Assembly (NCBI GenBank): GCA_038245905.1
Contig: JBBRRY010000005.1
Coordinates: 72,742-136,741 of the forward strand
DNA length: 64,000 nucleotides
Origin: Thermoanaerobaculia bacterium
GTDB lineage: Bacteria > Acidobacteriota > Thermoanaerobaculia > UBA5066
Reading direction: 5' to 3'
Shown here: positions 1 through 64,000 of the stretch, one piece after another
Layout: each line of letters begins with the position of its first letter
How positions within the stretch are numbered: the first letter of the stretch is position 1
The notes under the pieces: model-generated
The model's input: the letters and a program-made list of their open reading frames with translations, nothing else
Databases searched by the model: none
Told to the model about the DNA's origin: nothing
Program-made: the position numbers and the translations under genes

Positions 1-183
1 CCGGCCGCCGCTGCGCTTCAGATCCGCGGCGCCCAGGACGACGGGTGCCGCCAGAAATTCGTTTTTCGTGAACAACGCCGCGGCGTTCGCGCCCTTCGCG
101 GCGACGAGAAGCGCGAGGTCGGGGCGCTTCTTGCGAATGCCGGCGCGGACCCCAGACGCGACGAAGCCCTTCGGGAGCCTCAC
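1..183 (-). CDS. argJ: ArgJ ornithine acetyltransferase, N-terminal part (runs off window start)
   Basis: Manual translation from GTG at 183 (GTGA overlap with argH stop): MRLPKGFVASGVRAGIRKKRPDLALL...AALFTKNEFLAAPV, typical ArgJ N-terminus; not in ORF track. Confidence 0.85.
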   Translation of the reverse strand, partial: MRLPKGFVASGVRAGIRKKRPDLALLVAAKGANAAALFTKNEFLAAPVVLGAADLKRSGGR

Positions 184-1550
184 GCGCCTCCCGTGAGGCG
201 CCGGACGGCGGCCTTGGCCGCGCGGGCCACCTGCCGCGGAGCGGTGCCGCCCGTGGTGTCCCGTTTCGCGAGGGCGCGCCTCACGTCGAGCGCCTGCAGG
301 TCCTGGGCCGTGATTTCTTTCGTGGGCCCGAGCGCCGTGAGCGTCACACCCAGCGCCTCAGCCTCCGCGATCCGGCGACCGATGACGTCGTGCGCTTCGC
401 GGAAGGGCATGCCCCTTTTCGCGAGGGCGTCGGCGAGCTCGGTCGCGAGCAGCCGATCGTCTGCGGCGGCGAGCGCCATGCGCTCACGATCGAGACGAAG
501 ACCCTCGACGAGGCCCGTCAACGCCGGCAACGCGACGGCGAGGACGCCACGCACGCGGAAGACCGGCTCCTTGTCGAGCTGGAGGTCCTTGTCGTACGCG
601 AGCGGAAGGCCCTTGAGAAGCGCGAGGAGCCCGGTCAGCTCGCCAATCGCGCGGCCCGCATGTCCGCGGGCCAGCTCGAGCACGTCCGGGTTCTTCTTCT
701 GTGGCATGCGCGAAGAGCCCGTGGCAAGGGCGTCCGGTAGGGTGGCGAAGGCGAATTCATCCGACGTGAAGGCGATGAGGTCTTCCGCGAGCCGCGAGAG
801 ATGGACGAGGAGAAGCGTCGCGGCAAAAAGGAATTCCACCGCCGCGTCGCGGTCGGAGACGGCGTCGAGCGAATTCGCCGTCGGGCGCAGGAAGCCGAGG
901 CTCCGGGCGAGCGCCTCGCGATCGATCGGAAGAGGCGTGCCCGAGAGCGCGCCGGAGCCGAGCGGGCACTCGTCCGCGCGCGAGGCCGCGTTGTCGAAGC
1001 GGCTCGCGTCGCGGCGGAGCATTTCCACGTAGGCGAGGCACCAATGCCCGAACGTGACGGGCTCGGCACGCTTCATGTGCGTGTAGCCCGGCATGGGCGT
1101 CGCGGCCTCGGCTTCCGCACGGCGCGCGAATGCGAGCGCGAGGGAGCGCGCGGCGGCCGCGCCCTCGGCGAGAGCGTCCTTGACGTACAGACGGAAGTCG
1201 GTCGCGACCTGGTCGTTCCGCGAGCGCCCCGTGTGCAGCTTTCCGGCGAGCGGACCCACCTTTGCGGCGAGGCGGGCCTCGACGAACGAGTGCACGTCCT
1301 CGTCGTCCGCGTCGTGCGGCACGCCCGTCTTCGCGACCTCGACGCCGATCTCTTCGAGGCCGGCCACGAGCTTCTTCACGTCTCTCGAAGACAGCACGCC
1401 TGCGGCGCCGAGCGCCTCGGCCCAGGCGATCGAGCCTCGCAGGTCCTCGGCGAGGAGCACGCGGTCGAACACGAACGAGTCGTTGAAGGCGCGAAGGGCG
1501 TGCGCGGGGGGCTCGGAGAAGCGCCCTCCCCAGAGCTGGCGACGGGTCAA
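180..1550 (-). CDS. argH: Argininosuccinate lyase
   Basis: LWGGRF, GKLHTGRSRNDQVATD, GSSRMPQKKNPD signature. Confidence 0.97.
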   Translation of the reverse strand: MTRRQLWGGRFSEPPAHALRAFNDSFVFDRVLLAEDLRGSIAWAEALGAAGVLSSRDVKKLVAGLEEIGVEVAKTGVPHDADDEDVHSFVEARLAAKVGPLAGKLHTGRSRNDQVATDFRLYVKDALAEGAAAARSLALAFARRAEAEAATPMPGYTHMKRAEPVTFGHWCLAYVEMLRRDASRFDNAASRADECPLGSGALSGTPLPIDREALARSLGFLRPTANSLDAVSDRDAAVEFLFAATLLLVHLSRLAEDLIAFTSDEFAFATLPDALATGSSRMPQKKNPDVLELARGHAGRAIGELTGLLALLKGLPLAYDKDLQLDKEPVFRVRGVLAVALPALTGLVEGLRLDRERMALAAADDRLLATELADALAKRGMPFREAHDVIGRRIAEAEALGVTLTALGPTKEITAQDLQALDVRRALAKRDTTGGTAPRQVARAAKAAVRRLTGGA

Positions 1551-1554
1551 CGTC

Positions 1555-2790
1555 TCACCCTTCCCCGGAGACGACGGCCTGATACGTCGTTCCGGCCTTC
1601 AGCCGCAGGCGGCCCTTCGTGGGCAGGCCGAAGAGGCGGATGAAACCGGCTGCGTCAGCCGGCGTGTAGCCGCGCATGTCGAACGACGCGAGGTGCGCCG
1701 AATAGAGCGCGTGGGGCGACGTGCGGCCGACGACCGACGAGGAGCCCTTGAAGAGCTTGAGCGTGACGTCGCCCGTCACGGTGGGCATCAGCGCGTTCAT
1801 GAACGCGTCCAGCGCCTCGCGAAGCGGTGAGAACCACTGGCCGAAATAGACCAGCTCGGCATAGCGGGCGGCGAGCTTCTCCTTCTCGTGGGTGCTGTCG
1901 CGGTCGAGCGTAAGCGTCTCGAGAGCGCGGAGCGCCATCACGAGGAGCGTGCCGCCCGGCGTCTCGTAGACGCCGCGTGACTTGATGCCGACGAGTCGGT
2001 TCTCGACGATGTCCACGCGGCCGACGCCGTGACGGCCGGCGATCTCGTTGAGCTTCTGGATGAGCGCCACCGGCGCGAGCCTCTCGCCGTTCACCGCGAC
2101 AGGCAACCCCGCCGTGAAGGAGATCGTCACCCGCTCAGGAGTGTCGGGGGCCTTCTCGGGGTCCACCGTCAGCTTGAACATCGAGGGCTCGGGCTCGAAG
2201 CCTGGCTCTTCCAGCGGGCCGCCTTCGTGGGAAATGTGCCAGAGGTTCCGGTCGCGCGAATACGGGTCCTTCTTCGTGACCGGAACGGGAATGCCGCGCG
2301 CCGCGGCGTAGTCGATGGCGTCCTCGCGCGACTGGATGTCCCACTCGCGCCACGGGGCGATGATGGCGAGCTCCGGCGCGAGCGCCATGTAGGCGAGCTC
2401 GAAGCGGACCTGGTCGTTGCCCTTCCCCGTGCAGCCGTGCGAGAAGGCGTCGCAACCCGTCGCGAGCGCCACCTCGACCTGCTTCTTGGCGATGAGGGGA
2501 CGCGCGGTCGCGGTCCCGAGCAGGTAGTCGTGCTCGTAGATGGCGCCGGCCTTCAGCACCGGAAAGAGGTAATCGCGCGCGAACTCGTCCTTTGCGTCGA
2601 TGAGGAAGAACTCCGACGCACCGGTCTTCTTCGCCTTCTCTTCGAGGCCCGCAGTCTCCTCGGCCTGGCCGACGTCGACGGCAACGGCGACGACCTCGCA
2701 GCCGTAGTTCTCCTTCAGCCAGGGGATGATGACGGACGTGTCGAGGCCGCCCGAATAGGCGAGCGCGACTTTCTTGATCTTCGGCTTCAC
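1555..2790 (-). CDS. argG: Argininosuccinate synthase
   Basis: [43 protein letters not shown]. Confidence 0.98.
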
Positions 2791-4001
2791 GAGGCTTTCT
2801 CCTTCGGCGCTTCGCGGAGGATCTCCTCGAGCGCCTTGACGAATCCGGATAACGCCGGACGGGGCACCACGTAGGGGGGCAGGAGGCGAAGAACCTTCGT
2901 CCGCGACGTCCCGACGACGAAGCCCTTACCGAGGAGCGCTTTCTGCACCTCGGCGGCGTCGCGCAACAGCTCCACGCCCCAGATGAGGCCGCGGCCCCGC
3001 ACGTCGACGATCGCCCCCTTGCTGCGCTTCTTCGCGCTCCGGAGCTTCTTCCCGAACCATTCGCCCGTCGCGCGGTTCTTCTCGAGATAACCGCCGTCCA
3101 GGATCTCGGCGAGCGTTTCGAGCCCCAGCCGGCACGCGATCGGATTGCCGCCGAATGTGGTGCCGTGGTGCCCGGGCTTCACGAGCGGCGCGATCCGTTC
3201 CCCGACGAGGACGACCCCGAGCGGCAGACCGCCTCCGATGGGTTTGGCGAGCGTCACGAGGTCGGGCACGACGCCGAGCTCCTGAAACACGAACAGGTGG
3301 CCCGTGCGCCCGAGGCCCGACTGGATCTCGTCGAAGACGAGCGCCGCGCCCACGCGATCGGCCGCGGCGCGCGCGGCCTTCACGTATTCGGGCGTGAGCG
3401 GGATGATGCCTCCCTCGCCGAGGATGGGTTCCAGGAAGATCGCGGCCGTCTCGGGCGTGACGGCGCTCTCGAGAGCGGCGATGTCGTTGGGCGCGAGAAA
3501 GACGGTTTCGCCCGCGAGCGGCAGGAACGGCGTCCGATAGCCCTCGTTTCCCGTCAGGGCGAGCGCGCCCATCGTGCGCCCGTGAAAGCCGCCCTCGAGC
3601 GCGATCATCCGGCTTCGGCCGGGCGTCGCGAGCCGCGTGAACTTGACGGCGGCTTCGATCGCCTCGGTGCCGCTGTTGCAGAAGAAGACGCGCGGCATCC
3701 CGGAGAGGTGCGTGAGGCGCTCGGCGAGAAGACCCTGCGCCGGGTGGAAGAACAGGTTCGAGACGTGCAGGAGGTGGTTCGCCTCCTCGCGGAGCGCCTT
3801 CACGAGGCGTGGATGGCGATGGCCGAGCGCGTTCACGGCAATGCCCGCGAGAAGGTCCCAGTAGACCTTCCCGTCCGCGTCGACGAGCTTCGCGCCCTTG
3901 CCAGAGAGCGGGTGAAAGGGCGTGCGCTTGTAGGTGCCGAGGATGTTATCGGCATCGCGCTTTTCGACGAGAGACGGAGCTTCAGGCGGCGGCTGATGCA
4001 A
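2787..4001 (-). CDS. argD: Acetylornithine aminotransferase (class III PLP)
   Basis: [46 protein letters not shown]; start placed at TTG 4001 behind GGAGG (ORF track extends to 4046). Confidence 0.93.
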
Positions 4002-4785
4002 GGCGGGTTCCTCCGATGCCCTCGGCAAGAGCCGAGGCGTGGCCATTTGGTCCGGCGATGACGACTTGGGAAACGCCCGCCTTCATGGCCTCGAGGCAGG
4101 CGACGAGTTTCGGGCGCATGCCGCCGCCCACCTCTCCGGAAGACAGCATGGCCCAGGCGCGCTCGGCGTCGAGCTCGGGCACGAGCTTTCCTTCGGCGTC
4201 GAGAAGGCCCTCGACGTCCGTGAGGAAGACGAGCCTCTCGGCGCGGAGCGCGACCGCGAGCGCCGAGGCGGCGGAGTCGGCGTTGACGTTGAGGAGAGTA
4301 CCCTCCCGCCCGAGCGCGACGGACGCCACGATCGGGAGGAGGTCGGCGCCCAGGATGGCGCTGATGAGCTTCGGATTCGAGAAGGTGACCCTCCCGACGA
4401 ATCCGAAGTCCACGCCGTCGAGGCGAGGATGGAATTCGGCCCACAGGGTCTCCCCGTCCGCGCCCGACAGCCCGGCCGAGGTGACGCCGAGAGAGCGGAA
4501 CTCGGCGACGAGCGACTTGTTCACGAGGCCCGAGAGAATCGAGACGACGACGTCGAGCGTCTCGGGATCGGTGATCCTGAGCCCGCGGTAGGTCTTCTTC
4601 GGGATCTTGAGCGCCTGCAGCGACGCGTCGATCCGCTTGCCACCCCCGTGCACGACGACGATCCGTTGCCCGGCCGTCCACCGCGCCGCGATCGCGGCGA
4701 GCGCCCGCTCGCGGAGAACGGGATCTTCGAGGAGGCTCCCTCCGAGCTTGACGACCACCGGACGCCCCACGTGCGTCGCGCTCAC
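3982..4785 (-). CDS. argB: Acetylglutamate kinase
   Basis: VVVKLGGS, VVVHGGG, GLRITD, NVNAD, LTDVEG, GGMRPK. Confidence 0.96.
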   Translation of the reverse strand: MSATHVGRPVVVKLGGSLLEDPVLRERALAAIAARWTAGQRIVVVHGGGKRIDASLQALKIPKKTYRGLRITDPETLDVVVSILSGLVNKSLVAEFRSLGVTSAGLSGADGETLWAEFHPRLDGVDFGFVGRVTFSNPKLISAILGADLLPIVASVALGREGTLLNVNADSAASALAVALRAERLVFLTDVEGLLDAEGKLVPELDAERAWAMLSSGEVGGGMRPKLVACLEAMKAGVSQVVIAGPNGHASALAEGIGGTRLASAAA

Positions 4786-5819
4786 GAGAGGCCCTCCGCC
4801 TCCGGATGGCCGAACACCCGGTTCATGTTCTGCACGGCCTGCGAGGCCGCGCCCTTGAGCAGGTTGTCGAGGACCGAGACGAGGACCCCGCGCCGGCCGC
4901 CCGGGAGGAGCGCGAAACCGATCTCGGCGCGCGGCGTCCCGACGACGTCGCGCAGCTCCGGCAGCTCGCCCGCCGGCCGCACCCGCACGAACGGCGTCGC
5001 GGAATAGACCTTCGCGTACGCGGCCGCGAGCGACTCGGGCGTCTGCGGCTCCGCGAAAGAAATGTGGAGCGTCGAGAGGATCCCGCGCACGACAGGCAGG
5101 AGGTGCGGGACGAAGACGAACGGAGTCTCGCCGGACAGCCCGAGCTCCTGACGCATCTCGGGCTCGTGCCGGTGGCTCCCGACGCCGTAAGCCTTGAAGT
5201 TGCCGTCGAGCTCACCGAAGGAGTACGCGACGTCGCTCTTCTTCCCCGCTCCCGAAACACCGCTCTTGCTGTCGCAGATGACCGGCTCGCCGGGTGCGAG
5301 AAGGGAGAGCACGGGCTTGAGCGCGAGGAGGACCGACGTCGGGTAGCACCCCGGGTTCGCGACGAGGTGCGCGCCCGTGAGCTTCTTTCCGCACCACTCG
5401 GTGAGACCGTAGACGGCCTCGGCGAGAAGGCCAGGCGCCGGGTGCTCGAACCCGTACCATTTCGGGTAGTCCGCCGCGTTCCGAAGGCGGAACGCCCCCG
5501 AGATGTCGATGACCTTCGCGCCCGACGCGAGGATCTTCGGGGCGACTTCGGCGGACGCTTCGTTCGGCGTCGCGAGGAAGACGACGTCCGGCCGGCTGGC
5601 AGCGAGGCGCTCCTCCGAGAAAGGCTCGGCATCTGGCCCGGCCCTCCCCCCGAGAAGCGGGTGGAGCCGCGCGAAGGGGACCGGCCGCGTGTCCTTCTTT
5701 CCGGAGGAGAACACGGACACGATCTCGGCACCGGGGTGCCGCGCGAGCAGCGCGCAGAGCTCCGCTCCCGAGTAGCCCGTCGCTCCGAGGACCGCGACCC
5801 GCGTCTTCGGCTCCGTCAA
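4782..5819 (-). CDS. argC: N-acetyl-gamma-glutamyl-phosphate reductase
   Basis: VAVLGATGYSG, VANPGCYPT, SGVSGAG, DNLLKGAASQAVQNMN; TTG start at 5819 overlapping argR stop. Confidence 0.95.
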   Translation of the reverse strand: MTEPKTRVAVLGATGYSGAELCALLARHPGAEIVSVFSSGKKDTRPVPFARLHPLLGGRAGPDAEPFSEERLAASRPDVVFLATPNEASAEVAPKILASGAKVIDISGAFRLRNAADYPKWYGFEHPAPGLLAEAVYGLTEWCGKKLTGAHLVANPGCYPTSVLLALKPVLSLLAPGEPVICDSKSGVSGAGKKSDVAYSFGELDGNFKAYGVGSHRHEPEMRQELGLSGETPFVFVPHLLPVVRGILSTLHISFAEPQTPESLAAAYAKVYSATPFVRVRPAGELPELRDVVGTPRAEIGFALLPGGRRGVLVSVLDNLLKGAASQAVQNMNRVFGHPEAEGLS

Positions 5820-6301
5820 CCGCGTCCCCTGCGGGAGCGTCCCGCGGCGAGGCCCGGCTCGAGCCGGCGGGCGAGCCGTTGGGCGGCCGCGACCGTGGCC
5901 GCTGCCAGGAAGATCGTGTCGTCGCCGGCAATCGTCCCGACGACCCCTTCGAGCGCGGCCTCGTCCAGGGCGCGCGCGACGGCGTTGGCCGTCGCCGGAG
6001 GCGTCTTGACGACAACGAGGGTGCCCGCCGTCGCCACGCCCAGGACCCACTCCTTGAGCGCGCGCTCGAGGCGCTCCTCGCGGCGGGCCTGAAGCACGCC
6101 TTCCGTCGCCTGCGCCTCGCCGCCCGGGACCACGTATCCCCCGGCGGTCTTCGCGAGGCCGAGATCCTTGAGGTCCCGGGAGAGCGTGGGCTGCGCGACG
6201 TCGATGCCGCGGCGCGCGAGACGATGCTGGAGCTCCTCCTGCGAGTGCACGGCAGCGCCGCGGATGACCTTGAGAATTTCGTCGCGGCGCCGGAGCGCCA
6301 T
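5816..6301 (-). CDS. argR: Arginine repressor
   Basis: SQEELQ..L, QPTLSRDLKDLG, GTIAGDDTIF. Confidence 0.95.
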   Translation of the reverse strand: MALRRRDEILKVIRGAAVHSQEELQHRLARRGIDVAQPTLSRDLKDLGLAKTAGGYVVPGGEAQATEGVLQARREERLERALKEWVLGVATAGTLVVVKTPPATANAVARALDEAALEGVVGTIAGDDTIFLAAATVAAAQRLARRLEPGLAAGRSRRGRG

Positions 6302-6337
6302 CGAATGACTATTCACAGACGTGAATATTCATTCATT
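6300..6337. promoter_or_regulatory. Tandem ARG boxes overlapping argR promoter/start
   Basis: CGAAT-GACT-ATTCA (6302-6315) and TGAAT-ATTC-ATTCA (6322-6335) match TGAAT-N4-ATTCA; TTGACG -35 on minus strand at 6347-6352. Confidence 0.85.
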
Positions 6338-6418
6338 CGCGCCGCGCGTCAAGCATTTTCTTTTCGTGACGCAGGGCACGGGATCGGAGGCCACGGGGGA
6401 CGGGACTAGAATTCACGC

Positions 6419-6454
6419 ATGGGGCAGGCTTCCCGACGGACCGGGCCGCGATGA
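6419..6454 (+). CDS. Possible leaderless 11-aa uORF (MGQASRRTGPR) overlapping the sigma start
   Basis: TAGAAT 6407-6412, ATG 6 nt later, TGA 6452-6454 in ATGA overlap with sigma ATG 6451. Confidence 0.3.
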   Translation: MGQASRRTGPR

Positions 6455-7014
6455 GTCCGACCCGCTCTTCCGACGCGTTCGAGGCCGAGATCGGACGACT
6501 GCCGGAGAAGTTGCGCCGTTTTTTCCTGTCTCGTGGCGTACGCACCGAGGACGACGCCAGGGACCTTGCGCAGGAGACCCTTCTTCGCGTCCTGCAGAGG
6601 CTCTCGCGAGGCGAGCTCCTCGACTCGCCGGAGGCGTTTTCGCTCGGGGTCGCCAAGAACGTCTTCTTCGAGTACTGCCGGCGGGTCGCGAAGTCCCACG
6701 CCCACGACGGCCTTTCCGGCGCCATCGATCTTGCCGGGGGCGAGGATCCCCTTACCGAAGCCCTCGCTTCGAGCCAGGCCATTCGATTCCGCCGGGCGCT
6801 CGAGCTCCTGCCCGAACGCATGAAGAACCTTCTCCTCAAGCGGTTCGTGGAAGAGGTGCCGTCGCGAACGATCGCCCGCGAGGAAGGGATCTCGACGGAC
6901 GCCATCGACATGCGCGTCTATCGCGCCAAGCGCGAGCTCAAGAAGCGCATGGACCGCGAAAAAGCGGCGCGGGACGGCGGGCAACCGACTCCGGAACCGG
7001 ACGCCCTCCCGTGA
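6451..7014 (+). CDS. ECF sigma-70 factor
   Basis: Region 2 (DARDLAQETLLRV, FSLGVAKN) and region 4 (LPERMK..LL..F..IAREEGIS...MRVYRAKRELK). Confidence 0.88.
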   Translation: MSPTRSSDAFEAEIGRLPEKLRRFFLSRGVRTEDDARDLAQETLLRVLQRLSRGELLDSPEAFSLGVAKNVFFEYCRRVAKSHAHDGLSGAIDLAGGEDPLTEALASSQAIRFRRALELLPERMKNLLLKRFVEEVPSRTIAREEGISTDAIDMRVYRAKRELKKRMDREKAARDGGQPTPEPDALP

Positions 7015-7024
7015 GTCCCCGGTC

Positions 7025-7852
7025 GTGAGCGCCCTGGAACCCGGTCCCGAGGAAATTCGCGACTACCTGCTGCGCCGCATGCAAGACAAGGCGCGGGGCC
7101 GCTTCGAGGAAGCCTACTTTCAAGACGACACCCTCCTCGACCGAATCGAGGCGGAAGAGGACGCGCTGGTCTCCGACTACGTCCTCGGCCGGCTGGACGC
7201 GGCGGAGCGGCGCCTCTTCGAAGAGTCTCTGCTCGAAACGCCCTACTACAAGAACAGGGTCGAGACTACGAGCCGGCTCAAGCTGAGAATTGAAGCTCCG
7301 GGTCTCTTCCCCGCTCGCACCGAAGCGCCCGGCGGCGACGCGCACCTGTTTCCGGGCCGCTCCGGGGCGGGAGTGGCCTTCGGTCTCCTGGCGCTGCTCC
7401 TCGTGGCCGCCCTCCTCTCGGCTTTGCGGCTCAAGAGCGACCTCACGCGCGCGCGCCTCGAGTTGGCAGCGCGGCCCGTCAGCGCGGCCGATCCCGCCGC
7501 CCACGCGGGAGTCGTGCCTCTGGCCCAGACCGTCCTTTTGGGAGGCGAGCGAAGCGCGGGCCCGGCCATCACGATCCTGAGACGGGCGGCAGGCGGGGCC
7601 ATTCTGCTCAGCTTTCCCCGGTCGCTGGCGGGCCGCGCGCCGTCGACCCTGAGCGTGGCCCTCCTCGACGGGAAGAGGGTGGTCTGGGAATCGGCCGCAT
7701 TCCCATCGAAGGAAATGGAGGAGGGCGACCTGTCGCTTCGCCTCCCTCCTGGTGTGCCACCGGCGGGCTCGTACGCCGTGCTTCTCAAGGCTCCGGGCAC
7801 GCCCGAGAAAGCCGAGACGCTGCTCGGGATCCTCGAGATCACCGAGCGCTGA
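7025..7852 (+). CDS. Putative membrane anti-sigma factor
   Basis: Directly after the sigma; two DY(L/V)LxRx helical repeats, one TM (GVAFGLLALLLVAALLSAL), C-terminal beta-rich domain. Confidence 0.65.
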   Translation: MSALEPGPEEIRDYLLRRMQDKARGRFEEAYFQDDTLLDRIEAEEDALVSDYVLGRLDAAERRLFEESLLETPYYKNRVETTSRLKLRIEAPGLFPARTEAPGGDAHLFPGRSGAGVAFGLLALLLVAALLSALRLKSDLTRARLELAARPVSAADPAAHAGVVPLAQTVLLGGERSAGPAITILRRAAGGAILLSFPRSLAGRAPSTLSVALLDGKRVVWESAAFPSKEMEEGDLSLRLPPGVPPAGSYAVLLKAPGTPEKAETLLGILEITER

Positions 7853-7859
7853 TCCGCGG

Positions 7860-8516
7860 TCAGAAGCCGGCGCGGGCGTGCAGGCCTTCGAGGAAGATCC
7901 CCGCGAATTCCTCGCCAATCTCGTCCGCGGAAGCTCCGCCGCCCGCGCGATACCAGCGGGCCATCCAGTTCATCGCGCCCAGAATCGCGAACGCCGCCAG
8001 CTTCGGATCGACCGCGCGGAAGACCCCCTGCTCCACGCCCTCGGCGATCACGTCGCGCAGGCTGTTCTCGTATGCGTCGCGGACGCCCACGACGTTCGCG
8101 CGGCGCCGCGCGTCCAGGGCGTCGAACTGGAGCGCCAGTGCGGTCCCGTGAAATTTGTCCACCATCACGCGCGCATGCTCGACGATGATGCGCCGGAGCG
8201 CTTGATCGGGCGGGAGCGCCGAGGCGCGCACGCGCTCCGTCACATCGAGCATCGCCTCGAGAGCCGTCTCGTGGCACAGGGCGAGAATTTCTTCCTTGTC
8301 TCGAAAGTAGTAGTAGAGGCTTCCCCGCGTCAGGAGGAGCTCTTCGGCGATGTCGTCCATGGACGTTCCGTAGAACCCTTTCGCCGCGAAGCTTCGAACG
8401 GCGCTTTCGAGGATCAGCGCGCGCTTGGCCTTACGCTTCGTCTCGACGTGCGCAGAGGGGGCGCGCCGCCTGGCGGTTCCGCCGCCCCTCGCTCCGGAGG
8501 GTTCCTTGCGCGACAT
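7860..8516 (-). CDS. TetR/AcrR family regulator (KstR2-like C-terminus)
   Basis: [23 protein letters not shown]...GSLYYYF HTH; NWMARWYR. Confidence 0.92.
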
Positions 8517-8551
8517 GGTCTCTCGATCTTAGGCCGCCGCTCCTGGAAACG

Positions 8552-8585
8552 AAAAAGGCCGCCTCCCTACAAGAGAGAGGCGGCC
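8552..8585 (-). terminator. Intrinsic terminator downstream of tRNA-Pro
   Basis: GGCCGCCTC...GAGGCGGCC hairpin followed by TTTTT on minus strand. Confidence 0.8.
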
Positions 8586-8596
8586 GAGCGGGAAAT

Positions 8597-8674
<78 letters not shown>

Positions 8675-8776
8675 AGGAGCGCGGACGATACCATTCCGGC
8701 GCGTCCGCGAAAAGGGGCCGGGGTTGTCGAATCCGGGCGGTCCCGTTCGACCAGATGAGGAAGGCCAGGAACGCCG

Positions 8777-9103
8777 GCGCTCCATGCGCGCGCCGCGTCG
8801 CCCGCCGAGACCGACTGGCGGCAGATCGCTGCGCTTTACGACACGCTCCGGCGTTTGCGCCCCTCCCCCGTCGTCGCGCTCAACCGCGCCGTTGCCGTCG
8901 CGATGTTCGCGGGGCCCGAGGCCGGCCTCCCGCTCGTCAAGGAGCTCGAGCGCTCGGGCGCGCTCGCGGGCAACGAGCCCGAGAGGCGGTTTCTTTCGAG
9001 AAGGCTCGATGCCGCCGAACGCGCCCGAGCAACAGCCGCGGGAAGACAAGGGCTCGACGACTTGCGCCGAGACGCACGTCAACCGGATGAAAGGCGTCGA
9101 TGA
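8777..9103 (+). pseudogene. C-terminal remnant of an ECF42-type (TPR-extended) sigma factor, internally deleted
   Basis: ALHARA..AETDWRQIAALY..L..PSPVVALNRAVAVAM..GPEAGL then jumps to NEPERRFL; no sigma2/sigma4 upstream. Confidence 0.75.
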
Positions 9104-9127
9104 CAAAAAACTGTGGCTTACGGGCGG

Positions 9128-9628
9128 TCAGAACCGATCCTGGGCTTGCTTCCTGAGGTACGAACGACTGCCCGCGGCGACGCGTAGCTCGGCGCAGGCT
9201 TCCGCCCACGTGAATCCCTGGAGGACGAGCCGCATGAGTGAGGCAGCGATCTGCGGGAGCGCTTCGACCCGCGCCTTAGCTTCAACCTTCGACAGACTGG
9301 AATCGCACCGCGAGGCCTGCCCCAGGCTCGCGAGCGCACCAGCGGGCTCGAACCGGGTCGGGCGCAGGCGGGCCCTGTTCTTCGTCCGTAGGAATCGGCT
9401 CGCGAGCGTCGAAACCAGGCGGTCACCCGGAGGGAACTCCGCTAAGTTGATTCTCTGATTCAGTAACCACAGCACGACTTCTTGACGCACGTCATCCCGG
9501 CAGGGTGCGTTAAATTTCTTCCGCCGCAGGACGCGATCGACGGAGTCAAGCAAAGCAGCGCCGACCTCCTCTGATACAGGGCGTTCGATCACAGCCGCAG
9601 TCACTATTTCAGTGTAGCCCTCAATCAC
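9128..9628 (-). CDS. Divergent ECF sigma-like protein
   Basis: RDDVRQEVVLWLL (region 2-like) and VEALP...LMRLVLQGFTWAEACAELRV (region 4 HTH-like); AT-richer DNA. Confidence 0.55.
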   Translation of the reverse strand: MIEGYTEIVTAAVIERPVSEEVGAALLDSVDRVLRRKKFNAPCRDDVRQEVVLWLLNQRINLAEFPPGDRLVSTLASRFLRTKNRARLRPTRFEPAGALASLGQASRCDSSLSKVEAKARVEALPQIAASLMRLVLQGFTWAEACAELRVAAGSRSYLRKQAQDRF

Positions 9629-9788
9629 ACCCTCGCGCCATGCACGTGCATCAATTCGCCCGATTCGTCATCGATTCGCCCCTCGCCGGCCATTATCTAG
9701 ATGAAAGCAAAGGGAATCTGTCCTCCCTCGCTTCACGAAAGAGATCCGATCTCACCTGGATTGAAAGAAAGGCACCGAAGGGATCACT

Positions 9789-11321
9789 ATGAAACGTGCT
9801 CTTCTCTTCCTCACGCTGGTCGTCGCTGTCCTGGCCTTGCCGCAGCTCGCCGAATCCCAGGATACGGCTGCGGTCCAAGAAAAGGTCCGCTGGCTCAACA
9901 GCTTCGCGATGAGCGGCGCCGCGTACCATGCGCAGATGCAAATGCTGGGCTTGGCGACGAAGGCCGCCTCCCCCGCGCCAAGCTGGCCGCCGGATCCCGA
10001 CCCTTACCCCTACTCGAGCTACGTCGCCACAAACGACAATCCCTCGCAGGACGTCGAGCCTACCATCTCAAACGTCTGGGTGGGGGGGGCACCGTACGTA
10101 ACGACTGCCTATATTAGCTATCCGGCCGCGTATCCGCACCTGCCCCTTCTTCGAACCGTCACAACATCGACCTCGTTCACGAGCTTCACGCCCAGCACCC
10201 TCTCGCTGCCCGCCCCCCTACCCGGCCAGCCGGAGTTTCAACAGGAGTGGGATCCGTTTCTTGCCGCAAACAACGGCGGCGTCGTCGCTCCCAGACGCCT
10301 GTACGCGATCGGGATCGCCGGCTCGTACACAACGCCTCTCATTACGGCGGTAGTCCTCTGGCGTTCGGAAGACGGGGGACTTACATGGTCCGCACCGGTC
10401 ATCATCGACGACAACCACCTAACCCCCTCCGGCCCCACCGGTTTCTTTCTCGACAAGCCTCACGTTGTTGTCAATCCCAACTCGGGATACGTCTTCGTCA
10501 CATATCTCGCGTATTCGACCGCTACACACGGCCTTGCAACGACGCATTTCTCCCTCAGCACGAACGGGGGGATATCGTTCGCAGCCCCGACAGCGCTATT
10601 CGCCGGCACCATCGGCGGGCCGCAGCTCGCAGTGAATAGCGGTAGTAACAACCTCTACCTCGTATGGGCTGACTACGCCAGCAACCGGCTCTTCGCGAGC
10701 ACGTCGGTAAACAATGGAAGCTCGTGGGGCTCGCCCGTGGGGCTGACGCCCTCCATCGGCCAGCTCGTTGGTCCGATGCCTACCGAGGTCCCTCAACTTT
10801 CGAACGGAATCCACGTCTTCTCCCTTCCGATGGTGCGATACAATCCCGTTGCAGATGTCCTTGGCGTCACGTGGCATCAACGCGAGGACACCAACATCAC
10901 CAACCCGGTGCCGACGGACGTTTATTATTCGTACTTCAACGGCAGCGCGTGGGCAACGCCAATCGCGGTCAGCGCGATAGCTGGGCAGGACGAGTTCATG
11001 CCCGCGCTCGACAGTAACGCGAGTGGATACATTTCGATAACGTATTACAGCACTTATGGAAGCATCGGCAACGTACAATATCGGGAGTGGCTAGCCTACT
11101 GCTCGTTCAGCGGCGCAGAACCGATGACACACGAGCGCTTATCGCCACTATGGTCTAACCCACACAATTACACAATTATTCAAGACTTTATTGGCGACTA
11201 TCAGGATGGCACGAGCATCCGAGGGCTGGGGTACAACCAGTACGTCTCGGCCTGGGTCGGAATCGACGCCAGTTACAACACGGCACATGGGGACATCTAC
11301 CTAACGGACGTGAGCCCCTAA
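9789..11321 (+). CDS. Secreted Asp-box/BNR repeat (sialidase-like beta-propeller) protein
   Basis: Signal peptide; Asp-boxes SEDGGLTW, STNGGISF, SVNNGSSW; DKP and FIGDY motifs. Confidence 0.8.
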   Translation: MKRALLFLTLVVAVLALPQLAESQDTAAVQEKVRWLNSFAMSGAAYHAQMQMLGLATKAASPAPSWPPDPDPYPYSSYVATNDNPSQDVEPTISNVWVGGAPYVTTAYISYPAAYPHLPLLRTVTTSTSFTSFTPSTLSLPAPLPGQPEFQQEWDPFLAANNGGVVAPRRLYAIGIAGSYTTPLITAVVLWRSEDGGLTWSAPVIIDDNHLTPSGPTGFFLDKPHVVVNPNSGYVFVTYLAYSTATHGLATTHFSLSTNGGISFAAPTALFAGTIGGPQLAVNSGSNNLYLVWADYASNRLFASTSVNNGSSWGSPVGLTPSIGQLVGPMPTEVPQLSNGIHVFSLPMVRYNPVADVLGVTWHQREDTNITNPVPTDVYYSYFNGSAWATPIAVSAIAGQDEFMPALDSNASGYISITYYSTYGSIGNVQYREWLAYCSFSGAEPMTHERLSPLWSNPHNYTIIQDFIGDYQDGTSIRGLGYNQYVSAWVGIDASYNTAHGDIYLTDVSP

Positions 11322-11381
11322 GTTCAGGGGTTGCAGCAGTCCCATACCGGCTCGCTGCTCGTCGCGAAAACAGAGGAGAAT

Positions 11382-13133
11382 ATGAACCGACAAAGGGGAA
11401 GCACGACGCCAGCGATCGTAGCGCTCGCGGCATTGCTGCTTGGCCGGGGACCAGCGCCAGGTCAGGTGATTACAGAATTCGCCCTACCCGCCGGCACGCC
11501 TGTAACGCCCCTTCGCCTTTTTACCGCGTACGGGCGTGCAATGACAACCGGCCCCGACGGCAACCTCTGGCTGACGCACGCCGGGCGCTCGAGCATCGTC
11601 CGCGTGACACCAGGCGGTGAAGTTGCAGAGTTCAAGATGTCGGCGCCTCTGGCCGGGATCACCGCAGGCCCGGATGGAAACCTCTGGTTTGCAGCGGGCG
11701 ACAGGATCGGCCGCCTTTCACCTGACGGGACGTCGCTTACGCAGTTCCCGCTGCAATATGGGAGAGACGCCGTGGGTATCGTCGCGGGCCCGGACGGCAA
11801 CCTCTGGTTTACCGAGAGCAGTGACGATTGCCTATGCCCGGGAGGGGCAGTACCTTTTCCTGTTGCGATCGGCAAGCTGACGCCTGGTGGCTCGATGGCC
11901 GAGTACCCGGTCCCGCTCAATCGGAGCGCCGCAGGCATCATCGTAGGGCCCGACCGGAGCCTTTGGTACACCGGGGGCTCGGCAACCGGCATCGGGCACG
12001 CCACGGTCCAGGGCGTTCTGACCGGCGTCGCAACCCAGCCCGCCATCAGCGTACCGACCGGAATTGCTCTAGGGCCCGATGGGAACGTCTGGTTTGTGGG
12101 ACCGACCGCGAACCTCGGTGAGTTCCAAGCCGGGAGGGTTACACCGGCTGGCATCGTCACGACGTACCCCCTGGCGTCACCCGGTGCTCTTCCCCTCGAC
12201 ATCGTCGCCGGGCCCGACGGGAATCTCTGGTTCACAGAGATGAATGCCAACAAGATCGGGCGTATCACGCCGCAGGGCGTCATCACCGAGTTCCCAGTCC
12301 CGACCCCGGATTCGCAGCCGACCGCCATCTGCGTGGGGCCGGACGGCAACATCTGGTTCACGGAATCCAATGCCGGCAAGGTCGGACGGCTCGCTCTCTC
12401 GGGGCCTGCCTCCGGAAAGGTCACGCTCACCGTTCCAGCCGCGGCCTCGTCGGCGGGCGCGAACGGCACGTTCTTCCACACTGACCTCTGGCTTATGAAC
12501 CGGTCGCACACATCGACAGTCGTCGCGACGCTCACGTACCGGTGCGCGGCGGGACTCGCCTGCGGCAACGCCGTTCAGCCCGTGACGCTCCAGCCCCGCC
12601 AATCGACGATGCTCACCGACGTGATCGGGCGGACGTTTGGCGCCCCGAGCACGTCCGGCGCCATCGAGGTCTCCTGGCCCACGACCTCAGGTCCCGTCAG
12701 CGCCTCGTCGCAGGTCTCATCGCCGATGCCACCGGCTCCCGCGTTCGGCACGCTGATTCCCGCACTGCCGCTTGCGGACGCGAAGATGTACGCGGTTTTC
12801 ATCGGCGTCGCATCCGGCGGCGGCCTGGCGTCGGGCTCGCGCTCCAACGCCGGGGCTTACAACCCGCAGGCGCTACCCGTGGATGTGACGTTCGTGCTCT
12901 ACAAGGGGGACGGGACAAGCCTGGGGACGTACACGAGGACGTACCAGCCGAATGAGTCCCACCAGCTATTCCCGAACATCTTCGATCTTCTCGGGGTTGG
13001 TTCGACGCCGGCGAAGGACGCCTATCTCGTCGTGTCCGCCACGGCGCCGGTCTTCCCGTACGTGACCGTCATCGACAACGTCTCGGGCGACTCGTCGTTC
13101 CTCTCCGCCTCGGACGACGAAACGGCGCCGTAG
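11382..13133 (+). CDS. Secreted Vgb (virginiamycin B lyase)-like beta-propeller with C-terminal tandem beta-sandwich module
   Basis: GAGGAG RBS; about seven GPDGNLWF repeats; C-terminal TDLWLMN...YVTVIDNVSGD module. Confidence 0.85.
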   Translation: MNRQRGSTTPAIVALAALLLGRGPAPGQVITEFALPAGTPVTPLRLFTAYGRAMTTGPDGNLWLTHAGRSSIVRVTPGGEVAEFKMSAPLAGITAGPDGNLWFAAGDRIGRLSPDGTSLTQFPLQYGRDAVGIVAGPDGNLWFTESSDDCLCPGGAVPFPVAIGKLTPGGSMAEYPVPLNRSAAGIIVGPDRSLWYTGGSATGIGHATVQGVLTGVATQPAISVPTGIALGPDGNVWFVGPTANLGEFQAGRVTPAGIVTTYPLASPGALPLDIVAGPDGNLWFTEMNANKIGRITPQGVITEFPVPTPDSQPTAICVGPDGNIWFTESNAGKVGRLALSGPASGKVTLTVPAAASSAGANGTFFHTDLWLMNRSHTSTVVATLTYRCAAGLACGNAVQPVTLQPRQSTMLTDVIGRTFGAPSTSGAIEVSWPTTSGPVSASSQVSSPMPPAPAFGTLIPALPLADAKMYAVFIGVASGGGLASGSRSNAGAYNPQALPVDVTFVLYKGDGTSLGTYTRTYQPNESHQLFPNIFDLLGVGSTPAKDAYLVVSATAPVFPYVTVIDNVSGDSSFLSASDDETAP

Positions 13134-13142
13134 CTCCGGAGC

Positions 13143-14879
13143 CTACTTCCCCGCCGCCGTGCCGTAGCCGCGCGGGTCGGCGACCGCCGTGAGCGTGCCG
13201 TCCTTCTCGAACGCGATCGCGTGGACGCGGCCGAGCATTCCCCCCGTGTAGAGCGTGCCGCGCTCGTCGAGGGCGTGCCCCTTCGCGCGAAGGGCGGCCC
13301 TTACGTCCTCGGGGAACGCGTCCCGCTCCAGCTCGATCCGGTCCGGGAGGTGCTGGTGGTGAAACCGTCGTGCGGCGACGGCTTCCGCGAGAGGCTCGCC
13401 GCGGCGCGCCGCATTCAGGTAGACCTGTAGGACCGTCGTCGGAATCGTGCCGCCGCCCGGAGACCCGAGGACGAGCCGCGGACGGCCGTCCTCGAGGACG
13501 AGGAGCGGCGTCATGGACGAGAGCGGCCGTGCTCCCGCGCGCACCGCGTTCGACTCGCCCTGCACGAGCCCGTAGGCGTTCGCGACGCCCGGCTCCACGG
13601 CAAAGTCGTCCATCTCATTGTTCAGGACGACGCCGACGCCGGGCACGACGGTCCGGTTCCCGAACGTGTCGTTGAGCGTGTACGTGAACGCGACGGCCCC
13701 ACCGTCTGCCGTGGCGGTCGAGAGGTGCGTCGTCTGGTCCGGGTCGCGCGGCCAGGCCCCTCCCGCGATCGACGAGGACGGAGTCGCGCGGGTAGGGTCG
13801 ATCGAGAACCCGAGCGCCGCGAGCCTTGCCGGCGCGAGGAGCGACGCGAGCGGTACGTCGACGCAGAGAGGGTCGCCGAGGAACCGATTGCGGTCCGCGT
13901 AGGCGCGGCGCTCGGCCTCGGCGACGAGATGAATCGACTCGACCGCGTCCCGGTCGTCGATCGCGCCCCGGACGAAGCGGAGTTGACCGAGGATCGACGC
14001 AAGGAGGAAACCCCCTGACGACGGCAGCGGCATCGTCACGAGGCGGAAGCGCCCGTCGTCGAAGACGAATGGCGGCCGCCACTCGGGCCGGTAGCCTGCG
14101 AGGTCCTCCTCGGTGAGAACGCCGCCCGTCTCCCGCACGAACGCCGCGATCCGGCGCGCGAGGTCGCCTCGATGGAACCCGTCGGCACCCTTCGTGGCAA
14201 TCGTCTCGAGCGTCTTCGCGAGATTCTCCTGCACGAGGAGCGCGCCCGCCGGAAGCGGCTTGCCTCCGCGCAGAAACAGCCTCGAAGCCTCGGCGTCCCG
14301 CCCGAGGTCCGCCGCATAGTCCGCGAGGAGCTTCGCGAGGCCCTCCGGGACGCGGAAGCCCTCGCGCGCGAGACGCACGGCCGGCGCGACGAGGCGGGGC
14401 CACGGGAGCTTCCCGTAGCGCCGATGGAGGGCCTCGAGGCCGCGCACCGTGCCCGGCGTTCCGACCGAGAGGCCGCCGCGCGTCGAGGCGCCGCGGCGCG
14501 CCTTCCGGTCCGGGCCGAGGAAGCTGTCTCTCCACGTACCCGCGGGCGCAGTCTCGCGGAAGTCGAGCGCCCAGATCTCGCCACTCGGCGTCCGGCCGAC
14601 GGCAAAGCCCCCTCCGGCGAGGTTTCCTGCGGGAGGGTAGGTCACGGCAAGCGCGAACGCAGTTGCGACCGCCGCATCCACGGCGTTGCCGCCCGCCGCG
14701 AGGACCGCCGCGCCGGCCAGGGTCGCCTCCGGCGTCGCGGACGCGACGGCGCCCTGCCGCGAGTGCGCCGTCTTCGCTTCACCGAAGGGAGCGGACGCGG
14801 AGGGCTGCCCGCCCGTCGCGGCCAGCACGGCGGGCACGGACACGAGCAGAGCGAGACCGGATGCGAGACGGGCGCGCAT
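13143..14879 (-). CDS. ggt: Gamma-glutamyltransferase
   Basis: GGNAVDAAVA, DFRETAP, catalytic TTHLS, LNNEMDDF, PLSSMTP, GSPGG. Confidence 0.95.
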   Translation of the reverse strand: MRARLASGLALLVSVPAVLAATGGQPSASAPFGEAKTAHSRQGAVASATPEATLAGAAVLAAGGNAVDAAVATAFALAVTYPPAGNLAGGGFAVGRTPSGEIWALDFRETAPAGTWRDSFLGPDRKARRGASTRGGLSVGTPGTVRGLEALHRRYGKLPWPRLVAPAVRLAREGFRVPEGLAKLLADYAADLGRDAEASRLFLRGGKPLPAGALLVQENLAKTLETIATKGADGFHRGDLARRIAAFVRETGGVLTEEDLAGYRPEWRPPFVFDDGRFRLVTMPLPSSGGFLLASILGQLRFVRGAIDDRDAVESIHLVAEAERRAYADRNRFLGDPLCVDVPLASLLAPARLAALGFSIDPTRATPSSSIAGGAWPRDPDQTTHLSTATADGGAVAFTYTLNDTFGNRTVVPGVGVVLNNEMDDFAVEPGVANAYGLVQGESNAVRAGARPLSSMTPLLVLEDGRPRLVLGSPGGGTIPTTVLQVYLNAARRGEPLAEAVAARRFHHQHLPDRIELERDAFPEDVRAALRAKGHALDERGTLYTGGMLGRVHAIAFEKDGTLTAVADPRGYGTAAGK

Positions 14880-14888
14880 TTGTGGAGC

Positions 14889-17675
14889 CTAGCGCAGGAC
14901 GACGGTCAGGTTCTTCAAGGCGTCCACGTCGAGCACGAGGGTCCGGCCGTCGCTTGAGAGCGTGAGAGGAACGACCTTGTACTGGTTGACGCTCCGATCC
15001 GTGGCAATGACCCAGGCCTTGAACTCGGCCAGCCCAGATGGCACTTCGATCTCACCATCGAGGCTTCCGCCGCCCGACTTCCGACCGAAATCGAACGTAC
15101 GCCGAAACACCTCGACGTCATTGCGGCGCAACATCACGTAGCCCTGCGGCGTCGGGACCGTCAGGGCGATGCGCAACCGGACGCGAGCGGGTGTCGGCCC
15201 AACGGTCGGAGCAACGGTTTCGATTCGGGGCGCCACAGCCACCGGCTCTGGAGCGGCTGTCGGCGGAGCCACGGGCTTCGCGGCCGCCTTCATCGAGCGG
15301 ATTTGATCCGCAGCCCTCTTCTGGGCGGCGCGTCCCTGCTTCGCAACTTCCGCGAGAGCCGCTGCCTTGAGCTCCCGCGCTTCCACCGAGTCGGGAACGA
15401 GGGCGAGGATCGCGTCCGCTTCCACGACGACGCGCGGGAAGTCATTCGCTTCGCGAGCCTCGCGCGCCACCGCGAGGCGCGCGCCGGCTTCCGCGGCGCG
15501 CCGGTCCTGGTCGTCCTTCTTCGCGAGAGCAGCTTCCGCTTTTTCGAGGGCGGCGCGGCCGGCCGCAGACTCGGGCGCCTGCCGCACGAGATCGAGGAAG
15601 GCAGCCCGCGCCTCGGCCGGGCGCCCTTCGGCCAGCGCGCGTGTGCCGTCATCGAGAAGCTTCTTCCGAGCCAGCGTGTCCCGTTCCGCGGCTTCGTCCG
15701 GAGCCTTGCCCGCGACGGCGCAACCGCGCTGGAGGAGAAGGCCCACGGTCACGGCGGCGATGAGCACGGCGACGCCCACGGTCAGGTAGACGAAGCGGCG
15801 GTTGACCTCGCGCTTAAGGATGTCGGGCACCTTCTCGGAGCCGGACGGCGCACCGGGCCCGGAGAGAGCCGTCACGGGACCCGTGATGTCGCGACCGGGC
15901 GCGCGGGCAGCGGTGGCCGCGGGCCGGCTCCCGAGGGGACGCGCCGGCGGCCCGGCGAGAGCGGCGGAAGGACGAATCGGTTCCGTGACGTCCCGGCCTG
16001 TCTTGGCGATCCGGGGCGCCCCGCCCGGGGAGTCCGGGACCGGAACGGGCGGAACCGGCCGCGAGAGCGTGGGCGTGGTGGGCGGGCCCGGGGCCGGGAC
16101 GGGCGCTGCGGGTCGCGCCGGGGGCCGCATTGGCGAGACCGGTGGCGGAGGCGCCCCCCCGGAGGGCAGGGGGATGACCGAGGCGGGCGTCTGGGGCGGC
16201 GGCAGGCTTCGGGCGGGGGGCGAGGACACTATGGTGACGGCGGGAGGCGCGTTCCGGAGGGGCTCCTTTGGCGCGGAGCCAACCGGCGACGGAAGCGTTT
16301 GAATCCGCTCCGTGAGCTGCGAGAGCACATCACCCCTGCTCTCCTTGACGACGGTGGCGGCCGCCGATGGGTCCGCCGGACGCTCGGGCGGACGGATGCG
16401 CCCGCTGTCACGGTCCGTCGCCGGCTTCACACCGCGCTGCACTTCGGAGACGAGAGTGCCCGGCGAGGAGGGCGGGGGCTCGTGCACCTCGTCCTCCTCG
16501 CGCCCCTTCACGGAGTTCGGCCTCAGGGCGTCCGTGTCCAGACTCCAATCGGGGCCCGAGCCGCCGATCCCGTGACCGGGGCTCGGGACTGCCGCGAGCG
16601 ACGGGTCGAGGTCGCTCCGCCCGCGCCGGGCGAGATCCTCGAGCGTCGTTTTTCCGCCACCGAGGGGACCCGGTGCGGACGGGCGCGCGAGCGGACCGGA
16701 AGGAATGGGCGTCCTCGACCCGGAGGACGCGCGGCTCTCCTGGGACTCCACGGCCGAGACCGGCCCGAGCCGCTCGGCCTGCGCGACCATCTCGCCCAGG
16801 TCCTTCAGCATCTCCATTTCGGCGTTCCGCGCCCGGAATTCGGACAGCGCCTGGACGAAGTCTTTCCCGCTCTGGAACCGGGCGGCGGGATCCTTCGCGA
16901 GCGCGCGCGCCAGGATCGGGTTGAACTCCGCCGGGATCGCGGCGTCGTACGTTTGCGCCGACGGGTATTCCTCGTGGACGATCTTGTACGAGATCGAGGT
17001 GAGGTTGTCGCCGGCGAACGGCTTCTTCTTCGTCAGGAGCTCGTACAGGACGACGCCGAGCGAGAAGAGATCGCTGCGCCCGTCCACGACCTCTCCGGTC
17101 ACCTGCTCGGGAGACATGTAATTCGGCGTCCCGAGGAATTGCCCGGTGGCCGTCAGACTCGAGCTGTTGATCTTCGCGATCCCGAAGTCCGTGATCTTCA
17201 CGGTGCCGTCGTTCGTGAGGATGATGTTGGCCGGCTTCACGTCGCGATGCACGATGCCGCGGCGGTGCGCGTAGTCGAGGGCGTCCCCGACGCTCGTCAC
17301 GATCTCGGCGACCCGGTCGTACGAGAGCGAGACCTTGTCCTTCAGGATCTGCTTGAGGTTCTTGCCCTCGACGTACTCCATCGCGATGAAGGACGTCCCG
17401 GTCTCCACCTCCTCACCGACGTCGTGGATCGTCACGATATTCGGGTGGGACAGCGTTCCCGCCGCCTGCGCCTCTCTGAGAAAGCGCTCCGTGAACTCGC
17501 GGGTCTCCGAGTCGTCTTCGCCTGTGGCCCGGATCGTCTTCAGCGCGACGCGCCGGCCGATCACGGGATCGCGTCCGAGGAACACGACGCCCATCGCGCC
17601 CTTGCCAAGCTCGCGCTCGACCTCGTAACGCGCGAACTTTCTGGGCAGGTTGGGCGAAATCGGATCGGGCGGCAG
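14889..17675 (-). CDS. Hanks-type Ser/Thr kinase with long Pro-rich linker, TM, TPR-like and C-terminal beta domain
   Basis: LGKGAMGVV, HRDVKPAN, DFGIAK, GTPNYMSPE; frame must extend upstream of ATG 17594, likely CTG 17675 after GGAGG. Confidence 0.9.
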   Translation of the reverse strand: MPPDPISPNLPRKFARYEVERELGKGAMGVVFLGRDPVIGRRVALKTIRATGEDDSETREFTERFLREAQAAGTLSHPNIVTIHDVGEEVETGTSFIAMEYVEGKNLKQILKDKVSLSYDRVAEIVTSVGDALDYAHRRGIVHRDVKPANIILTNDGTVKITDFGIAKINSSSLTATGQFLGTPNYMSPEQVTGEVVDGRSDLFSLGVVLYELLTKKKPFAGDNLTSISYKIVHEEYPSAQTYDAAIPAEFNPILARALAKDPAARFQSGKDFVQALSEFRARNAEMEMLKDLGEMVAQAERLGPVSAVESQESRASSGSRTPIPSGPLARPSAPGPLGGGKTTLEDLARRGRSDLDPSLAAVPSPGHGIGGSGPDWSLDTDALRPNSVKGREEDEVHEPPPSSPGTLVSEVQRGVKPATDRDSGRIRPPERPADPSAAATVVKESRGDVLSQLTERIQTLPSPVGSAPKEPLRNAPPAVTIVSSPPARSLPPPQTPASVIPLPSGGAPPPPVSPMRPPARPAAPVPAPGPPTTPTLSRPVPPVPVPDSPGGAPRIAKTGRDVTEPIRPSAALAGPPARPLGSRPAATAARAPGRDITGPVTALSGPGAPSGSEKVPDILKREVNRRFVYLTVGVAVLIAAVTVGLLLQRGCAVAGKAPDEAAERDTLARKKLLDDGTRALAEGRPAEARAAFLDLVRQAPESAAGRAALEKAEAALAKKDDQDRRAAEAGARLAVAREAREANDFPRVVVEADAILALVPDSVEARELKAAALAEVAKQGRAAQKRAADQIRSMKAAAKPVAPPTAAPEPVAVAPRIETVAPTVGPTPARVRLRIALTVPTPQGYVMLRRNDVEVFRRTFDFGRKSGGGSLDGEIEVPSGLAEFKAWVIATDRSVNQYKVVPLTLSSDGRTLVLDVDALKNLTVVLR

Positions 17676-17809
17676 ACAACCTCCATGCCTGCGCCCACGC
17701 GCAGGTGACCCGGGGGTCAGCCCCCGGGGATTCTGAAATTCTAGCAGTCACGCGGGAAGGTGACCGCCTATAATTCCAGCCCCGAAACGAAAATCCGGAG
17801 GGTCACCGA

Positions 17810-19900
17810 ATGAAGGTTTACCCCGCTTCCGCCATCCACAACGTCGCCGTCGTCGGGCACAACGGCGTCGGAAAGACGACGCTTGTTTCCGCTCTCCTGC
17901 ACGAGGCCGGCGCGACGCCGCGCTTCGGACGCGTGGAAGAGGGCAACACGCCGACCGATTTCGACCCGGAGGAGATCGAGCGAAAAATCTCGATCTCGCT
18001 CGCGGTCGCGTCGCTCGAGTGGAAGAAGAAGAAGGTCAACCTCATCGACACGCCCGGCTATGGCATCTTCGTCTCGGAGATGATCTGTGGCCTGAAGGCG
18101 GCCGATGCCGCGCTCCTCGTCGTGGACGCCGTCGCCGGAGTCCAGGTCCAGACCGAGAAAGCCTGGAAGCTGTGCGACGAGCTCGGGTTACCGCGTCTCG
18201 TGGTCGTCAACCGCATGGACCGCGAGAACGCGGACGGCGGCCGCGTGATGGAGCAGCTCGCCCGGAAATTCGGCCGCACCTGCGTCTGCCTCGAGGCGCC
18301 CATCGGACGCGAGAAGTCGTTCCGGGGCGTCATCGACCTCGTCGCGATGGAGGGCTATCTGACGGACGCCGCCGGGAAGACGGCTGCCGGTGCCATTCCC
18401 GAAGAGTTCGCGAAGGACGCGGCGGCCCTGCACGAAGCGCTCGTCGAGATGGTGGCCGAAGGCGATGACAAGCTCATGGAGACTTTCTTCGCTCAGGGCA
18501 ACCTTTCCGAGGAGCAGATGAAGCCCGCCCTCCAGAAGGCGATCCGCGACCGGAAGATCACGCCCGTCCTGTTCACGGCGAGCGGAGACCACGAGACGGG
18601 AGTCGAGAAGCTCCTCGACGAGATCGTCGACCTGCTTCCAACCGCCGACTCGTTCCAGACGGTTGCCGTCAACAAGGCCGGGGCGAGCGAGGCGCTCGCC
18701 GCCGATCCGTCCGGCGCGCCGGCCGCGTTCGTCTTCAAGACGATCTCCGACCCGTACGCGGGCCGCCTGACGCTCTTCCGCGTCGTCTCGGGCACGTTCA
18801 AGAGCGACGGGACGTACATGAATCCGACACGCGAGACGCCCGAGCGCTTCGGGCAGGTCTTCTCACCCCTCGGAAAGGCGATGCAGAACGTGCCCGAGAT
18901 TCCCGCGGGCGATATCGGAGGCGTCGCGAAGCTCAAGGAGACGCTCACGGGGGATTCCCTCTCCCTGAAGGAGAAGCCCCTCGTCTTCGCACCGCCGTCC
19001 TTTCCGGAGCCCGCGATCGCCTTCGCGATCGAGCCGAAGTCCAAGGGCGACGAGGACAAGATTTCCGTCGCGCTCCACAAGCTCATCGAGGAAGACCCGT
19101 CCCTGCACTTCTCGCGGGACATGGACACGCACGACTTCCTCCTCGCAGGCGCCGGGCAGCTCCACGTCGAGATCGCCATCGCGCGCATGAAGAGAAAGAG
19201 CGGAGTCGAGGTCATCCTCCACCCGCCCAAGGTCCCGTACCGGGAGACGATCACGCGTCCGGCCGAAGGGCACGGCCGCCACAAGAAACAGACGGGCGGG
19301 CACGGCCAGTTCGCGGACTGCAAGATCCGTATCAAACCGCTCGCGCGCGGCGAGGATTTCGAGTTCGTCGACGACCTCTACGGCGGCTCGATTCCGCGCA
19401 ACTACGTACCCGCCGTGGAGAAGGGAATCCAGGACGTTAGAAAGCGCGGCTTCCTCGCCGGCTTCCCGATGGTCGACTTCCGCGTCGAGCTCTACGACGG
19501 GCAGTACCACGACGTCGACTCTTCGGAAATGGCTTTCAAGATCGCCGGCTCGCTCGCGTACAAGGACGCCATGGAGAGGGCGAGGCCGACCATCCTCGAG
19601 CCCATCATGAAAATCGCGATCCGCGCGCCCCAGGAATATATGGGCGACCTCATGGGCGACCTCACGTCGCGCCGCGGACGCCCCGCCGGCATGGATCAGG
19701 AGGGTGACGACTCCATCATCCGCGCCGAAGCGCCGCTCGCCGAGATGATCTCGTACGGGTCGATCCTTCGGGCCATCACGCAGGGTCGCGGCTCGTTCCA
19801 CATGGAGATGGGCCACTACGAGGAGGTCCCGCGCCTCCTCCAGGACAAGCTCATCGCCGAGCGCGCGAAAAACCGCAAGGTGGAGGTCGTCGAGGAGTAG
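17810..19900 (+). CDS. fusA2: Elongation factor G paralog (EF-G2 type)
   Basis: GHNGVGKTT, DTPGY, NRMDR, KKQTGGHGQF, YHDVDSSEMAF; GGAGG RBS and TATAAT upstream. Confidence 0.92.
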   Translation: MKVYPASAIHNVAVVGHNGVGKTTLVSALLHEAGATPRFGRVEEGNTPTDFDPEEIERKISISLAVASLEWKKKKVNLIDTPGYGIFVSEMICGLKAADAALLVVDAVAGVQVQTEKAWKLCDELGLPRLVVVNRMDRENADGGRVMEQLARKFGRTCVCLEAPIGREKSFRGVIDLVAMEGYLTDAAGKTAAGAIPEEFAKDAAALHEALVEMVAEGDDKLMETFFAQGNLSEEQMKPALQKAIRDRKITPVLFTASGDHETGVEKLLDEIVDLLPTADSFQTVAVNKAGASEALAADPSGAPAAFVFKTISDPYAGRLTLFRVVSGTFKSDGTYMNPTRETPERFGQVFSPLGKAMQNVPEIPAGDIGGVAKLKETLTGDSLSLKEKPLVFAPPSFPEPAIAFAIEPKSKGDEDKISVALHKLIEEDPSLHFSRDMDTHDFLLAGAGQLHVEIAIARMKRKSGVEVILHPPKVPYRETITRPAEGHGRHKKQTGGHGQFADCKIRIKPLARGEDFEFVDDLYGGSIPRNYVPAVEKGIQDVRKRGFLAGFPMVDFRVELYDGQYHDVDSSEMAFKIAGSLAYKDAMERARPTILEPIMKIAIRAPQEYMGDLMGDLTSRRGRPAGMDQEGDDSIIRAEAPLAEMISYGSILRAITQGRGSFHMEMGHYEEVPRLLQDKLIAERAKNRKVEVVEE

Positions 19901-19903
19901 GGA

Positions 19904-20299
19904 TCAGCTCAGCCGAGTAATACCCGGGTGTCCGTCGAATCCTGCGTCGAAGGTCAGGATCTCACTCACGCCCTGCTCCTCCATGACCGCGAGGTGCAGG
20001 GCGTCACGGGCCGAGAGCTTCCGGCGCGCGAGAACGATGGACTTCGCGTGATTCGCCGCGGAGATATGGATCGGGAAGACCTCATCGACGACCGCTAGAA
20101 GAGCATCGAAAGCCAGTTGGATCATGTCCCGGCGGTCGATCGCTACGTACCGGTGCAGGATCTCCTGAAGGACCTCGACGTCGGTCACGAGGCGGCGCCG
20201 CTCGGCGATGAGTTGTTCCACGAGCTGCTGCGCGTCCACCTTGTGGGGATGGGCGGCGCCTACGAGGTACATCGGGATGTTCGAGTCGACGAAGATCAC
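19904..20299 (-). CDS. vapC: VapC PIN-domain toxin
   Basis: GTG start: IFVDSNIPMY, VLQEILHRY, LSARDALHLA, TFDAGFD. Confidence 0.9.
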   Translation of the reverse strand: MIFVDSNIPMYLVGAAHPHKVDAQQLVEQLIAERRRLVTDVEVLQEILHRYVAIDRRDMIQLAFDALLAVVDEVFPIHISAANHAKSIVLARRKLSARDALHLAVMEEQGVSEILTFDAGFDGHPGITRLS

Positions 20300-20547
20300 T
20301 CGCCCGATCCGTAGCCCTTCTCGATCTCGGCGAGCATCTGCCCGATGTCTGCTGTCGGCCCTTGGTGCTTCACGGCACGTCGGATCGCGGCGAGCTTCTC
20401 GGCGACGTCGCCGACCGGCTCCTTCCGACGCGCTTCGCGAAGCGCGCCCCGCACCCACTCGGCTACGGTCATGCGCTTCGCGCGCGCGGCGCGCTGGATC
20501 TCGCGGATCTCGGGCTCTTCGAGAAGTACCTGCAGACGCTTACTCAT
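20296..20547 (-). CDS. vapB: VapB-like antitoxin (RHH-like)
   Basis: MSKRLQVLL...AARAKRMTVAEWVR; 4-nt overlap with vapC; ACTCAT-N4-ATGAGT palindrome over the start. Confidence 0.8.
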   Translation of the reverse strand: MSKRLQVLLEEPEIREIQRAARAKRMTVAEWVRGALREARRKEPVGDVAEKLAAIRRAVKHQGPTADIGQMLAEIEKGYGSGE

Positions 20548-20694
20548 CATCATGAGTCTATCAGACTGTTACTATGAGTGTCGTCTCGTCTGACCCCTCA
20601 ACCCACTGCTCCTCGCCGCGCTTTTCCGCCCTGATCAGCCCGCATCATGGCGGCCGGGCACGCACTCGGGCGACCCTAGTTTCGAGGTTTGCCC

Positions 20695-21999
20695 ATGTCG
20701 ATCGCCACGGCCGGGGAGGATCTCCTCGGTAACCTGATCGCGGACGGGAGCATTTCGCGCCCGTCCGCTCCCGCGCCCGAAACCCTGTGGAATCAGCGCT
20801 TCGCGCAGAGAACGCAGCGCATCACGGCCTCGATGATCCGCGAGCTCCTCAAGCTCACGGAACAGCCCGACATCATCTCCTTCGCCGGCGGCCTGCCCGC
20901 GCCCGAGGTGTTCCCCGTCGAGGAGATCCGCGCCGCGACCGAGCGCGTCCTCCGTGACAACCCGACGACGGCCCTCCAGTACACGACGACCGAGGGCTAC
21001 CGGCCGCTCCGCGAGCTCCTCGTCCGCCACATGAGCCGCTACGGCGTCGAGGTCAGGCCCGAGAACGTCCTCGTGACGTCCGGCTCGCAGCAGGCTCTGG
21101 ACCTGATCGGGAAGCTTCTCATCAACCCCGGCGACCGCGTCCTGACCGAGGCTCCGACGTACCTCGGCGCCCTGCAGGCCTTCAACGCATACCAGGCTGA
21201 CTACCTTCCCGTGCCGATCGACGACGACGGGATGAACGTCGACGCACTCGAGGAGCAACTGCGGGGCGGGCCGAAGTTCGTGTACGCGCTCCCGAACTTT
21301 CAGAACCCCGCGGGCGTCACTCTCAGCATGGCGCGCCGCCGGCGCCTCGTCGAGCGGGCGGCTCACGTCGGGATCCCGATCGTCGAGGACGACCCGTACG
21401 GACAGCTCCGGTACGAAGGGGAGCATCTCCCGTCGCTCGTGAGGCTCGACGCCGAGACGCACGGCTGCGCGAACGGCGAGCGCGTGTTCACCGGCAACGT
21501 CCTCTACCTCTCGACGCTCTCGAAGACGCTCGCGCCAGGCCTCAGGGTGGCATGGGTCGTCGCCCCAGAGGTCGTCATCTCGAAGCTCGTCCAGATCAAG
21601 CAGGGCGCCGACCTTCACACCTCGACGTTCTGCCAATACGTCGCCTACGAGGCCGCCAAGGGCGGCTTCCTCGACAAGCACGTGCGCCGGATCCGGACGG
21701 TCTACGGCGAGCGCCGCGACGCGATGCTCCGCTCCCTCGACCGCCACGCGCCTCCAGGCGTGCGCTGGACGCGGCCGGGGGGGGGACTCTTTCTCTGGGC
21801 GACGCTGCCCGAAGGTTTCGACACTCTGAAGCTCCTCGACGAGGCGATCGCCGAAAAGGTCGCGTTCGTCCCCGGCTCCGCGTTCTACCCCTATGGCGGC
21901 GGCGAGCGGACGATGCGCCTGAACTTCTCCTACGCGGCGCCCGACGTCATCGAAGAGGGCATCAAGCGGCTTTCGCGTGTGATCGAGAGGAAGCTCTAA
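20695..21999 (+). CDS. PLP-dependent class I aminotransferase (LysN/Aro8-like)
   Basis: ISFAGGLP, SGSQQALDL, PNFQNPAG, IVEDDPY, STLSKTLAPGLRVAW. Confidence 0.92.
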   Translation: MSIATAGEDLLGNLIADGSISRPSAPAPETLWNQRFAQRTQRITASMIRELLKLTEQPDIISFAGGLPAPEVFPVEEIRAATERVLRDNPTTALQYTTTEGYRPLRELLVRHMSRYGVEVRPENVLVTSGSQQALDLIGKLLINPGDRVLTEAPTYLGALQAFNAYQADYLPVPIDDDGMNVDALEEQLRGGPKFVYALPNFQNPAGVTLSMARRRRLVERAAHVGIPIVEDDPYGQLRYEGEHLPSLVRLDAETHGCANGERVFTGNVLYLSTLSKTLAPGLRVAWVVAPEVVISKLVQIKQGADLHTSTFCQYVAYEAAKGGFLDKHVRRIRTVYGERRDAMLRSLDRHAPPGVRWTRPGGGLFLWATLPEGFDTLKLLDEAIAEKVAFVPGSAFYPYGGGERTMRLNFSYAAPDVIEEGIKRLSRVIERKL

Positions 22000-22005
22000 C
22001 CGCGC

Positions 22006-22785
22006 TCAAGCCCCGTGAACGCCTTCCTTCGAGGAGGCGATGAAGTCGCGGAGAAACTTCACGTCGTCGGACGCCGCCGCGAGCGGGTCGAGACCCGCAA
22101 GGAGGGCGGCCTTGTCGTGGCGGTGCTTGTGGAGGATGCGGTAGGCCTTCTGGAGGGCTTGGACGCGCTCCTTCGAGAAGCCCTTGCGTTCGAGGCCGAC
22201 CGCGTTGACCTTGTATGCCTTCACGTCGCGCTCGCCCGCGCTCCACAGGAACGGCAGCACGTCGCGGTTCATCGTCGCGTAGGCTCCGACGAACGCGTGA
22301 CGCCCGACCCGGATGAACTGACGCGCGCCCGCGTAGGCCCCGAGGACGACGTCGTCCTCCACCGTCGTATGACCGGCAAGCCCCGCGTAGTTCGCGAAGA
22401 CGGTCCGGCTCCCGACGACACAGTCGTGGGCGACGTGGGTGTACGCCATGAAGAGGTTGTCGTCGCCGATCACGGTGGTCTTGTGACCCGTGACGGTGCC
22501 GCGGTGGATCGTGCAGAACTCACGGAAGACGTTCCGGTTGCCTATCACGAGCGTCGTCGGCTCGCCCTTGTACTTGAGGTCCTGCGGCGGCCCGCCGAGC
22601 GCGGCCAGCGGGAAGATCCGATTGTCCTCGCCGATCGTCGTGGGGCCCTCGATGACGGCGTGGGCGCCGACGGTCGTGCGCGCGCCGATCGTGACGTCGG
22701 CTCCGATGATCGCGTAGGGGCCGATGTCCGCGGTCGGATGGACGGAAGCCATCGGGTCCACGACGGCGGTCGGGTGAATCGGCAT
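22006..22785 (-). CDS. lpxA: UDP-N-acetylglucosamine acyltransferase
   Basis: MPIHPTAVV, PQDLKYKGE, REFCTIHRGT, HVAHDC hexapeptide repeats. Confidence 0.96.
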   Translation of the reverse strand: MPIHPTAVVDPMASVHPTADIGPYAIIGADVTIGARTTVGAHAVIEGPTTIGEDNRIFPLAALGGPPQDLKYKGEPTTLVIGNRNVFREFCTIHRGTVTGHKTTVIGDDNLFMAYTHVAHDCVVGSRTVFANYAGLAGHTTVEDDVVLGAYAGARQFIRVGRHAFVGAYATMNRDVLPFLWSAGERDVKAYKVNAVGLERKGFSKERVQALQKAYRILHKHRHDKAALLAGLDPLAAASDDVKFLRDFIASSKEGVHGA

Positions 22786-23261
22786 CACGCAGCTCCCGGA
22801 CGGCTCACGAGGCTCGACATGATCTCGGCCTCGGCGCAGAGTGCGCCGTCCACGCGGGCCTCCGCCTTGATCTTCACGAGGCCCATTCTCACGTTCAGGA
22901 TCTCCACGGTCGCGACGAGCTGGTCCCCCGGGAACACGGGCCGCCGGAAGCGCGCCTTGTCGACGCCCGAAAGGTACATGAGCTTCGAGGCGGGATCCGG
23001 CTCGCGCGCGAAGAACAGGCAGCCCGCAACCTGCGCCATGAACTCGAGGATCAGCACACCGGGCATGACCGGGTTCCCCGGGAAGTGCCCCTGGAATTGC
23101 GGCTCGTTCACGCTGATGTTCTTGAACCCGACGGCCCTCGAGCCCGGCACGACCGGCCCCGGCGACATCTCGAGGATCCGGTCCACGAGGAGAAACGGGT
23201 AGCGATGCGGCAGGAGCCGCATGATCTCCAGAATGCTGAGGCCCGTGCTCTCTTCTGTCAT
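22785..23261 (-). CDS. fabZ: 3-hydroxyacyl-ACP dehydratase
   Basis: LPHRYPFLLVD, FQGHFPGNPVMPGVLILE. Confidence 0.96.
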   Translation of the reverse strand: MTEESTGLSILEIMRLLPHRYPFLLVDRILEMSPGPVVPGSRAVGFKNISVNEPQFQGHFPGNPVMPGVLILEFMAQVAGCLFFAREPDPASKLMYLSGVDKARFRRPVFPGDQLVATVEILNVRMGLVKIKAEARVDGALCAEAEIMSSLVSRPGAA

Positions 23262-24289
23262 TCTGGCGCACCCTTGAGGAGGCCCGATTTCTCGGCCAGG
23301 CGGCGCACGAGGCGTGCCGTCTCCGGCAGCCGGCTGAACTCGATGTACGACTTCTCGTAGGCGCGATAGCCGATCGCGGGCGTCCCGTAGAGCGCCTGGC
23401 CCGGGGGCACGTCGCGCCCGATTCCGCTCTGGGCCTGCGCCTTCGCGCCGTCGCTGACCGTGATGTGCCCCGCGACGCCGACCTGTCCGCCGAGGACCAC
23501 GCCGTTCCCGATGACGGCCGACCCGGAGATACCGGATTGCGCGCAGATGATCGTGTGGCGGCCGACCGTCACGTTGTGGCCGATCTGAACGAGGTTGTCG
23601 ACCTTCGTACCGGCTCCGAGGGACGTCGTCTCGAGGGCCGCCCGGTCGACGCACGCGTTCGCGCCGACTTCGACGTCGTCGCCGATCGCGACGATTCCGA
23701 CCTGCGGAATCTTGACGATGCCGTTGCCCGTCGTCGCGTAGCCGAACCCGTCCGCTCCGAGAACGGCCCCGCTGTGGATCTCCACTCGCTCGCCGAGAGC
23801 GATGCGGTCGTACAGGACGACGTGGGCATGGAGCCAGGAGCCCTTGCCGACGCGGCAGTTCGCGCCAACGACGGTGTGCGCCTCGATCACGGCGCCGGCC
23901 TCGATTCGCGCGTCGGCGCCGATCACGGCGAACGGGCCGATCTCGGCGGATGGGTCGACCGCCGCGGAAGGATCGACGACCGCGGTCAGGTGGATTCCGG
24001 GCCGCGCGGACCGGCGCGGATGGAAGACCTGGAGAACGGCAATGAGAGCCTGTTGGGGATCGGCCACCTCGATGACGGTCTTCTCCGGCAGGTCGGACGC
24101 GGTGCGAGCCAGGAAGGCCGCGGCCCTGGAGGAGAGGGCGCGCTTCAATGCCTTGGCGTCCAACACGAACGACAGGGACTCGGCGCCCGCACCCTCCAGG
24201 GATCGGACGCCGGCCAGCCGCCGGTCTCCGTCGCCGACGACGCGCCCACCGCAGGCGCGGGCCACTTCGGCGACGGAGAAGAGCGCCAC
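23258..24289 (-). CDS. lpxD: UDP-3-O-acylglucosamine N-acyltransferase
   Basis: GADGFGY, IPQVG, KVDNLVQIGHNV, GGQVGVAGH. Confidence 0.96.
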   Translation of the reverse strand: MALFSVAEVARACGGRVVGDGDRRLAGVRSLEGAGAESLSFVLDAKALKRALSSRAAAFLARTASDLPEKTVIEVADPQQALIAVLQVFHPRRSARPGIHLTAVVDPSAAVDPSAEIGPFAVIGADARIEAGAVIEAHTVVGANCRVGKGSWLHAHVVLYDRIALGERVEIHSGAVLGADGFGYATTGNGIVKIPQVGIVAIGDDVEVGANACVDRAALETTSLGAGTKVDNLVQIGHNVTVGRHTIICAQSGISGSAVIGNGVVLGGQVGVAGHITVSDGAKAQAQSGIGRDVPPGQALYGTPAIGYRAYEKSYIEFSRLPETARLVRRLAEKSGLLKGAPE

Positions 24290-24296
24290 GCCCAGC

Positions 24297-24908
24297 TTAC
24301 TTCTTGGGAGCGGCCGAAACGGCGGGCTTGGTCGCGGCGGGAGCGGCAGGCTTTGCCGCGGCCGGTGCAGCCGGAGCCGCGATCATCGAGTTGAACTTCG
24401 TGATGACGGCTTCCGTCAGGTCGACGGACTTGTCATCGGCGAAGAGCAGCCCCGAGTTGAACTTGTTGAATACGAGGGTGTAACCCTGTTCGCGCGCGAC
24501 CTCGTTGATCACCGGCATGATCCGTTTCTCGAGATCTCCGAGCTCCTTGCGCTGGGACTCTTCCAGCTCGCGCTGGGCGTCGTCCTGGAAGCGCTTCAGA
24601 TCGAGCGCCTTGGCCTGATAGTCCTTCTGGAGCTTCTCCATGGCGTCCTCGGACAGGGACTTGCCCTGGTCCTGGATCTTCTGCTCCATGTCCCGGAGCT
24701 CCTTCTGGCGCTTGGCGAGGTCGTCCTGCTTGGCCTGTTGGACCTTTTGGACCCTGGCCAGGCTCTCCTTGCCGATGGCGGACTCCTGAACGATCTTCTG
24801 GACTTCGATCACGCCGATCTTTCCACCGGCGGTCGACTGGGCGGAGGCTCCGCTGGCGAGAACACCGAGGGCAAGGGCGCCGGCGGCGAGGGTCACGGTG
24901 CGATTCAT
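24297..24908 (-). CDS. skp: Skp/OmpH periplasmic chaperone
   Basis: Signal peptide, KIGVIEVQKI, coiled coil, VDLTEAVI. Confidence 0.92.
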   Translation of the reverse strand: MNRTVTLAAGALALGVLASGASAQSTAGGKIGVIEVQKIVQESAIGKESLARVQKVQQAKQDDLAKRQKELRDMEQKIQDQGKSLSEDAMEKLQKDYQAKALDLKRFQDDAQRELEESQRKELGDLEKRIMPVINEVAREQGYTLVFNKFNSGLLFADDKSVDLTEAVITKFNSMIAAPAAPAAAKPAAPAATKPAVSAAPKK

Positions 24909-24984
24909 GGATGGAACTCCTTCGTTGATTTTGGTCTCCGGGAGAACGCCGTCTCCAAGGAGGCGCGGATCATACTGGAAATGG

Positions 24985-27549
24985 CTAGAACGTCGTCCCG
25001 ATCGAGAACTGGAAGTCGGTCTTGGATTCCGTCTGGATGACCGTGCCCGCCGCGTCCTTCAGGTCTTTCGGCTTGAGGTTGATGCCGTAGATGAACCGCA
25101 GGGGCGCCTGGAAAATAGGCAGGAAGACGCGCATTTCGAGGCCAGTCGAGGTGCGCATCGAGCCGAGATTCACCGACTGGCCCTCGAGCCAGGTGTTTCC
25201 CGCGTCGAAAAAGGCCGCGATCTTCAGCGGGCCGGCGAGCGCGTATACGTACTCAAAATTGAACACCGCAAACCGGTTCCCTCCGAGGAGGGCGCCGGAG
25301 CTCGTAAAGAAAGCCCGGTCCTGGTCGTCCACAGGGTAGATCGATCCGTACTTGAACCCGCGCACGGAGCGGTCTCCCCCGATGCGGTAGCGCTCGAAGA
25401 GGGGTATCCGGCTGTCGGAGGTGATCTCGTTTGGATCCTGCTCGCCGTTGTAGGCCTTGAGAAGCCCGAGATCGAGGTTCAGCGCGAAGTTGCCCTTCTT
25501 GCCGAACGGGATGTAACGCGTCGCGTTCGCGCTGAGTTTGTAGTACGAGAAGTTGCCGCCGAACGGCCCGCCCGCCATGGACAGCGAGGCGCCGACCTTC
25601 ATTCCCCGATTCGGGTCGAAGGGGTCGTTTCGGCTGTCGTACCGGTACCCGGGGGTGACCGCCGACGTCTTGCCGACGTACGTCGCGAACGCCACCGGGA
25701 CGGCGCCGCCGCCGGGGGGAGCAGGCGGCGGATAAACCTGATACGTGCTCTGGGTGTCGGTGTAGGCGTAAAAGATCGAGGCGACGTCGAAGACCCCCAG
25801 CCCATAGCCGAGCGAGAGGCTCGCGCCCTTGCTCTTCTGGTCGAGGCCGCCTGCGACATCGCTGTAGTCCAGCGTTCGGTTGAAGATCGAGCCGCCGACC
25901 GACATCCTCTGGTCGAGAAACCATGGCTCGGCAAACGAGACGTCGAAGAAGTTCGACCGGTTGCCGCGCTGGAACTGGACTCCGAGGTTGTCGCCGCGGC
26001 CGAGGAAGTTCCGCGTGTTGAACTGGAACTGCCCGAACAGGCCGTCGAGCTGCGAATAACCCGCGCCGAACTGGACCTCGTTACGGTTCGTGTCCGTGCC
26101 CTTGATCGAGACGTCGACCGTCTTCTTCTCCGCGTTGACGCGGAAATCGGGGTCTTCCTCGATCTTGAAGTAGCCGAGCTGCGTCACCTTGAACAGACTC
26201 TTTTTGAAGGTCTCCATGTCCATGATGTCGCCTTCGAAGACCTGCAGCTCGCGTCTCAGCACCTTGTCGCGCGTCGTCTTGTTGCCCGTGAATTCGATTC
26301 GGCCGAGCCGGTACTGGTCGCCTTCGGTAATCTTCACGACGACGTCAACGACGTGATTCGGTTTCTCGGTGTTCTCGGGGTTCATGAAGACGTAGATGTA
26401 GCCGCGGCTGCGGTAGGTGGCGTCGACGGACTTCATCCCGTCGGCGATGACCGCCCGGCTCATCGGTTTCCCAGCCCGATAGCCGAAGAACCGCTCGAGC
26501 TGCTCCGGCCGGAAGACCGTCGAGCCTTCGACCGTGACCTTGCCGAAATAGAACTTCTCGCCCTCGACGATCGGGATCGTGATCCGGACACGCCGGTTGA
26601 TCTTTTCCCGGCGCTTTTCCCTGGGGTTCATCACGAACACGTCGAGGATCGGGTCCTTGATGACGACGTCCTTGTAGCCCGCGTCCTGATAGACCTTGCG
26701 GAGACTCTCGGCGTCTTCTTCATAGCCCGCCTGGTTGAACGTGGACTTGCTGTCGAAGAACCGCCACCAGTGCGCCTGCTTTGTCTTCTTGATCGCGTAC
26801 CGGAGCTTGGTCTGGCCGAAGACCGTGTTGCCCACGAAGACGATCGACTCGATCTTGATCTTGTCGCCCTCGTCCACGAGGAAGACGACGCGGCGTTGCA
26901 GATCGGAGACGTTCTCGGTTGTCGCGTCGATCGCCACGGACCGGAAACCCTCGGCCTTGTAGGCTTCGAGGAGGACCGACTTCGCCTTCGCGACGTCCCG
27001 CAGCGAAACGGGCGCTCCCACCCTGATCTCCGCCTTTCCTTCCTTGAGCTTGTCCTTGAGCTGGGAGGTCGTCATCTTCTTATTGCCCCGGAATTCGAGG
27101 TCCGAGACGGTCGGCCGCTCGACGACGATCGCGACGAGCACGATGCCGGCCGGAGTCGTCTCTTTTTCGAGAGTCACGTTCTCGAAGAGGCCCGAGTCCC
27201 AGAGCTTTCCGAAATTCCGCTTGACCTGCTCCTCGTCGAACGGATCGCCCGCCTTGATGCCCAGATAGAAACCGACCGTCTCGGCGGCAGTCGTCTTTCC
27301 GCCGCGGACGACGATTTGCGCGATCTTCGGTTTGGCGGCCGCCGGCGCGGGGGCAGGGGTAATGGCCGAGGCTGCGGACATGTCCGGTTTCGGCAGCATG
27401 CCCGACAGGGGCGATTCCGTCCGTGTTTCGCTGAAAGGGGAATCGCCTGAAGGCGTCGGCGTGGGAGAGGGCGATTGGGCGAGCGCGGCCCTGCACGCAA
27501 GAACGGCCAGTAAGGTCCCCGTGAGGGCCTGAGCCTTAATGGCACGCAC
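24985..27549 (-). CDS. bamA: Outer membrane protein assembly factor BamA
   Basis: Five POTRA-like repeats, GNKTTRDKVLRRE, SVRGF, C-terminal FQFSIGTTF; start placed at GTG 27549. Confidence 0.95.
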   Translation of the reverse strand: MRAIKAQALTGTLLAVLACRAALAQSPSPTPTPSGDSPFSETRTESPLSGMLPKPDMSAASAITPAPAPAAAKPKIAQIVVRGGKTTAAETVGFYLGIKAGDPFDEEQVKRNFGKLWDSGLFENVTLEKETTPAGIVLVAIVVERPTVSDLEFRGNKKMTTSQLKDKLKEGKAEIRVGAPVSLRDVAKAKSVLLEAYKAEGFRSVAIDATTENVSDLQRRVVFLVDEGDKIKIESIVFVGNTVFGQTKLRYAIKKTKQAHWWRFFDSKSTFNQAGYEEDAESLRKVYQDAGYKDVVIKDPILDVFVMNPREKRREKINRRVRITIPIVEGEKFYFGKVTVEGSTVFRPEQLERFFGYRAGKPMSRAVIADGMKSVDATYRSRGYIYVFMNPENTEKPNHVVDVVVKITEGDQYRLGRIEFTGNKTTRDKVLRRELQVFEGDIMDMETFKKSLFKVTQLGYFKIEEDPDFRVNAEKKTVDVSIKGTDTNRNEVQFGAGYSQLDGLFGQFQFNTRNFLGRGDNLGVQFQRGNRSNFFDVSFAEPWFLDQRMSVGGSIFNRTLDYSDVAGGLDQKSKGASLSLGYGLGVFDVASIFYAYTDTQSTYQVYPPPAPPGGGAVPVAFATYVGKTSAVTPGYRYDSRNDPFDPNRGMKVGASLSMAGGPFGGNFSYYKLSANATRYIPFGKKGNFALNLDLGLLKAYNGEQDPNEITSDSRIPLFERYRIGGDRSVRGFKYGSIYPVDDQDRAFFTSSGALLGGNRFAVFNFEYVYALAGPLKIAAFFDAGNTWLEGQSVNLGSMRTSTGLEMRVFLPIFQAPLRFIYGINLKPKDLKDAAGTVIQTESKTDFQFSIGTTF

Positions 27550-27608
27550 GGATCGACCGGAAGCGAACCCGGCGCAACCGCCGGGCGGACGTTTCGACGA
27601 CACCCGGT

Positions 27609-30041
27609 CTACCGGCCCGTACCGATGGGTTCGGGAGCGGGAGCCTGAACCTGAACCCTCAGTTCGTCTCCTGATACGGTCACTTCGACACACTCGATAG
27701 GCTCTCGCGAACCAATCAGCAATTCCGATACCGCGTCCTCGACGTGCCGCTGGATGGTCCGGCGAAGCGGACGCGCGCCCGAGTGCATGTCGTGGCCCGA
27801 GGCCTTGAGGAGCCAGTCGACGGCCGCCTCGTCGACCACGAGCCTGAGGCCGCGGTGCTTCAGCGTCTCGCCGACGTCGTCGAGAAGGAGGCGTCCGATC
27901 GCCCGGAGCTCCGGGAGGCCCAGGGGGTTGAAGACGATGATCTCGTCGACCCGGTTGATGAACTCCGGCGAGAACTCGCGCCGCAGCTCCTTGAGGACCA
28001 TTTCTTCGACCTCACGCTTCTCGGGGGCGTTCTTCGAGTCGCCGAAACCCATGCGGCTCCCGGTGACGAGGTACTTCGTGCCCACGTTCGAGGTCATGAT
28101 GATGAGCGTGTTCTTGAAGTCGACGACATTGCCGTAAGCGTCCGTGAGCTGGCCGTCCTCGAGGATCTGGAGGAGCAGGTTCGCGATGTCCGGGTGCGCT
28201 TTCTCGATCTCGTCGAGCAGGATCACGGAGTAGGGCTGGCGACGGATTCGCTCCGTGAGCTGGCCGCCTTCCTCGTGGCCGACGTAGCCCGGCGGCGAGC
28301 CGATGAGCTTGGAGACGGCGTGCTTTTCCATGTACTCGGACATGTCGAACCGCACGAGCGCTTTCGGGTTGTTGAAGAGGAACTCGGCGAGCTGGCGCGC
28401 GGCCTCGGTCTTTCCGACGCCGGAGGGACCGAGGAAGATGAACGAGCCCATCGGGCGGTTCGGGTTCTTCACGCCGAGGCGCGAACGGCGGATCGCGCGG
28501 CTGATCGCCTCGAGCGAACGGTCCTGGCCGATGACCCGCTTCTTGAGGGATTCTTCCATGTGGAGGAGCTTCTCGGCCTCCTCCATCTGGAGCGCCGTCA
28601 CGGGAATGCCGGTCCAGCTCGAGATGATCTCCTCGATGTCCGCACGCGTCACTTCGACAGGAGCCCCGCTGTCGAGCGACGAGGTCTTCGTGCGCTCGAT
28701 CTCTTCCTTGATCTCGATCTCGCGCTCGCGGAGGAAGACCGCCCGCTCGAAGTCCTTCTCCGAGATGGCCTTCTTCATCTCCTTGACGATCTGCTTGATT
28801 TCGTTCTCGAGCCGCCTCAGATTCTGGGTGTCGGCCGTCTTCCGGAGCTTCACCTTCGCGCCGGCCTCATCGAGGATGTCGATGGCCTTGTCGGGGAAGA
28901 AGCGGTCCGGGATGTAGCGGTTCGCCTGGTAGACGGCCGCCTTGATGGCGTCCGCCGTGTAGCGGACACGATGGAACGACTCGTAGCGCTCGCGCACGCC
29001 CTCGAGAATCCGGAGTGTTTCCTCCTCGTCCGGAGGGGCGACCGTGATGGCCTGGAACCGGCGCAGGAGCGAACGGTCCTTCTCGATGTACTTCCGGTAT
29101 TCCTTCAGCGTCGTCGCGCCGATGCAGGCGATCTCGCCGCGCGACAGCGCCGGCTTGAGAATGTTCGCGGCGTCGAGCGAGCCCTCGGCCGAGCCCGCAC
29201 CGATGAGAGAGTGGATCTCGTCGATGAAGACGATGAGGTCCTGGTTTTCCTTCAGCTCCTTGAGGATTCCCTTCAGACGCTCCTCGAACTGGCCGCGGTA
29301 CTTCGTGCCCGCGACGATGAGCGAAAGGTCGAGCGCGAGGATCTTCCGCTGCGCGAGGAACAGCGGCACGCCGCCCTCGACGATGCGCTGCGCGAGCCCC
29401 TCGACGATGGCCGTCTTGCCGACGCCCGGCTCCCCGAGGAGGATCGGGTTGTTCTTCGTCCGGCGGGACAGAATCTGAATGATGCGCTCGACCTCCAGGT
29501 CGCGCCCCACGAGGGGATCGAACGCGTTCTGCTGCGCGAGGGCGGTCAGGTCGCGCGCGTACTCGGCCAGGAACGGAAGCTCCTTCTTCTGCTTCGAAGC
29601 CTCGCGCTCCTTGATGAGCGCGATCGTCTCTTCCCGGACGCCGTACAGGTTGAAGCCGTGCGCCATGAGAATGCGTCCCGCGACGCAGGGATCGACCCGG
29701 AGAATCCCGATGAGGAGGTGCTCCGTGCCGACATAGGGATGCATCATCGACTCCGCCTCGTGGGAGGCGTACGCGAGGATCTTCTTCGACTCCTCCGAGA
29801 GCGGGAGCTCCTGAGTGGAGGACACGCGCTCGACGAAGACGCGGTCGCCCTCGACCTCTCGCCGGATGTCGTCGGGCTTCACGTTGAAGCGGGCGAAGAT
29901 CTCCTTGATGATCTCCTCGCCCTCGCGAAGAACCCCGAGCAGAATGTGCTCGGACTCGATGACCTTCGACCCCAGCTTCGAGGACTCGTACCGGGCGAAA
30001 AACAGTGCCCGGCGCGCCTTCTCGTTGTACTTTTCGAACAT
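27609..30041 (-). CDS. clpC: ClpC-type AAA+ protease ATP-binding subunit
   Basis: Clp-N repeats, [11 protein letters not shown]-like coiled coil, [11 protein letters not shown] ClpP-docking loop. Confidence 0.93.
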
Positions 30042-30086
30042 TCTCAGAGTACCGTTTTGACTCCTTGAAACCGCCGAGAAGGGAAG

Positions 30087-30788
30087 CTAGGCGACATCGC
30101 TCAAACCCTCTTCTCCCAGCAGTTTGATCGTAGCACAGCGACGCGCCCACTCCGGGTCGTGCGTCACGATGATCGCGGCCCCCGCACGCTCTTTCGCCAC
30201 GTCGGCGAGGAGCTCGAAGACGCGCGCCGCGTGGGCCGCGTCGAGGCTGCCGGTCGGCTCGTCGCAAAGAAGGAGCCGCGGCCTCCTCACGACCGCGCGG
30301 GCGATCGCGACGCGCTGGCGCTCGCCGCCCGAGAGCGTCCGCGGGAAAGCGCCCGCCCGCCCGAGGAGCCCGACGCGGTCGAGAACCTCGCGCGCCTCGC
30401 GGCGGCCCTCTTCTTCCGCACGGCCGGCGAGGAACAACGGCAGGGCCACGTTTTCCTCGGCGGTGAGCTCCGGCAGCAGGTGGTGGAACTGAAACACGAA
30501 GCCCACGCTCGCGCCTCGTACCGCCGCGCGCGGCGCGGGCGCGAGGGTTGCCCAGTCCGCGCCGTCGAGCGCCACCGTGCCCGCGTCGGGCGTGTCGAGC
30601 CCGGCAAAGAGATGGAGCAGCGTCGATTTTCCACAGCCCGAGGGGCCCGTGATGGCGAGAAGGTCGCCCGCGAGAACGCGGAGCGACACGCTCCGAAAGA
30701 CCTCGACGCGCCCTTCGTCGGAGCCGAAGCCCTTCGCGAGGCCCTCCGCGACGAGCAAGGGCGCGGCTTCAGGCACTTCAGGCGCCAC
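30087..30788 (-). CDS. lolD: Lipoprotein-releasing ABC transporter ATPase
   Basis: GPSGCGKST, GFVFQFHHLLPE, LSGGERQR, DEPTGSLD. Confidence 0.88.
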   Translation of the reverse strand: MAPEVPEAAPLLVAEGLAKGFGSDEGRVEVFRSVSLRVLAGDLLAITGPSGCGKSTLLHLFAGLDTPDAGTVALDGADWATLAPAPRAAVRGASVGFVFQFHHLLPELTAEENVALPLFLAGRAEEEGRREAREVLDRVGLLGRAGAFPRTLSGGERQRVAIARAVVRRPRLLLCDEPTGSLDAAHAARVFELLADVAKERAGAAIIVTHDPEWARRCATIKLLGEEGLSDVA

Positions 30789-31923
30789 GCAGGGCCTCCA
30801 CGGCTGGCTGCCGCGCGGCCGTGCGCGCCGGCACGGACGCCACGACGAACGCCCAGAGAGTCGACAGAGCCGCCACGACCACGACGTCGAAGAGGTCCAC
30901 GCGGAACGGCGCGTGGCTCATCCCATAGAGCTGGGCCGGGAGCGGGACGACGCCGAATTTCTCGAGGAGCGTTGCGGCCAAGGTGCCGAGCGCGACGCCG
31001 AGGATCGTCCCGGCGAGGCCCACGCCGCCCCCTGCGGCTCGAAACACGTTCTCCACGGTCTTCGGCGACGCGCCGAGCACCGAGAGCATCGCGGCGTCTC
31101 CCGCGCGCGTCGCGGCGAGGACGGCCGACGTCGCCGCGAGGTTCAGGCCCGCGACGATCACGATCAGGAACACGGCCGCGAAGAGGACGAAGCGTTCGAG
31201 CCGGAGGGCGAGCACGAGGGCCCGGTTCTGCTCCTCCCACGTCGTCACCGTGACGGTGGGACCGAGCGCGGCCGCGACCGCGGCGGCGCCCTTGCCCGGA
31301 TGCCCGGCGTCCTTCAGGAGCACCTCGTAACCCGTCGCCCCGTCGGGGCCGAGCGCGAAGAGGCGCCGCGCCTCGTCGAGCGGCAGGCTTGCCTCGGCCG
31401 CGCGCCTGCCCGCCGACGCGGGCGCGAGCGCCAAGACCTTCATCGTCGAGACGATCGGGACGGGCCCGAGCGGCGACAGTCGCGAGCGCGACGACACGAG
31501 CGTCACGGTCTCGCCCGGCACGACGCCGAGCGGCCGGGCCTGCGCGACGTCGAGGACAAGCCCCTTAGTCCTCTCGCGCCCCACGATCTCGGCGGGAGCC
31601 GCATCCCGCCCCATCGAAACCCAGACACGGCCCCGCGCCACCGGCGAGACGGAAACGACTCCGGGGACGGCGGCGAGTCTTCCGCCCACTCGGTCCACGT
31701 CGTGGAAGGCGCCTCGTCCGGCGGGCGTCACGAGAAGGTGCGGCGTCTCGGCGAGAAGCCGGCTCTTCACGTGCGTCTGAAACCCCGCGAGAAGCGCGAG
31801 CGAAACGACGAGGGCCGCCACGCCGAGCGCGAGCCCGAGAAACGCCGCGAGCGCGACGACGCCCACCTGCGCGTCGCGACGCGACGCGAGGAGATATCTC
31901 CTGGCAAGAAAGAAGGAAATCAA
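30778..31923 (-). CDS. Lipoprotein-releasing ABC transporter permease LolC/E family
   Basis: [23 protein letters not shown], FtsX-like C-terminal TMs; next to lolD. Confidence 0.85.
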
Positions 31924-33485
31924 GCTTTCGGTCGCATGAGCGGAAACAGAATTACGTCGCGAATGGAATGCGAGTTCGTGAAGAGCATGGCCAGGCGGTC
32001 GATGCCGACGCCTTCGCCGGCCGTCGGCGGCATCCCGTATGCGAGCGCCTCGACGTAGTCCTCGTCGTAGAGCATCGCCTCGTCGTCACCCTTGCCCCGT
32101 TCGGCCACCTGCGCGCGGAACTTCTCGGCCTGCTCGTCAGGGTCGTTCAGCTCCGAGAAGCCGTTCGCGACCTCCATCCGCCCGATGAAGAGCTCGAAGC
32201 GGTCGGCAATCGACGAATCGTCCGGCTTCGTCTTCGAGAGCGGCGAGATCTCGGCCGGATAGTCGATGACGTACGTGGGCTGAAGAAGCCGTCTCTCCGC
32301 GACGGCGGAGAAAATCTCTGCTAATAGCTTTCCTTTGGAATCGCCGAACCTCTCGAGAGACTCCACTCCAACCTCACCGGCAATTTTTCTTAGAAGGTGA
32401 AGATCGCCGAGGGCCTCCCTCGTGACGCGCGTGCGGCCTCCCGCCTGCACAGGACCATTCGCAGAAATATTCTCCAGGATCGCATCCACCATGCTGACCC
32501 TGCGGAACGGTGCCTTCAGCGAGATCGTCGCGTCGCCCCAGGGCAGGTCCGTGGTTCCGAGGATTTCCTCGGCGGCTGCCGCGAACAGCTCCTCCGTGAG
32601 CGCCATCTGATCGCGCGCGTCCGCGTATGCCGTGTAGAACTCGAGCATCGTGAACTCCGGGTTGTGCTGCGTCGAGATTCCCTCGTTCCGGAAGTTGCGG
32701 TTGATCTCGTACACCCTGGGAAACCCACCCACGACGAGGCGCTTGAGATACAGCTCCGGCGCGATGCGCAGAAAGAGGTCGAGGTCCAGAGCGTTGTGGT
32801 GAGTCCGGAAAGGCCGGGCGGCCGCTCCCCCCGCGAGCGTCTGCATCATCGGCGTCTCCACCTCGACAAAGCCGCGCAGGTCGAAGAAGCGACGGATGAA
32901 GGCGACGATCTTCGCCCGGATCTCGAAAGTGCGCCTGGTTTCGGGAGAGACGATCAGATCGACGTAACGCTGCCGGTACTTCCGCTCGACGTCCGTGAGG
33001 CCGTGCCACTTGTCGGGAAGCGGGCGGAGCGACTTCGAAAGAAAATCGAGCGAGGCCGCCTTGACGGAAAGCTCCCCCGTCCGAGTCCGGAAGATCGATC
33101 CCGCGACGCCCACGTGGTCGCCGAGGTCCAGCTGCTCGAAGAGCTCCCAGTCGCCCGTGCGAAGCGCGTCTTTCTTCACGTAGACCTGGACGCGCTCCGC
33201 GCCGTCGGAAAGGTCGAGAAAGACCGCCTTCCCCATCTTCCGGATCGCGAGGATGCGACCCGGCACGCGCACCAACCGCTCGGCTTCGGGCAGGGATTCG
33301 AGAGCCGCGGCGTCCAAAGACGACCATTTCGCGATCACCTGGAAAACGAGGTGCGTCGGATCCCAGCGGTTCGGGTACATCGACCGTCCGAGGGCGGCGA
33401 TGCGGGCGCGCGCGTCGCGCCGGTTCGCGATCTGCTCGGGGACGCCGGGATCCGGAGAAACGGGGACCTTCGGGTCTTCGGCCAT
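31920..33485 (-). CDS. lysS: Lysine--tRNA ligase (class II)
   Basis: [44 protein letters not shown]. Confidence 0.98.
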
Positions 33486-33489
33486 CTGC

Positions 33490-35076
33490 CTACTCCCCGC
33501 CGAGGGCGTCGAAGAGAAGCCAGAGGCCCGCGAAGGCGCGGAGGTGCCGGAAACGCGAACGGGTCAGGTGGTTCCAGGGCTCGATTCCCTCCGATTCCGC
33601 GGCGACGAGGGCCTCCCGGAACAGGCCGTCGATCTCCCGGGCGCGCGCGAGGCACTTGCCGGTGGGCGCGAGCGTGTGCTCGGATGCGGTCGAGTCCCCG
33701 ACCTCGCCCACGAGATCACGCAGGTTACGGGCCTCCTCGTCCATCTTCTGGCGCAGCACGGCCGCGTTGAAGAAAAGACGGTCTCGCGCCGCCGCGGGCT
33801 CGGCATCTTTTCCTTTCCCCAGGATTCGCAGAGCCGAGCGGACTTCCCAGCCCTCGAGCCGGGTGCCGTATTCTGGTGCGCCCCCGGGCGGGTCCGAGCG
33901 GACGAGATCCACGCTGGCGAAGAGCCGGCGCGCCGCATCGGACGTGAGGCGGTCCGTCTCGGCGCGCCAGGTCACGCCCGAGACCGCATCGCGCCGGAAC
34001 GGATGGGGCGTCGCGCCCTTCGCAACGGCTTCCTTCTTCCTTCGACTGCTGCCCGCCGTGGAATCCGAGCCTACGTCGAACTCGTCGGCGGCCGCGGGGT
34101 CGAGTCGCGCGAGGAGCCGGTGAAGTGAGTCCTTGAGGCGTTTGACGTCCCTCGGGCGCACGCCGCGCCTTCGGCTCGCCTTCTCGAACTCGTCTTTGTC
34201 CTTCCGGAAGCGCTCGAGATCCTCGCGGAACTCGGGGCTCATGAAGCGGGCGTCCTGCTCGAGGTCCTTTTCCTTCTCGAGGACCTCGCGGGAGGCCGTT
34301 AGGATGCGCTCCTCCTCCACCTTGTAAAGCAGCTGGAACTTCTTCTTCACGGCGACGTTCGAGGACAGGACCGCTTGCATGACCTCCGCCTCGTAAAACG
34401 CCTTACCCATCCGGTGCTTGAGCGTCCGGATGTTCTCGAGCGTTTTGCGGTTCGACAGATCCTCGAACCTCTCGCAGGCCTCCAGATCGCGCCGCAGGAT
34501 GTCGAGGAGGGAGACGACCGACTGCACCTCCGCGGCGTCGGCCCGGGGCCGTTCCATGAGCGACAGGAGAGCGTCACTCAGTTTCTGCAGCTCCGCGGGA
34601 GGCTTCAGCTCCGCCTCGCCCCCTTTTCCGGGCGTCGTGCCGAGGCGCGTGAAGAGGAAGTCCACCTTGTCCATCTCATCGGGCGAAAGCGAGTTCGCGT
34701 AGTAGTAGAACTTCAGGATGGAGAGAAGAAGCTCTTCGTCACCCGCCTTCACGCGCTCGAAGAACTGGCGCATCGTGCTCGGCGAAATCTGGCGGTCGTC
34801 CCCGGCCAGAGTCGCGTGCAAGGCGTCGAGCTGTATGTCCAGGCGCGTCATCGCCACCCGCGTGTCGTCGGAGTGTTCGACGCCCTTCGTCTCCTTGATC
34901 CGCTTGATCTGCTCGTAAAGAGGAGCGAACGAGACGGCCGGTCCGGTGGACCCGCGCAGGCTCGTCCGGTGCACACCCTGAAGAAACTGATGAAATGTCC
35001 ACAAGGTCTTGAATTTCGCGGAAAGCCGCACATAGGCCTGCGAGATCTCTTCGGATTCCGGCGCTGTGCTGTTCAC
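33490..35076 (-). CDS. Hypothetical helical protein (528 aa), first gene of the lysS-bamA-lpx run
   Basis: Protein-like composition, 4 nt before lysS, no recognised motif. Confidence 0.8.
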
Positions 35077-35102
35077 GATTCGTGGATGATAATCTGACTC
35101 TC

Positions 35103-35621
35103 GTGATCGACCGTATCCTGCTTTCCGAAGAGACGATCGCGAAGCGTCTCGACGTCCTCGCGAAGGAAATCGACGCCGTGTACGCGGGCAAGGACCTCCT
35201 CGCCATCGGGATCCTGAAGGGCTCGGTCTTCTTCCTCACCGACCTCTTGAAGCGCCTCAAGGTCCCCGTCGCGGTGGACTTTCTCCAGGTGCGCTCCTAC
35301 GCCGGGACGAGCTCCTCGGGAAATATCAACATCGTCCACGACCTCTCGATGGACATTCAGGGCAAGCACGTCCTCCTGTTCGAGGACGTGATCGATTCGG
35401 GGCTGACTCTCCGGAAGATCCTCGAGCTTCTCGGATCGCGCAAGCCCCGTTCCCTCCGCGTGGCGGCCCTCCTCAAGAAGAAGCTTCCCGAAAACAGGGA
35501 CATTCACGCGGAATTCCTCGGATTCGAGATCGGCCCCGAGTTCGTCGTGGGCTACGGCCTCGACCTCGACGAAAAATACCGCAATCTGCCGCACGTGGCT
35601 GTATGGGACCCCACGCGATGA
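35103..35621 (+). CDS. hpt: Hypoxanthine phosphoribosyltransferase
   Basis: GILKGS, VLLFEDVIDSGLTL, FVVGYGLD..EKYRNLP; start placed at GTG 35103. Confidence 0.95.
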   Translation: MIDRILLSEETIAKRLDVLAKEIDAVYAGKDLLAIGILKGSVFFLTDLLKRLKVPVAVDFLQVRSYAGTSSSGNINIVHDLSMDIQGKHVLLFEDVIDSGLTLRKILELLGSRKPRSLRVAALLKKKLPENRDIHAEFLGFEIGPEFVVGYGLDLDEKYRNLPHVAVWDPTR

Positions 35622-36016
35622 ACCAGGACGCCATGAACATGAAAACCGTCTCCGTCGAGGACGCTCCCAAGGCCATCGGCCCATACGCCCAGGGCATCGT
35701 CGCGGGCGGCCTCCTGTTCACGGCCGGCCAGACGCCGCTCGATCCGGCGACGATGAAGCTCGTCGCGGGCGACGTCGGAGCGCAGACGCACCGCGTCCTC
35801 GACAACCTCGAGGCCGTACTGCGCGGCGCGGGCGCGACGCTGGCGGACGTCGTCCGCGCCGGCGTGTTTCTCGTCGATATGGCGGACTTCGCGAAAATGA
35901 ACGAGGCTTACGCGGCGCGTTTCGGCGACCACCGCCCCGCGCGCACGACCGTCGCCGTCGCGGCGCTTCCCCTCGGCGCCCGGGTGGAGATCGATCTCGT
36001 CGTCCGCGTAGGATAG
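35618..36016 (+). CDS. ridA: RidA/YjgF family reactive intermediate deaminase
   Basis: APKAIGPYAQ, AGQTPLDP, PARTTVAV, VEID. Confidence 0.92.
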   Translation: MNQDAMNMKTVSVEDAPKAIGPYAQGIVAGGLLFTAGQTPLDPATMKLVAGDVGAQTHRVLDNLEAVLRGAGATLADVVRAGVFLVDMADFAKMNEAYAARFGDHRPARTTVAVAALPLGARVEIDLVVRVG

Positions 36017-36053
36017 GCCCCCTGTCCCGACACTTCGGACGTCAAGGAGCCCC

Positions 36054-36491
36054 ATGCGCTGGAATCGCTGCCTCCCTGCTCTCGCCTTGCTCATCTTCCT
36101 TCCGGTCCGCGCCGACGAGGGCGCGGCGAGCGCCCAACAGAAGGAGCCCGCTGCAAAGAAGGCTCCGACTGCTGCGGCGAACCCCGCGGCCCGGTCCTCC
36201 CTGACCGTGGCGCGCGATCCCGTGACCGGCGCCCTGCGTCCTCTGACCGCCGAAGAGGCACGCCAGCTCATCGGAAGGCAACCTCTGGTCGCGCGCGACC
36301 CGCAGGTCGTCACGCTGCCGGACGGAACCCGGATGATGCGGCTCGGACCGGAACACGCCAGCCTTTCCGTCGCCCGGAAGAATCCGGACGGAACGCTCAC
36401 GAGCGAGTGCGTCCACGGCACGGCTGAAGCACGAGCCTTCCTCGAGGCCGCGCCTGGACCCGTTCCGGCCCCCGCGACCCGGGAGAGGTAG
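36054..36491 (+). CDS. Small secreted protein preceding PA-domain peptidase
   Basis: AAGGAG RBS, signal peptide, VARDPVTGALRPLTAEE, ARKNPDG.L..EC. Confidence 0.75.
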   Translation: MRWNRCLPALALLIFLPVRADEGAASAQQKEPAAKKAPTAAANPAARSSLTVARDPVTGALRPLTAEEARQLIGRQPLVARDPQVVTLPDGTRMMRLGPEHASLSVARKNPDGTLTSECVHGTAEARAFLEAAPGPVPAPATRER

Positions 36492-36498
36492 AAGCAAC

Positions 36499-38574
36499 AT
36501 GCCGCGCCGCTCGCTGTTGCTGCCTCTCCTCCTCCTCGCGACGCTCGCCGCCCGGCCCCTTTTCGCGGTGAGCATCGTCATCGTCAATACGGATCCGGCG
36601 GGAGCCGGCCTCAACGATCCGACTCCGGTCTCCCCCGTCGGTGGAAACGCGGGCACGACGCTCGGCCAGCAGCGCCTTCTCGTGTTCCAGCAGGCCGCCG
36701 CGATCTGGGGTGGGCTTCTCACGAGCTCCGTCCCGATCCGGGTGAGCGCGAGCTTTGCTCCTCTCACGTGCAGCGAGACGTCCGGCGTCATCGGTTCGAC
36801 CTTCGCGAACACGGTCTACTCCGATTTCACCGGAGCCCCCATGACGGGGACGTGGTACCCGAAAGGGTTCGCGAACAGGTTCGTGGGCTCGGACCTCGAC
36901 GGCACGACGTTCGACATGACGGCGCAGTTCAACAGCTCCCTCGGTCAGACGGGCTGCCTCACGGGCGCGTCGCTCTATCTCGGCTTCGACAATCTCGCCG
37001 GGACAAAAATCAATTTCCTCACGGTCGCCCTGCACGAGTTCGCCCACGGGCTCGGGTTCTTCTCGGTCGTGAAATCCACCGGAGCGTTCCTCGGCACCCC
37101 GGCCATTCCTTCCATCTTCGACCGCTTCATCTACGACGACACGCTCGGCCAGACGTGGGACAAGCTCACGGACGCCCAGCGTGCGACGTCCCAGGTCAAC
37201 ACCGGCAGCCTCTCGTGGTCCGGTACGGCCGCGAACGCGTTCGCGGCCTCGTATCTGGGCAAGAGGCAGCGGCTGCTCGTGACCGCTCCCCCGGCCGTGG
37301 CCGGCGCCTACTCCTTTGGCACGGCCGACTTCGGACCCGCGCCCTCGAATCCCGGCGTCACGGGTCAGATCGTCGCCGCCACGTCGAGCCTGGCCACGGA
37401 CGGCTGCAGCGCGATCACGTCGAGCGTCTCCGGCAAGATCGCGCTGATGGATCGCGGAACGTGCAATTTCACGGTCAAAGTCAAGAACGCCCAGAACGCA
37501 GGTGCGATCGGCGCGATCATCGCGGACAACATCGTCGAGGGCCTGCGCGGGATGTCCGGCACGGACGCCACGATCACGATCCCCTCCGTCCTCGTCACGA
37601 TGAGCGACGGCACGACGCTTCGCGCGAACCTTCCCGCGTCGGCGAATCTCGGCACCGACGCGACGCTCCTCGCCGGCGCGGACGCGGCCGGCCGGATGCT
37701 CCTCTACGCGCCGAACCCGCGCGAAAGCGGTTCGTCGGTGTCCCACTTCGACACGACGGCGTTTCCGAACCTTCTCATGGAGCCGAACATCTCGTCCGAC
37801 CTGCCGATCGGCGTCGACGCCACGCTTCCGCTGTTCAACGACATCGGGTGGTTCGCCGGTACGAGCGGCCCGTCGACGACGTATCTCTTGCCCTCGAGCG
37901 CCCACGCGGGCGGCAAGAACAACGCCTTCTACACGACGGACCTGACGATCGCGAACCGCGGCGGGACGGACGCGAATCTCACGCTCCAGTTCCTGGGCCA
38001 CGACCAGGACGGCACCGCGGGCGCGAGGCAGCTTCGCGCGCTCGCGTCGAACAGGGCCGTGACCTACGCCGACGTTCTCGCGTCGATCTTCGGCGTCAAT
38101 GCCACGGATGCGCAGAACTACGGCGCGATCCTCGTCACGGCCGACTCGGCGTCGCTCAAGGTCGTCAGCCAGACGTCGACGCCGCCACCGAACGGCGTCG
38201 GGACGTTCGGTCAGGCCGTTCCGGCCCAGGGCGCGAACGACTTCGTCACGCCGTCCTCGCCGAAGTCTCTCGTCGCCCTCCGCGACGACACGTCCTTCCA
38301 CACGAACCTCGTCCTCGCGAACGCGACGACCTCGGGCGTCGTCGTAAACCTCATGCTGCTCGGCGCGGACGGCTCGACGTTCGGCACGACCTCCCGGACG
38401 CTGTCTCCTCTCGGGATGACGCAAATCGGCAACGCCGTCACGGCGCTCGGTGCGCCCTTCGGCACGACGAACGCGGTTCTCGTCGTGTCGACCGCGACGG
38501 CCGGCGCGCAGGTCGCGACGTACGCCTCGGTCATCGACAACACCACGAACGACCCGAGGACGATCCTTCCGTAA
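36499..38574 (+). CDS. Secreted zinc metallopeptidase with PA domain and C-terminal beta-sandwich module
   Basis: HEFAHGLGF, PA motif GKIALMDRGTCNFTVKVKNAQNAGAIG, SSVSHFD, LMEP. Confidence 0.88.
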   Translation: MPRRSLLLPLLLLATLAARPLFAVSIVIVNTDPAGAGLNDPTPVSPVGGNAGTTLGQQRLLVFQQAAAIWGGLLTSSVPIRVSASFAPLTCSETSGVIGSTFANTVYSDFTGAPMTGTWYPKGFANRFVGSDLDGTTFDMTAQFNSSLGQTGCLTGASLYLGFDNLAGTKINFLTVALHEFAHGLGFFSVVKSTGAFLGTPAIPSIFDRFIYDDTLGQTWDKLTDAQRATSQVNTGSLSWSGTAANAFAASYLGKRQRLLVTAPPAVAGAYSFGTADFGPAPSNPGVTGQIVAATSSLATDGCSAITSSVSGKIALMDRGTCNFTVKVKNAQNAGAIGAIIADNIVEGLRGMSGTDATITIPSVLVTMSDGTTLRANLPASANLGTDATLLAGADAAGRMLLYAPNPRESGSSVSHFDTTAFPNLLMEPNISSDLPIGVDATLPLFNDIGWFAGTSGPSTTYLLPSSAHAGGKNNAFYTTDLTIANRGGTDANLTLQFLGHDQDGTAGARQLRALASNRAVTYADVLASIFGVNATDAQNYGAILVTADSASLKVVSQTSTPPPNGVGTFGQAVPAQGANDFVTPSSPKSLVALRDDTSFHTNLVLANATTSGVVVNLMLLGADGSTFGTTSRTLSPLGMTQIGNAVTALGAPFGTTNAVLVVSTATAGAQVATYASVIDNTTNDPRTILP

Positions 38575-38606
38575 GGAGGTTCGAGAAAAGGGACGGCGGC
38601 ACACGC

Positions 38607-38642
38607 ATGGCCATGACCGTCGGCATCATGGGATTCGGGAGG
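38607..38642 (+). pseudogene. 12-codon remnant resembling a GAPDH N-terminus
   Basis: ATG-initiated MAMTVGIMGFGR, matching (V/I)GINGFGR; similarity stops abruptly. Confidence 0.5.
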
Positions 38643-38655
38643 ACCCCTAGAATCT

Positions 38656-39699
<1,044 letters not shown>

Positions 39700-39706
39700 G
39701 CTCCGA

Positions 39707-40180
39707 TCATCCCAGAACGAGCGCGGCGAGGGCGAGGAGGAAGCCGAGGAAGTCGATCTTGCTCCCTCGCGCGCGAGCAGCATCCCGTTTCGATTGCCAG
39801 GGCGCTCGAAGATTTTCTTCGAGGGTGGACGAGCGTTCGTCGTAGTACCGGGCCTTCGGCGCCACGACCATGACGGAGTAGACGAGGGAGGCCACGAGGA
39901 CGAAGAGCACGACGGCCCTCGCGACGTGCGAAGGCGGCAGCGCGCTGCCCATGACCTGCACTTCGAGCAGCACGCCGACGAGGAGCGCCCCCGCCGCCAC
40001 GAACCGCGCCCGGCCGAAGCCCTCCCCCTCCTCCCCTTCAAAGAAAATTCTCTTCTCTTCCTCCGGCTCGGCCCTCGTCATCCTCCCCAACACCCGGGCC
40101 AGCGGCAATCCGACGAAGACGGACAGCCCGAGCGCGACGAGAACGCGAGACACTTCGAGCAGAAAATCAGGCAGCGACAT
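39707..40180 (-). CDS. Hypothetical membrane protein (about 4 TM)
   Basis: Four hydrophobic segments; TAGACT 7 nt upstream of ATG. Confidence 0.7.
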   Translation of the reverse strand: MSLPDFLLEVSRVLVALGLSVFVGLPLARVLGRMTRAEPEEEKRIFFEGEEGEGFGRARFVAAGALLVGVLLEVQVMGSALPPSHVARAVVLFVLVASLVYSVMVVAPKARYYDERSSTLEENLRAPWQSKRDAARARGSKIDFLGFLLALAALVLG

Positions 40181-40212
40181 TTCGGCGAGTCTAGCGGGAT
40201 AATTCGACCGGG

Positions 40213-40875
40213 ATGGGCCTCTTCGTCATCGACTCCTTCGCCGTGGGTCCGCTCGGATGCAACTGCTCCATCGTGGGCGACCCCAACACGAAGGAGGCGG
40301 TGGTCGTGGACCCGGGCGACGAGCCCGACCGCATCCTCGAGGCGCTTTCCGGGAGCGGGTTTCATCCCGTCGCCCTCGTTCACACCCACGCGCACTTCGA
40401 TCACATGGGCTGCTCGGCGCTCCTCAAGCGCATCACGGGCGCCCCCATCCTGCTGCACGAGGGCGACCGGCCTCTGTATCACAACCTTCTCGAACAGGGG
40501 CAGACGTTCGGCCTCACACTGGATGCCCCCGGCATCGTCGACCGGCTCCTCAGGCATGGCGACCGCGTCGTCTGCGGCAAAAACGAGCTCGAGGTCCTCC
40601 ACACGCCCGGCCACACACCCGGCAGCCTCTGCTTCCGGATGCCCTGCGAGGACGGGGACGTGCTCTTTTCCGGCGACACTCTTTTCCGGCGTTCCATCGG
40701 CCGCACGGACCTCTGGGGGGGATCGACCCCGCAGATTCTGACGTCCATCAAGGAGCAGCTCCTGACCCTTCCCGGCGCACTCCGCGTCATCCCGGGACAC
40801 GGCGAGGAGACTACGATTGCCGAGGAAGGCCGCCGAAATCCGTTCGTCGGGGATCCGAATTACCGGCCGGTATAA
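40213..40875 (+). CDS. MBL-fold metallo-hydrolase (glyoxalase II-like)
   Basis: HTHAHFDH, HTPGHTPGS, SGDTLF, PGHG. Confidence 0.93.
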   Translation: MGLFVIDSFAVGPLGCNCSIVGDPNTKEAVVVDPGDEPDRILEALSGSGFHPVALVHTHAHFDHMGCSALLKRITGAPILLHEGDRPLYHNLLEQGQTFGLTLDAPGIVDRLLRHGDRVVCGKNELEVLHTPGHTPGSLCFRMPCEDGDVLFSGDTLFRRSIGRTDLWGGSTPQILTSIKEQLLTLPGALRVIPGHGEETTIAEEGRRNPFVGDPNYRPV

Positions 40876-40884
40876 TCCCTGCGC

Positions 40885-41550
40885 ATGAGACTCACGTACG
40901 AAGAGAGCGCGGCCCTCCTGAACAAGTTCTGGTCCGGCCAGCCTGTCCCGTCTCCGCAGACGGGCCGCCCGATGCGCGCGTTCTTCGTGGATCGCAGCTT
41001 CAATCCGCAGGTCGTCATGATCGGCGGAGCGGGCGAGCACCTCCGCTTCGACCAGAAGCCGCGCCAGATCGAGTTCTCGGCCGGACACATCAAGTCCATG
41101 GTGCGCGACGCGAAGGAGCGCGAGAACCCGGTCTGCCCGCAGGATTTCGAGCCGCTCGTCGTCTCGCGCACGCCGGCCGTCCGCTTCCCCAACGAGTGGG
41201 ACTGGCAGTTTCACTGCCCTAAGTGCTTCTCGTTCGGAAGCTGGGAATACACCGACAAGAAAGACGACGTCGCCCTGAAGCCGGCGGTCCGGAAGGACGC
41301 GCCCGCGTTCCACGACGAGACCATCCCGCTCCTGAAGCGCATGGAGATGGCGAAGACCGGCGACCTCGCGCTCAAGCTCTATGCGGCCATGGCGCAGACC
41401 GATTGCACGGCCTGCGGGTACGACTGCGAGGGCTACGCGAAGGCCATCGCGGACGGCAAGGAGAAAGACATCTCCCTCTGCGTCCCCGGCAAGGCCGAGA
41501 CGGAGGACGTCCTCAAGAAGCTCGTCGCGGGCACCTACAGCTTCGCCTGA
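40885..41550 (+). CDS. Fe-S protein: N-terminal Zn-ribbon-like region plus RnfB-N-type FeS domain
   Basis: CPQD...HCPKC and AMAQTDCTACGYDC..YAKAI...LCVPG. Confidence 0.8.
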   Translation: MRLTYEESAALLNKFWSGQPVPSPQTGRPMRAFFVDRSFNPQVVMIGGAGEHLRFDQKPRQIEFSAGHIKSMVRDAKERENPVCPQDFEPLVVSRTPAVRFPNEWDWQFHCPKCFSFGSWEYTDKKDDVALKPAVRKDAPAFHDETIPLLKRMEMAKTGDLALKLYAAMAQTDCTACGYDCEGYAKAIADGKEKDISLCVPGKAETEDVLKKLVAGTYSFA

Positions 41551-41768
41551 TCCTCCGCGAGCATCGCCTCGATCACAGGGCGACAGCGCTCTCCCGCGCA
41601 CTCGCCCGTGGTGCAGCCCGTGGCGTTCGCCACGTCAAGAACTGTCCGCGCGCCGCGGTCGATCGCCTCTTTCACGCGCGGATACCGGATCGTGTTGCAG
41701 ATACACACGGGCCGGAACTTCAGCAGCATGAGCTGGCGTTTCTCTTCGGTCGAGAGCGCGGAGGGCAT
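41535..41768 (-). CDS. BFD-like (2Fe-2S) protein
   Basis: VCICN.I....VKEAI..GA...V...TGCTTGECAGERC; coupled to def stop (TGATG). Confidence 0.8.
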   Translation of the reverse strand: MPSALSTEEKRQLMLLKFRPVCICNTIRYPRVKEAIDRGARTVLDVANATGCTTGECAGERCRPVIEAMLAEDQAKL

Positions 41769-42280
41769 CAGAAATCGACGGTGTAGCGGATCGACGTCCG
41801 ATCGCGCACGCGGTCCAGGTAAACGACGCCATCGAGGTGATCGCTCTCGTGGAGGACGACGCGGGCGTGGAAGTCCTCCGCGACGAAAGTGACCGCCTTC
41901 CCCAACGTGTCGAGGGCGCGCACCCGGATCTTCTTCGGGCGCGGGACCTTCGCGGCGAGGAACGGCACCGAGAGGCAGGCCTCGAAGTCCTCCTCCTCGG
42001 TCGAGTCGAGGACCTCGAAAGACGGATTCACGAGAAGCGTCGGCGGGACCTCCAGGACGTCCTTGCCGCGCTTTTCTCCGTGGACCTCGTAGAGCACGAT
42101 GCGGAGGCCCGTCGACACCTGCGGCGCCGCGAGGCCCGTGCCGTGGTACTCGATCATTGTCTCCATCATGTCTTCGAAGAACGCCCGGAACCGGCCCTTC
42201 CGAAGGTCGTGCGCTTCGATTTCCGACGCGCGCTTCCGGAGGATGGGCGAGCCGAGCTTGGCGACTTTGAGAATGGCCAC
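41768..42280 (-). CDS. def: Peptide deformylase
   Basis: GTGLAAPQV, EACLS, HESDHLDG. Confidence 0.95.
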   Translation of the reverse strand: MAILKVAKLGSPILRKRASEIEAHDLRKGRFRAFFEDMMETMIEYHGTGLAAPQVSTGLRIVLYEVHGEKRGKDVLEVPPTLLVNPSFEVLDSTEEEDFEACLSVPFLAAKVPRPKKIRVRALDTLGKAVTFVAEDFHARVVLHESDHLDGVVYLDRVRDRTSIRYTVDF

Positions 42281-42347
42281 GTGTTCTCCCGGCAGCCAGA
42301 ATGCCCGGCTTCACCCACGCATTGCAAGCGACCTTAGAATCCGTCTC

Positions 42348-43250
42348 ATCAGGTACGTCTTCCTTTTCAATCCCGCGGCCGGGAAGGGCCGGGCGTTGCG
42401 CGACCGAGACCGAATCCGGGCCGCGCTGTCCACCGCTGGTCTCGAGGGGGAGTTCCTCGACACCGAGCGCCCGGGCCACGCCGCGGACCTCGCGGAACAC
42501 GCGGGAAAGAGCGGCGTCGACGCGGTGGTCGCGATCGGCGGCGACGGCACGGTCAACGAGGTCGTCAACGGCCTCATGCGGCTCCCGGAGCCTGCTCGCC
42601 CCACGTTCGGCCTCGTGCCGGACGGCACGGGGAATGACTACGCCTTCGCGCTCGGCCTGCGCCCCGGCGACCTCGCGGAGGCGGCGCTCGTTCTCCTCGC
42701 CGGAAAGACGCGCGTCCTCGATGTCGGGGACATGAACGGACGATTTTTTGCGAACAGCGTCGGGCTCGGCTTCGACGGCGCGGTGGCCGAGGCCGCGTCG
42801 AAGGTCCGCTACCTCAAGGGATTTCCGGCCTACCTGTGGTCCGTCTTCACCGTCCTCAGCGACTGGACGAACTTCGAGCTGACGCTCATCGCCGACGGCC
42901 GCGAGCTCGAAGGCCGCGCGTTCCTGGCGGCCGTCGCGAACGGCCCACGCAGTGGCGGCGGATTCCTTCTGGCGCCCGACGCGAAGCCCCATGACGGGCT
43001 CTTCGACGTGTGCCGCCTTGGCGACCTTCGCAAGGGTGAGGCGCTCCGACACCTGCCGAAAGCTCTCGACGGCTCGCACAAGAACCTGCCGTGGACGACG
43101 ATTCTTCGCGCGCGGGAGGTCACCCTGGCGTCGGACCGCCCCCTCACCGTGCACATCGACGGGGATCTCGTCTTCGGAGCCGGGCACCCCGAACCGCTCG
43201 TCTTCAAGATGCACCCGCGCGCGCTCCGCGTCATCGGAAACTGGCCGTGA
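42348..43250 (+). CDS. Diacylglycerol/lipid kinase family (YegS/DagK)
   Basis: FNPAAGKG, GGDGTVNEV, PDGTGNDYA, DGLFDV; start codon uncertain. Confidence 0.88.
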   Translation: MRYVFLFNPAAGKGRALRDRDRIRAALSTAGLEGEFLDTERPGHAADLAEHAGKSGVDAVVAIGGDGTVNEVVNGLMRLPEPARPTFGLVPDGTGNDYAFALGLRPGDLAEAALVLLAGKTRVLDVGDMNGRFFANSVGLGFDGAVAEAASKVRYLKGFPAYLWSVFTVLSDWTNFELTLIADGRELEGRAFLAAVANGPRSGGGFLLAPDAKPHDGLFDVCRLGDLRKGEALRHLPKALDGSHKNLPWTTILRAREVTLASDRPLTVHIDGDLVFGAGHPEPLVFKMHPRALRVIGNWP

Positions 43251-43269
43251 GGGAGTTCGGATAAGAGGA

Positions 43270-43345
43270 TGGTGCCCAGGGGCGGAATTGAACCGTCGAC
43301 ACCGCGCTTTTCAGGCGCGTGCTCTACCAACTGAGCTACCTGGGC
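43270..43345 (-). tRNA. tRNA-Phe(GAA)
   Basis: GCCCAGGTAGCTCAGTTGGTAGAGC...CTGAAAA...GGTTCAATTCC...CCA. Confidence 0.97.
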
Positions 43346-43454
43346 AGGCCAACCATCGACGCTCGCCACGGGCACGTCCCTTGCGGAGAGGCGAGCCGCG
43401 ACACGCCTGCGCGTTATAAGTGGCGCGCCTAGAATAGTCAACCGAAAGGGAACG

Positions 43455-44381
43455 ATGCTCGCTCTTCTGACAATCCTGCCCCTTCTGGCCCAGGGACCAG
43501 CCTCTCCTCCTCCGAAACCCTCGCCCGCCGCGGATCAATCCGGGAAGGGCAGCGCCATGGCGGGAGCCGCCGGCCTCGAAGTGCTGTGGGCGAGCCGTCT
43601 CGCCGAAGCCGTCGAAGGGGCCAAACGCCTGCGCGACGGCCGCATCCTCATTTTCTTCGTGGAACCCGACTGCGGCCAGTGCAAGCGCATGGAGGCGCTC
43701 GTCGCCCCCTCCACGTCGTTCTTCGCCTACACGCGCGACAAGGTGCCGCTCCTCGAGGACGTGTCGACCGCGGAAGGCAAGGAGCTCGCGCGGCGTCTCC
43801 GGATACGCAGCGTGCCGACGTGGATCGTCGTCACACCGGAGCTCGTCGAAAGCGGCCGTCAGGAGGGTCCGACGAGCCAACAGGGCTGGGTCGACGCGTT
43901 CATTCAGGTCGAGCGCGGGTGGGCCGGCTACCGGAAGGTGCTCGCCGACGAGACCGCCGATCCTTCGAATCCGGGGCTCGTCTTCGAGGCGGCGCGTCAG
44001 ACGTATCAGCGCGGCGGTGGCGCACTGGCGGAGGCGCGGTTCCAGCGGCTCGCTCGCGATCCGAAGACCCAGGCCGCGATCAAGGAGCAGGCTCTCGGGT
44101 ACCTCACGTCCCTCGAAATGGAGTCCGGAAGGTTCGACGACGCGGTCGCCCACCTCGACACGCTCGTCGCGACGGCGCAGGACCCCGTACTCAAGATGCG
44201 GGCCGAACTTCGGCGGGCCGACGTGGAGATCGCGCGCGGCCGGAAGGACCTCGCGGCCTGGCGCCTGAAGGACTTCGTGAAGGCCCATCCGGATACTCCA
44301 CTCGCGGCCGAAGCACAGGCGCTCCTCGACGCGCTGCAGGGCAAGGCTCCTCCCGCGAATCCGGACGCCAAGGAGCACTAA
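43455..44381 (+). CDS. Secreted thioredoxin-fold + TPR protein
   Basis: Signal peptide, CGQC, SVPT cis-Pro loop, C-terminal helical repeats ending in HPDTPLAAEA. Confidence 0.82.
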   Translation: MLALLTILPLLAQGPASPPPKPSPAADQSGKGSAMAGAAGLEVLWASRLAEAVEGAKRLRDGRILIFFVEPDCGQCKRMEALVAPSTSFFAYTRDKVPLLEDVSTAEGKELARRLRIRSVPTWIVVTPELVESGRQEGPTSQQGWVDAFIQVERGWAGYRKVLADETADPSNPGLVFEAARQTYQRGGGALAEARFQRLARDPKTQAAIKEQALGYLTSLEMESGRFDDAVAHLDTLVATAQDPVLKMRAELRRADVEIARGRKDLAAWRLKDFVKAHPDTPLAAEAQALLDALQGKAPPANPDAKEH

Positions 44382-46198
44382 TGTCTCTCCTTCGAACTGC
44401 CTCGGCTCTCGCGCTCGTTCTAGCCGCTCTCCCAGCGCCTGCGGAGCCCATCCCGGCCTCGAACACGATCATCGCTCCGCGCCTTGCGGCCGATGCCGAC
44501 CGGCTCGTCGCGGGAGCGCCTTTCCGCCTCGCCGTAGTCGCCGACGTCAAGGCGGGCTGGCACGTGAACAGTCACACGCCGAAGGAAGATTTTCTCATCC
44601 CGACCGAGATCCGGATAAAGCCCGCGGCGGGTCTCGTGTTCTCGCCCGTGAAGTATCCGAAGCACAAGGAGACGAAATTTTCGTTCTCCGATCAGCCTCT
44701 CGCCGTCTACGAGGGCCGGACCGTTTTCCTCGTGCCCGGCACCGTGGACGCGAAGGCCGCGCCGGGACCCCGCACGCTGACGGCCGTGATTTCGTACCAG
44801 CCCTGCAACGACAACCAGTGCCTTCCGCCCGCCGAGCTCACGGCGACGCTCACCCTCGAAGTCGCGAAGGCGGGGTCGCCCGCTACGCCCGCCAACTCCG
44901 ACGTCTTCGCTCCCCCGGCGGCCGGTAGCGGAGCGGGAGCCGCGGGGAATATCGAGAATGCCATGTCTGCGGGCGCCACGCCGCTCGGAGCCGAGGCCGC
45001 GCCCCTCGGGGCCGCGGCGATGCGCGAGAAATGGAACGTCCAGGGAGTCCCGACTCTTCTCTTCATCGGCCCCGACGGCAAGGAGATCGGCACGCGCGTC
45101 GTCGGTTTCGAGCCGCCCGAGACGTTCGCTCCGCGCTTCAGCGGCGGCGGCCCCGCCGCCGCCGAGGGCGGCCTCGCGGGCAAGTCGCTGCCGCTCCTCA
45201 TCGGGCTCGTCTTCCTGTCGGGCCTCGCCCTCAACCTGACTCCCTGCGTCTACCCGCTCATTCCGATCACGCTCGGGTTCTTCAGCCGGCAGACCGGAGG
45301 AAAGAAGGGTGGAACGTTCGGCCTCGCGCTCCTCTACGTCCTCGGCATGAGCGTCACGTACTCGGCCCTCGGCGTCTTCGCCGCGCTCTCGGGCTCGCTC
45401 TTCGGCGCCTGGCTGCAGAAGCCGGTTGTTCTCCTCTCGATCGCGGCGATCGTCGTCGCGCTCGCGCTCTCGATGTTCGGGCTCTTCGAGATTCGCGTCC
45501 CGCACTTCATCACGGACCGCACCGGGTCGAAATCCGGCGCCGTCGGCGCCCTGACGATGGGACTCTTCGTGGGGTTCGTGGCCGCGCCCTGCATCGGCCC
45601 GTTCGTCCTCTCGCTCCTGACCTACGTCGCGGCGAAGGGCTCGGCGCCTCTCGGCTTCGGGCTCTTCTTCACGCTCGCGATGGGCCTCGGCCTTCCCTAT
45701 CTCGTCCTCGGGACGGTGTCGGGTAGCCTGAAGGCGCTCCCGCGCTCGGGCGAGTGGATGACGGCCGTGCGTCGCGTCTTTGGCTTCGCGCTCGTCGCGC
45801 TCGCGGTCTACTTCCTCCGCCCGCTCCTGCCGCCGCGCTTCTACGAAATTGGCATCGCGCTGCCGCTGCTCGCCGGGGGCGTGTGGTTCCTCTTCTTCGA
45901 GAAGAGCGGGGCCGGTGTGAGGGGATTCTACGCCGCGAAGGCCGCCGTCGCCGTGCTTCTCCTCGCCGCCGGCGGGCTCTTCGCGATGCCCGAGAAGGCC
46001 GGAGCGGCCCTCGCGTTCCAGCCCTATTCGGACGCGGCCGTGGCCGCGGCGCTGGCCGCCGGCAAGCCCGTGATGATCGACTTCTACGCGGACTGGTGCC
46101 TGCCCTGCAAGGAGCTCGACCACAAGACGTTCCGCGACGCGCGCGTGATCGCGGCGGCGAACGGCTGGGTGCTCCTGAAGGCTGACTTGACGAGATAG
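44381..46198 (+). CDS. dsbD: DsbD-like disulfide reductase with rearranged thioredoxin domain
   Basis: alpha domain (GWHVNS, YQPCNDNQC), TM domain (LTPCVYP, APCIGP), terminal DFYADWCLPC; TAATG coupling. Confidence 0.88.
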   Translation: MSLLRTASALALVLAALPAPAEPIPASNTIIAPRLAADADRLVAGAPFRLAVVADVKAGWHVNSHTPKEDFLIPTEIRIKPAAGLVFSPVKYPKHKETKFSFSDQPLAVYEGRTVFLVPGTVDAKAAPGPRTLTAVISYQPCNDNQCLPPAELTATLTLEVAKAGSPATPANSDVFAPPAAGSGAGAAGNIENAMSAGATPLGAEAAPLGAAAMREKWNVQGVPTLLFIGPDGKEIGTRVVGFEPPETFAPRFSGGGPAAAEGGLAGKSLPLLIGLVFLSGLALNLTPCVYPLIPITLGFFSRQTGGKKGGTFGLALLYVLGMSVTYSALGVFAALSGSLFGAWLQKPVVLLSIAAIVVALALSMFGLFEIRVPHFITDRTGSKSGAVGALTMGLFVGFVAAPCIGPFVLSLLTYVAAKGSAPLGFGLFFTLAMGLGLPYLVLGTVSGSLKALPRSGEWMTAVRRVFGFALVALAVYFLRPLLPPRFYEIGIALPLLAGGVWFLFFEKSGAGVRGFYAAKAAVAVLLLAAGGLFAMPEKAGAALAFQPYSDAAVAAALAAGKPVMIDFYADWCLPCKELDHKTFRDARVIAAANGWVLLKADLTR

Positions 46199-46224
46199 AG
46201 AACGAAATCTTCTCTTCGTCCGAA

Positions 46225-46944
46225 CTATTGTCGAAGAAAGTCTCCTTGATCCAGTTTCTTCAGTAGAGCATCCGCGGCGCTCCTCTGGGCATCTTTCTTC
46301 GAGCTGGCTTCGCCGCGCGCGCTAATTCCCTCACTCCAGAACACCTCGTACACGAAGCGTGGGTCGTGCGGCGGGCCACTCTCTTCGACGAGGCGGTAGA
46401 CCGGCAGTGACCTGCCCTCGGCCTGCGCGCGCTCCTGAAGCGCGGTCTTCGGATCCCGGCGTTGCAGCTCCCCGAGATCGAGCGCCGCCACGTCGGTGTC
46501 GAAGAGCCGTCCCGCCGCCGCGCGCGCGACCTCGATGCCGCCCTCAAGGAGCAACGCGGCAAACACCGCCTCGAACGCGTCCGCGAGGCGCGCGTCCCTT
46601 TCGCGCCCGCCCGCCCTCTCCTCTCCGGGAGAGAGGCGCAGGAGCGGTCCGAGTCCGACCCGCCTCGCGAGCGCGGCGAAGTGCCCCTCCGAAACGAGGA
46701 GCGAGCGCGCCTTCGACAGCGTGCCCTCGCCCTCGAGGGGAAAGGCCGCGAAGAGCTTCTCCGTCACGAGGAAGTTCAGGACGCTGTCGCCGAGAAATTC
46801 GAGCGTTTCGTTGTCCTCGGCGTCTTCCGTCTCGTTCGCGTACGAGGCGTGCGTAAGGGCGCGCCGCAGCATAACGGAATCGCGAAAGCGATGGCCGAGA
46901 GCGCTCTCGAGCGCGTCCATGACTTCCGGGCCGTCCGAGGGCAT
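46225..46944 (-). CDS. rnc: Ribonuclease III
   Basis: ALTHAS, NETLEFLGDSVL, LADAFEA, DPKTALQE dsRBD. Confidence 0.96.
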   Translation of the reverse strand: MPSDGPEVMDALESALGHRFRDSVMLRRALTHASYANETEDAEDNETLEFLGDSVLNFLVTEKLFAAFPLEGEGTLSKARSLLVSEGHFAALARRVGLGPLLRLSPGEERAGGRERDARLADAFEAVFAALLLEGGIEVARAAAGRLFDTDVAALDLGELQRRDPKTALQERAQAEGRSLPVYRLVEESGPPHDPRFVYEVFWSEGISARGEASSKKDAQRSAADALLKKLDQGDFLRQ

Positions 46945-46962
46945 CGGGCCTCCCGCGCGATG

Positions 46963-47214
46963 CTAAAGCGGATTCCGCCAGCGCAAGCCGGGAAACCGCG
47001 AAAAGTCGGCGTCGTTCGTTCGCCGGGGGTCGAGAGGGTGGACGAGGACAGCCGGATGCGTCATAAGGCGGACGAATCCGCATACGACCGCCCAGGGCAT
47101 GCCCACTGGGTCGGATCCGTTGAGCAGTCCTTGCCACCACGCCCTGGCCCCGGCGTGATGCGGGGCATGGCGGTTGTAGTCGAAGACGAGAAGATTGACG
47201 TCCGGCAGGATCAT
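46963..47214 (-). pseudogene. vapC: VapC PIN toxin with internal deletion (83 aa)
   Basis: MILPDVNLL...FVRLMTHP joined directly to TNDADFSRFPGL.W.NPL; central DA.LAA motif absent. Confidence 0.75.
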
Positions 47215-47480
47215 CGATCGGCCCGCGTCTCCTGGACGAAGTCCTCCGCCTCGATCTGGTCCACGACCTGGTTCAGCTTGCCAGGGTCGACACCAGGTTG
47301 GAGACGGCTCGAATGGGGCTCGACGGCGAAGCGGCGTCGCGGCGAAGGCGCGGCCTCCTGAGCGGCGAGCCCGCGGCGAAGCACCGTATTGAGCGCCACC
47401 TTGAAGGAGGTGCGCCTCCGACGCGCGTACTCCTTGAGCTTGTCGGCCACGTCCTGCTCGAGAGTCACCGTGGTTCTCAT
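47211..47480 (-). CDS. vapB: VapB-type antitoxin
   Basis: MRTTVTLEQDV...SFK..LN..LRRGL; ATGA overlap with vapC. Confidence 0.85.
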   Translation of the reverse strand: MRTTVTLEQDVADKLKEYARRRRTSFKVALNTVLRRGLAAQEAAPSPRRRFAVEPHSSRLQPGVDPGKLNQVVDQIEAEDFVQETRADR

Positions 47481-47483
47481 AAA

Positions 47484-47497
47484 GGCATCATGATGCC
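47484..47497. promoter_or_regulatory. Palindromic TA operator
   Basis: GGCATCATGATGCC perfect palindrome 3 nt upstream of antitoxin ATG. Confidence 0.65.
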
Positions 47498-47657
47498 GTA
47501 TTGATCTGCTATCAAGATGACTCATCCCGTCCTGTCGTAGCTCCATGAAAGTGTCGACTACGACGAAAAAGGGGAAATTTCTATTGAGCGTTGACAGACC
47601 TGGACGTTGGGAAACGGGACGGCGGCAGCAAAGAGGGCGCTCGCGCAGCCGCCGGCG

Positions 47658-48134
47658 TCACGACTGCTTTGTCACTTTGTCGGTCGTGCCCCTTCGGCGG
47701 AGCACGAAGAGAGACAGTGTGATCGCCACGAGCAGCGCCGAAAGAACGGCGAGCTCGGGCACGAGCTGTGGGGGAGGTGCCTGTCCGGTTGCCTGGCCGA
47801 ACTCCGCTGTGAGGATCAGCACGCGCCTGATCGCCGCGATGAGCCCGACGAGGAGGAACGGCTCTGGAGTGACCGCATGCTCCTTGAACGACACCTGAAC
47901 CGTATAGAGAAGCTCGACGACGAGGAGGATCAGGAGAATCCGGTCGAGGAGAGGGATGATTTGTGTGGCCAGGTCACCGGAAAAGAGACTGCTGCCGAAG
48001 CGGATGATCGTGATCACCAGAAGGGCGACAGCGCTCCCGGCGAGAAGTACGCCGAGACCGACGTAGACGAGATCTTCAACCGCCGCGAATCCGCGGGCGA
48101 TCAGGGTGCGCGTTGGTGGCGATTCTGCCGGCAC
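47658..48134 (-). CDS. PsiE-like (phosphate-starvation-inducible) membrane protein
   Basis: LLILLVVELLYTV, EPFLLVGLIAAIRRVL. Confidence 0.85.
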   Translation of the reverse strand: MPAESPPTRTLIARGFAAVEDLVYVGLGVLLAGSAVALLVITIIRFGSSLFSGDLATQIIPLLDRILLILLVVELLYTVQVSFKEHAVTPEPFLLVGLIAAIRRVLILTAEFGQATGQAPPPQLVPELAVLSALLVAITLSLFVLRRRGTTDKVTKQS

Positions 48135-48206
48135 GTTTCCTCCGAGCGCGTCATGTTTAGCATACGTCCGTCAAAGCCGCCTCGACCGGAGCGGACGGGT
48201 TTCGAC

Positions 48207-48295
48207 TGGTACCGGAGGAGGGACTCGAACCCTCACGGCTCTTTTGAAGCCTGGGGATTTTAAGTCCCCTGCGTCTGCCATTTCGCCACTCCGGC
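48207..48295 (-). tRNA. tRNA-Leu(TAA)
   Basis: GCCGGAGTGGCGAAATGGCAGACGC, GGGGA-CTTAAAA-TCCCC, long variable arm, CCA. Confidence 0.96.
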
Positions 48296-48340
48296 GCCGC
48301 GAAGCTTACGCCGGAAGGCGGACCGGAGGGAGTGCGGGAG

Positions 48341-48416
48341 TGGAGGCGACGGTCGGGGTCGAACCGACGAATGAGGCTTTTGCAGAGCCTTCCCTTAACC
48401 ACTTGGGTACGTCGCC
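48341..48416 (-). tRNA. tRNA-Cys(GCA)
   Basis: GGCGACGTACCCAAGTGGTTAAGGG, AGGCT-CTGCAAA-AGCCT, GGTTCGACCCC, CCA. Confidence 0.96.
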
Positions 48417-48453
48417 GTCCCGTTCGGAGGCAGAATGTTAGCAGGCTCCGGCG

Positions 48454-49425
48454 TCAGCTCGACATCATGCGCGCGAGGGCGAAGAGGGAGGGGTCGAGAG
48501 GTTTCGTCCCCGCGGCGACGTCGTCGAAGGGGGTAGACGACACGACGCCCTTGAGCTGGCCGACGAGCACGCCGGCCTCTCCCGCCACGAGTCGCCGGAC
48601 GGCCTCCGCCCCGAGCCGTGTCGCAAGGAGCCGGTCGAAGGCCCCTGGCGAACCGCCCCGCTGCACGTGCCCGAGCTGCGTGACGCGGAGGTCGAAGCCG
48701 AGCCGCTTCTCGTTCTCACGGAAGTATTGCGCGAGCGCACGGGCGTTGTGGCGCGCCCCCTCGGCCACGACCACGATCGCGTGCCTCTTGCCTCGCTCGC
48801 GCGAAGCGTAGAGCTCCTGTGCGAGCGCCTCCGGGCTCGTCTCCATTTCCGGGATCACGATCGCCTCTGCTCCGCCGGCGATTCCAGCCACCAGCGCGAG
48901 GTACCCGCAATCGCGCCCCATCACCTCGACGAGAAACGCCCGCTCGTGCGACGAGGCCGTCACCTTCAGGCGGTCGATGGCCTCGAGCGCGATGTTGAGG
49001 GCCGTGTCGACGCCGATCGTGATGTCGGAGCCCGGCAGGTCGTTGTCGATCGTCGAGGCCACACCTACCACGGCGAAACCGGCCTTTGCCAGCATGTTCG
49101 CGCCCATCTGCGAACCGTTTCCGCCGATCACGACCAGCCCTGTGACGCCGCGAGCCTTGAGCACGCCGAGCGCCTGCTCGCGTCCCACGGGCGTCTTGAA
49201 CGCCTCGCAGCGGGCACTGCCGAGAATCGTGCCGCCCTGCTGGATGATTCCGCCGACGTCTCGCGGGCCGAGCGGGATCAGCTCGCCGCCGAGGAGGCCC
49301 GCGAAGCCGTGGCGGACTCCGGAAACGGTCCAGCCCTGCGCGATGCCGGCGCGCACGACCGCGCGGATTGCCGCGTTCATGCCGGGCGCGTCGCCTCCGC
49401 TCGTGAGAACGGCCAGGTGGCTCAT
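48454..49425 (-). CDS. pfkA: ATP-dependent 6-phosphofructokinase
   Basis: LTSGGDAPGMNAAIR, GGTILGSAR, TIDND, VEVMGR, LGHVQRGG. Confidence 0.95.
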   Translation of the reverse strand: MSHLAVLTSGGDAPGMNAAIRAVVRAGIAQGWTVSGVRHGFAGLLGGELIPLGPRDVGGIIQQGGTILGSARCEAFKTPVGREQALGVLKARGVTGLVVIGGNGSQMGANMLAKAGFAVVGVASTIDNDLPGSDITIGVDTALNIALEAIDRLKVTASSHERAFLVEVMGRDCGYLALVAGIAGGAEAIVIPEMETSPEALAQELYASRERGKRHAIVVVAEGARHNARALAQYFRENEKRLGFDLRVTQLGHVQRGGSPGAFDRLLATRLGAEAVRRLVAGEAGVLVGQLKGVVSSTPFDDVAAGTKPLDPSLFALARMMSS

Positions 49426-49447
49426 GGGATCTCCTTTCGGCCCCGGT

Positions 49448-50818
49448 TCATGCGGGAGCGGCAAACGGCCACTCGGATTTCCGGCGGGCCGTAACGAGGT
49501 ACGCGACGATGCCGGCGCCGAGAACAGCGAGCCCGGCCGCCTTGAATCCCTTCTCGGGCGAGAACAGGACGAAGCCCCACAGGAGGAGCGCGACGAACGC
49601 CGGCAACGGGTAGAGCCACATGCGGAACGGCCGAGCGAGATCCGGTCGTGTCTTCCTGAGGACGAGCGCCGCCGCGACCTGCGCGATGAACGGGATGATC
49701 GCCCGGATCGACACGATGGCCGAGACGACGACCTTGAGGTTCAGGAACGAGAACAGGGAGGCCGCGCCGCCGAGCGCGAGGAGCGCGACGACGGGATAGC
49801 CCTCCGTCGGATGCAGCTTCGCGAACACCGGGAAGAAGTTTCCGTCCCGCGCCGCGGCGAAGAGAATGCGCGAATAGCCGAGCGTCAGAGAGAATACCGA
49901 CGCGAACGCGGTCCACAGGATGAGGCCCGTGACGAGGCGCGCGACGGGCCGCCCCGCGAGGACCGCGACGAAGTCCGCGACCGTGGATTTCGAGCTCATC
50001 GCCTGCTGCATCGGGAGGACCGACACGATGCAGGCGTTCATCAGAATGTAGAGGACCGCCACGGAGAGAATCGAGATCACGATGACGCGCGGAATCGTCT
50101 TCGTGGGCTCCTTGATCTCCTCGGCGAGATAGCAGACGTTGTAGTAGCCGAGGTAGTCGTACACGGCGAGGATCAGCGCAAGGCCGAGTCCTCCGAAGAT
50201 GCCCGCGGGCGGTGGAATTCCAGGCGCGGACACGATGGGCGCCTCCCAGAACCGGAACGCCTCGAGCTTCAGGTGCGGGAGGCCGAGACCGATCACGATC
50301 CCGAGCGTCGCGAGGACGCCGATCCAGAGAACGATTGAGAACTTGCCGATCGCGCCGATCCGGCGCATGAGGAGCAGCGTGACGGCGATGCAGAGGAGAG
50401 ACGCGACGGGCGCCTCCCAGCGGTCCGGGATCTCCGGAAAGATGTAGTGTAGGTAGCGCGAGAAGCCGATCGCGCCCGAGGCCATCGAGAGAGGCGCGGA
50501 GAAGATGATCTGAAAGAGAAACAGGAAGGAGATGAGCCGGCCCCAGCGGGCGGGACCGTACGCTTCCCTCAGAAAGGCGTAGGAGCCGCCGGCGCGCGGC
50601 AGCTCGGCCGAGAGCTCGGCCGTGACGAGCCCGTCCGCGATGGCGAGGACCGCGCCGAGGATCCACGCGCCGAGCGCGCGTCCCCCGCCCATCGCGGCGA
50701 GAATGAGAGGAAGGGTCACGAAGGGCCCGATCCCCACCATGTCGATGATGTTGAGCGCGGTGCCCTGCCAGAGGCCGATGTCGCGCTTGAGCCCGCCCTC
50801 CGCCGCCGGTGCCGCCAT
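49448..50818 (-). CDS. APC-family amino acid permease
   Basis: DMVGIGPF, ELSAELPRAGGSY, about 12 TMs, RPFRMWLYP. Confidence 0.9.
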   Translation of the reverse strand: MAAPAAEGGLKRDIGLWQGTALNIIDMVGIGPFVTLPLILAAMGGGRALGAWILGAVLAIADGLVTAELSAELPRAGGSYAFLREAYGPARWGRLISFLFLFQIIFSAPLSMASGAIGFSRYLHYIFPEIPDRWEAPVASLLCIAVTLLLMRRIGAIGKFSIVLWIGVLATLGIVIGLGLPHLKLEAFRFWEAPIVSAPGIPPPAGIFGGLGLALILAVYDYLGYYNVCYLAEEIKEPTKTIPRVIVISILSVAVLYILMNACIVSVLPMQQAMSSKSTVADFVAVLAGRPVARLVTGLILWTAFASVFSLTLGYSRILFAAARDGNFFPVFAKLHPTEGYPVVALLALGGAASLFSFLNLKVVVSAIVSIRAIIPFIAQVAAALVLRKTRPDLARPFRMWLYPLPAFVALLLWGFVLFSPEKGFKAAGLAVLGAGIVAYLVTARRKSEWPFAAPA

Positions 50819-50892
50819 CCGCGCACCTTACATGAGCACGAAGAAGGAAATCGGAGAGAATTATTTCTTCGAAAGGGTTAGGTGCCGGCGCC

Positions 50893-51355
50893 TCAGGTCA
50901 GAACTTGAGACCTCCGCCGAGCCGCACCATGTCGTCGGCCGTGAAACTTGCCCATCGGTCCCAGACAGCTTTCAGGAGCCAGGCGGGCCGATCGAAGTAG
51001 ACGCTGGCCCGTTCCGAGGCGCACGTCGACGACCGACGAGGCGTACACCCTGTCGTAATGGTCGAGATGCACGCCCGCGCCGAAGGCGATTGAGCCGTTC
51101 AGGTTCGATAGCGCCCAGCCAGCCCGTGACGTCGCCGAACCGCTTTCGAATGTTGACGTCGAATTGGATCTGATGGCCGAGCACATATAGCTCGGCGGAC
51201 GCCTTGCCGTTCAGGTCGTCGGCCCTCTCGACGGGCGTCGAGGGCGCTTCCGTTGACCCATCGTCTTCCGCTCCGACCGCCCCGTGCGCCAGCAACATGC
51301 CGACAAGCAGGACCCGAGCGCCCGAGTCCCAGTTCGCCACGTGGGTTCTCACCAT
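50893..51355 (-). pseudogene. Degraded secreted/outer-membrane protein remnant in two frames
   Basis: Signal-like N-terminus and beta-strand pattern (ELYVLG..FDVNIRKRFG..TGWLG) continuing in another frame (IAFGAGVHLDHYDRVYA). Confidence 0.4.
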
Positions 51356-51390
51356 GCCTATTCTCGCGTAGAATTCGCGACTTGAGTCGC

Positions 51391-51744
51391 ATGCGACGCC
51401 TAGCCGCCAGATCCGCCGCCGCACTCCTCGTCGCGGCCCTTCTCGCCCCTGTATTCGAGGCGGGTGCTGTGCTGGCCGACGACCTGAAGGACCTCGCCGC
51501 GGGCAACACCGGCCTCTCGGACGACCCCGAGACGCCCGGCCCCGACCTCTACGCTCCCCGCCCCTGGGGCGACGACGTCCCGGACATGCCTTCGCTCCTC
51601 GTGCTCGACGCGCCCGCCGACGCCGCGGAGGCGTTCGAGCCGCGGCCCGTCGAGCCCGTCGTTCCCGCCTGCCGCGATCTCTCCCCCTGCGACCCCAATG
51701 CGCGCGCGATCGCGGCGCGCGGTCCCCCGCTTCTCCTTTCTTAG
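51391..51744 (+). CDS. Secreted leader protein with C-terminal RGPP arrest-like motif (DUF2946/CzcI-like position)
   Basis: TAGAAT 51369-51374; signal-like N-terminus; acidic Pro-rich body; ends ARGPPLLLS. Confidence 0.75.
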   Translation: MRRLAARSAAALLVAALLAPVFEAGAVLADDLKDLAAGNTGLSDDPETPGPDLYAPRPWGDDVPDMPSLLVLDAPADAAEAFEPRPVEPVVPACRDLSPCDPNARAIAARGPPLLLS

Positions 51745-51799
51745 CTCTTCCCGCCGAAGACGCTGAAGAGGCGGCGCCCGACGCCGCCGGAGGAGACCC

Positions 51800-53086
51800 G
51801 TGAGGACCCTGATCTGCCTGATGGTGGGCACTCTCGCCGTTCCCGCGTTCTGTGCCCGCGGCGAGGAGCCGCCGCGCGTGACGCTCGCCGAGGCGCTCCG
51901 CCTCGCGCGCGAGAACAACCCCGACCTCCTCGGCGCCCGGGCCGACGTCGAGTCCGCGCGCGCCCAGAGGACGGCCGCCGCGCTACTCCCGAATCCCGTC
52001 CTGTCCTACTCGACCTCGAAGATCCCCACGGACGGGACACGCGCAGGCACCGTCTACGGCAACGACTTCTACAGCCGGGCCTACGACACGGTCGTGTCCG
52101 CGTCCCAGCTCGTCGAGATCGGCGGCAAGCGCACGAGCCGCCGGACCTCGGCGGACGAAGGTGTGGCCGGCGCCTCCGCGCGGCTCACGGATGTCGCGCG
52201 GCTGCTCGACGCGGCAGTCGTGCGGGCGTACACCGCCGCCGGCGTGACGCGCGAGAGCGCGATCATCGCGCGCGAGACGGCTGCCTCGTTTGGAAAGACC
52301 GCGGGGATCGCGGAGGAGCGCGAGGCCGCGGGAGAGATCTCTCTCTCAGAGAAGACGCAGATCGAAATAGCCGCCGGCCGCTTTCTCGCGGATGCAGCAC
52401 AGGCCGACCTCGCGTACGCCAACTCGGCCCGCACCCTGGGTGCGCTGTTGAGCCTGCCCGCGGCCTCCCCGGCCGAGGATCTCGAGGCCGCTCACGAGAT
52501 CATTTCGCCCAACCCCGCGGGAACGCCGGATGACGACGAGACCTGGCTCGCGCGCCGACCCGATCTCGCGGCGCTCGAGGCGGCTGTCCGAAAAGCGGAG
52601 GCCGAACTCGCCCTCCAGAAGGCCTTTCGCGTGCCCGACCCCACGCTCCTCGCACAATACGAAAGACAGCCGCCGGACCAGCGGAACACAGTGGGGTTTG
52701 GCGTTTCGTTCCCGCTGCCCGTTTTCAACCTCAACGGAGGCGCGATCCGCGCGATCCAGGTGGCTGTAGAAACTACCAAGCGCGACCTCACCCGCGGACG
52801 CGTCCGAGTCCGGCAGGACCTCGCCGCCACGCGCGACGCCCTCGAAACCGCGCGCGCACGGGCCGTCCGCCTCGTGAACGATCTCCTCCCGAAGTCCAAG
52901 ACGGTACGCGACACCGTGCGCTTCGCGTACGAGCAGGGCGCCGCCTCGCTTCTCGAGCTCCTCGAAGCCGAACGCAACGCCAACGAAATCCGCCTCGCCG
53001 CGGTCTCCGCGCGCGGGGATCTCATCACCGCCCGTGTCGACTTCCTCACCGCGCGGCCCGGCGCGCCCGCCCAGGAGACACCATGA
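51800..53086 (+). CDS. czcC: TolC/CzcC-family outer membrane factor
   Basis: GGAGGAG RBS; LAEAL..A..NNPDL, LPNP, PLPVFN.N.G.I, YEQGAASLLELLEA. Confidence 0.9.
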   Translation: MRTLICLMVGTLAVPAFCARGEEPPRVTLAEALRLARENNPDLLGARADVESARAQRTAAALLPNPVLSYSTSKIPTDGTRAGTVYGNDFYSRAYDTVVSASQLVEIGGKRTSRRTSADEGVAGASARLTDVARLLDAAVVRAYTAAGVTRESAIIARETAASFGKTAGIAEEREAAGEISLSEKTQIEIAAGRFLADAAQADLAYANSARTLGALLSLPAASPAEDLEAAHEIISPNPAGTPDDDETWLARRPDLAALEAAVRKAEAELALQKAFRVPDPTLLAQYERQPPDQRNTVGFGVSFPLPVFNLNGGAIRAIQVAVETTKRDLTRGRVRVRQDLAATRDALETARARAVRLVNDLLPKSKTVRDTVRFAYEQGAASLLELLEAERNANEIRLAAVSARGDLITARVDFLTARPGAPAQETP

Positions 53087-54255
53087 AGACTCGCGTCATC
53101 GCCACCGCGTTCGCTGCGGTCCTCGCCGCCATGCCCGCGGGGTGCCTGAAGACGCCCTCGCCCTCGGCCGATCCGCCGGCGCCTCGCGTGGACGGCGACG
53201 CCATCACGTTCTCCGAGGGCGCGCCGCAGCTTCCCTCCTTCGCCGTCGAGGCCACCGTCCGCGAGACTGCGCCCCCCGTCTCCGTGACGGGGCGCCTTGC
53301 GTGGGACGAAGACGCGACCGTCCGCATCCTGCCGCCCGTCGCGGGGCGTATCGTCGCGCTCAAGCGCACCGTCGGCGCGCGCGTCTCCGCCGGCGACATT
53401 CTCGCGGAGCTCTCGTCGCCCGACTTCGGGCAGGCGCAGGCGGACGCGGCCAGGGCCGCGGCCGACCTCGCGTCCGCAACCCGAACACGAGATCGCGCCT
53501 CGCGGCTCACCGAGCGCGGCGCCGCGCCCCGCAAGGACCTCGACGCAGCAGAAGCGGACCTTGCCCGCGCGAGGGCCGAGTCCTCTCGCACCTCCGCCCG
53601 CCTCGCCCGCTGGGGCGGCGATCTCGCCGGCCTCGGCGACCCCACGCATGGCCTCGACCAGCTCTTCCGTCTTCCCTCGCCGCTCCCTGGAGTGGTCGTC
53701 GAACGCAACGCAAACCTCGGCCAGGAAGCGCGGCCGGACGCGACGGCGCCGCTGTTCGTCGTCTCGAATCCACGAAGCCTGTGGGTCTGGCTCGACGTGA
53801 CCGAGCGCGACCTGTCGCTCCTCGCGCCGGGTGACCGGCTCGCCGTCCGCTCCGCAGCGTGGCCCGTGCGCGTCTTCGAAGGCCGCCTCGCGCTCGTCGG
53901 GGATGCGCTCGACCCGGCGACGCGCACCGTGCGCGCCCGGGGCCGCATCGATAACCCCGAGGGTCTTCTGAAGGCCGAGATGTACGTGACCGTCGAGGTC
54001 TCCGGCAAGGGCGCACCGTCCGCGGCCGTCGTCCCGGCCCGTGCCGTCCTTGGCGACGGGGCGGCGCGCTGGTGCTTCGTGGAGGACGGACCCCGCCGAT
54101 TCCGTCGGACGCGCGTCACGGTCGGGTCCGAGCGCGGTGGAAAAGTTCCCGTCCTCTCGGGCCTCTCCGCGGGTGCACGCGTCGTGACGGACGGGAGCCT
54201 CCTCCTCTCGTCGCTCTACGCGTCGGCGGGCGAGAAGACGGGAGACAAGAAGTGA
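53083..54255 (+). CDS. czcB: RND periplasmic adaptor (CzcB family), likely lipoprotein
   Basis: PAGC lipobox-like, PVAGRI, LDPATRTV, LKAEMY. Confidence 0.9.
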   Translation: MKTRVIATAFAAVLAAMPAGCLKTPSPSADPPAPRVDGDAITFSEGAPQLPSFAVEATVRETAPPVSVTGRLAWDEDATVRILPPVAGRIVALKRTVGARVSAGDILAELSSPDFGQAQADAARAAADLASATRTRDRASRLTERGAAPRKDLDAAEADLARARAESSRTSARLARWGGDLAGLGDPTHGLDQLFRLPSPLPGVVVERNANLGQEARPDATAPLFVVSNPRSLWVWLDVTERDLSLLAPGDRLAVRSAAWPVRVFEGRLALVGDALDPATRTVRARGRIDNPEGLLKAEMYVTVEVSGKGAPSAAVVPARAVLGDGAARWCFVEDGPRRFRRTRVTVGSERGGKVPVLSGLSAGARVVTDGSLLLSSLYASAGEKTGDKK

Positions 54256-57200
54256 TCCGCGGCGTCGTCGCGTGGGTGCTCCGCCGCCGGGCCATCGCTC
54301 TCGCGCTCCTCCTCGTCTTCGTCGTCTTCGGCGTCCGCGCGTTCCTGAGACTCCCCGTCGAGGCGTATCCCGACGTCACGAACGTCCAGGCCCAGATCAT
54401 CACTCTCTTTCCGGGGCATGCCGCCGAGGAGGTCGAGCGCCTCGTCACGATTCCGCTCGAGAACGAGATGAACGGGATCCCGAAGCGCGCGTCCATGCGC
54501 TCGATCTCGATTTTCGGGCTCTCGGTCGTCACGATCGTTTTTGAGGACGACGCGGACCGCGCTTACGTCCGAAACCAGTCCTTCGAGCGCCTCCAGTCCG
54601 TAAACCTCCCTCAGGGCGCGCAGGCAAACCTCTCACCCGACTCGACGCCGGTGGGCGAGATCTACCGCTACACGCTTGCGGGCCCGCCCGCCTTCTCCGC
54701 TCTCGAGCTCAAGTCCCTCGAGGACTGGGTCGTCGAACGAAAACTCCGGACGGTACCCGGCGTCGTCGACGTCGTGGGCTTCGGAGGTCCCACGAAGCAA
54801 TACCAGGTCAACGTGGACCCCCTCAAGCTCAAATCCTACGGCCTCACGCTCGCACAGGTCTTCGACGCGCTCTCGAAGGGCAACCGCAATGCGGGCGGCG
54901 CCTACATCGAGCACGGCGCCGAGATGTACGTCGTACGCGGCCTCGGCCTCGTCCAGTCGACGGACGACATCGGCGAGATCGCGGTCGTGACGCGGAACGG
55001 AACGCCCGTCAGGATCCGCGATGTCGCGTCCACGGGCGTCGGCCCGCGCATCCGACTCGGGCGGGTCGGGAAGACCGTCGGCGGATCCGACGAGGACGAC
55101 GTGGTGCAGGGAATCGTCCTCCTGCGCAAGGGCGAGAACGCCCTCGAGGTCCTCGAGCGCATCCGCTCGAAGGTTGGCGAAATCAACCGCTCCGGCCTCC
55201 CGCCGGGTGTGACGATCGTCCCGCACTACGACCGCACCGCGCTCATCGACCGGACTCTCCGCACCGTGCGCAAGAACATGGCCGAGGGAATCGGGTTCGT
55301 CCTCGTGATTCTCGTCGCCTTCCTCGGGATGAAGAACGCCCGATCGGCGCTCGTCGTCGCGGCCGTTGTTCCCCTCTCCCTCCTCGGCGCATTCCTCCTC
55401 CTCGACCTGCGCGGGATCCCTGCGAACCTGATCTCGATGGGCGCGATCGACTTCGGGATCATCGTGGACTCGGCTGTCGTGGTCGTCGAGAACCTCCTCC
55501 GGATTCTCGCGGAGCGCCGCGAAAAGGTCCGGTCGATCTCCGTGGCGATCGTCGAGGCCGTGGACGAGGTCGGCAAGCCCATCCTCTTCTCGAAGGCGAT
55601 CCTGATCACGGCGTTCTTCCCGCTCTACACGCTGCAACGCGTGGAGGGCAAGATCTTCAGGCCGATGGCCCTCACGCTGACGTTCGCGCTCATCTGGGGA
55701 ACGATCCTCGCGCTCACGATCGTCCCGGTCCTCGCGAGCTTCGCGGTCAAGCGGCGGAAGGGCGCGCCAGGCTCCGCCGTGGAGGAGGAATCCGCGATCG
55801 TCCGGGCCCTCGGCCGCTCTTACCGGCCCGCCCTCGCATTCGTCGTCGATCGCCGCAAAGCAACCGTCGCCGCATCGGCGGTCCTCCTCGCCGCGGGCGT
55901 CGCGACGGCCGCACTCCTCGGCTCCGAGTTTCTCCCGAAGCTCGACGAGGGCGCTCTCTGGGTCCGCGCAACGTTCCCCGGCTCGATCTCCCCGACCGAG
56001 GCGGCCCGGATCACGCGCCAGATCCGGACGACACTCGCCTCGTTCCCGGAGGTGAAGGCCGTCGTGAGCCAGCTCGGCAGGCCCGACGACGGGACGGACG
56101 TGAACGGCTTCGACACGTCGGAGTTCTACGTGGACCTGATCCCCCGCGACGACTGGAAGACCGCGAAGACGCGCGACGCCCTTTCGGACGCGATGAACCG
56201 GAACCTTTCCGCGATCCCCGGCATCGAGCTCACGTTCTCGCAGGTCATCGAGGACAACGTCAACGAGGCCGTGTCGGGCATCAAGAGCGAGCTTTCCGTG
56301 AAGATCTTCGGCGAGGATCCCGCCATCCTGCAGGACCTCGCGGATCGCGCGGCGGCTGTCCTCGAGGGCGTCCAGGGCGCGGCCGACGTCGCGGCCGAAC
56401 GGCTCTCGGGCCAACCGCAGATCCAGATCTCCGTGGACCGGCCCGCGATCGGCCGGTACGGACTCTCCGTGTCGGACGTCGAGACCGTCATCGAGACCGC
56501 GATCGGCGGCGCCGTCGCGACCCAGATCCTCGAGGGCGAGAAGACGTTCGACCTCGTTGTCCGCGTGGAGCCGGGCGCCGTGACGGGCCTCGAGACGATC
56601 CGCGCGATCCCGATCCTCGGGCCGAACGGCGAGAAGCTCACGCTCGGCTCGGTCGCCGACGTCCGCCTCGCGCCCGGCTCGGCGCGCGTCTTCCGCGAGG
56701 AAAACTCGCGGCGGATCGCCGTCAAGCTCTCCGTCCGCGGGCGCGACCTTGGCTCGCTCGTCTCGGAGGCGCAGAAGAAGGTGGCCGCGGCCGTGAAGCT
56801 CCCGAGCGGTTATCACCTCGAGTGGACGGGCGCCTTCGAGAACCAGCAGCGCGCCCTCAAGCGCCTCATGGTCGTTCTCCCCATGACGCTCGCCGCGATC
56901 TTCTTCCTCCTCTTCGCGGCGTTCGACTCCCCACGCCTCGCGACGCTCATCCTCCTGAACGTCCCGTTCGCCGCCGTGGGCGGGCTCTTCGCGCTGCCGC
57001 TCGCAGGTCTCACACTCTCGGTCTCGGCCCTCGTCGGGTTCATCGCGCTCTTCGGAGTCTCCGTCCAGAACGGCGTCCTCCTCGTCGAGCGCATCCGCGA
57101 CCTGCGCCGCGAAGGCAAGCCCCTCGGGGAGGCCGTGACGGGCGGCGCCGTCTCGCGCTTTCGCCCGGTCCTCATGACGGCCGCCATGGCCGCGTTCGGT

Positions 57201-57356
57201 CTCCTCCCGGCCGCGCTCTCGCACGCCGTCGGGGCCGAGACCCAGCGCCCGTTCGCGGTCGTCATCATCGGGGGCCTCGTGACCGCGACGCTGTTGACCC
57301 TGTTCGTCCTGCCTGCCCTCTACGAGCTCTTCGAAGGCGAAGAGGAGGAGTACTGA
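54252..57356 (+). CDS. czcA: CusA/CzcA family heavy-metal efflux RND permease
   Basis: LPVEAYPDVT, NLISMGAIDFGIIVDSAVVVVEN, EFLPKLDEG, RFRPVLMTA. Confidence 0.93.
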   Translation: MIRGVVAWVLRRRAIALALLLVFVVFGVRAFLRLPVEAYPDVTNVQAQIITLFPGHAAEEVERLVTIPLENEMNGIPKRASMRSISIFGLSVVTIVFEDDADRAYVRNQSFERLQSVNLPQGAQANLSPDSTPVGEIYRYTLAGPPAFSALELKSLEDWVVERKLRTVPGVVDVVGFGGPTKQYQVNVDPLKLKSYGLTLAQVFDALSKGNRNAGGAYIEHGAEMYVVRGLGLVQSTDDIGEIAVVTRNGTPVRIRDVASTGVGPRIRLGRVGKTVGGSDEDDVVQGIVLLRKGENALEVLERIRSKVGEINRSGLPPGVTIVPHYDRTALIDRTLRTVRKNMAEGIGFVLVILVAFLGMKNARSALVVAAVVPLSLLGAFLLLDLRGIPANLISMGAIDFGIIVDSAVVVVENLLRILAERREKVRSISVAIVEAVDEVGKPILFSKAILITAFFPLYTLQRVEGKIFRPMALTLTFALIWGTILALTIVPVLASFAVKRRKGAPGSAVEEESAIVRALGRSYRPALAFVVDRRKATVAASAVLLAAGVATAALLGSEFLPKLDEGALWVRATFPGSISPTEAARITRQIRTTLASFPEVKAVVSQLGRPDDGTDVNGFDTSEFYVDLIPRDDWKTAKTRDALSDAMNRNLSAIPGIELTFSQVIEDNVNEAVSGIKSELSVKIFGEDPAILQDLADRAAAVLEGVQGAADVAAERLSGQPQIQISVDRPAIGRYGLSVSDVETVIETAIGGAVATQILEGEKTFDLVVRVEPGAVTGLETIRAIPILGPNGEKLTLGSVADVRLAPGSARVFREENSRRIAVKLSVRGRDLGSLVSEAQKKVAAAVKLPSGYHLEWTGAFENQQRALKRLMVVLPMTLAAIFFLLFAAFDSPRLATLILLNVPFAAVGGLFALPLAGLTLSVSALVGFIALFGVSVQNGVLLVERIRDLRREGKPLGEAVTGGAVSRFRPVLMTAAMAAFGLLPAALSHAVGAETQRPFAVVIIGGLVTATLLTLFVLPALYELFEGEEEEY

Positions 57357-57712
57357 TGCGCTACGTCCTCGGGTTCTTTCCCCCCGACCGTCTCTTCGCC
57401 CTCATCGACGCTCTTTCCGAATCGCACGTCCACGGGCTCACGATCTCCGACGCGCGCGGCTTCGGGCAGGAGCACGATGCCGGGCACCCGGAGCACCACG
57501 AGCACCGAGGAGTCGAGATGACGAAGAAGATCCGCGTCGAGATCGTCTGCGCGGACGAGGAGGTGGCCGGCATCCTCGACGCGCTCTATGCGTCGGGGCA
57601 CAGCGGGCGCCGGGGCGACGGCAAGGTCTTCGTCCTGCCCGTTCTCGACGCGCTCCGCATGAAGACCGGCGAGCGCGGCGACGCGGCACTCGGCCCCCCG
57701 AAGGAACGTTAG
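57356..57712 (+). CDS. PII-family protein with His-rich T-loop
   Basis: GLTIS..RGFG, KIRVEIV, G..GDGKVFV, R.KTGERG; TGATG coupling to czcA. Confidence 0.9.
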   Translation: MRYVLGFFPPDRLFALIDALSESHVHGLTISDARGFGQEHDAGHPEHHEHRGVEMTKKIRVEIVCADEEVAGILDALYASGHSGRRGDGKVFVLPVLDALRMKTGERGDAALGPPKER

Positions 57713-57714
57713 CG

Positions 57715-58890
57715 TCAACCGCGCTTCAGGACGTCCTTCGCGATCGTGTTGAGCTGCATGAAGGACGTGCCCTCGTAGATCTTTCCGATCTTCGCATCGC
57801 GGTACATCTTCTCGAGGGGATAGTCCTTCACGTAACCGTAGCCGCCGAGGAGCTCGAGGGCCTTCGAGGTGCACATCTCCGCGACTTCGGAGCCCTTGAG
57901 CTTCGCGATCGCACCCTCCCGCGCGAACGGCAGGCCCGCTTCCTTGAGGCGCGCCGCGTTGTAGACGGCGAGCCGGGCGCACTCCAGCTCCATGTCCATC
58001 CGCGCGAGCTCGTGCTGGACGGCCTGGAACTGCGAGAGCGGCTGACCGAACTGCTTGCGTTCCTTGACGTACTTCGTCACGTAGTCGAGCGCGGCGCGCC
58101 CGATCCCGACCATCTGGGCGCCGATGCCGATTCGGCCCTCGTTGAGCGTTTCGATCGCGATCTTGTAGCCCTCGCCGACGTTTCCGACGACGTTCTCCGC
58201 GGGGACTTCGAGGCCCTCGAACGCGAGCGCGAGCGTGGAGGAGGCGCGTATTCCGAGCTTGTCCTCTTTCTTGCCCTTCACGAAGCCTTTCCACTGCGAT
58301 TCCACGAGGAATGCCGTGATGCCCTTGTAGCCCTTGCTCTTGTCCACGCTCGCGAACACGAGGAACAGCTCGGCCTCGAGGCCGTTCGTGATCCAGAGCT
58401 TGCCGCCGTTCAGGATCCAGCGGTCGCCCTTCAGAGCCGCCGTCGTCGCAAGGGCGAACGCGTCGGAGCCCGAGCCGGCCTCGGAAAGTGCGTACGCGGC
58501 GACCTTCCGTTTCGCGAGCTGCGGGAAGTACTTCTTGTGAATCGCAGGGGACGCCCACCGCTTGATCGCGTTGTTCACGAGCGTGTTCTGGACGTCCACG
58601 ACGACGGCGCAGGCCGCGTCCACGCGCGCGAGCGCCTCGATGATCGCGACGGAGGTCGTGAAGTTCGAGCCGAGGCCGCCGTACTCCTCGGGGATCTCGA
58701 TTCCCATGAGGTCGAGATCGAAGAACTTCCGGATGAGATCGGGATCCATGACGTTGTCGCGGTCCATCCGGGAGGAGTGGGGGCCGATCGCTTCGACGGC
58801 GAAGTCGTATACGCCTTCGGCGAGCTCCCGCTCATGGTCCCCGAGGACGGAGACCGGAGGGATCGCGGGCGGATTGGTGGTGACGGGCAT
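57715..58890 (-). CDS. Acyl-CoA dehydrogenase (short/branched-chain type)
   Basis: ALSEAGSGSDA, NGGKLWITN, KLGIRAS, LNEGRIGIG, GGYGY, IYEGT. Confidence 0.94.
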   Translation of the reverse strand: MPVTTNPPAIPPVSVLGDHERELAEGVYDFAVEAIGPHSSRMDRDNVMDPDLIRKFFDLDLMGIEIPEEYGGLGSNFTTSVAIIEALARVDAACAVVVDVQNTLVNNAIKRWASPAIHKKYFPQLAKRKVAAYALSEAGSGSDAFALATTAALKGDRWILNGGKLWITNGLEAELFLVFASVDKSKGYKGITAFLVESQWKGFVKGKKEDKLGIRASSTLALAFEGLEVPAENVVGNVGEGYKIAIETLNEGRIGIGAQMVGIGRAALDYVTKYVKERKQFGQPLSQFQAVQHELARMDMELECARLAVYNAARLKEAGLPFAREGAIAKLKGSEVAEMCTSKALELLGGYGYVKDYPLEKMYRDAKIGKIYEGTSFMQLNTIAKDVLKRG

Positions 58891-58975
58891 CGGACTGCCT
58901 CCGGGAATGGAGGATACCGAAAAAGAAAGGCGCCGGAGCAGTTGCACCGGCGCCTCGAAAGAACGAGAAACCTAA

Positions 58976-61951
58976 CTAGAAGTCGTAGCGGCCCGAAAAC
59001 TGAAGCGTGCGCGGCGTCGTTGTGAAGCCGTTGAGCGTCGCGAAGGACGCGTTGAAGGTCGTGAGGCTCGTGAAGCGGTTGCCCGTGTTCGTGAGGTTGA
59101 AGATGTCCACGAAGACCGCAAGCGTCCCCGGTCCGACCTTGTAGCCGGCGCCAAATCGGACGTCCACCGTATAGAAGTCAGGCTGACGGAACTGGTTGCG
59201 GCTCGTGACGACTCCGTCGATCGTGGCCCGGTCGGTCGTGTTGCCGTCCTTGTTGTTGTCCGAGCCCGTCAACGCTGAGTACGGACGGCCGGTCTGGTAC
59301 GTGAAGAGAACAGACGAGAACGTGTTGATGCTTCCGAACTGGCGATCGTAGGACGCGTTCGCCGCGGCGCGCCACCTGATGTCGCGGTCCGACGGCGCCC
59401 AGTTCAGCTCGGGGTTGTTGACGTCCCAGAGCGTAAAGCCGGAATAGTTGCGCTCGTTCGAGTCCGTGTCGTAGTCCGAGGCGCGGGTGAGGGAGCCGAA
59501 GAACCGGAACCCCGCCGCAAAATTCTTGCGGAACGACAGCGTCGCGGCTTTGTAGTCCGAGCGTGCATCCGAGGTGTAGACGGTGACGCGGCCGTAGTTG
59601 GCATTGATCCGGTTCGCGCTGCTCGACGAGGAGGACAGGCCGTAGCAGGTAACTCCCGAGTTCGGATCCAGCGTCGTGCAGTTCGCGGCCGGCGACGCGA
59701 CGAGGTTCGCGTCGTTGTTCCGTTCGAGGTTGTAGCCCTTCGCCCAGGTCGCGTCGATGCCCCAAGCGATTCCGAAAAACTCACGCTCCGCTCCAAGCGT
59801 GATCTTGTCGGTGTGCGGGTTCTTGAAGTCGGATGTCATGCTGAAGACGCCTGGGGAAGCAAGCGTCGTTCCAGCCGGAAGGTTTCCGAGCTGCTGGATT
59901 TTCGTCGGGTCGAACGCGGCTCCCCAGCCGGGGGCCGGAAGGCCCCCCGTGGAGCCGGCCGCGTTCGCGTTCACGACGTACTGCGTGCCCTGAACGCCGT
60001 TCGACTGATAGAGCTGAGAGAAGAGAATCTCGGGCGTCCGGCTCCAGTACCGGCCGAGAGAAAGTCGAACGACGCTCTTCGCATCCTTCTCAGGCGACCA
60101 CGCGAAAGAGATCCGGGGCGACCACTGATTATTCGCGTCCGGGATCTGAGAATCGGGCTGGACGAACTTCGCGCCAGGCGTGAGGACCTTGTTCAAGTCG
60201 AGAATGGGGTCGTTCGGGTTGTCGAGACGCTCGTAGCGAAGGCCGAGCGTCATCGTGAGGGCCGGCGTGACGTACCACTGGTCCTGGACGAAGAACGCGA
60301 GCTCCTTCTGGTCGGCATTGAAACGGCCCGCTTGATCGACGGTGAGGCCGTTGAGACCGATGAACTCGCGGTACTGCGTCCACTTGCCCGCGAGGAGGTT
60401 CGCCTTCAGGTTCTCGGCCGTGGCGGTCTGCCCGGTAAAGGCGTTAAAAACGAAGACGCCGCGCCAGTTGCCCTTGAAGATCTGGTCCATCCCGGTCTTG
60501 TTGTAGTCCGCGCCGAGCTTTACGGCATGCGCGCCGAAGAGGAACGTGGCCGTATCACCCACACTGATGCGATTGTCCGTCGCAACGATCGGCAGAAACG
60601 CGACCTCGCCGAAGGTCGCCTGCCCCGTGAGCTGGATCTCGGGCAGGCCGAGGCCCTTGTCGGCACGCGGGATTTCGTTCTTCGCGTACTGGATGTTGAA
60701 GTCGTTGATCGTGCTCTGGTTGAAGATCGCGTTCCAGCTCCCGACGAGAGACGACGTCTTCAGGCCCTCGAGTCCGTTGTGGCTCGTTGTCTGCGTCTGG
60801 CTCGAGGACGTGCCGTTCGGCCCGTCGTAGGTCGCGTAGTTCGCGCGGCCGTAGACCCGATGCTGGTCCGTGAGCTGGAAGTCCAGGCGCCCGAAGAACA
60901 CCTTTCCGTTCTGCTCCTGGATGTAGTTCGTGTCCGTCTGCCCGAGCTTCGGGTAGCGGGCCGCGATGTCCGGATCGGTGACGAGAGCCGACGTGATCGG
61001 AATCGTCGTGGCCTGGAGCTGCTGGTCCCACGCCCCGAAGAAGAACAGCCTGTCGTGAAGGATCGGCCCGCCGATCGACGCGCCAAACTGCTGCGTCTTC
61101 TGGTCGCGCGGGTCCGTGCCGTTCGCGAATTGCGCGGTCGTGGACTGCGGCCGGTTGTAGTAGAACGCCGAGCCGTGGAAGTCGTTGCTGCCGCTCTTCG
61201 TGATGACGTTCACGAAGCCGCCGCCCGAGCGCCCGAACTCCACGGAGGCCCCGTTCTGAATGACCTGGAACTCGCGCACCGACTCCTGCGACATCGTGAA
61301 GGGCGCCCGGCCTTCGGCCGAACCGTCGCCCGAGGAGCCGCCGAAGAACGAGTCGTTGTAGTCGACGCCGTCGAGCGTGACGCTCGTATTGATGCCGCGC
61401 TGGCCGCCGATCGCGATGTTGCCGCGCGAGGTCTCTCTCTGCGCGTTAGGCGCCAGGAGGACGAAGTCCGTGAAGTTGCGGCCGTTGATCGGGAGGCTCT
61501 TGATCACGTTGTTGTCGATCGTGGTCTGGCTCGCGGTCTGCGTCGTCTCGATCGTCGCTTCCGTGGCTGTGACCGTCACGGACTCCGTCTTTGTCGAGAG
61601 GCGCAGCTTGAAGTCGACCGTCGGCGCAGACCCGAGCGTGACGACGACGCGCGCGTCGCTCTGCTTGCCGAAGCCCTGCAGCGACGCCGTCACGGAGTAG
61701 GTGCCAACGGGCACGCTCACGATGCGGTAAACGCCGCGCGAGTCAGAAACGGCGACGAGCGCGAGGCCCGTGTCCTTGTTCTTGGCCTCGATACTGGCTC
61801 CCGGCAGCGGAGCGCCGGTCTCGTCGAGGACCTGTCCCGAAACGCGACCGGTCGTGACGTCGACCTGCGCGAGAACCGGGACCGCCGTGAGAAGGAGGGC
61901 CGCGATCGCCGCGAGGGCGATCGTCAGGCCGAATCGGGGATTCAATTTCAT
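58976..61951 (-). CDS. TonB-dependent receptor (Oar-type, carboxypeptidase-regulatory-like N-domain)
   Basis: Signal peptide, GAPLPGA, LPINGRNF, NVITKSGSNDFHGS, FFVQDQW, WSPRISFAW, terminal YDF. Confidence 0.93.
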   Translation of the reverse strand: MKLNPRFGLTIALAAIAALLLTAVPVLAQVDVTTGRVSGQVLDETGAPLPGASIEAKNKDTGLALVAVSDSRGVYRIVSVPVGTYSVTASLQGFGKQSDARVVVTLGSAPTVDFKLRLSTKTESVTVTATEATIETTQTASQTTIDNNVIKSLPINGRNFTDFVLLAPNAQRETSRGNIAIGGQRGINTSVTLDGVDYNDSFFGGSSGDGSAEGRAPFTMSQESVREFQVIQNGASVEFGRSGGGFVNVITKSGSNDFHGSAFYYNRPQSTTAQFANGTDPRDQKTQQFGASIGGPILHDRLFFFGAWDQQLQATTIPITSALVTDPDIAARYPKLGQTDTNYIQEQNGKVFFGRLDFQLTDQHRVYGRANYATYDGPNGTSSSQTQTTSHNGLEGLKTSSLVGSWNAIFNQSTINDFNIQYAKNEIPRADKGLGLPEIQLTGQATFGEVAFLPIVATDNRISVGDTATFLFGAHAVKLGADYNKTGMDQIFKGNWRGVFVFNAFTGQTATAENLKANLLAGKWTQYREFIGLNGLTVDQAGRFNADQKELAFFVQDQWYVTPALTMTLGLRYERLDNPNDPILDLNKVLTPGAKFVQPDSQIPDANNQWSPRISFAWSPEKDAKSVVRLSLGRYWSRTPEILFSQLYQSNGVQGTQYVVNANAAGSTGGLPAPGWGAAFDPTKIQQLGNLPAGTTLASPGVFSMTSDFKNPHTDKITLGAEREFFGIAWGIDATWAKGYNLERNNDANLVASPAANCTTLDPNSGVTCYGLSSSSSSANRINANYGRVTVYTSDARSDYKAATLSFRKNFAAGFRFFGSLTRASDYDTDSNERNYSGFTLWDVNNPELNWAPSDRDIRWRAAANASYDRQFGSINTFSSVLFTYQTGRPYSALTGSDNNKDGNTTDRATIDGVVTSRNQFRQPDFYTVDVRFGAGYKVGPGTLAVFVDIFNLTNTGNRFTSLTTFNASFATLNGFTTTPRTLQFSGRYDF

Positions 61952-62162
61952 GTGTTCACCTCTGCTGAAATTGGAAAAGAATGAAAGAAAAACGACGGAC
62001 AGACTCGCAGCCGTACGTAAATATCCCGTGAAGAACGGTTCATAATGGGATGTCGACAGCCCCATCCTATCGCGCGCGCACCGGGCGCCGTCAACGGGTT
62101 TCGAGTCTCGCGCCGGGGCAAGAAAAGAACGGGGAGCCTGGGACGAGGCCACGTCCAAATGA

Positions 62163-62188
62163 GAGAGGCCGCCCGGAGGCGGCCTCTC
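62163..62188 (-). terminator. Hairpin after the upstream TonB receptor
   Basis: GAGAGGCCGCC-N4-GGCGGCCTCTC perfect 11-bp stem; weak U-tail. Confidence 0.6.
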
Positions 62189-62209
62189 GTGACTGTGCTG
62201 AAATGAAAG

Positions 62210-64000
62210 CTAGAAGTTGATCTTCGCGGCGACCTGTAACGTGCGGGGAATGACCTCGCCGGAATAGCCCTGGACGACGCCGAACGTGTTGAGCGCCACG
62301 CCGCTCACGGTGTTCGTAAAATTCGTGATCGTGTACTTGCCGGTCGAGGCCGTGTACGTGATCCTGAAGAGGTCCTGGTTGGCGCCCGTGACGACGGTCA
62401 TGTTCCTGTTGAACAGGTTGAACACCTCGGCCAGCAGCTGCACCTTCACCCCGTAGGGCAGGTCGAACGTCTTCGAGAGGCGGAGGTCGACGTCCCACAC
62501 GCCGGGCTGGCGGAAGGAGTTGCGGTCGATGAGACGCGCGTTCTGGCCGCTGAGGAAACCGGAGAACTGCGGCAGGGTCATGCCGTTCGCCTGGGTGAGG
62601 TCGATGATGGCCCCGTTCCCGTCGACGAAGGCCGGGGTGAAACTCGCCGTGGCAGTCGTCTGAGGCTGTCCCGTCAGGCTGTTGGCCGTGCAGCCGCTGC
62701 AGGTGAAGCTGATGGCGGCGGTGTAAGGGAAGCCGCTGTGCCAGAAGCCGGCACCGGACACCTCGAAGCCCCACGGCAGGCGGTAGGTGAGACCCCCGGC
62801 GACGCGGTGTTTCACGTCGTTGTCGCTCGGTCCCTCGCTCAGGCTGGGATTGTTCGGGTCGATGAGGAACGAGGTCGACGTGGAGCGAGTGTTCGTCTCG
62901 TAGTCGACCGAGTCGGAGTGCGTGTAGCTGATGTTCCAGGAGAGCTTCGAGTCGAGGGGGTGCTTGCGGAGCTCGACCGTCTGCCCGCGATACCACGCCT
63001 TCTCGTCGCTGGAGAGCGCGCGGACGATGCCCATGTCGGCGTACGGACGAGCCGGATTGGCCGAGCTGTTGTAGTCGTAGACCGGCATGTTACCGAGGAG
63101 ATAGCCCGTGGGGACGAGGTTGATGTTCTTCGTGCCCTGAATGTGATTCAGCTTCGAATAGACGGCGCTGACACCCACCGTGTAAGAGTCGCCGAGGCGC
63201 TGTGCGAACTGCAGGCTCGTGCGCCATGAGTCCTGCGCCTGGTAGTCCGAGCCGATCGTGACGAGGTTGGCCGAGAGCTTCGACTTGGCCAGGAAGTCGG
63301 CCGGCGACAGAATGCCTGGATAGGTCGGGCAGGGATTCGCCGCCGTGGTCGTGCAGGTAAACGTCGTGGTCAGCAGCGCGCCGCTGATGCCCTGAATGGG
63401 GCTCGCGAGCAGGATGTCCGGCATGTACTCGTAGAACAAGCCCGTGCCGCCGCGGAGAACCGAACGGCCGTCGCCGAAAACGTCCCAGGCGAAGCCGATG
63501 CGGGGAGCGATGTTGTTCGTGTCGTCCTTGATCTGCGTGAGGAACTCCGGGTGCTGCGGGTATGCGTTGGACTCCGGACGCGGCGTCGCCATGTAGTCGT
63601 AGCGAAGGCCGAGGTTGAGAGTCAGGCGCGAAGCGACCCGGAAGCTATCGTTGACGTAGAACCCCCAGAGGTTCGTGATCCAGCTGACGTCGCCATTCGC
63701 CGGACCGTATGCCTGCTGGAAGGTGTTCGGTCTCTCATTGACGAAATTGAGCAGGCTGCTGTACGAGTAGAAGCCGCCGGCGAAGCGTGGGAAGGCGTCG
63801 AACAGGTCTCGGCGGAGGAGCTCCACTCCTGCCTTGAAGGAGTGGCCCTTCCATTCGAGCTGCACGGTGTCCTTGAGCTGGAGCTTCTTCTCATCGGCCG
63901 TGTTCGGGGTGGTGTCGTTCGCGCCGAAGAACTGCGTCTGGCCGAAGTTGACGGAGAACTCGGTGCCGCTGTACACGCTGGTGACCGGGCGCTGGTCCCG
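62210..64000 (-). CDS. Second Oar-type TonB-dependent receptor, C-terminal part
   Basis: LTLNLGLRYD, IAPRIGFAWD, VLRGGTGLFY, DLRLSKTF, terminal INF; open to window end. Confidence 0.92.
   Translation of the reverse strand, partial: RDQRPVTSVYSGTEFSVNFGQTQFFGANDTTPNTADEKKLQLKDTVQLEWKGHSFKAGVELLRRDLFDAFPRFAGGFYSYSSLLNFVNERPNTFQQAYGPANGDVSWITNLWGFYVNDSFRVASRLTLNLGLRYDYMATPRPESNAYPQHPEFLTQIKDDTNNIAPRIGFAWDVFGDGRSVLRGGTGLFYEYMPDILLASPIQGISGALLTTTFTCTTTAANPCPTYPGILSPADFLAKSKLSANLVTIGSDYQAQDSWRTSLQFAQRLGDSYTVGVSAVYSKLNHIQGTKNINLVPTGYLLGNMPVYDYNSSANPARPYADMGIVRALSSDEKAWYRGQTVELRKHPLDSKLSWNISYTHSDSVDYETNTRSTSTSFLIDPNNPSLSEGPSDNDVKHRVAGGLTYRLPWGFEVSGAGFWHSGFPYTAAISFTCSGCTANSLTGQPQTTATASFTPAFVDGNGAIIDLTQANGMTLPQFSGFLSGQNARLIDRNSFRQPGVWDVDLRLSKTFDLPYGVKVQLLAEVFNLFNRNMTVVTGANQDLFRITYTASTGKYTITNFTNTVSGVALNTFGVVQGYSGEVIPRTLQVAAKINF

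Follow-up and report, generated by a model that had tools for sequence, protein, structure and literature searches.

The window, which is the whole stretch of 64,000 nucleotides that was analyzed, encodes a short leader gene followed on the same strand by homologs of czcC, czcB, and czcA and by a gene for a PII-family protein. The locus comprises the following features:

51346..51374, + strand: sigma70-type promoter, TTCTCA-17-TAGAAT (one site versus 0.1 expected in shuffled sequences)
51391..51744, + strand: leader gene (upstream open reading frame) of an unnamed family, 117 aa, ATG at 51391 and TAG at 51744
51391..51477, + strand: Sec-type signal segment, residues 1–29 (hydropathy, predicted helix, conservation of Ala29/Asp30)
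51478..51591, + strand: conserved acidic core, residues 30–67, a candidate periplasmic sensor
51616..51717, + strand: Pro/Ala linker, variable in sequence and constant in length, residues 76–109
51718..51729, + strand: RGPP arrest motif (by homology), residues 110–113
51732..51739, + strand: putative anti-Shine-Dalgarno (anti-SD) segment in the last leader codons, within the region that a ribosome halted at Pro-Pro would cover (predicted folds)
51742..51788, + strand: two predicted intergenic hairpins (~51742–51765 and 51770–51788) that would juxtapose anti-SD and SD
51789..51796, + strand: czcC Shine-Dalgarno (SD) sequence, GGAGGAGA
51800..53086, + strand: czcC-like outer-membrane factor, 428 aa (PF02321, E 2.8e-40)
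53083..54255, + strand: czcB-like periplasmic adaptor, 390 aa (PF16576 and TIGR01730 above cut-off; ATGA overlap with czcC)
54252..57356, + strand: CusA/CzcA-family RND pump, 1034 aa (TIGR00914, 961.5 bits, cut-off 701.45; GTGA overlap with czcB)
57356..57712, + strand: PII-family protein with a His-rich T-loop, 118 aa (PF00543, 60.1 bits, cut-off 25; TGATG overlap with czcA)

Pfam and NCBIfam matches bear out the identities that the first-pass annotation had given to czcC, czcB, czcA, and PII. Among solved structures, ZneA was nearest to the pump (E 5.4e-239, 799 bits), compared to 2.2e-177 and 595 bits for CusA, and the pump was the only close copy in the crude gene set of the genome (others at 25–28%). 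Residues E136, D172, E599, D602, E610, D654, and D658 of ZneA, which are presumably its Zn ligands, align with E136, D173, D613, D616, E624, D668, and E672 in the window. TM4 carries Asp400, Asp406, and Glu413, which we take to be a mark of the divalent (ZneA/CzcA) rather than the CusA type; judged from its sequence, the pump is probably of the former type.

The description of PII as His-rich holds in its close clade, where His40 and His47 were found in 11 of 11 and His44 in 10 of 11 aligned sequences, and fails in the seven distant PII proteins aligned. PII genes followed czcA within 700 nt at 47 of 67 loci, and 8 of the 67 carried the leader. Within the genus, leader and PII co-occurred in the same 9 of 15 genomes. 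Because PII accompanies many pumps that lack the leader, the two are independent modules. PII, an older companion that does not depend on the leader, probably tunes the pump from the cytoplasm. Its presence beside czcABC is that of a described group, PII-NG, defined by a PII-domain gene clustered with a CzcABC antiporter (Sant’Anna et al., 2009, via PMC7726332). The PII examined here resembles PII-NG in this gene clustering.

The 117-aa reading frame is a genuine, conserved gene. As first described, it ends in RGPP-LLLS (C-terminus ARGPPLLLS, motif four residues from the end), and its TAG lies 55 nt upstream of the czcC GTG (51800). The start had been placed at 51369, which is instead the first base of the −10 hexamer; the true ATG is at 51391. 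The −10 sits 16 nt upstream of this ATG, leaving a probable 5′ UTR of ~10 nt that lacks an SD, and similar hexamers (TAGAAT, TACAAT, TAAGAT, and TAGGAT) were recognized by eye 16–17 nt upstream of the ATG at 9 of 9 loci. The proposed signal-like N-terminal helix was recovered as a basic n-region followed by a hydrophobic stretch (Kyte-Doolittle 11-mer peak of 2.75; net charge of +2 over residues 1–29), with a helix placed at residues 2–36 by AlphaFold2. Ala29 and Asp30 were kept in 98% and 100% of 41 distant members, respectively, and cleavage after Ala29 would yield a mature N-terminus of Asp-Asp. Profile searches returned no Pfam or NCBIfam match for the leader (21 members in the family-wide search).

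Conservation of the motif and its spacing in orthologous loci, which had been proposed as a check, was evaluated among 124 leader homologs. RGPP was found in 90, RAPP in 27, RSPP in 1, QGPP in 1, and none of these in 5; RGPP or RAPP thus accounts for 117 of 124. Four of the motif-less homologs stop early and are fragment-like, and the fifth runs into another frame. RGPP and RAPP swap between subfamilies (7 RGPP, 3 RAPP, and 1 QGPP among 11 representatives sharing <50% identity) while flanking residues vary, and the tail after the motif comprised 2–4 residues in 79 of 79 motif-bearing close homologs. The distance from Asp44 to the Arg of the motif was 64–67 residues in 119 of 119 measurable homologs (exactly 66 in 105), and that from Thr48 to Arg110 was 62 in 79 of 79 measurable close homologs. 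The four RGPP codons accumulated 72 synonymous and 0 non-synonymous differences (112 pairwise codon comparisons, 8 orthologs), as compared to 184 and 453, respectively, in the linker. RGPP is otherwise rare in the proteins of this genome (3 versus 26.8 expected among 3,172 crudely called genes), whereas AGPP in the same set was near expectation (39 versus 45.0), and RGPP is depleted across Acidobacteriota (mean bias of 0.076; PMC12992588 source data). Close to stops, R[AGS]PP was frequent in the off-frames of this GC-rich (68%) genome (376 of 44,050 stop-to-stop segments).

The Asp/Glu/Pro-rich part, earlier called a spacer, is the best-conserved region of the leader; the variable region is the Pro/Ala linker. 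Conserved core positions are D30, D34, D44, P46, T48, P51, D52, Y54, M66, and P67, with the consensus D-x-P-x-T-x-x-P-D, and residues 30–80 include 13 Asp/Glu (net charge of −11). In 112 of 124 homologs the core had 7–11 Asp/Glu and no Cys or His, and neither residue occupied an invariant column of the leader alignments. The view that acidic residues take the place of a CxxC is supported: CxxC was found in 0 of 84 close homologs, and 2 of 124 homologs had a CxxC or CxxxC at any position. The C-x5-C noted near the C-terminus is present in the linker, but among 84 homologs it occurs only in the window’s own protein, and a role for it is not supported. AlphaFold2 returned no fold for the core (pTM of 0.26), and comparison to PDB sequences gave no match (best E of 0.49).

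Strong conservation of the core would also be expected if the leader product were simply a small periplasmic protein that assists the pump, i.e., a CzcI-like chaperone or modulator, with RGPP uninvolved in regulation. In Cupriavidus this position belongs to CzcI, which has no C-terminal proline motif (PMC9973294), and a CzcI cluster was among the feature neighbors of the leader (score of 0.92, 77 of 256 features in common). However, such a role does not account for an unchanging RGPP/RAPP in a proteome that elsewhere avoids it, a variable linker of fixed length, the SD complement described below, and use of the leader before a porin. In addition, 21 members yielded no CzcI-named NCBIfam or Pfam match at E ≤ 1, in libraries that may hold no CzcI model. 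We consider this explanation very improbable.

At 18 distinct loci with available DNA, the gene directly downstream of the leader was a czcC ortholog in 16, a TolC-like start in 1, and a porin in 1 (locus L085). The porin-heading member counts against the explanation favored below. Five close sister pumps (CzcA 72–79% identical) with enough upstream DNA all lacked the leader, and three of the five had KdpD/E-like two-component genes upstream; the leader thus occupies the place where these close sister pumps carry a two-component system. The earlier remark that no two-component or metalloregulator gene is adjacent agrees with the flanking genes listed or scanned (an amino-acid permease, an acyl-CoA dehydrogenase, and a TonB-type receptor), among which there was no regulator.

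We then considered the RNA between RGPP and czcC. Local minimum-energy folds paired the SD region with the segment directly after RGPP at 9 of 9 loci, and masking the mRNA up to the footprint of a stalled ribosome lowered the predicted cost of opening the ribosome binding site by 3.0–7.2 kcal/mol, also at 9 of 9. In a simulated ribosome walk, the mean opening cost fell from ~13.7 to ~10.7 kcal/mol once the P site reached the motif, except at L004, where there was no drop. In cross-pairing, the post-RGPP segment preferred its own SD type at 13 of 14 czcC loci, the three SD types representing only about three lineages; the exception was the window. Full-length partition folds gave SD pairing of 0.91 that fell to 0.73 upon masking, compared to 0.93 and 0.90 for the window itself. 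The post-RGPP segment did not stand out in a sliding-window control (for the window, 52 of 96 control segments paired equally well; starts were miscalled at 4 of 16 loci), and an RNAalifold consensus recovered both intergenic hairpins and not the anti-SD helix. L085 and L086 showed no post-RGPP pairing in full-length folds, with L085 pairing in the local fold. The gap to the downstream gene was 55–68 nt at the 14 czcC loci, 83 nt at L085, and 175 nt at L086. Folding support for SD masking is moderate overall and weak in the window itself. Because pairing is possible between the codons that follow RGPP and the czcC SD, stalling would turn czcC on.

A stall could also be the default state, from which a cation releases the ribosome by folding the exported core and pulling the chain free; a shortage of the sensed ion (Ca, Mg, Mn, or Fe(II)) would then switch the operon on. 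Carboxylates suit hard cations, in favor of such a switch, and efflux pumps are usually induced by excess, against it. Scarcity of the sensed ion is also the condition in which competing metals turn toxic, and the C/U-rich tract directly after RGPP (C+U of 0.76–0.90 at 13 of 14 czcC loci) could serve Rho as well. The porin at L085 is a plausible uptake gene, albeit at one locus. CruR operates by this logic (PMC9426467), RGPP is the strongest default-arrest core (PMC12992588), and a Geobacter PII-NG-czcABC operon is upregulated under Fe(II) limitation and Co(II) stress (PMC7726332). However, the gap is short and structured at czcC loci as compared to 162 nt in cruR, and we regard this alternative as unlikely.

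A signal segment combined with RGPP is likewise the design of Sec-monitoring peptides (PMC12992588). Following SecM and ApdP, Sec pulling would release the stall, the core would be a folding or protonation element rather than a metal site, and the operon would report secretion capacity, proton-motive force, or periplasmic pH. The 112 cores without Cys or His agree with this, as does the fact that both types of downstream gene seen, TolC-like and porin, encode exported outer-membrane proteins. In contrast, Sec-linked SLIV_07330 lacks a conserved N-terminal motif (PMC12992588), whereas the leader has near-invariant Asp, Pro, and Thr at a fixed distance from RGPP; moreover, no sec gene was seen downstream of the leader in any of the 18 loci, where the usual target is a metal pump. 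An export or envelope monitor is accordingly a doubtful explanation.

Collectively, these observations are best explained by the leader being a CutF-type regulatory upstream gene in which a stall prolonged by a cation turns the pump on, a reading to which we assign a probability of about 0.5. The conserved −10 suggests that a sigma70 promoter yields a single mRNA spanning leader-czcC-czcB-czcA-PII, with the four downstream genes probably coupled through their overlapping stops and starts. In the free mRNA, the czcC SD is predicted to be paired, across two hairpins, with the pyrimidine-rich codons that follow RGPP, and czcC would therefore be off. A ribosome would stall with the RGPP prolines in the P and A sites, as tested homologous motifs suggest, covering the anti-SD and freeing the SD. 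The fixed spacing is consistent with the signal segment threading the chain through Sec, which would therefore hold the core, 43–80 residues from the Arg, in or just beyond the translocon. There the core may bind a divalent cation through its carboxylates. If binding prolongs the stall, the ZneA-like pump would therefore be made as its substrate, Zn(II) or another divalent cation, accumulates in the periplasm. Stalling at RGPP is highly probable by analogy, and control of czcC in cis is likely. Sensing of a cation by the core is evenly balanced. The core lacks Cys and His, the usual ligands of Zn, Co, Ni, and Cu; given sensing, we lean toward the cation switching the pump on rather than off.

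Arrest-type leaders before CzcC/CzcA have already been published (PMC9973294; PMC12992588 source data), contrary to the novelty first ascribed to the design. What is new is an unnamed, aspartate-based leader family; the overall architecture and the PII companion are known. More tentatively, the family may be a carboxylate nascent-chain sensor of a hard cation (Ca, Mg, Mn, Fe(II), or possibly a lanthanide) or of periplasmic pH that sets synthesis of outer-membrane channels through RGPP/RAPP arrest. The sensor loop would then be DD-x-x-D...D-[DN]-P-x-T-x-x-P-D-x-Y...D-M-P, exported to read across the inner membrane, and the channels would be a TolC-led pump at most loci and a porin at one. If so, arrest-peptide sensing would extend beyond thiol/imidazole chemistry of the copper type, and the leader would indicate what an orphan ZneA-like pump really transports or what triggers it.

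Metal-sensing arrest leaders described in the studies cited here, namely CruR, CutF, 29 CutF-like clusters, and two Streptomyces candidates, use Cys, His, or Met (PMC9426467; PMC9973294; PMC12992588); in the leader, the same architecture carries a different chemistry, nearly invariant and set at a constant distance from the predicted stall. Like CutF of Rhodobacter capsulatus and CutF-like proteins (PMC9973294; bioRxiv 10.1101/2025.02.05.636593), it is <150 aa, has a Sec-type signal, and has Pro-Pro near the C-terminus; under the filters of Ozturk (2023), PP lies ≤15 residues from the C-terminus and a same-strand neighbor <1000 nt away. A short gap is likewise common to both; structure shielding the next SD and stalling as the on state are reported for CutF-like genes and predicted for the leader, and outer-membrane efflux proteins (CusC/CzcC/SilC) are their most frequent downstream neighbors (PMC9973294). 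However, 29 of 29 CutF-like clusters have Cys and/or His motifs (PMC9973294), unlike most leader cores, and CutF stalls on PPP in an EF-P-dependent manner whereas RGPP-type arrest is reported to be EF-P-resistant.

The leader shares a C-terminal RAPP-type motif and an export signal with CruR (Bp2923, DUF2946/PF11162) of Bordetella pertussis (PMC9426467; PMC12992588). CruR requires a fixed CxxC-RAPP spacing of 45 residues (PMC9426467); the analog in the leader is a different motif, the D-M-P end of the core, 43–45 residues before the Arg. CruR has a CxxC, a 162-nt gap with Rho-dependent termination, and a TonB importer as target (PMC9426467), as opposed to no CxxC, a short structured gap, and an exporter here. 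PF11162 matched 0 of 21 aligned members at E ≤ 1 and nothing in the genome. By language-model features, the leader was close (0.96) to a cluster that carries the automatic name DUF2946 and lacks a common Pfam family.

The leader also fits the class of small secreted RAPP/RGPP upstream open reading frames (Fujiwara et al., 2025, PMC12992588), being <300 aa with a motif near the C-terminus, a localization signal, and a co-oriented downstream gene at short distance. In the source data of that study, RAPP frames outnumber AAPP frames before CusA/CzcA (50 versus 7), RND adaptors (620 versus 148), TolC proteins (530 versus 380), and carbohydrate porins (54 versus 5). Its main text makes no mention of czc, CusA, TolC, or efflux, and the leader-family motif was not found in the searched part of its supplements, which excludes the RGPP list of Fig. 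4A. Seven of seven tested Streptomyces proteins with C-terminal RAPP/RGPP arrested, six of which were read through on Escherichia coli ribosomes; CruR arrests with Pro-Pro in the P and A sites, and RGPP is insufficient without upstream context (PMC12992588). The metal-linked examples discussed there use Cys, His, or Met, whereas the leader core is Asp-based; the leader thereby bears on a question left by that study, namely what acts on nascent RAPP/RGPP chains other than those that monitor Sec. Finally, ZneCAB of Cupriavidus metallidurans (PDB 4K0E) is an HME3a divalent-cation exporter controlled by the two-component system zneSR (PMC7060636, PMC8277102), the place of which is taken here by the leader.

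The czc operon in the window is preceded by a short ORF (hereafter the leader), and the genes are arranged as follows:

51391 (ATG) to 51744 (TAG): leader, 117 amino acids, C-terminus ARGPPLLLS
3' of the leader, GTG start after a gap of 55 nt: czcC (PF02321)
3' of czcC: czcB (PF16576)
3' of czcB: czcA (TIGR00914, above cut-off; closest solved pump ZneA)
3' of czcA: PII gene (PF00543)

The length, the C-terminal motif, and the gap agree with the first-pass annotation, which had described an RGPP leader of 117 amino acids located 55 nt before czcC. From czcC through PII, neighboring genes overlap by 1–4 nt. A sigma70-like promoter upstream of the leader ends 16 nt 5' of the ATG. When nine loci were compared by eye, all had a similar -10 hexamer 16–17 nt 5' of the leader ATG, and none had a Shine-Dalgarno (SD) sequence before it. 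No terminator-like site was detected in positions 50800–51900, and an Rfam scan of positions 47500–58000 identified two tRNAs and nothing else.

In a genome of 68% GC, R[AGS]PP near a stop codon is frequent in junk frames (376 of 44,050 segments), and the motif alone is therefore weak proof of a leader. Among 3,172 genes called crudely in the window's genome, RGPP was ninefold depleted, with the leader contributing one of three copies. Among eight gap-free orthologs (112 pairwise comparisons), the RGPP codons showed 72 synonymous versus 0 non-synonymous differences. The corresponding codon differences numbered 353 versus 206 in the acidic region and 184 versus 453 in the variable Pro/Ala linker (residues 76–109). 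The codon pattern, together with conservation, rules out the possibility that the leader is a chance off-frame ORF. Three longer crude-called genes in the same genome also encode RAPP or RGPP within seven residues of the stop:

C2:142103-142810 (+): product of 235 amino acids, same-strand gene directly 3'
C2:26827-28038 (-)
C16:25936-26943 (+)

The first of these could be a further arrest-type element.

A scan anchored on PII recovered 67 loci, of which eight encoded an orthologous ORF before czcC, all eight ending in RGPP. A profile of nine leader orthologs identified 84 proteins (78 with RGPP, one with RAPP, and five without the motif), and a wider profile yielded 147 matches, with the family analyzed among the matches listed (120 of 147). 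The resulting set of 124 homologs, which excludes a 1605-residue repeat protein (P0089), two apparent frameshifts (P0084 and P0085), and a porin (P0094), comprised 90 sequences with RGPP, 27 with RAPP, one each with RSPP and QGPP, and five with none. Asp44 lay 64–67 residues before the Arg of the motif, with a spacing of exactly 66 in 105 of 119 sequences. The conservation of motif and spacing proposed as a check on the first reading is thus borne out, with RGPP or RAPP in 117 of 124 homologs. The acidic residues said to stand in place of a CxxC are likewise a property of the family, since the core (residues 30–67) has 7–11 acidic residues and is free of Cys and His in 112 of 124 sequences. 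The C-x5-C near the end of the leader, also listed as a feature, was present solely in the window's protein (one of 84 homologs) and is ruled out as a metal site. The family collapses to 11 representatives at <50% identity, and positions A29, D30, D31, D34, D44, P46, T48, P51, D52, Y54, M66, P67, and R-x-P-P are near-invariant in 41 distant members. Two proteins from one 90% cluster differ in the motif (QGPP in P0090 versus RGPP in P0093), reflecting either a natural variant that lost the Arg or a sequencing error.

The leader and 21 members yielded nothing meaningful when scanned against Pfam and NCBIfam, and a PDB search with the family profile returned one match (E = 0.49) and no PDB family matches. 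The language-model neighbors of the leader were clusters named DUF2946, DUF6769, and CzcI, a closeness that we treat only as a lead; the leader is not a member of DUF2946. AlphaFold2 predicted a helix at residues 2–36 and no fold beyond it (pTM 0.26). That the product is a plain periplasmic accessory protein is improbable.

The class survey covered 401 genomes: the leader family was identified in the window's genome and in 11 of the 18 remaining members of its genus, and was not found in any of the other 382 searched. A phylum sample gave matches in the same genus alone (3 of 401), and no relatives were found in plasmids or viral contigs. Weak matches in G208 and G272 from the class survey (E about 1e-4) were frames lacking the core that disappeared with the wider profile. 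Close relatives carry the labels Thermoanaerobaculia or Acidobacteriota; a 53-residue fragment in one distant cluster is labeled Candidatus Methylomirabilis and may be misbinned. The first class sample included 15 members of the genus, and the same nine encoded both leader and PII; two genomes of other genera encoded PII without the leader.

PII follows czcA in 47 of the 67 loci, in several phyla and mostly without the leader. PII genes beside czcABC have been described as PII-NG (PMC7726332, citing Sant'Anna 2009). The His-rich character first noted for the window's PII holds for the T-loop of 11 close members in our alignment and fails in seven distant ones. The B-loop G-x-R-G-D-G-K was invariant and His82 nearly so. 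The His loop could plausibly sense metal, and an action of PII on the pump is a hypothesis. We found no literature on a PII-like protein with CzcA or DUF3240, or with heavy-metal efflux and a T-loop.

At 18 distinct loci with DNA, the gene following the leader was czcC in 16, the start of a TolC-like gene in one (L086), and a stand-alone porin gene in one (L085), the last two loci being the genomic context covered for distant subfamilies. The 82-residue fragment at L086 matches czcC with E = 3.8e-4 and has no Pfam match. At L085 (5920-7904), a distant leader heads a Porin_4 gene with a coiled-coil-like N-terminus, which has no homolog in the window's genome; its Thr-Pro-Gly-Gly-Pro-Asp loop resembles the leader core, probably by chance.

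Five close sister pumps with sufficient upstream DNA lack the leader. Directly upstream of czcC, L016 encodes a response regulator together with a KdpD-like kinase (DUF4118); at L013 the upstream genes are a response regulator (Pfam) and a kinase (by eye), and at L012 a kinase lies one gene away on the opposite strand. L007 and L015 have unrelated genes upstream. The leader thus occupies a slot where some sisters have a KdpD/KdpE-like two-component system, the cases being few and related. Distant czcCBA-PII operons in Salinibacter/Salinivenus-type loci likewise have a gene upstream that resembles a histidine kinase by eye (L038, L040, L042, L044, L047, L051, and L058).

Other neighboring features were as follows:

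50893-51355 (-): two overlapping ORFs in different frames, no Pfam match, in ~500 bp between an amino-acid permease gene and the leader promoter
58976-63976 (-): two adjoining TonB-dependent-receptor-like ORFs, 1060 amino acids (Pfam-confirmed) and 588 or more, typical of Acidobacteriota
L002:568-1974: OprB-family porin just upstream of the leader, same strand
L005, L008, L009, and L011, upstream of the leader (-): divergent gene for a biopterin-dependent aromatic amino-acid hydroxylase (Pfam match at L009), followed farther out by an MFS-like gene in some loci

The overlapping pair looks like one frameshifted gene for a small exported protein. A similar permease ORF is nearer to, and directly divergent from, the leader in L003, L004, and L006, suggesting that the segment may be an insertion.

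Local folds of nine loci predicted that the czcC SD region pairs with the segment following RGPP across two hairpins. Masking the mRNA up to the footprint of a stalled ribosome lowered the predicted cost of opening the ribosome binding site by 3.0–7.2 kcal/mol in all nine loci, and in a codon-by-codon ribosome walk the cost dropped at roughly the position of the motif, except in L004; the drop was weak in L003. Three SD types were distinguished, and the anti-SD codons fit their own type best in 13 of 14 czcC loci, the window being the exception. In full-length folds, masking reduced SD pairing from 0.91 to 0.73 (mean over 16 loci) and from 0.93 to 0.90 in the window, a modest predicted opening. 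No post-RGPP pairing was recovered in full-length folds of L085 and L086; an 8-bp complement to the porin SD is located just 3' of RGPP at L085. A sliding duplex control, itself uninformative, did not single out the post-RGPP segment. RNAalifold retained the two hairpins without recovering the anti-SD helix, the register of which differs between lineages. Occlusion of the SD by leader mRNA is likely according to these models.

We consider the leader most likely to be a CutF-type switch. In free mRNA, the predicted structure would hide the czcC SD, and a ribosome stalled on RGPP, by analogy with arrest in other proteins, would expose it. The exported acidic core, positioned at or past the translocon by a linker of fixed length, would set the duration of the stall. 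We favor the hypothesis that cation binding to the core prolongs the stall (probability roughly one in two), because the target is a ZneA-like exporter of divalent cations. That the core senses a hard cation or pH is a tentative proposal. It is unlikely that a ligand instead releases the stall, turning the operon on in scarcity, although such a scheme would suit the L085 porin locus and the induction of Geobacter PII-NG-czcABC under Fe limitation (PMC7726332). Slightly less likely still is a leader that monitors export, proton-motive force, or pH.

The RAPP/RGPP class of arrest peptides was defined in PMC12992588, the source data of which indicate that RAPP uORFs are enriched 28-fold upstream of CusA/CzcA and 42-fold upstream of carbohydrate porins; two mechanisms have been tested (PMC9426467 and bioRxiv 10.1101/2025.02.05.636593). 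CusC/CzcC/SilC are the commonest neighbors of CutF-like leaders (PMC9973294). An acidic-core leader was not found in literature since 2022 on metal arrest peptides or RAPP uORFs before efflux genes, nor was the family found in the papers and supplementary data searched; other supplementary material, such as the RGPP list of Figure 4A (PMC12992588) and File S1 (PMC9973294), could include it. Judged from its sequences, the leader belongs to an unnamed family with an aspartate-based core. It matches the RAPP/RGPP arrest peptides as that class is described and resembles CutF and CruR in anatomy. However, whereas all 29 CutF-like clusters have Cys and/or His motifs (PMC9973294), the leader core lacks both residues in 112 of 124 homologs.
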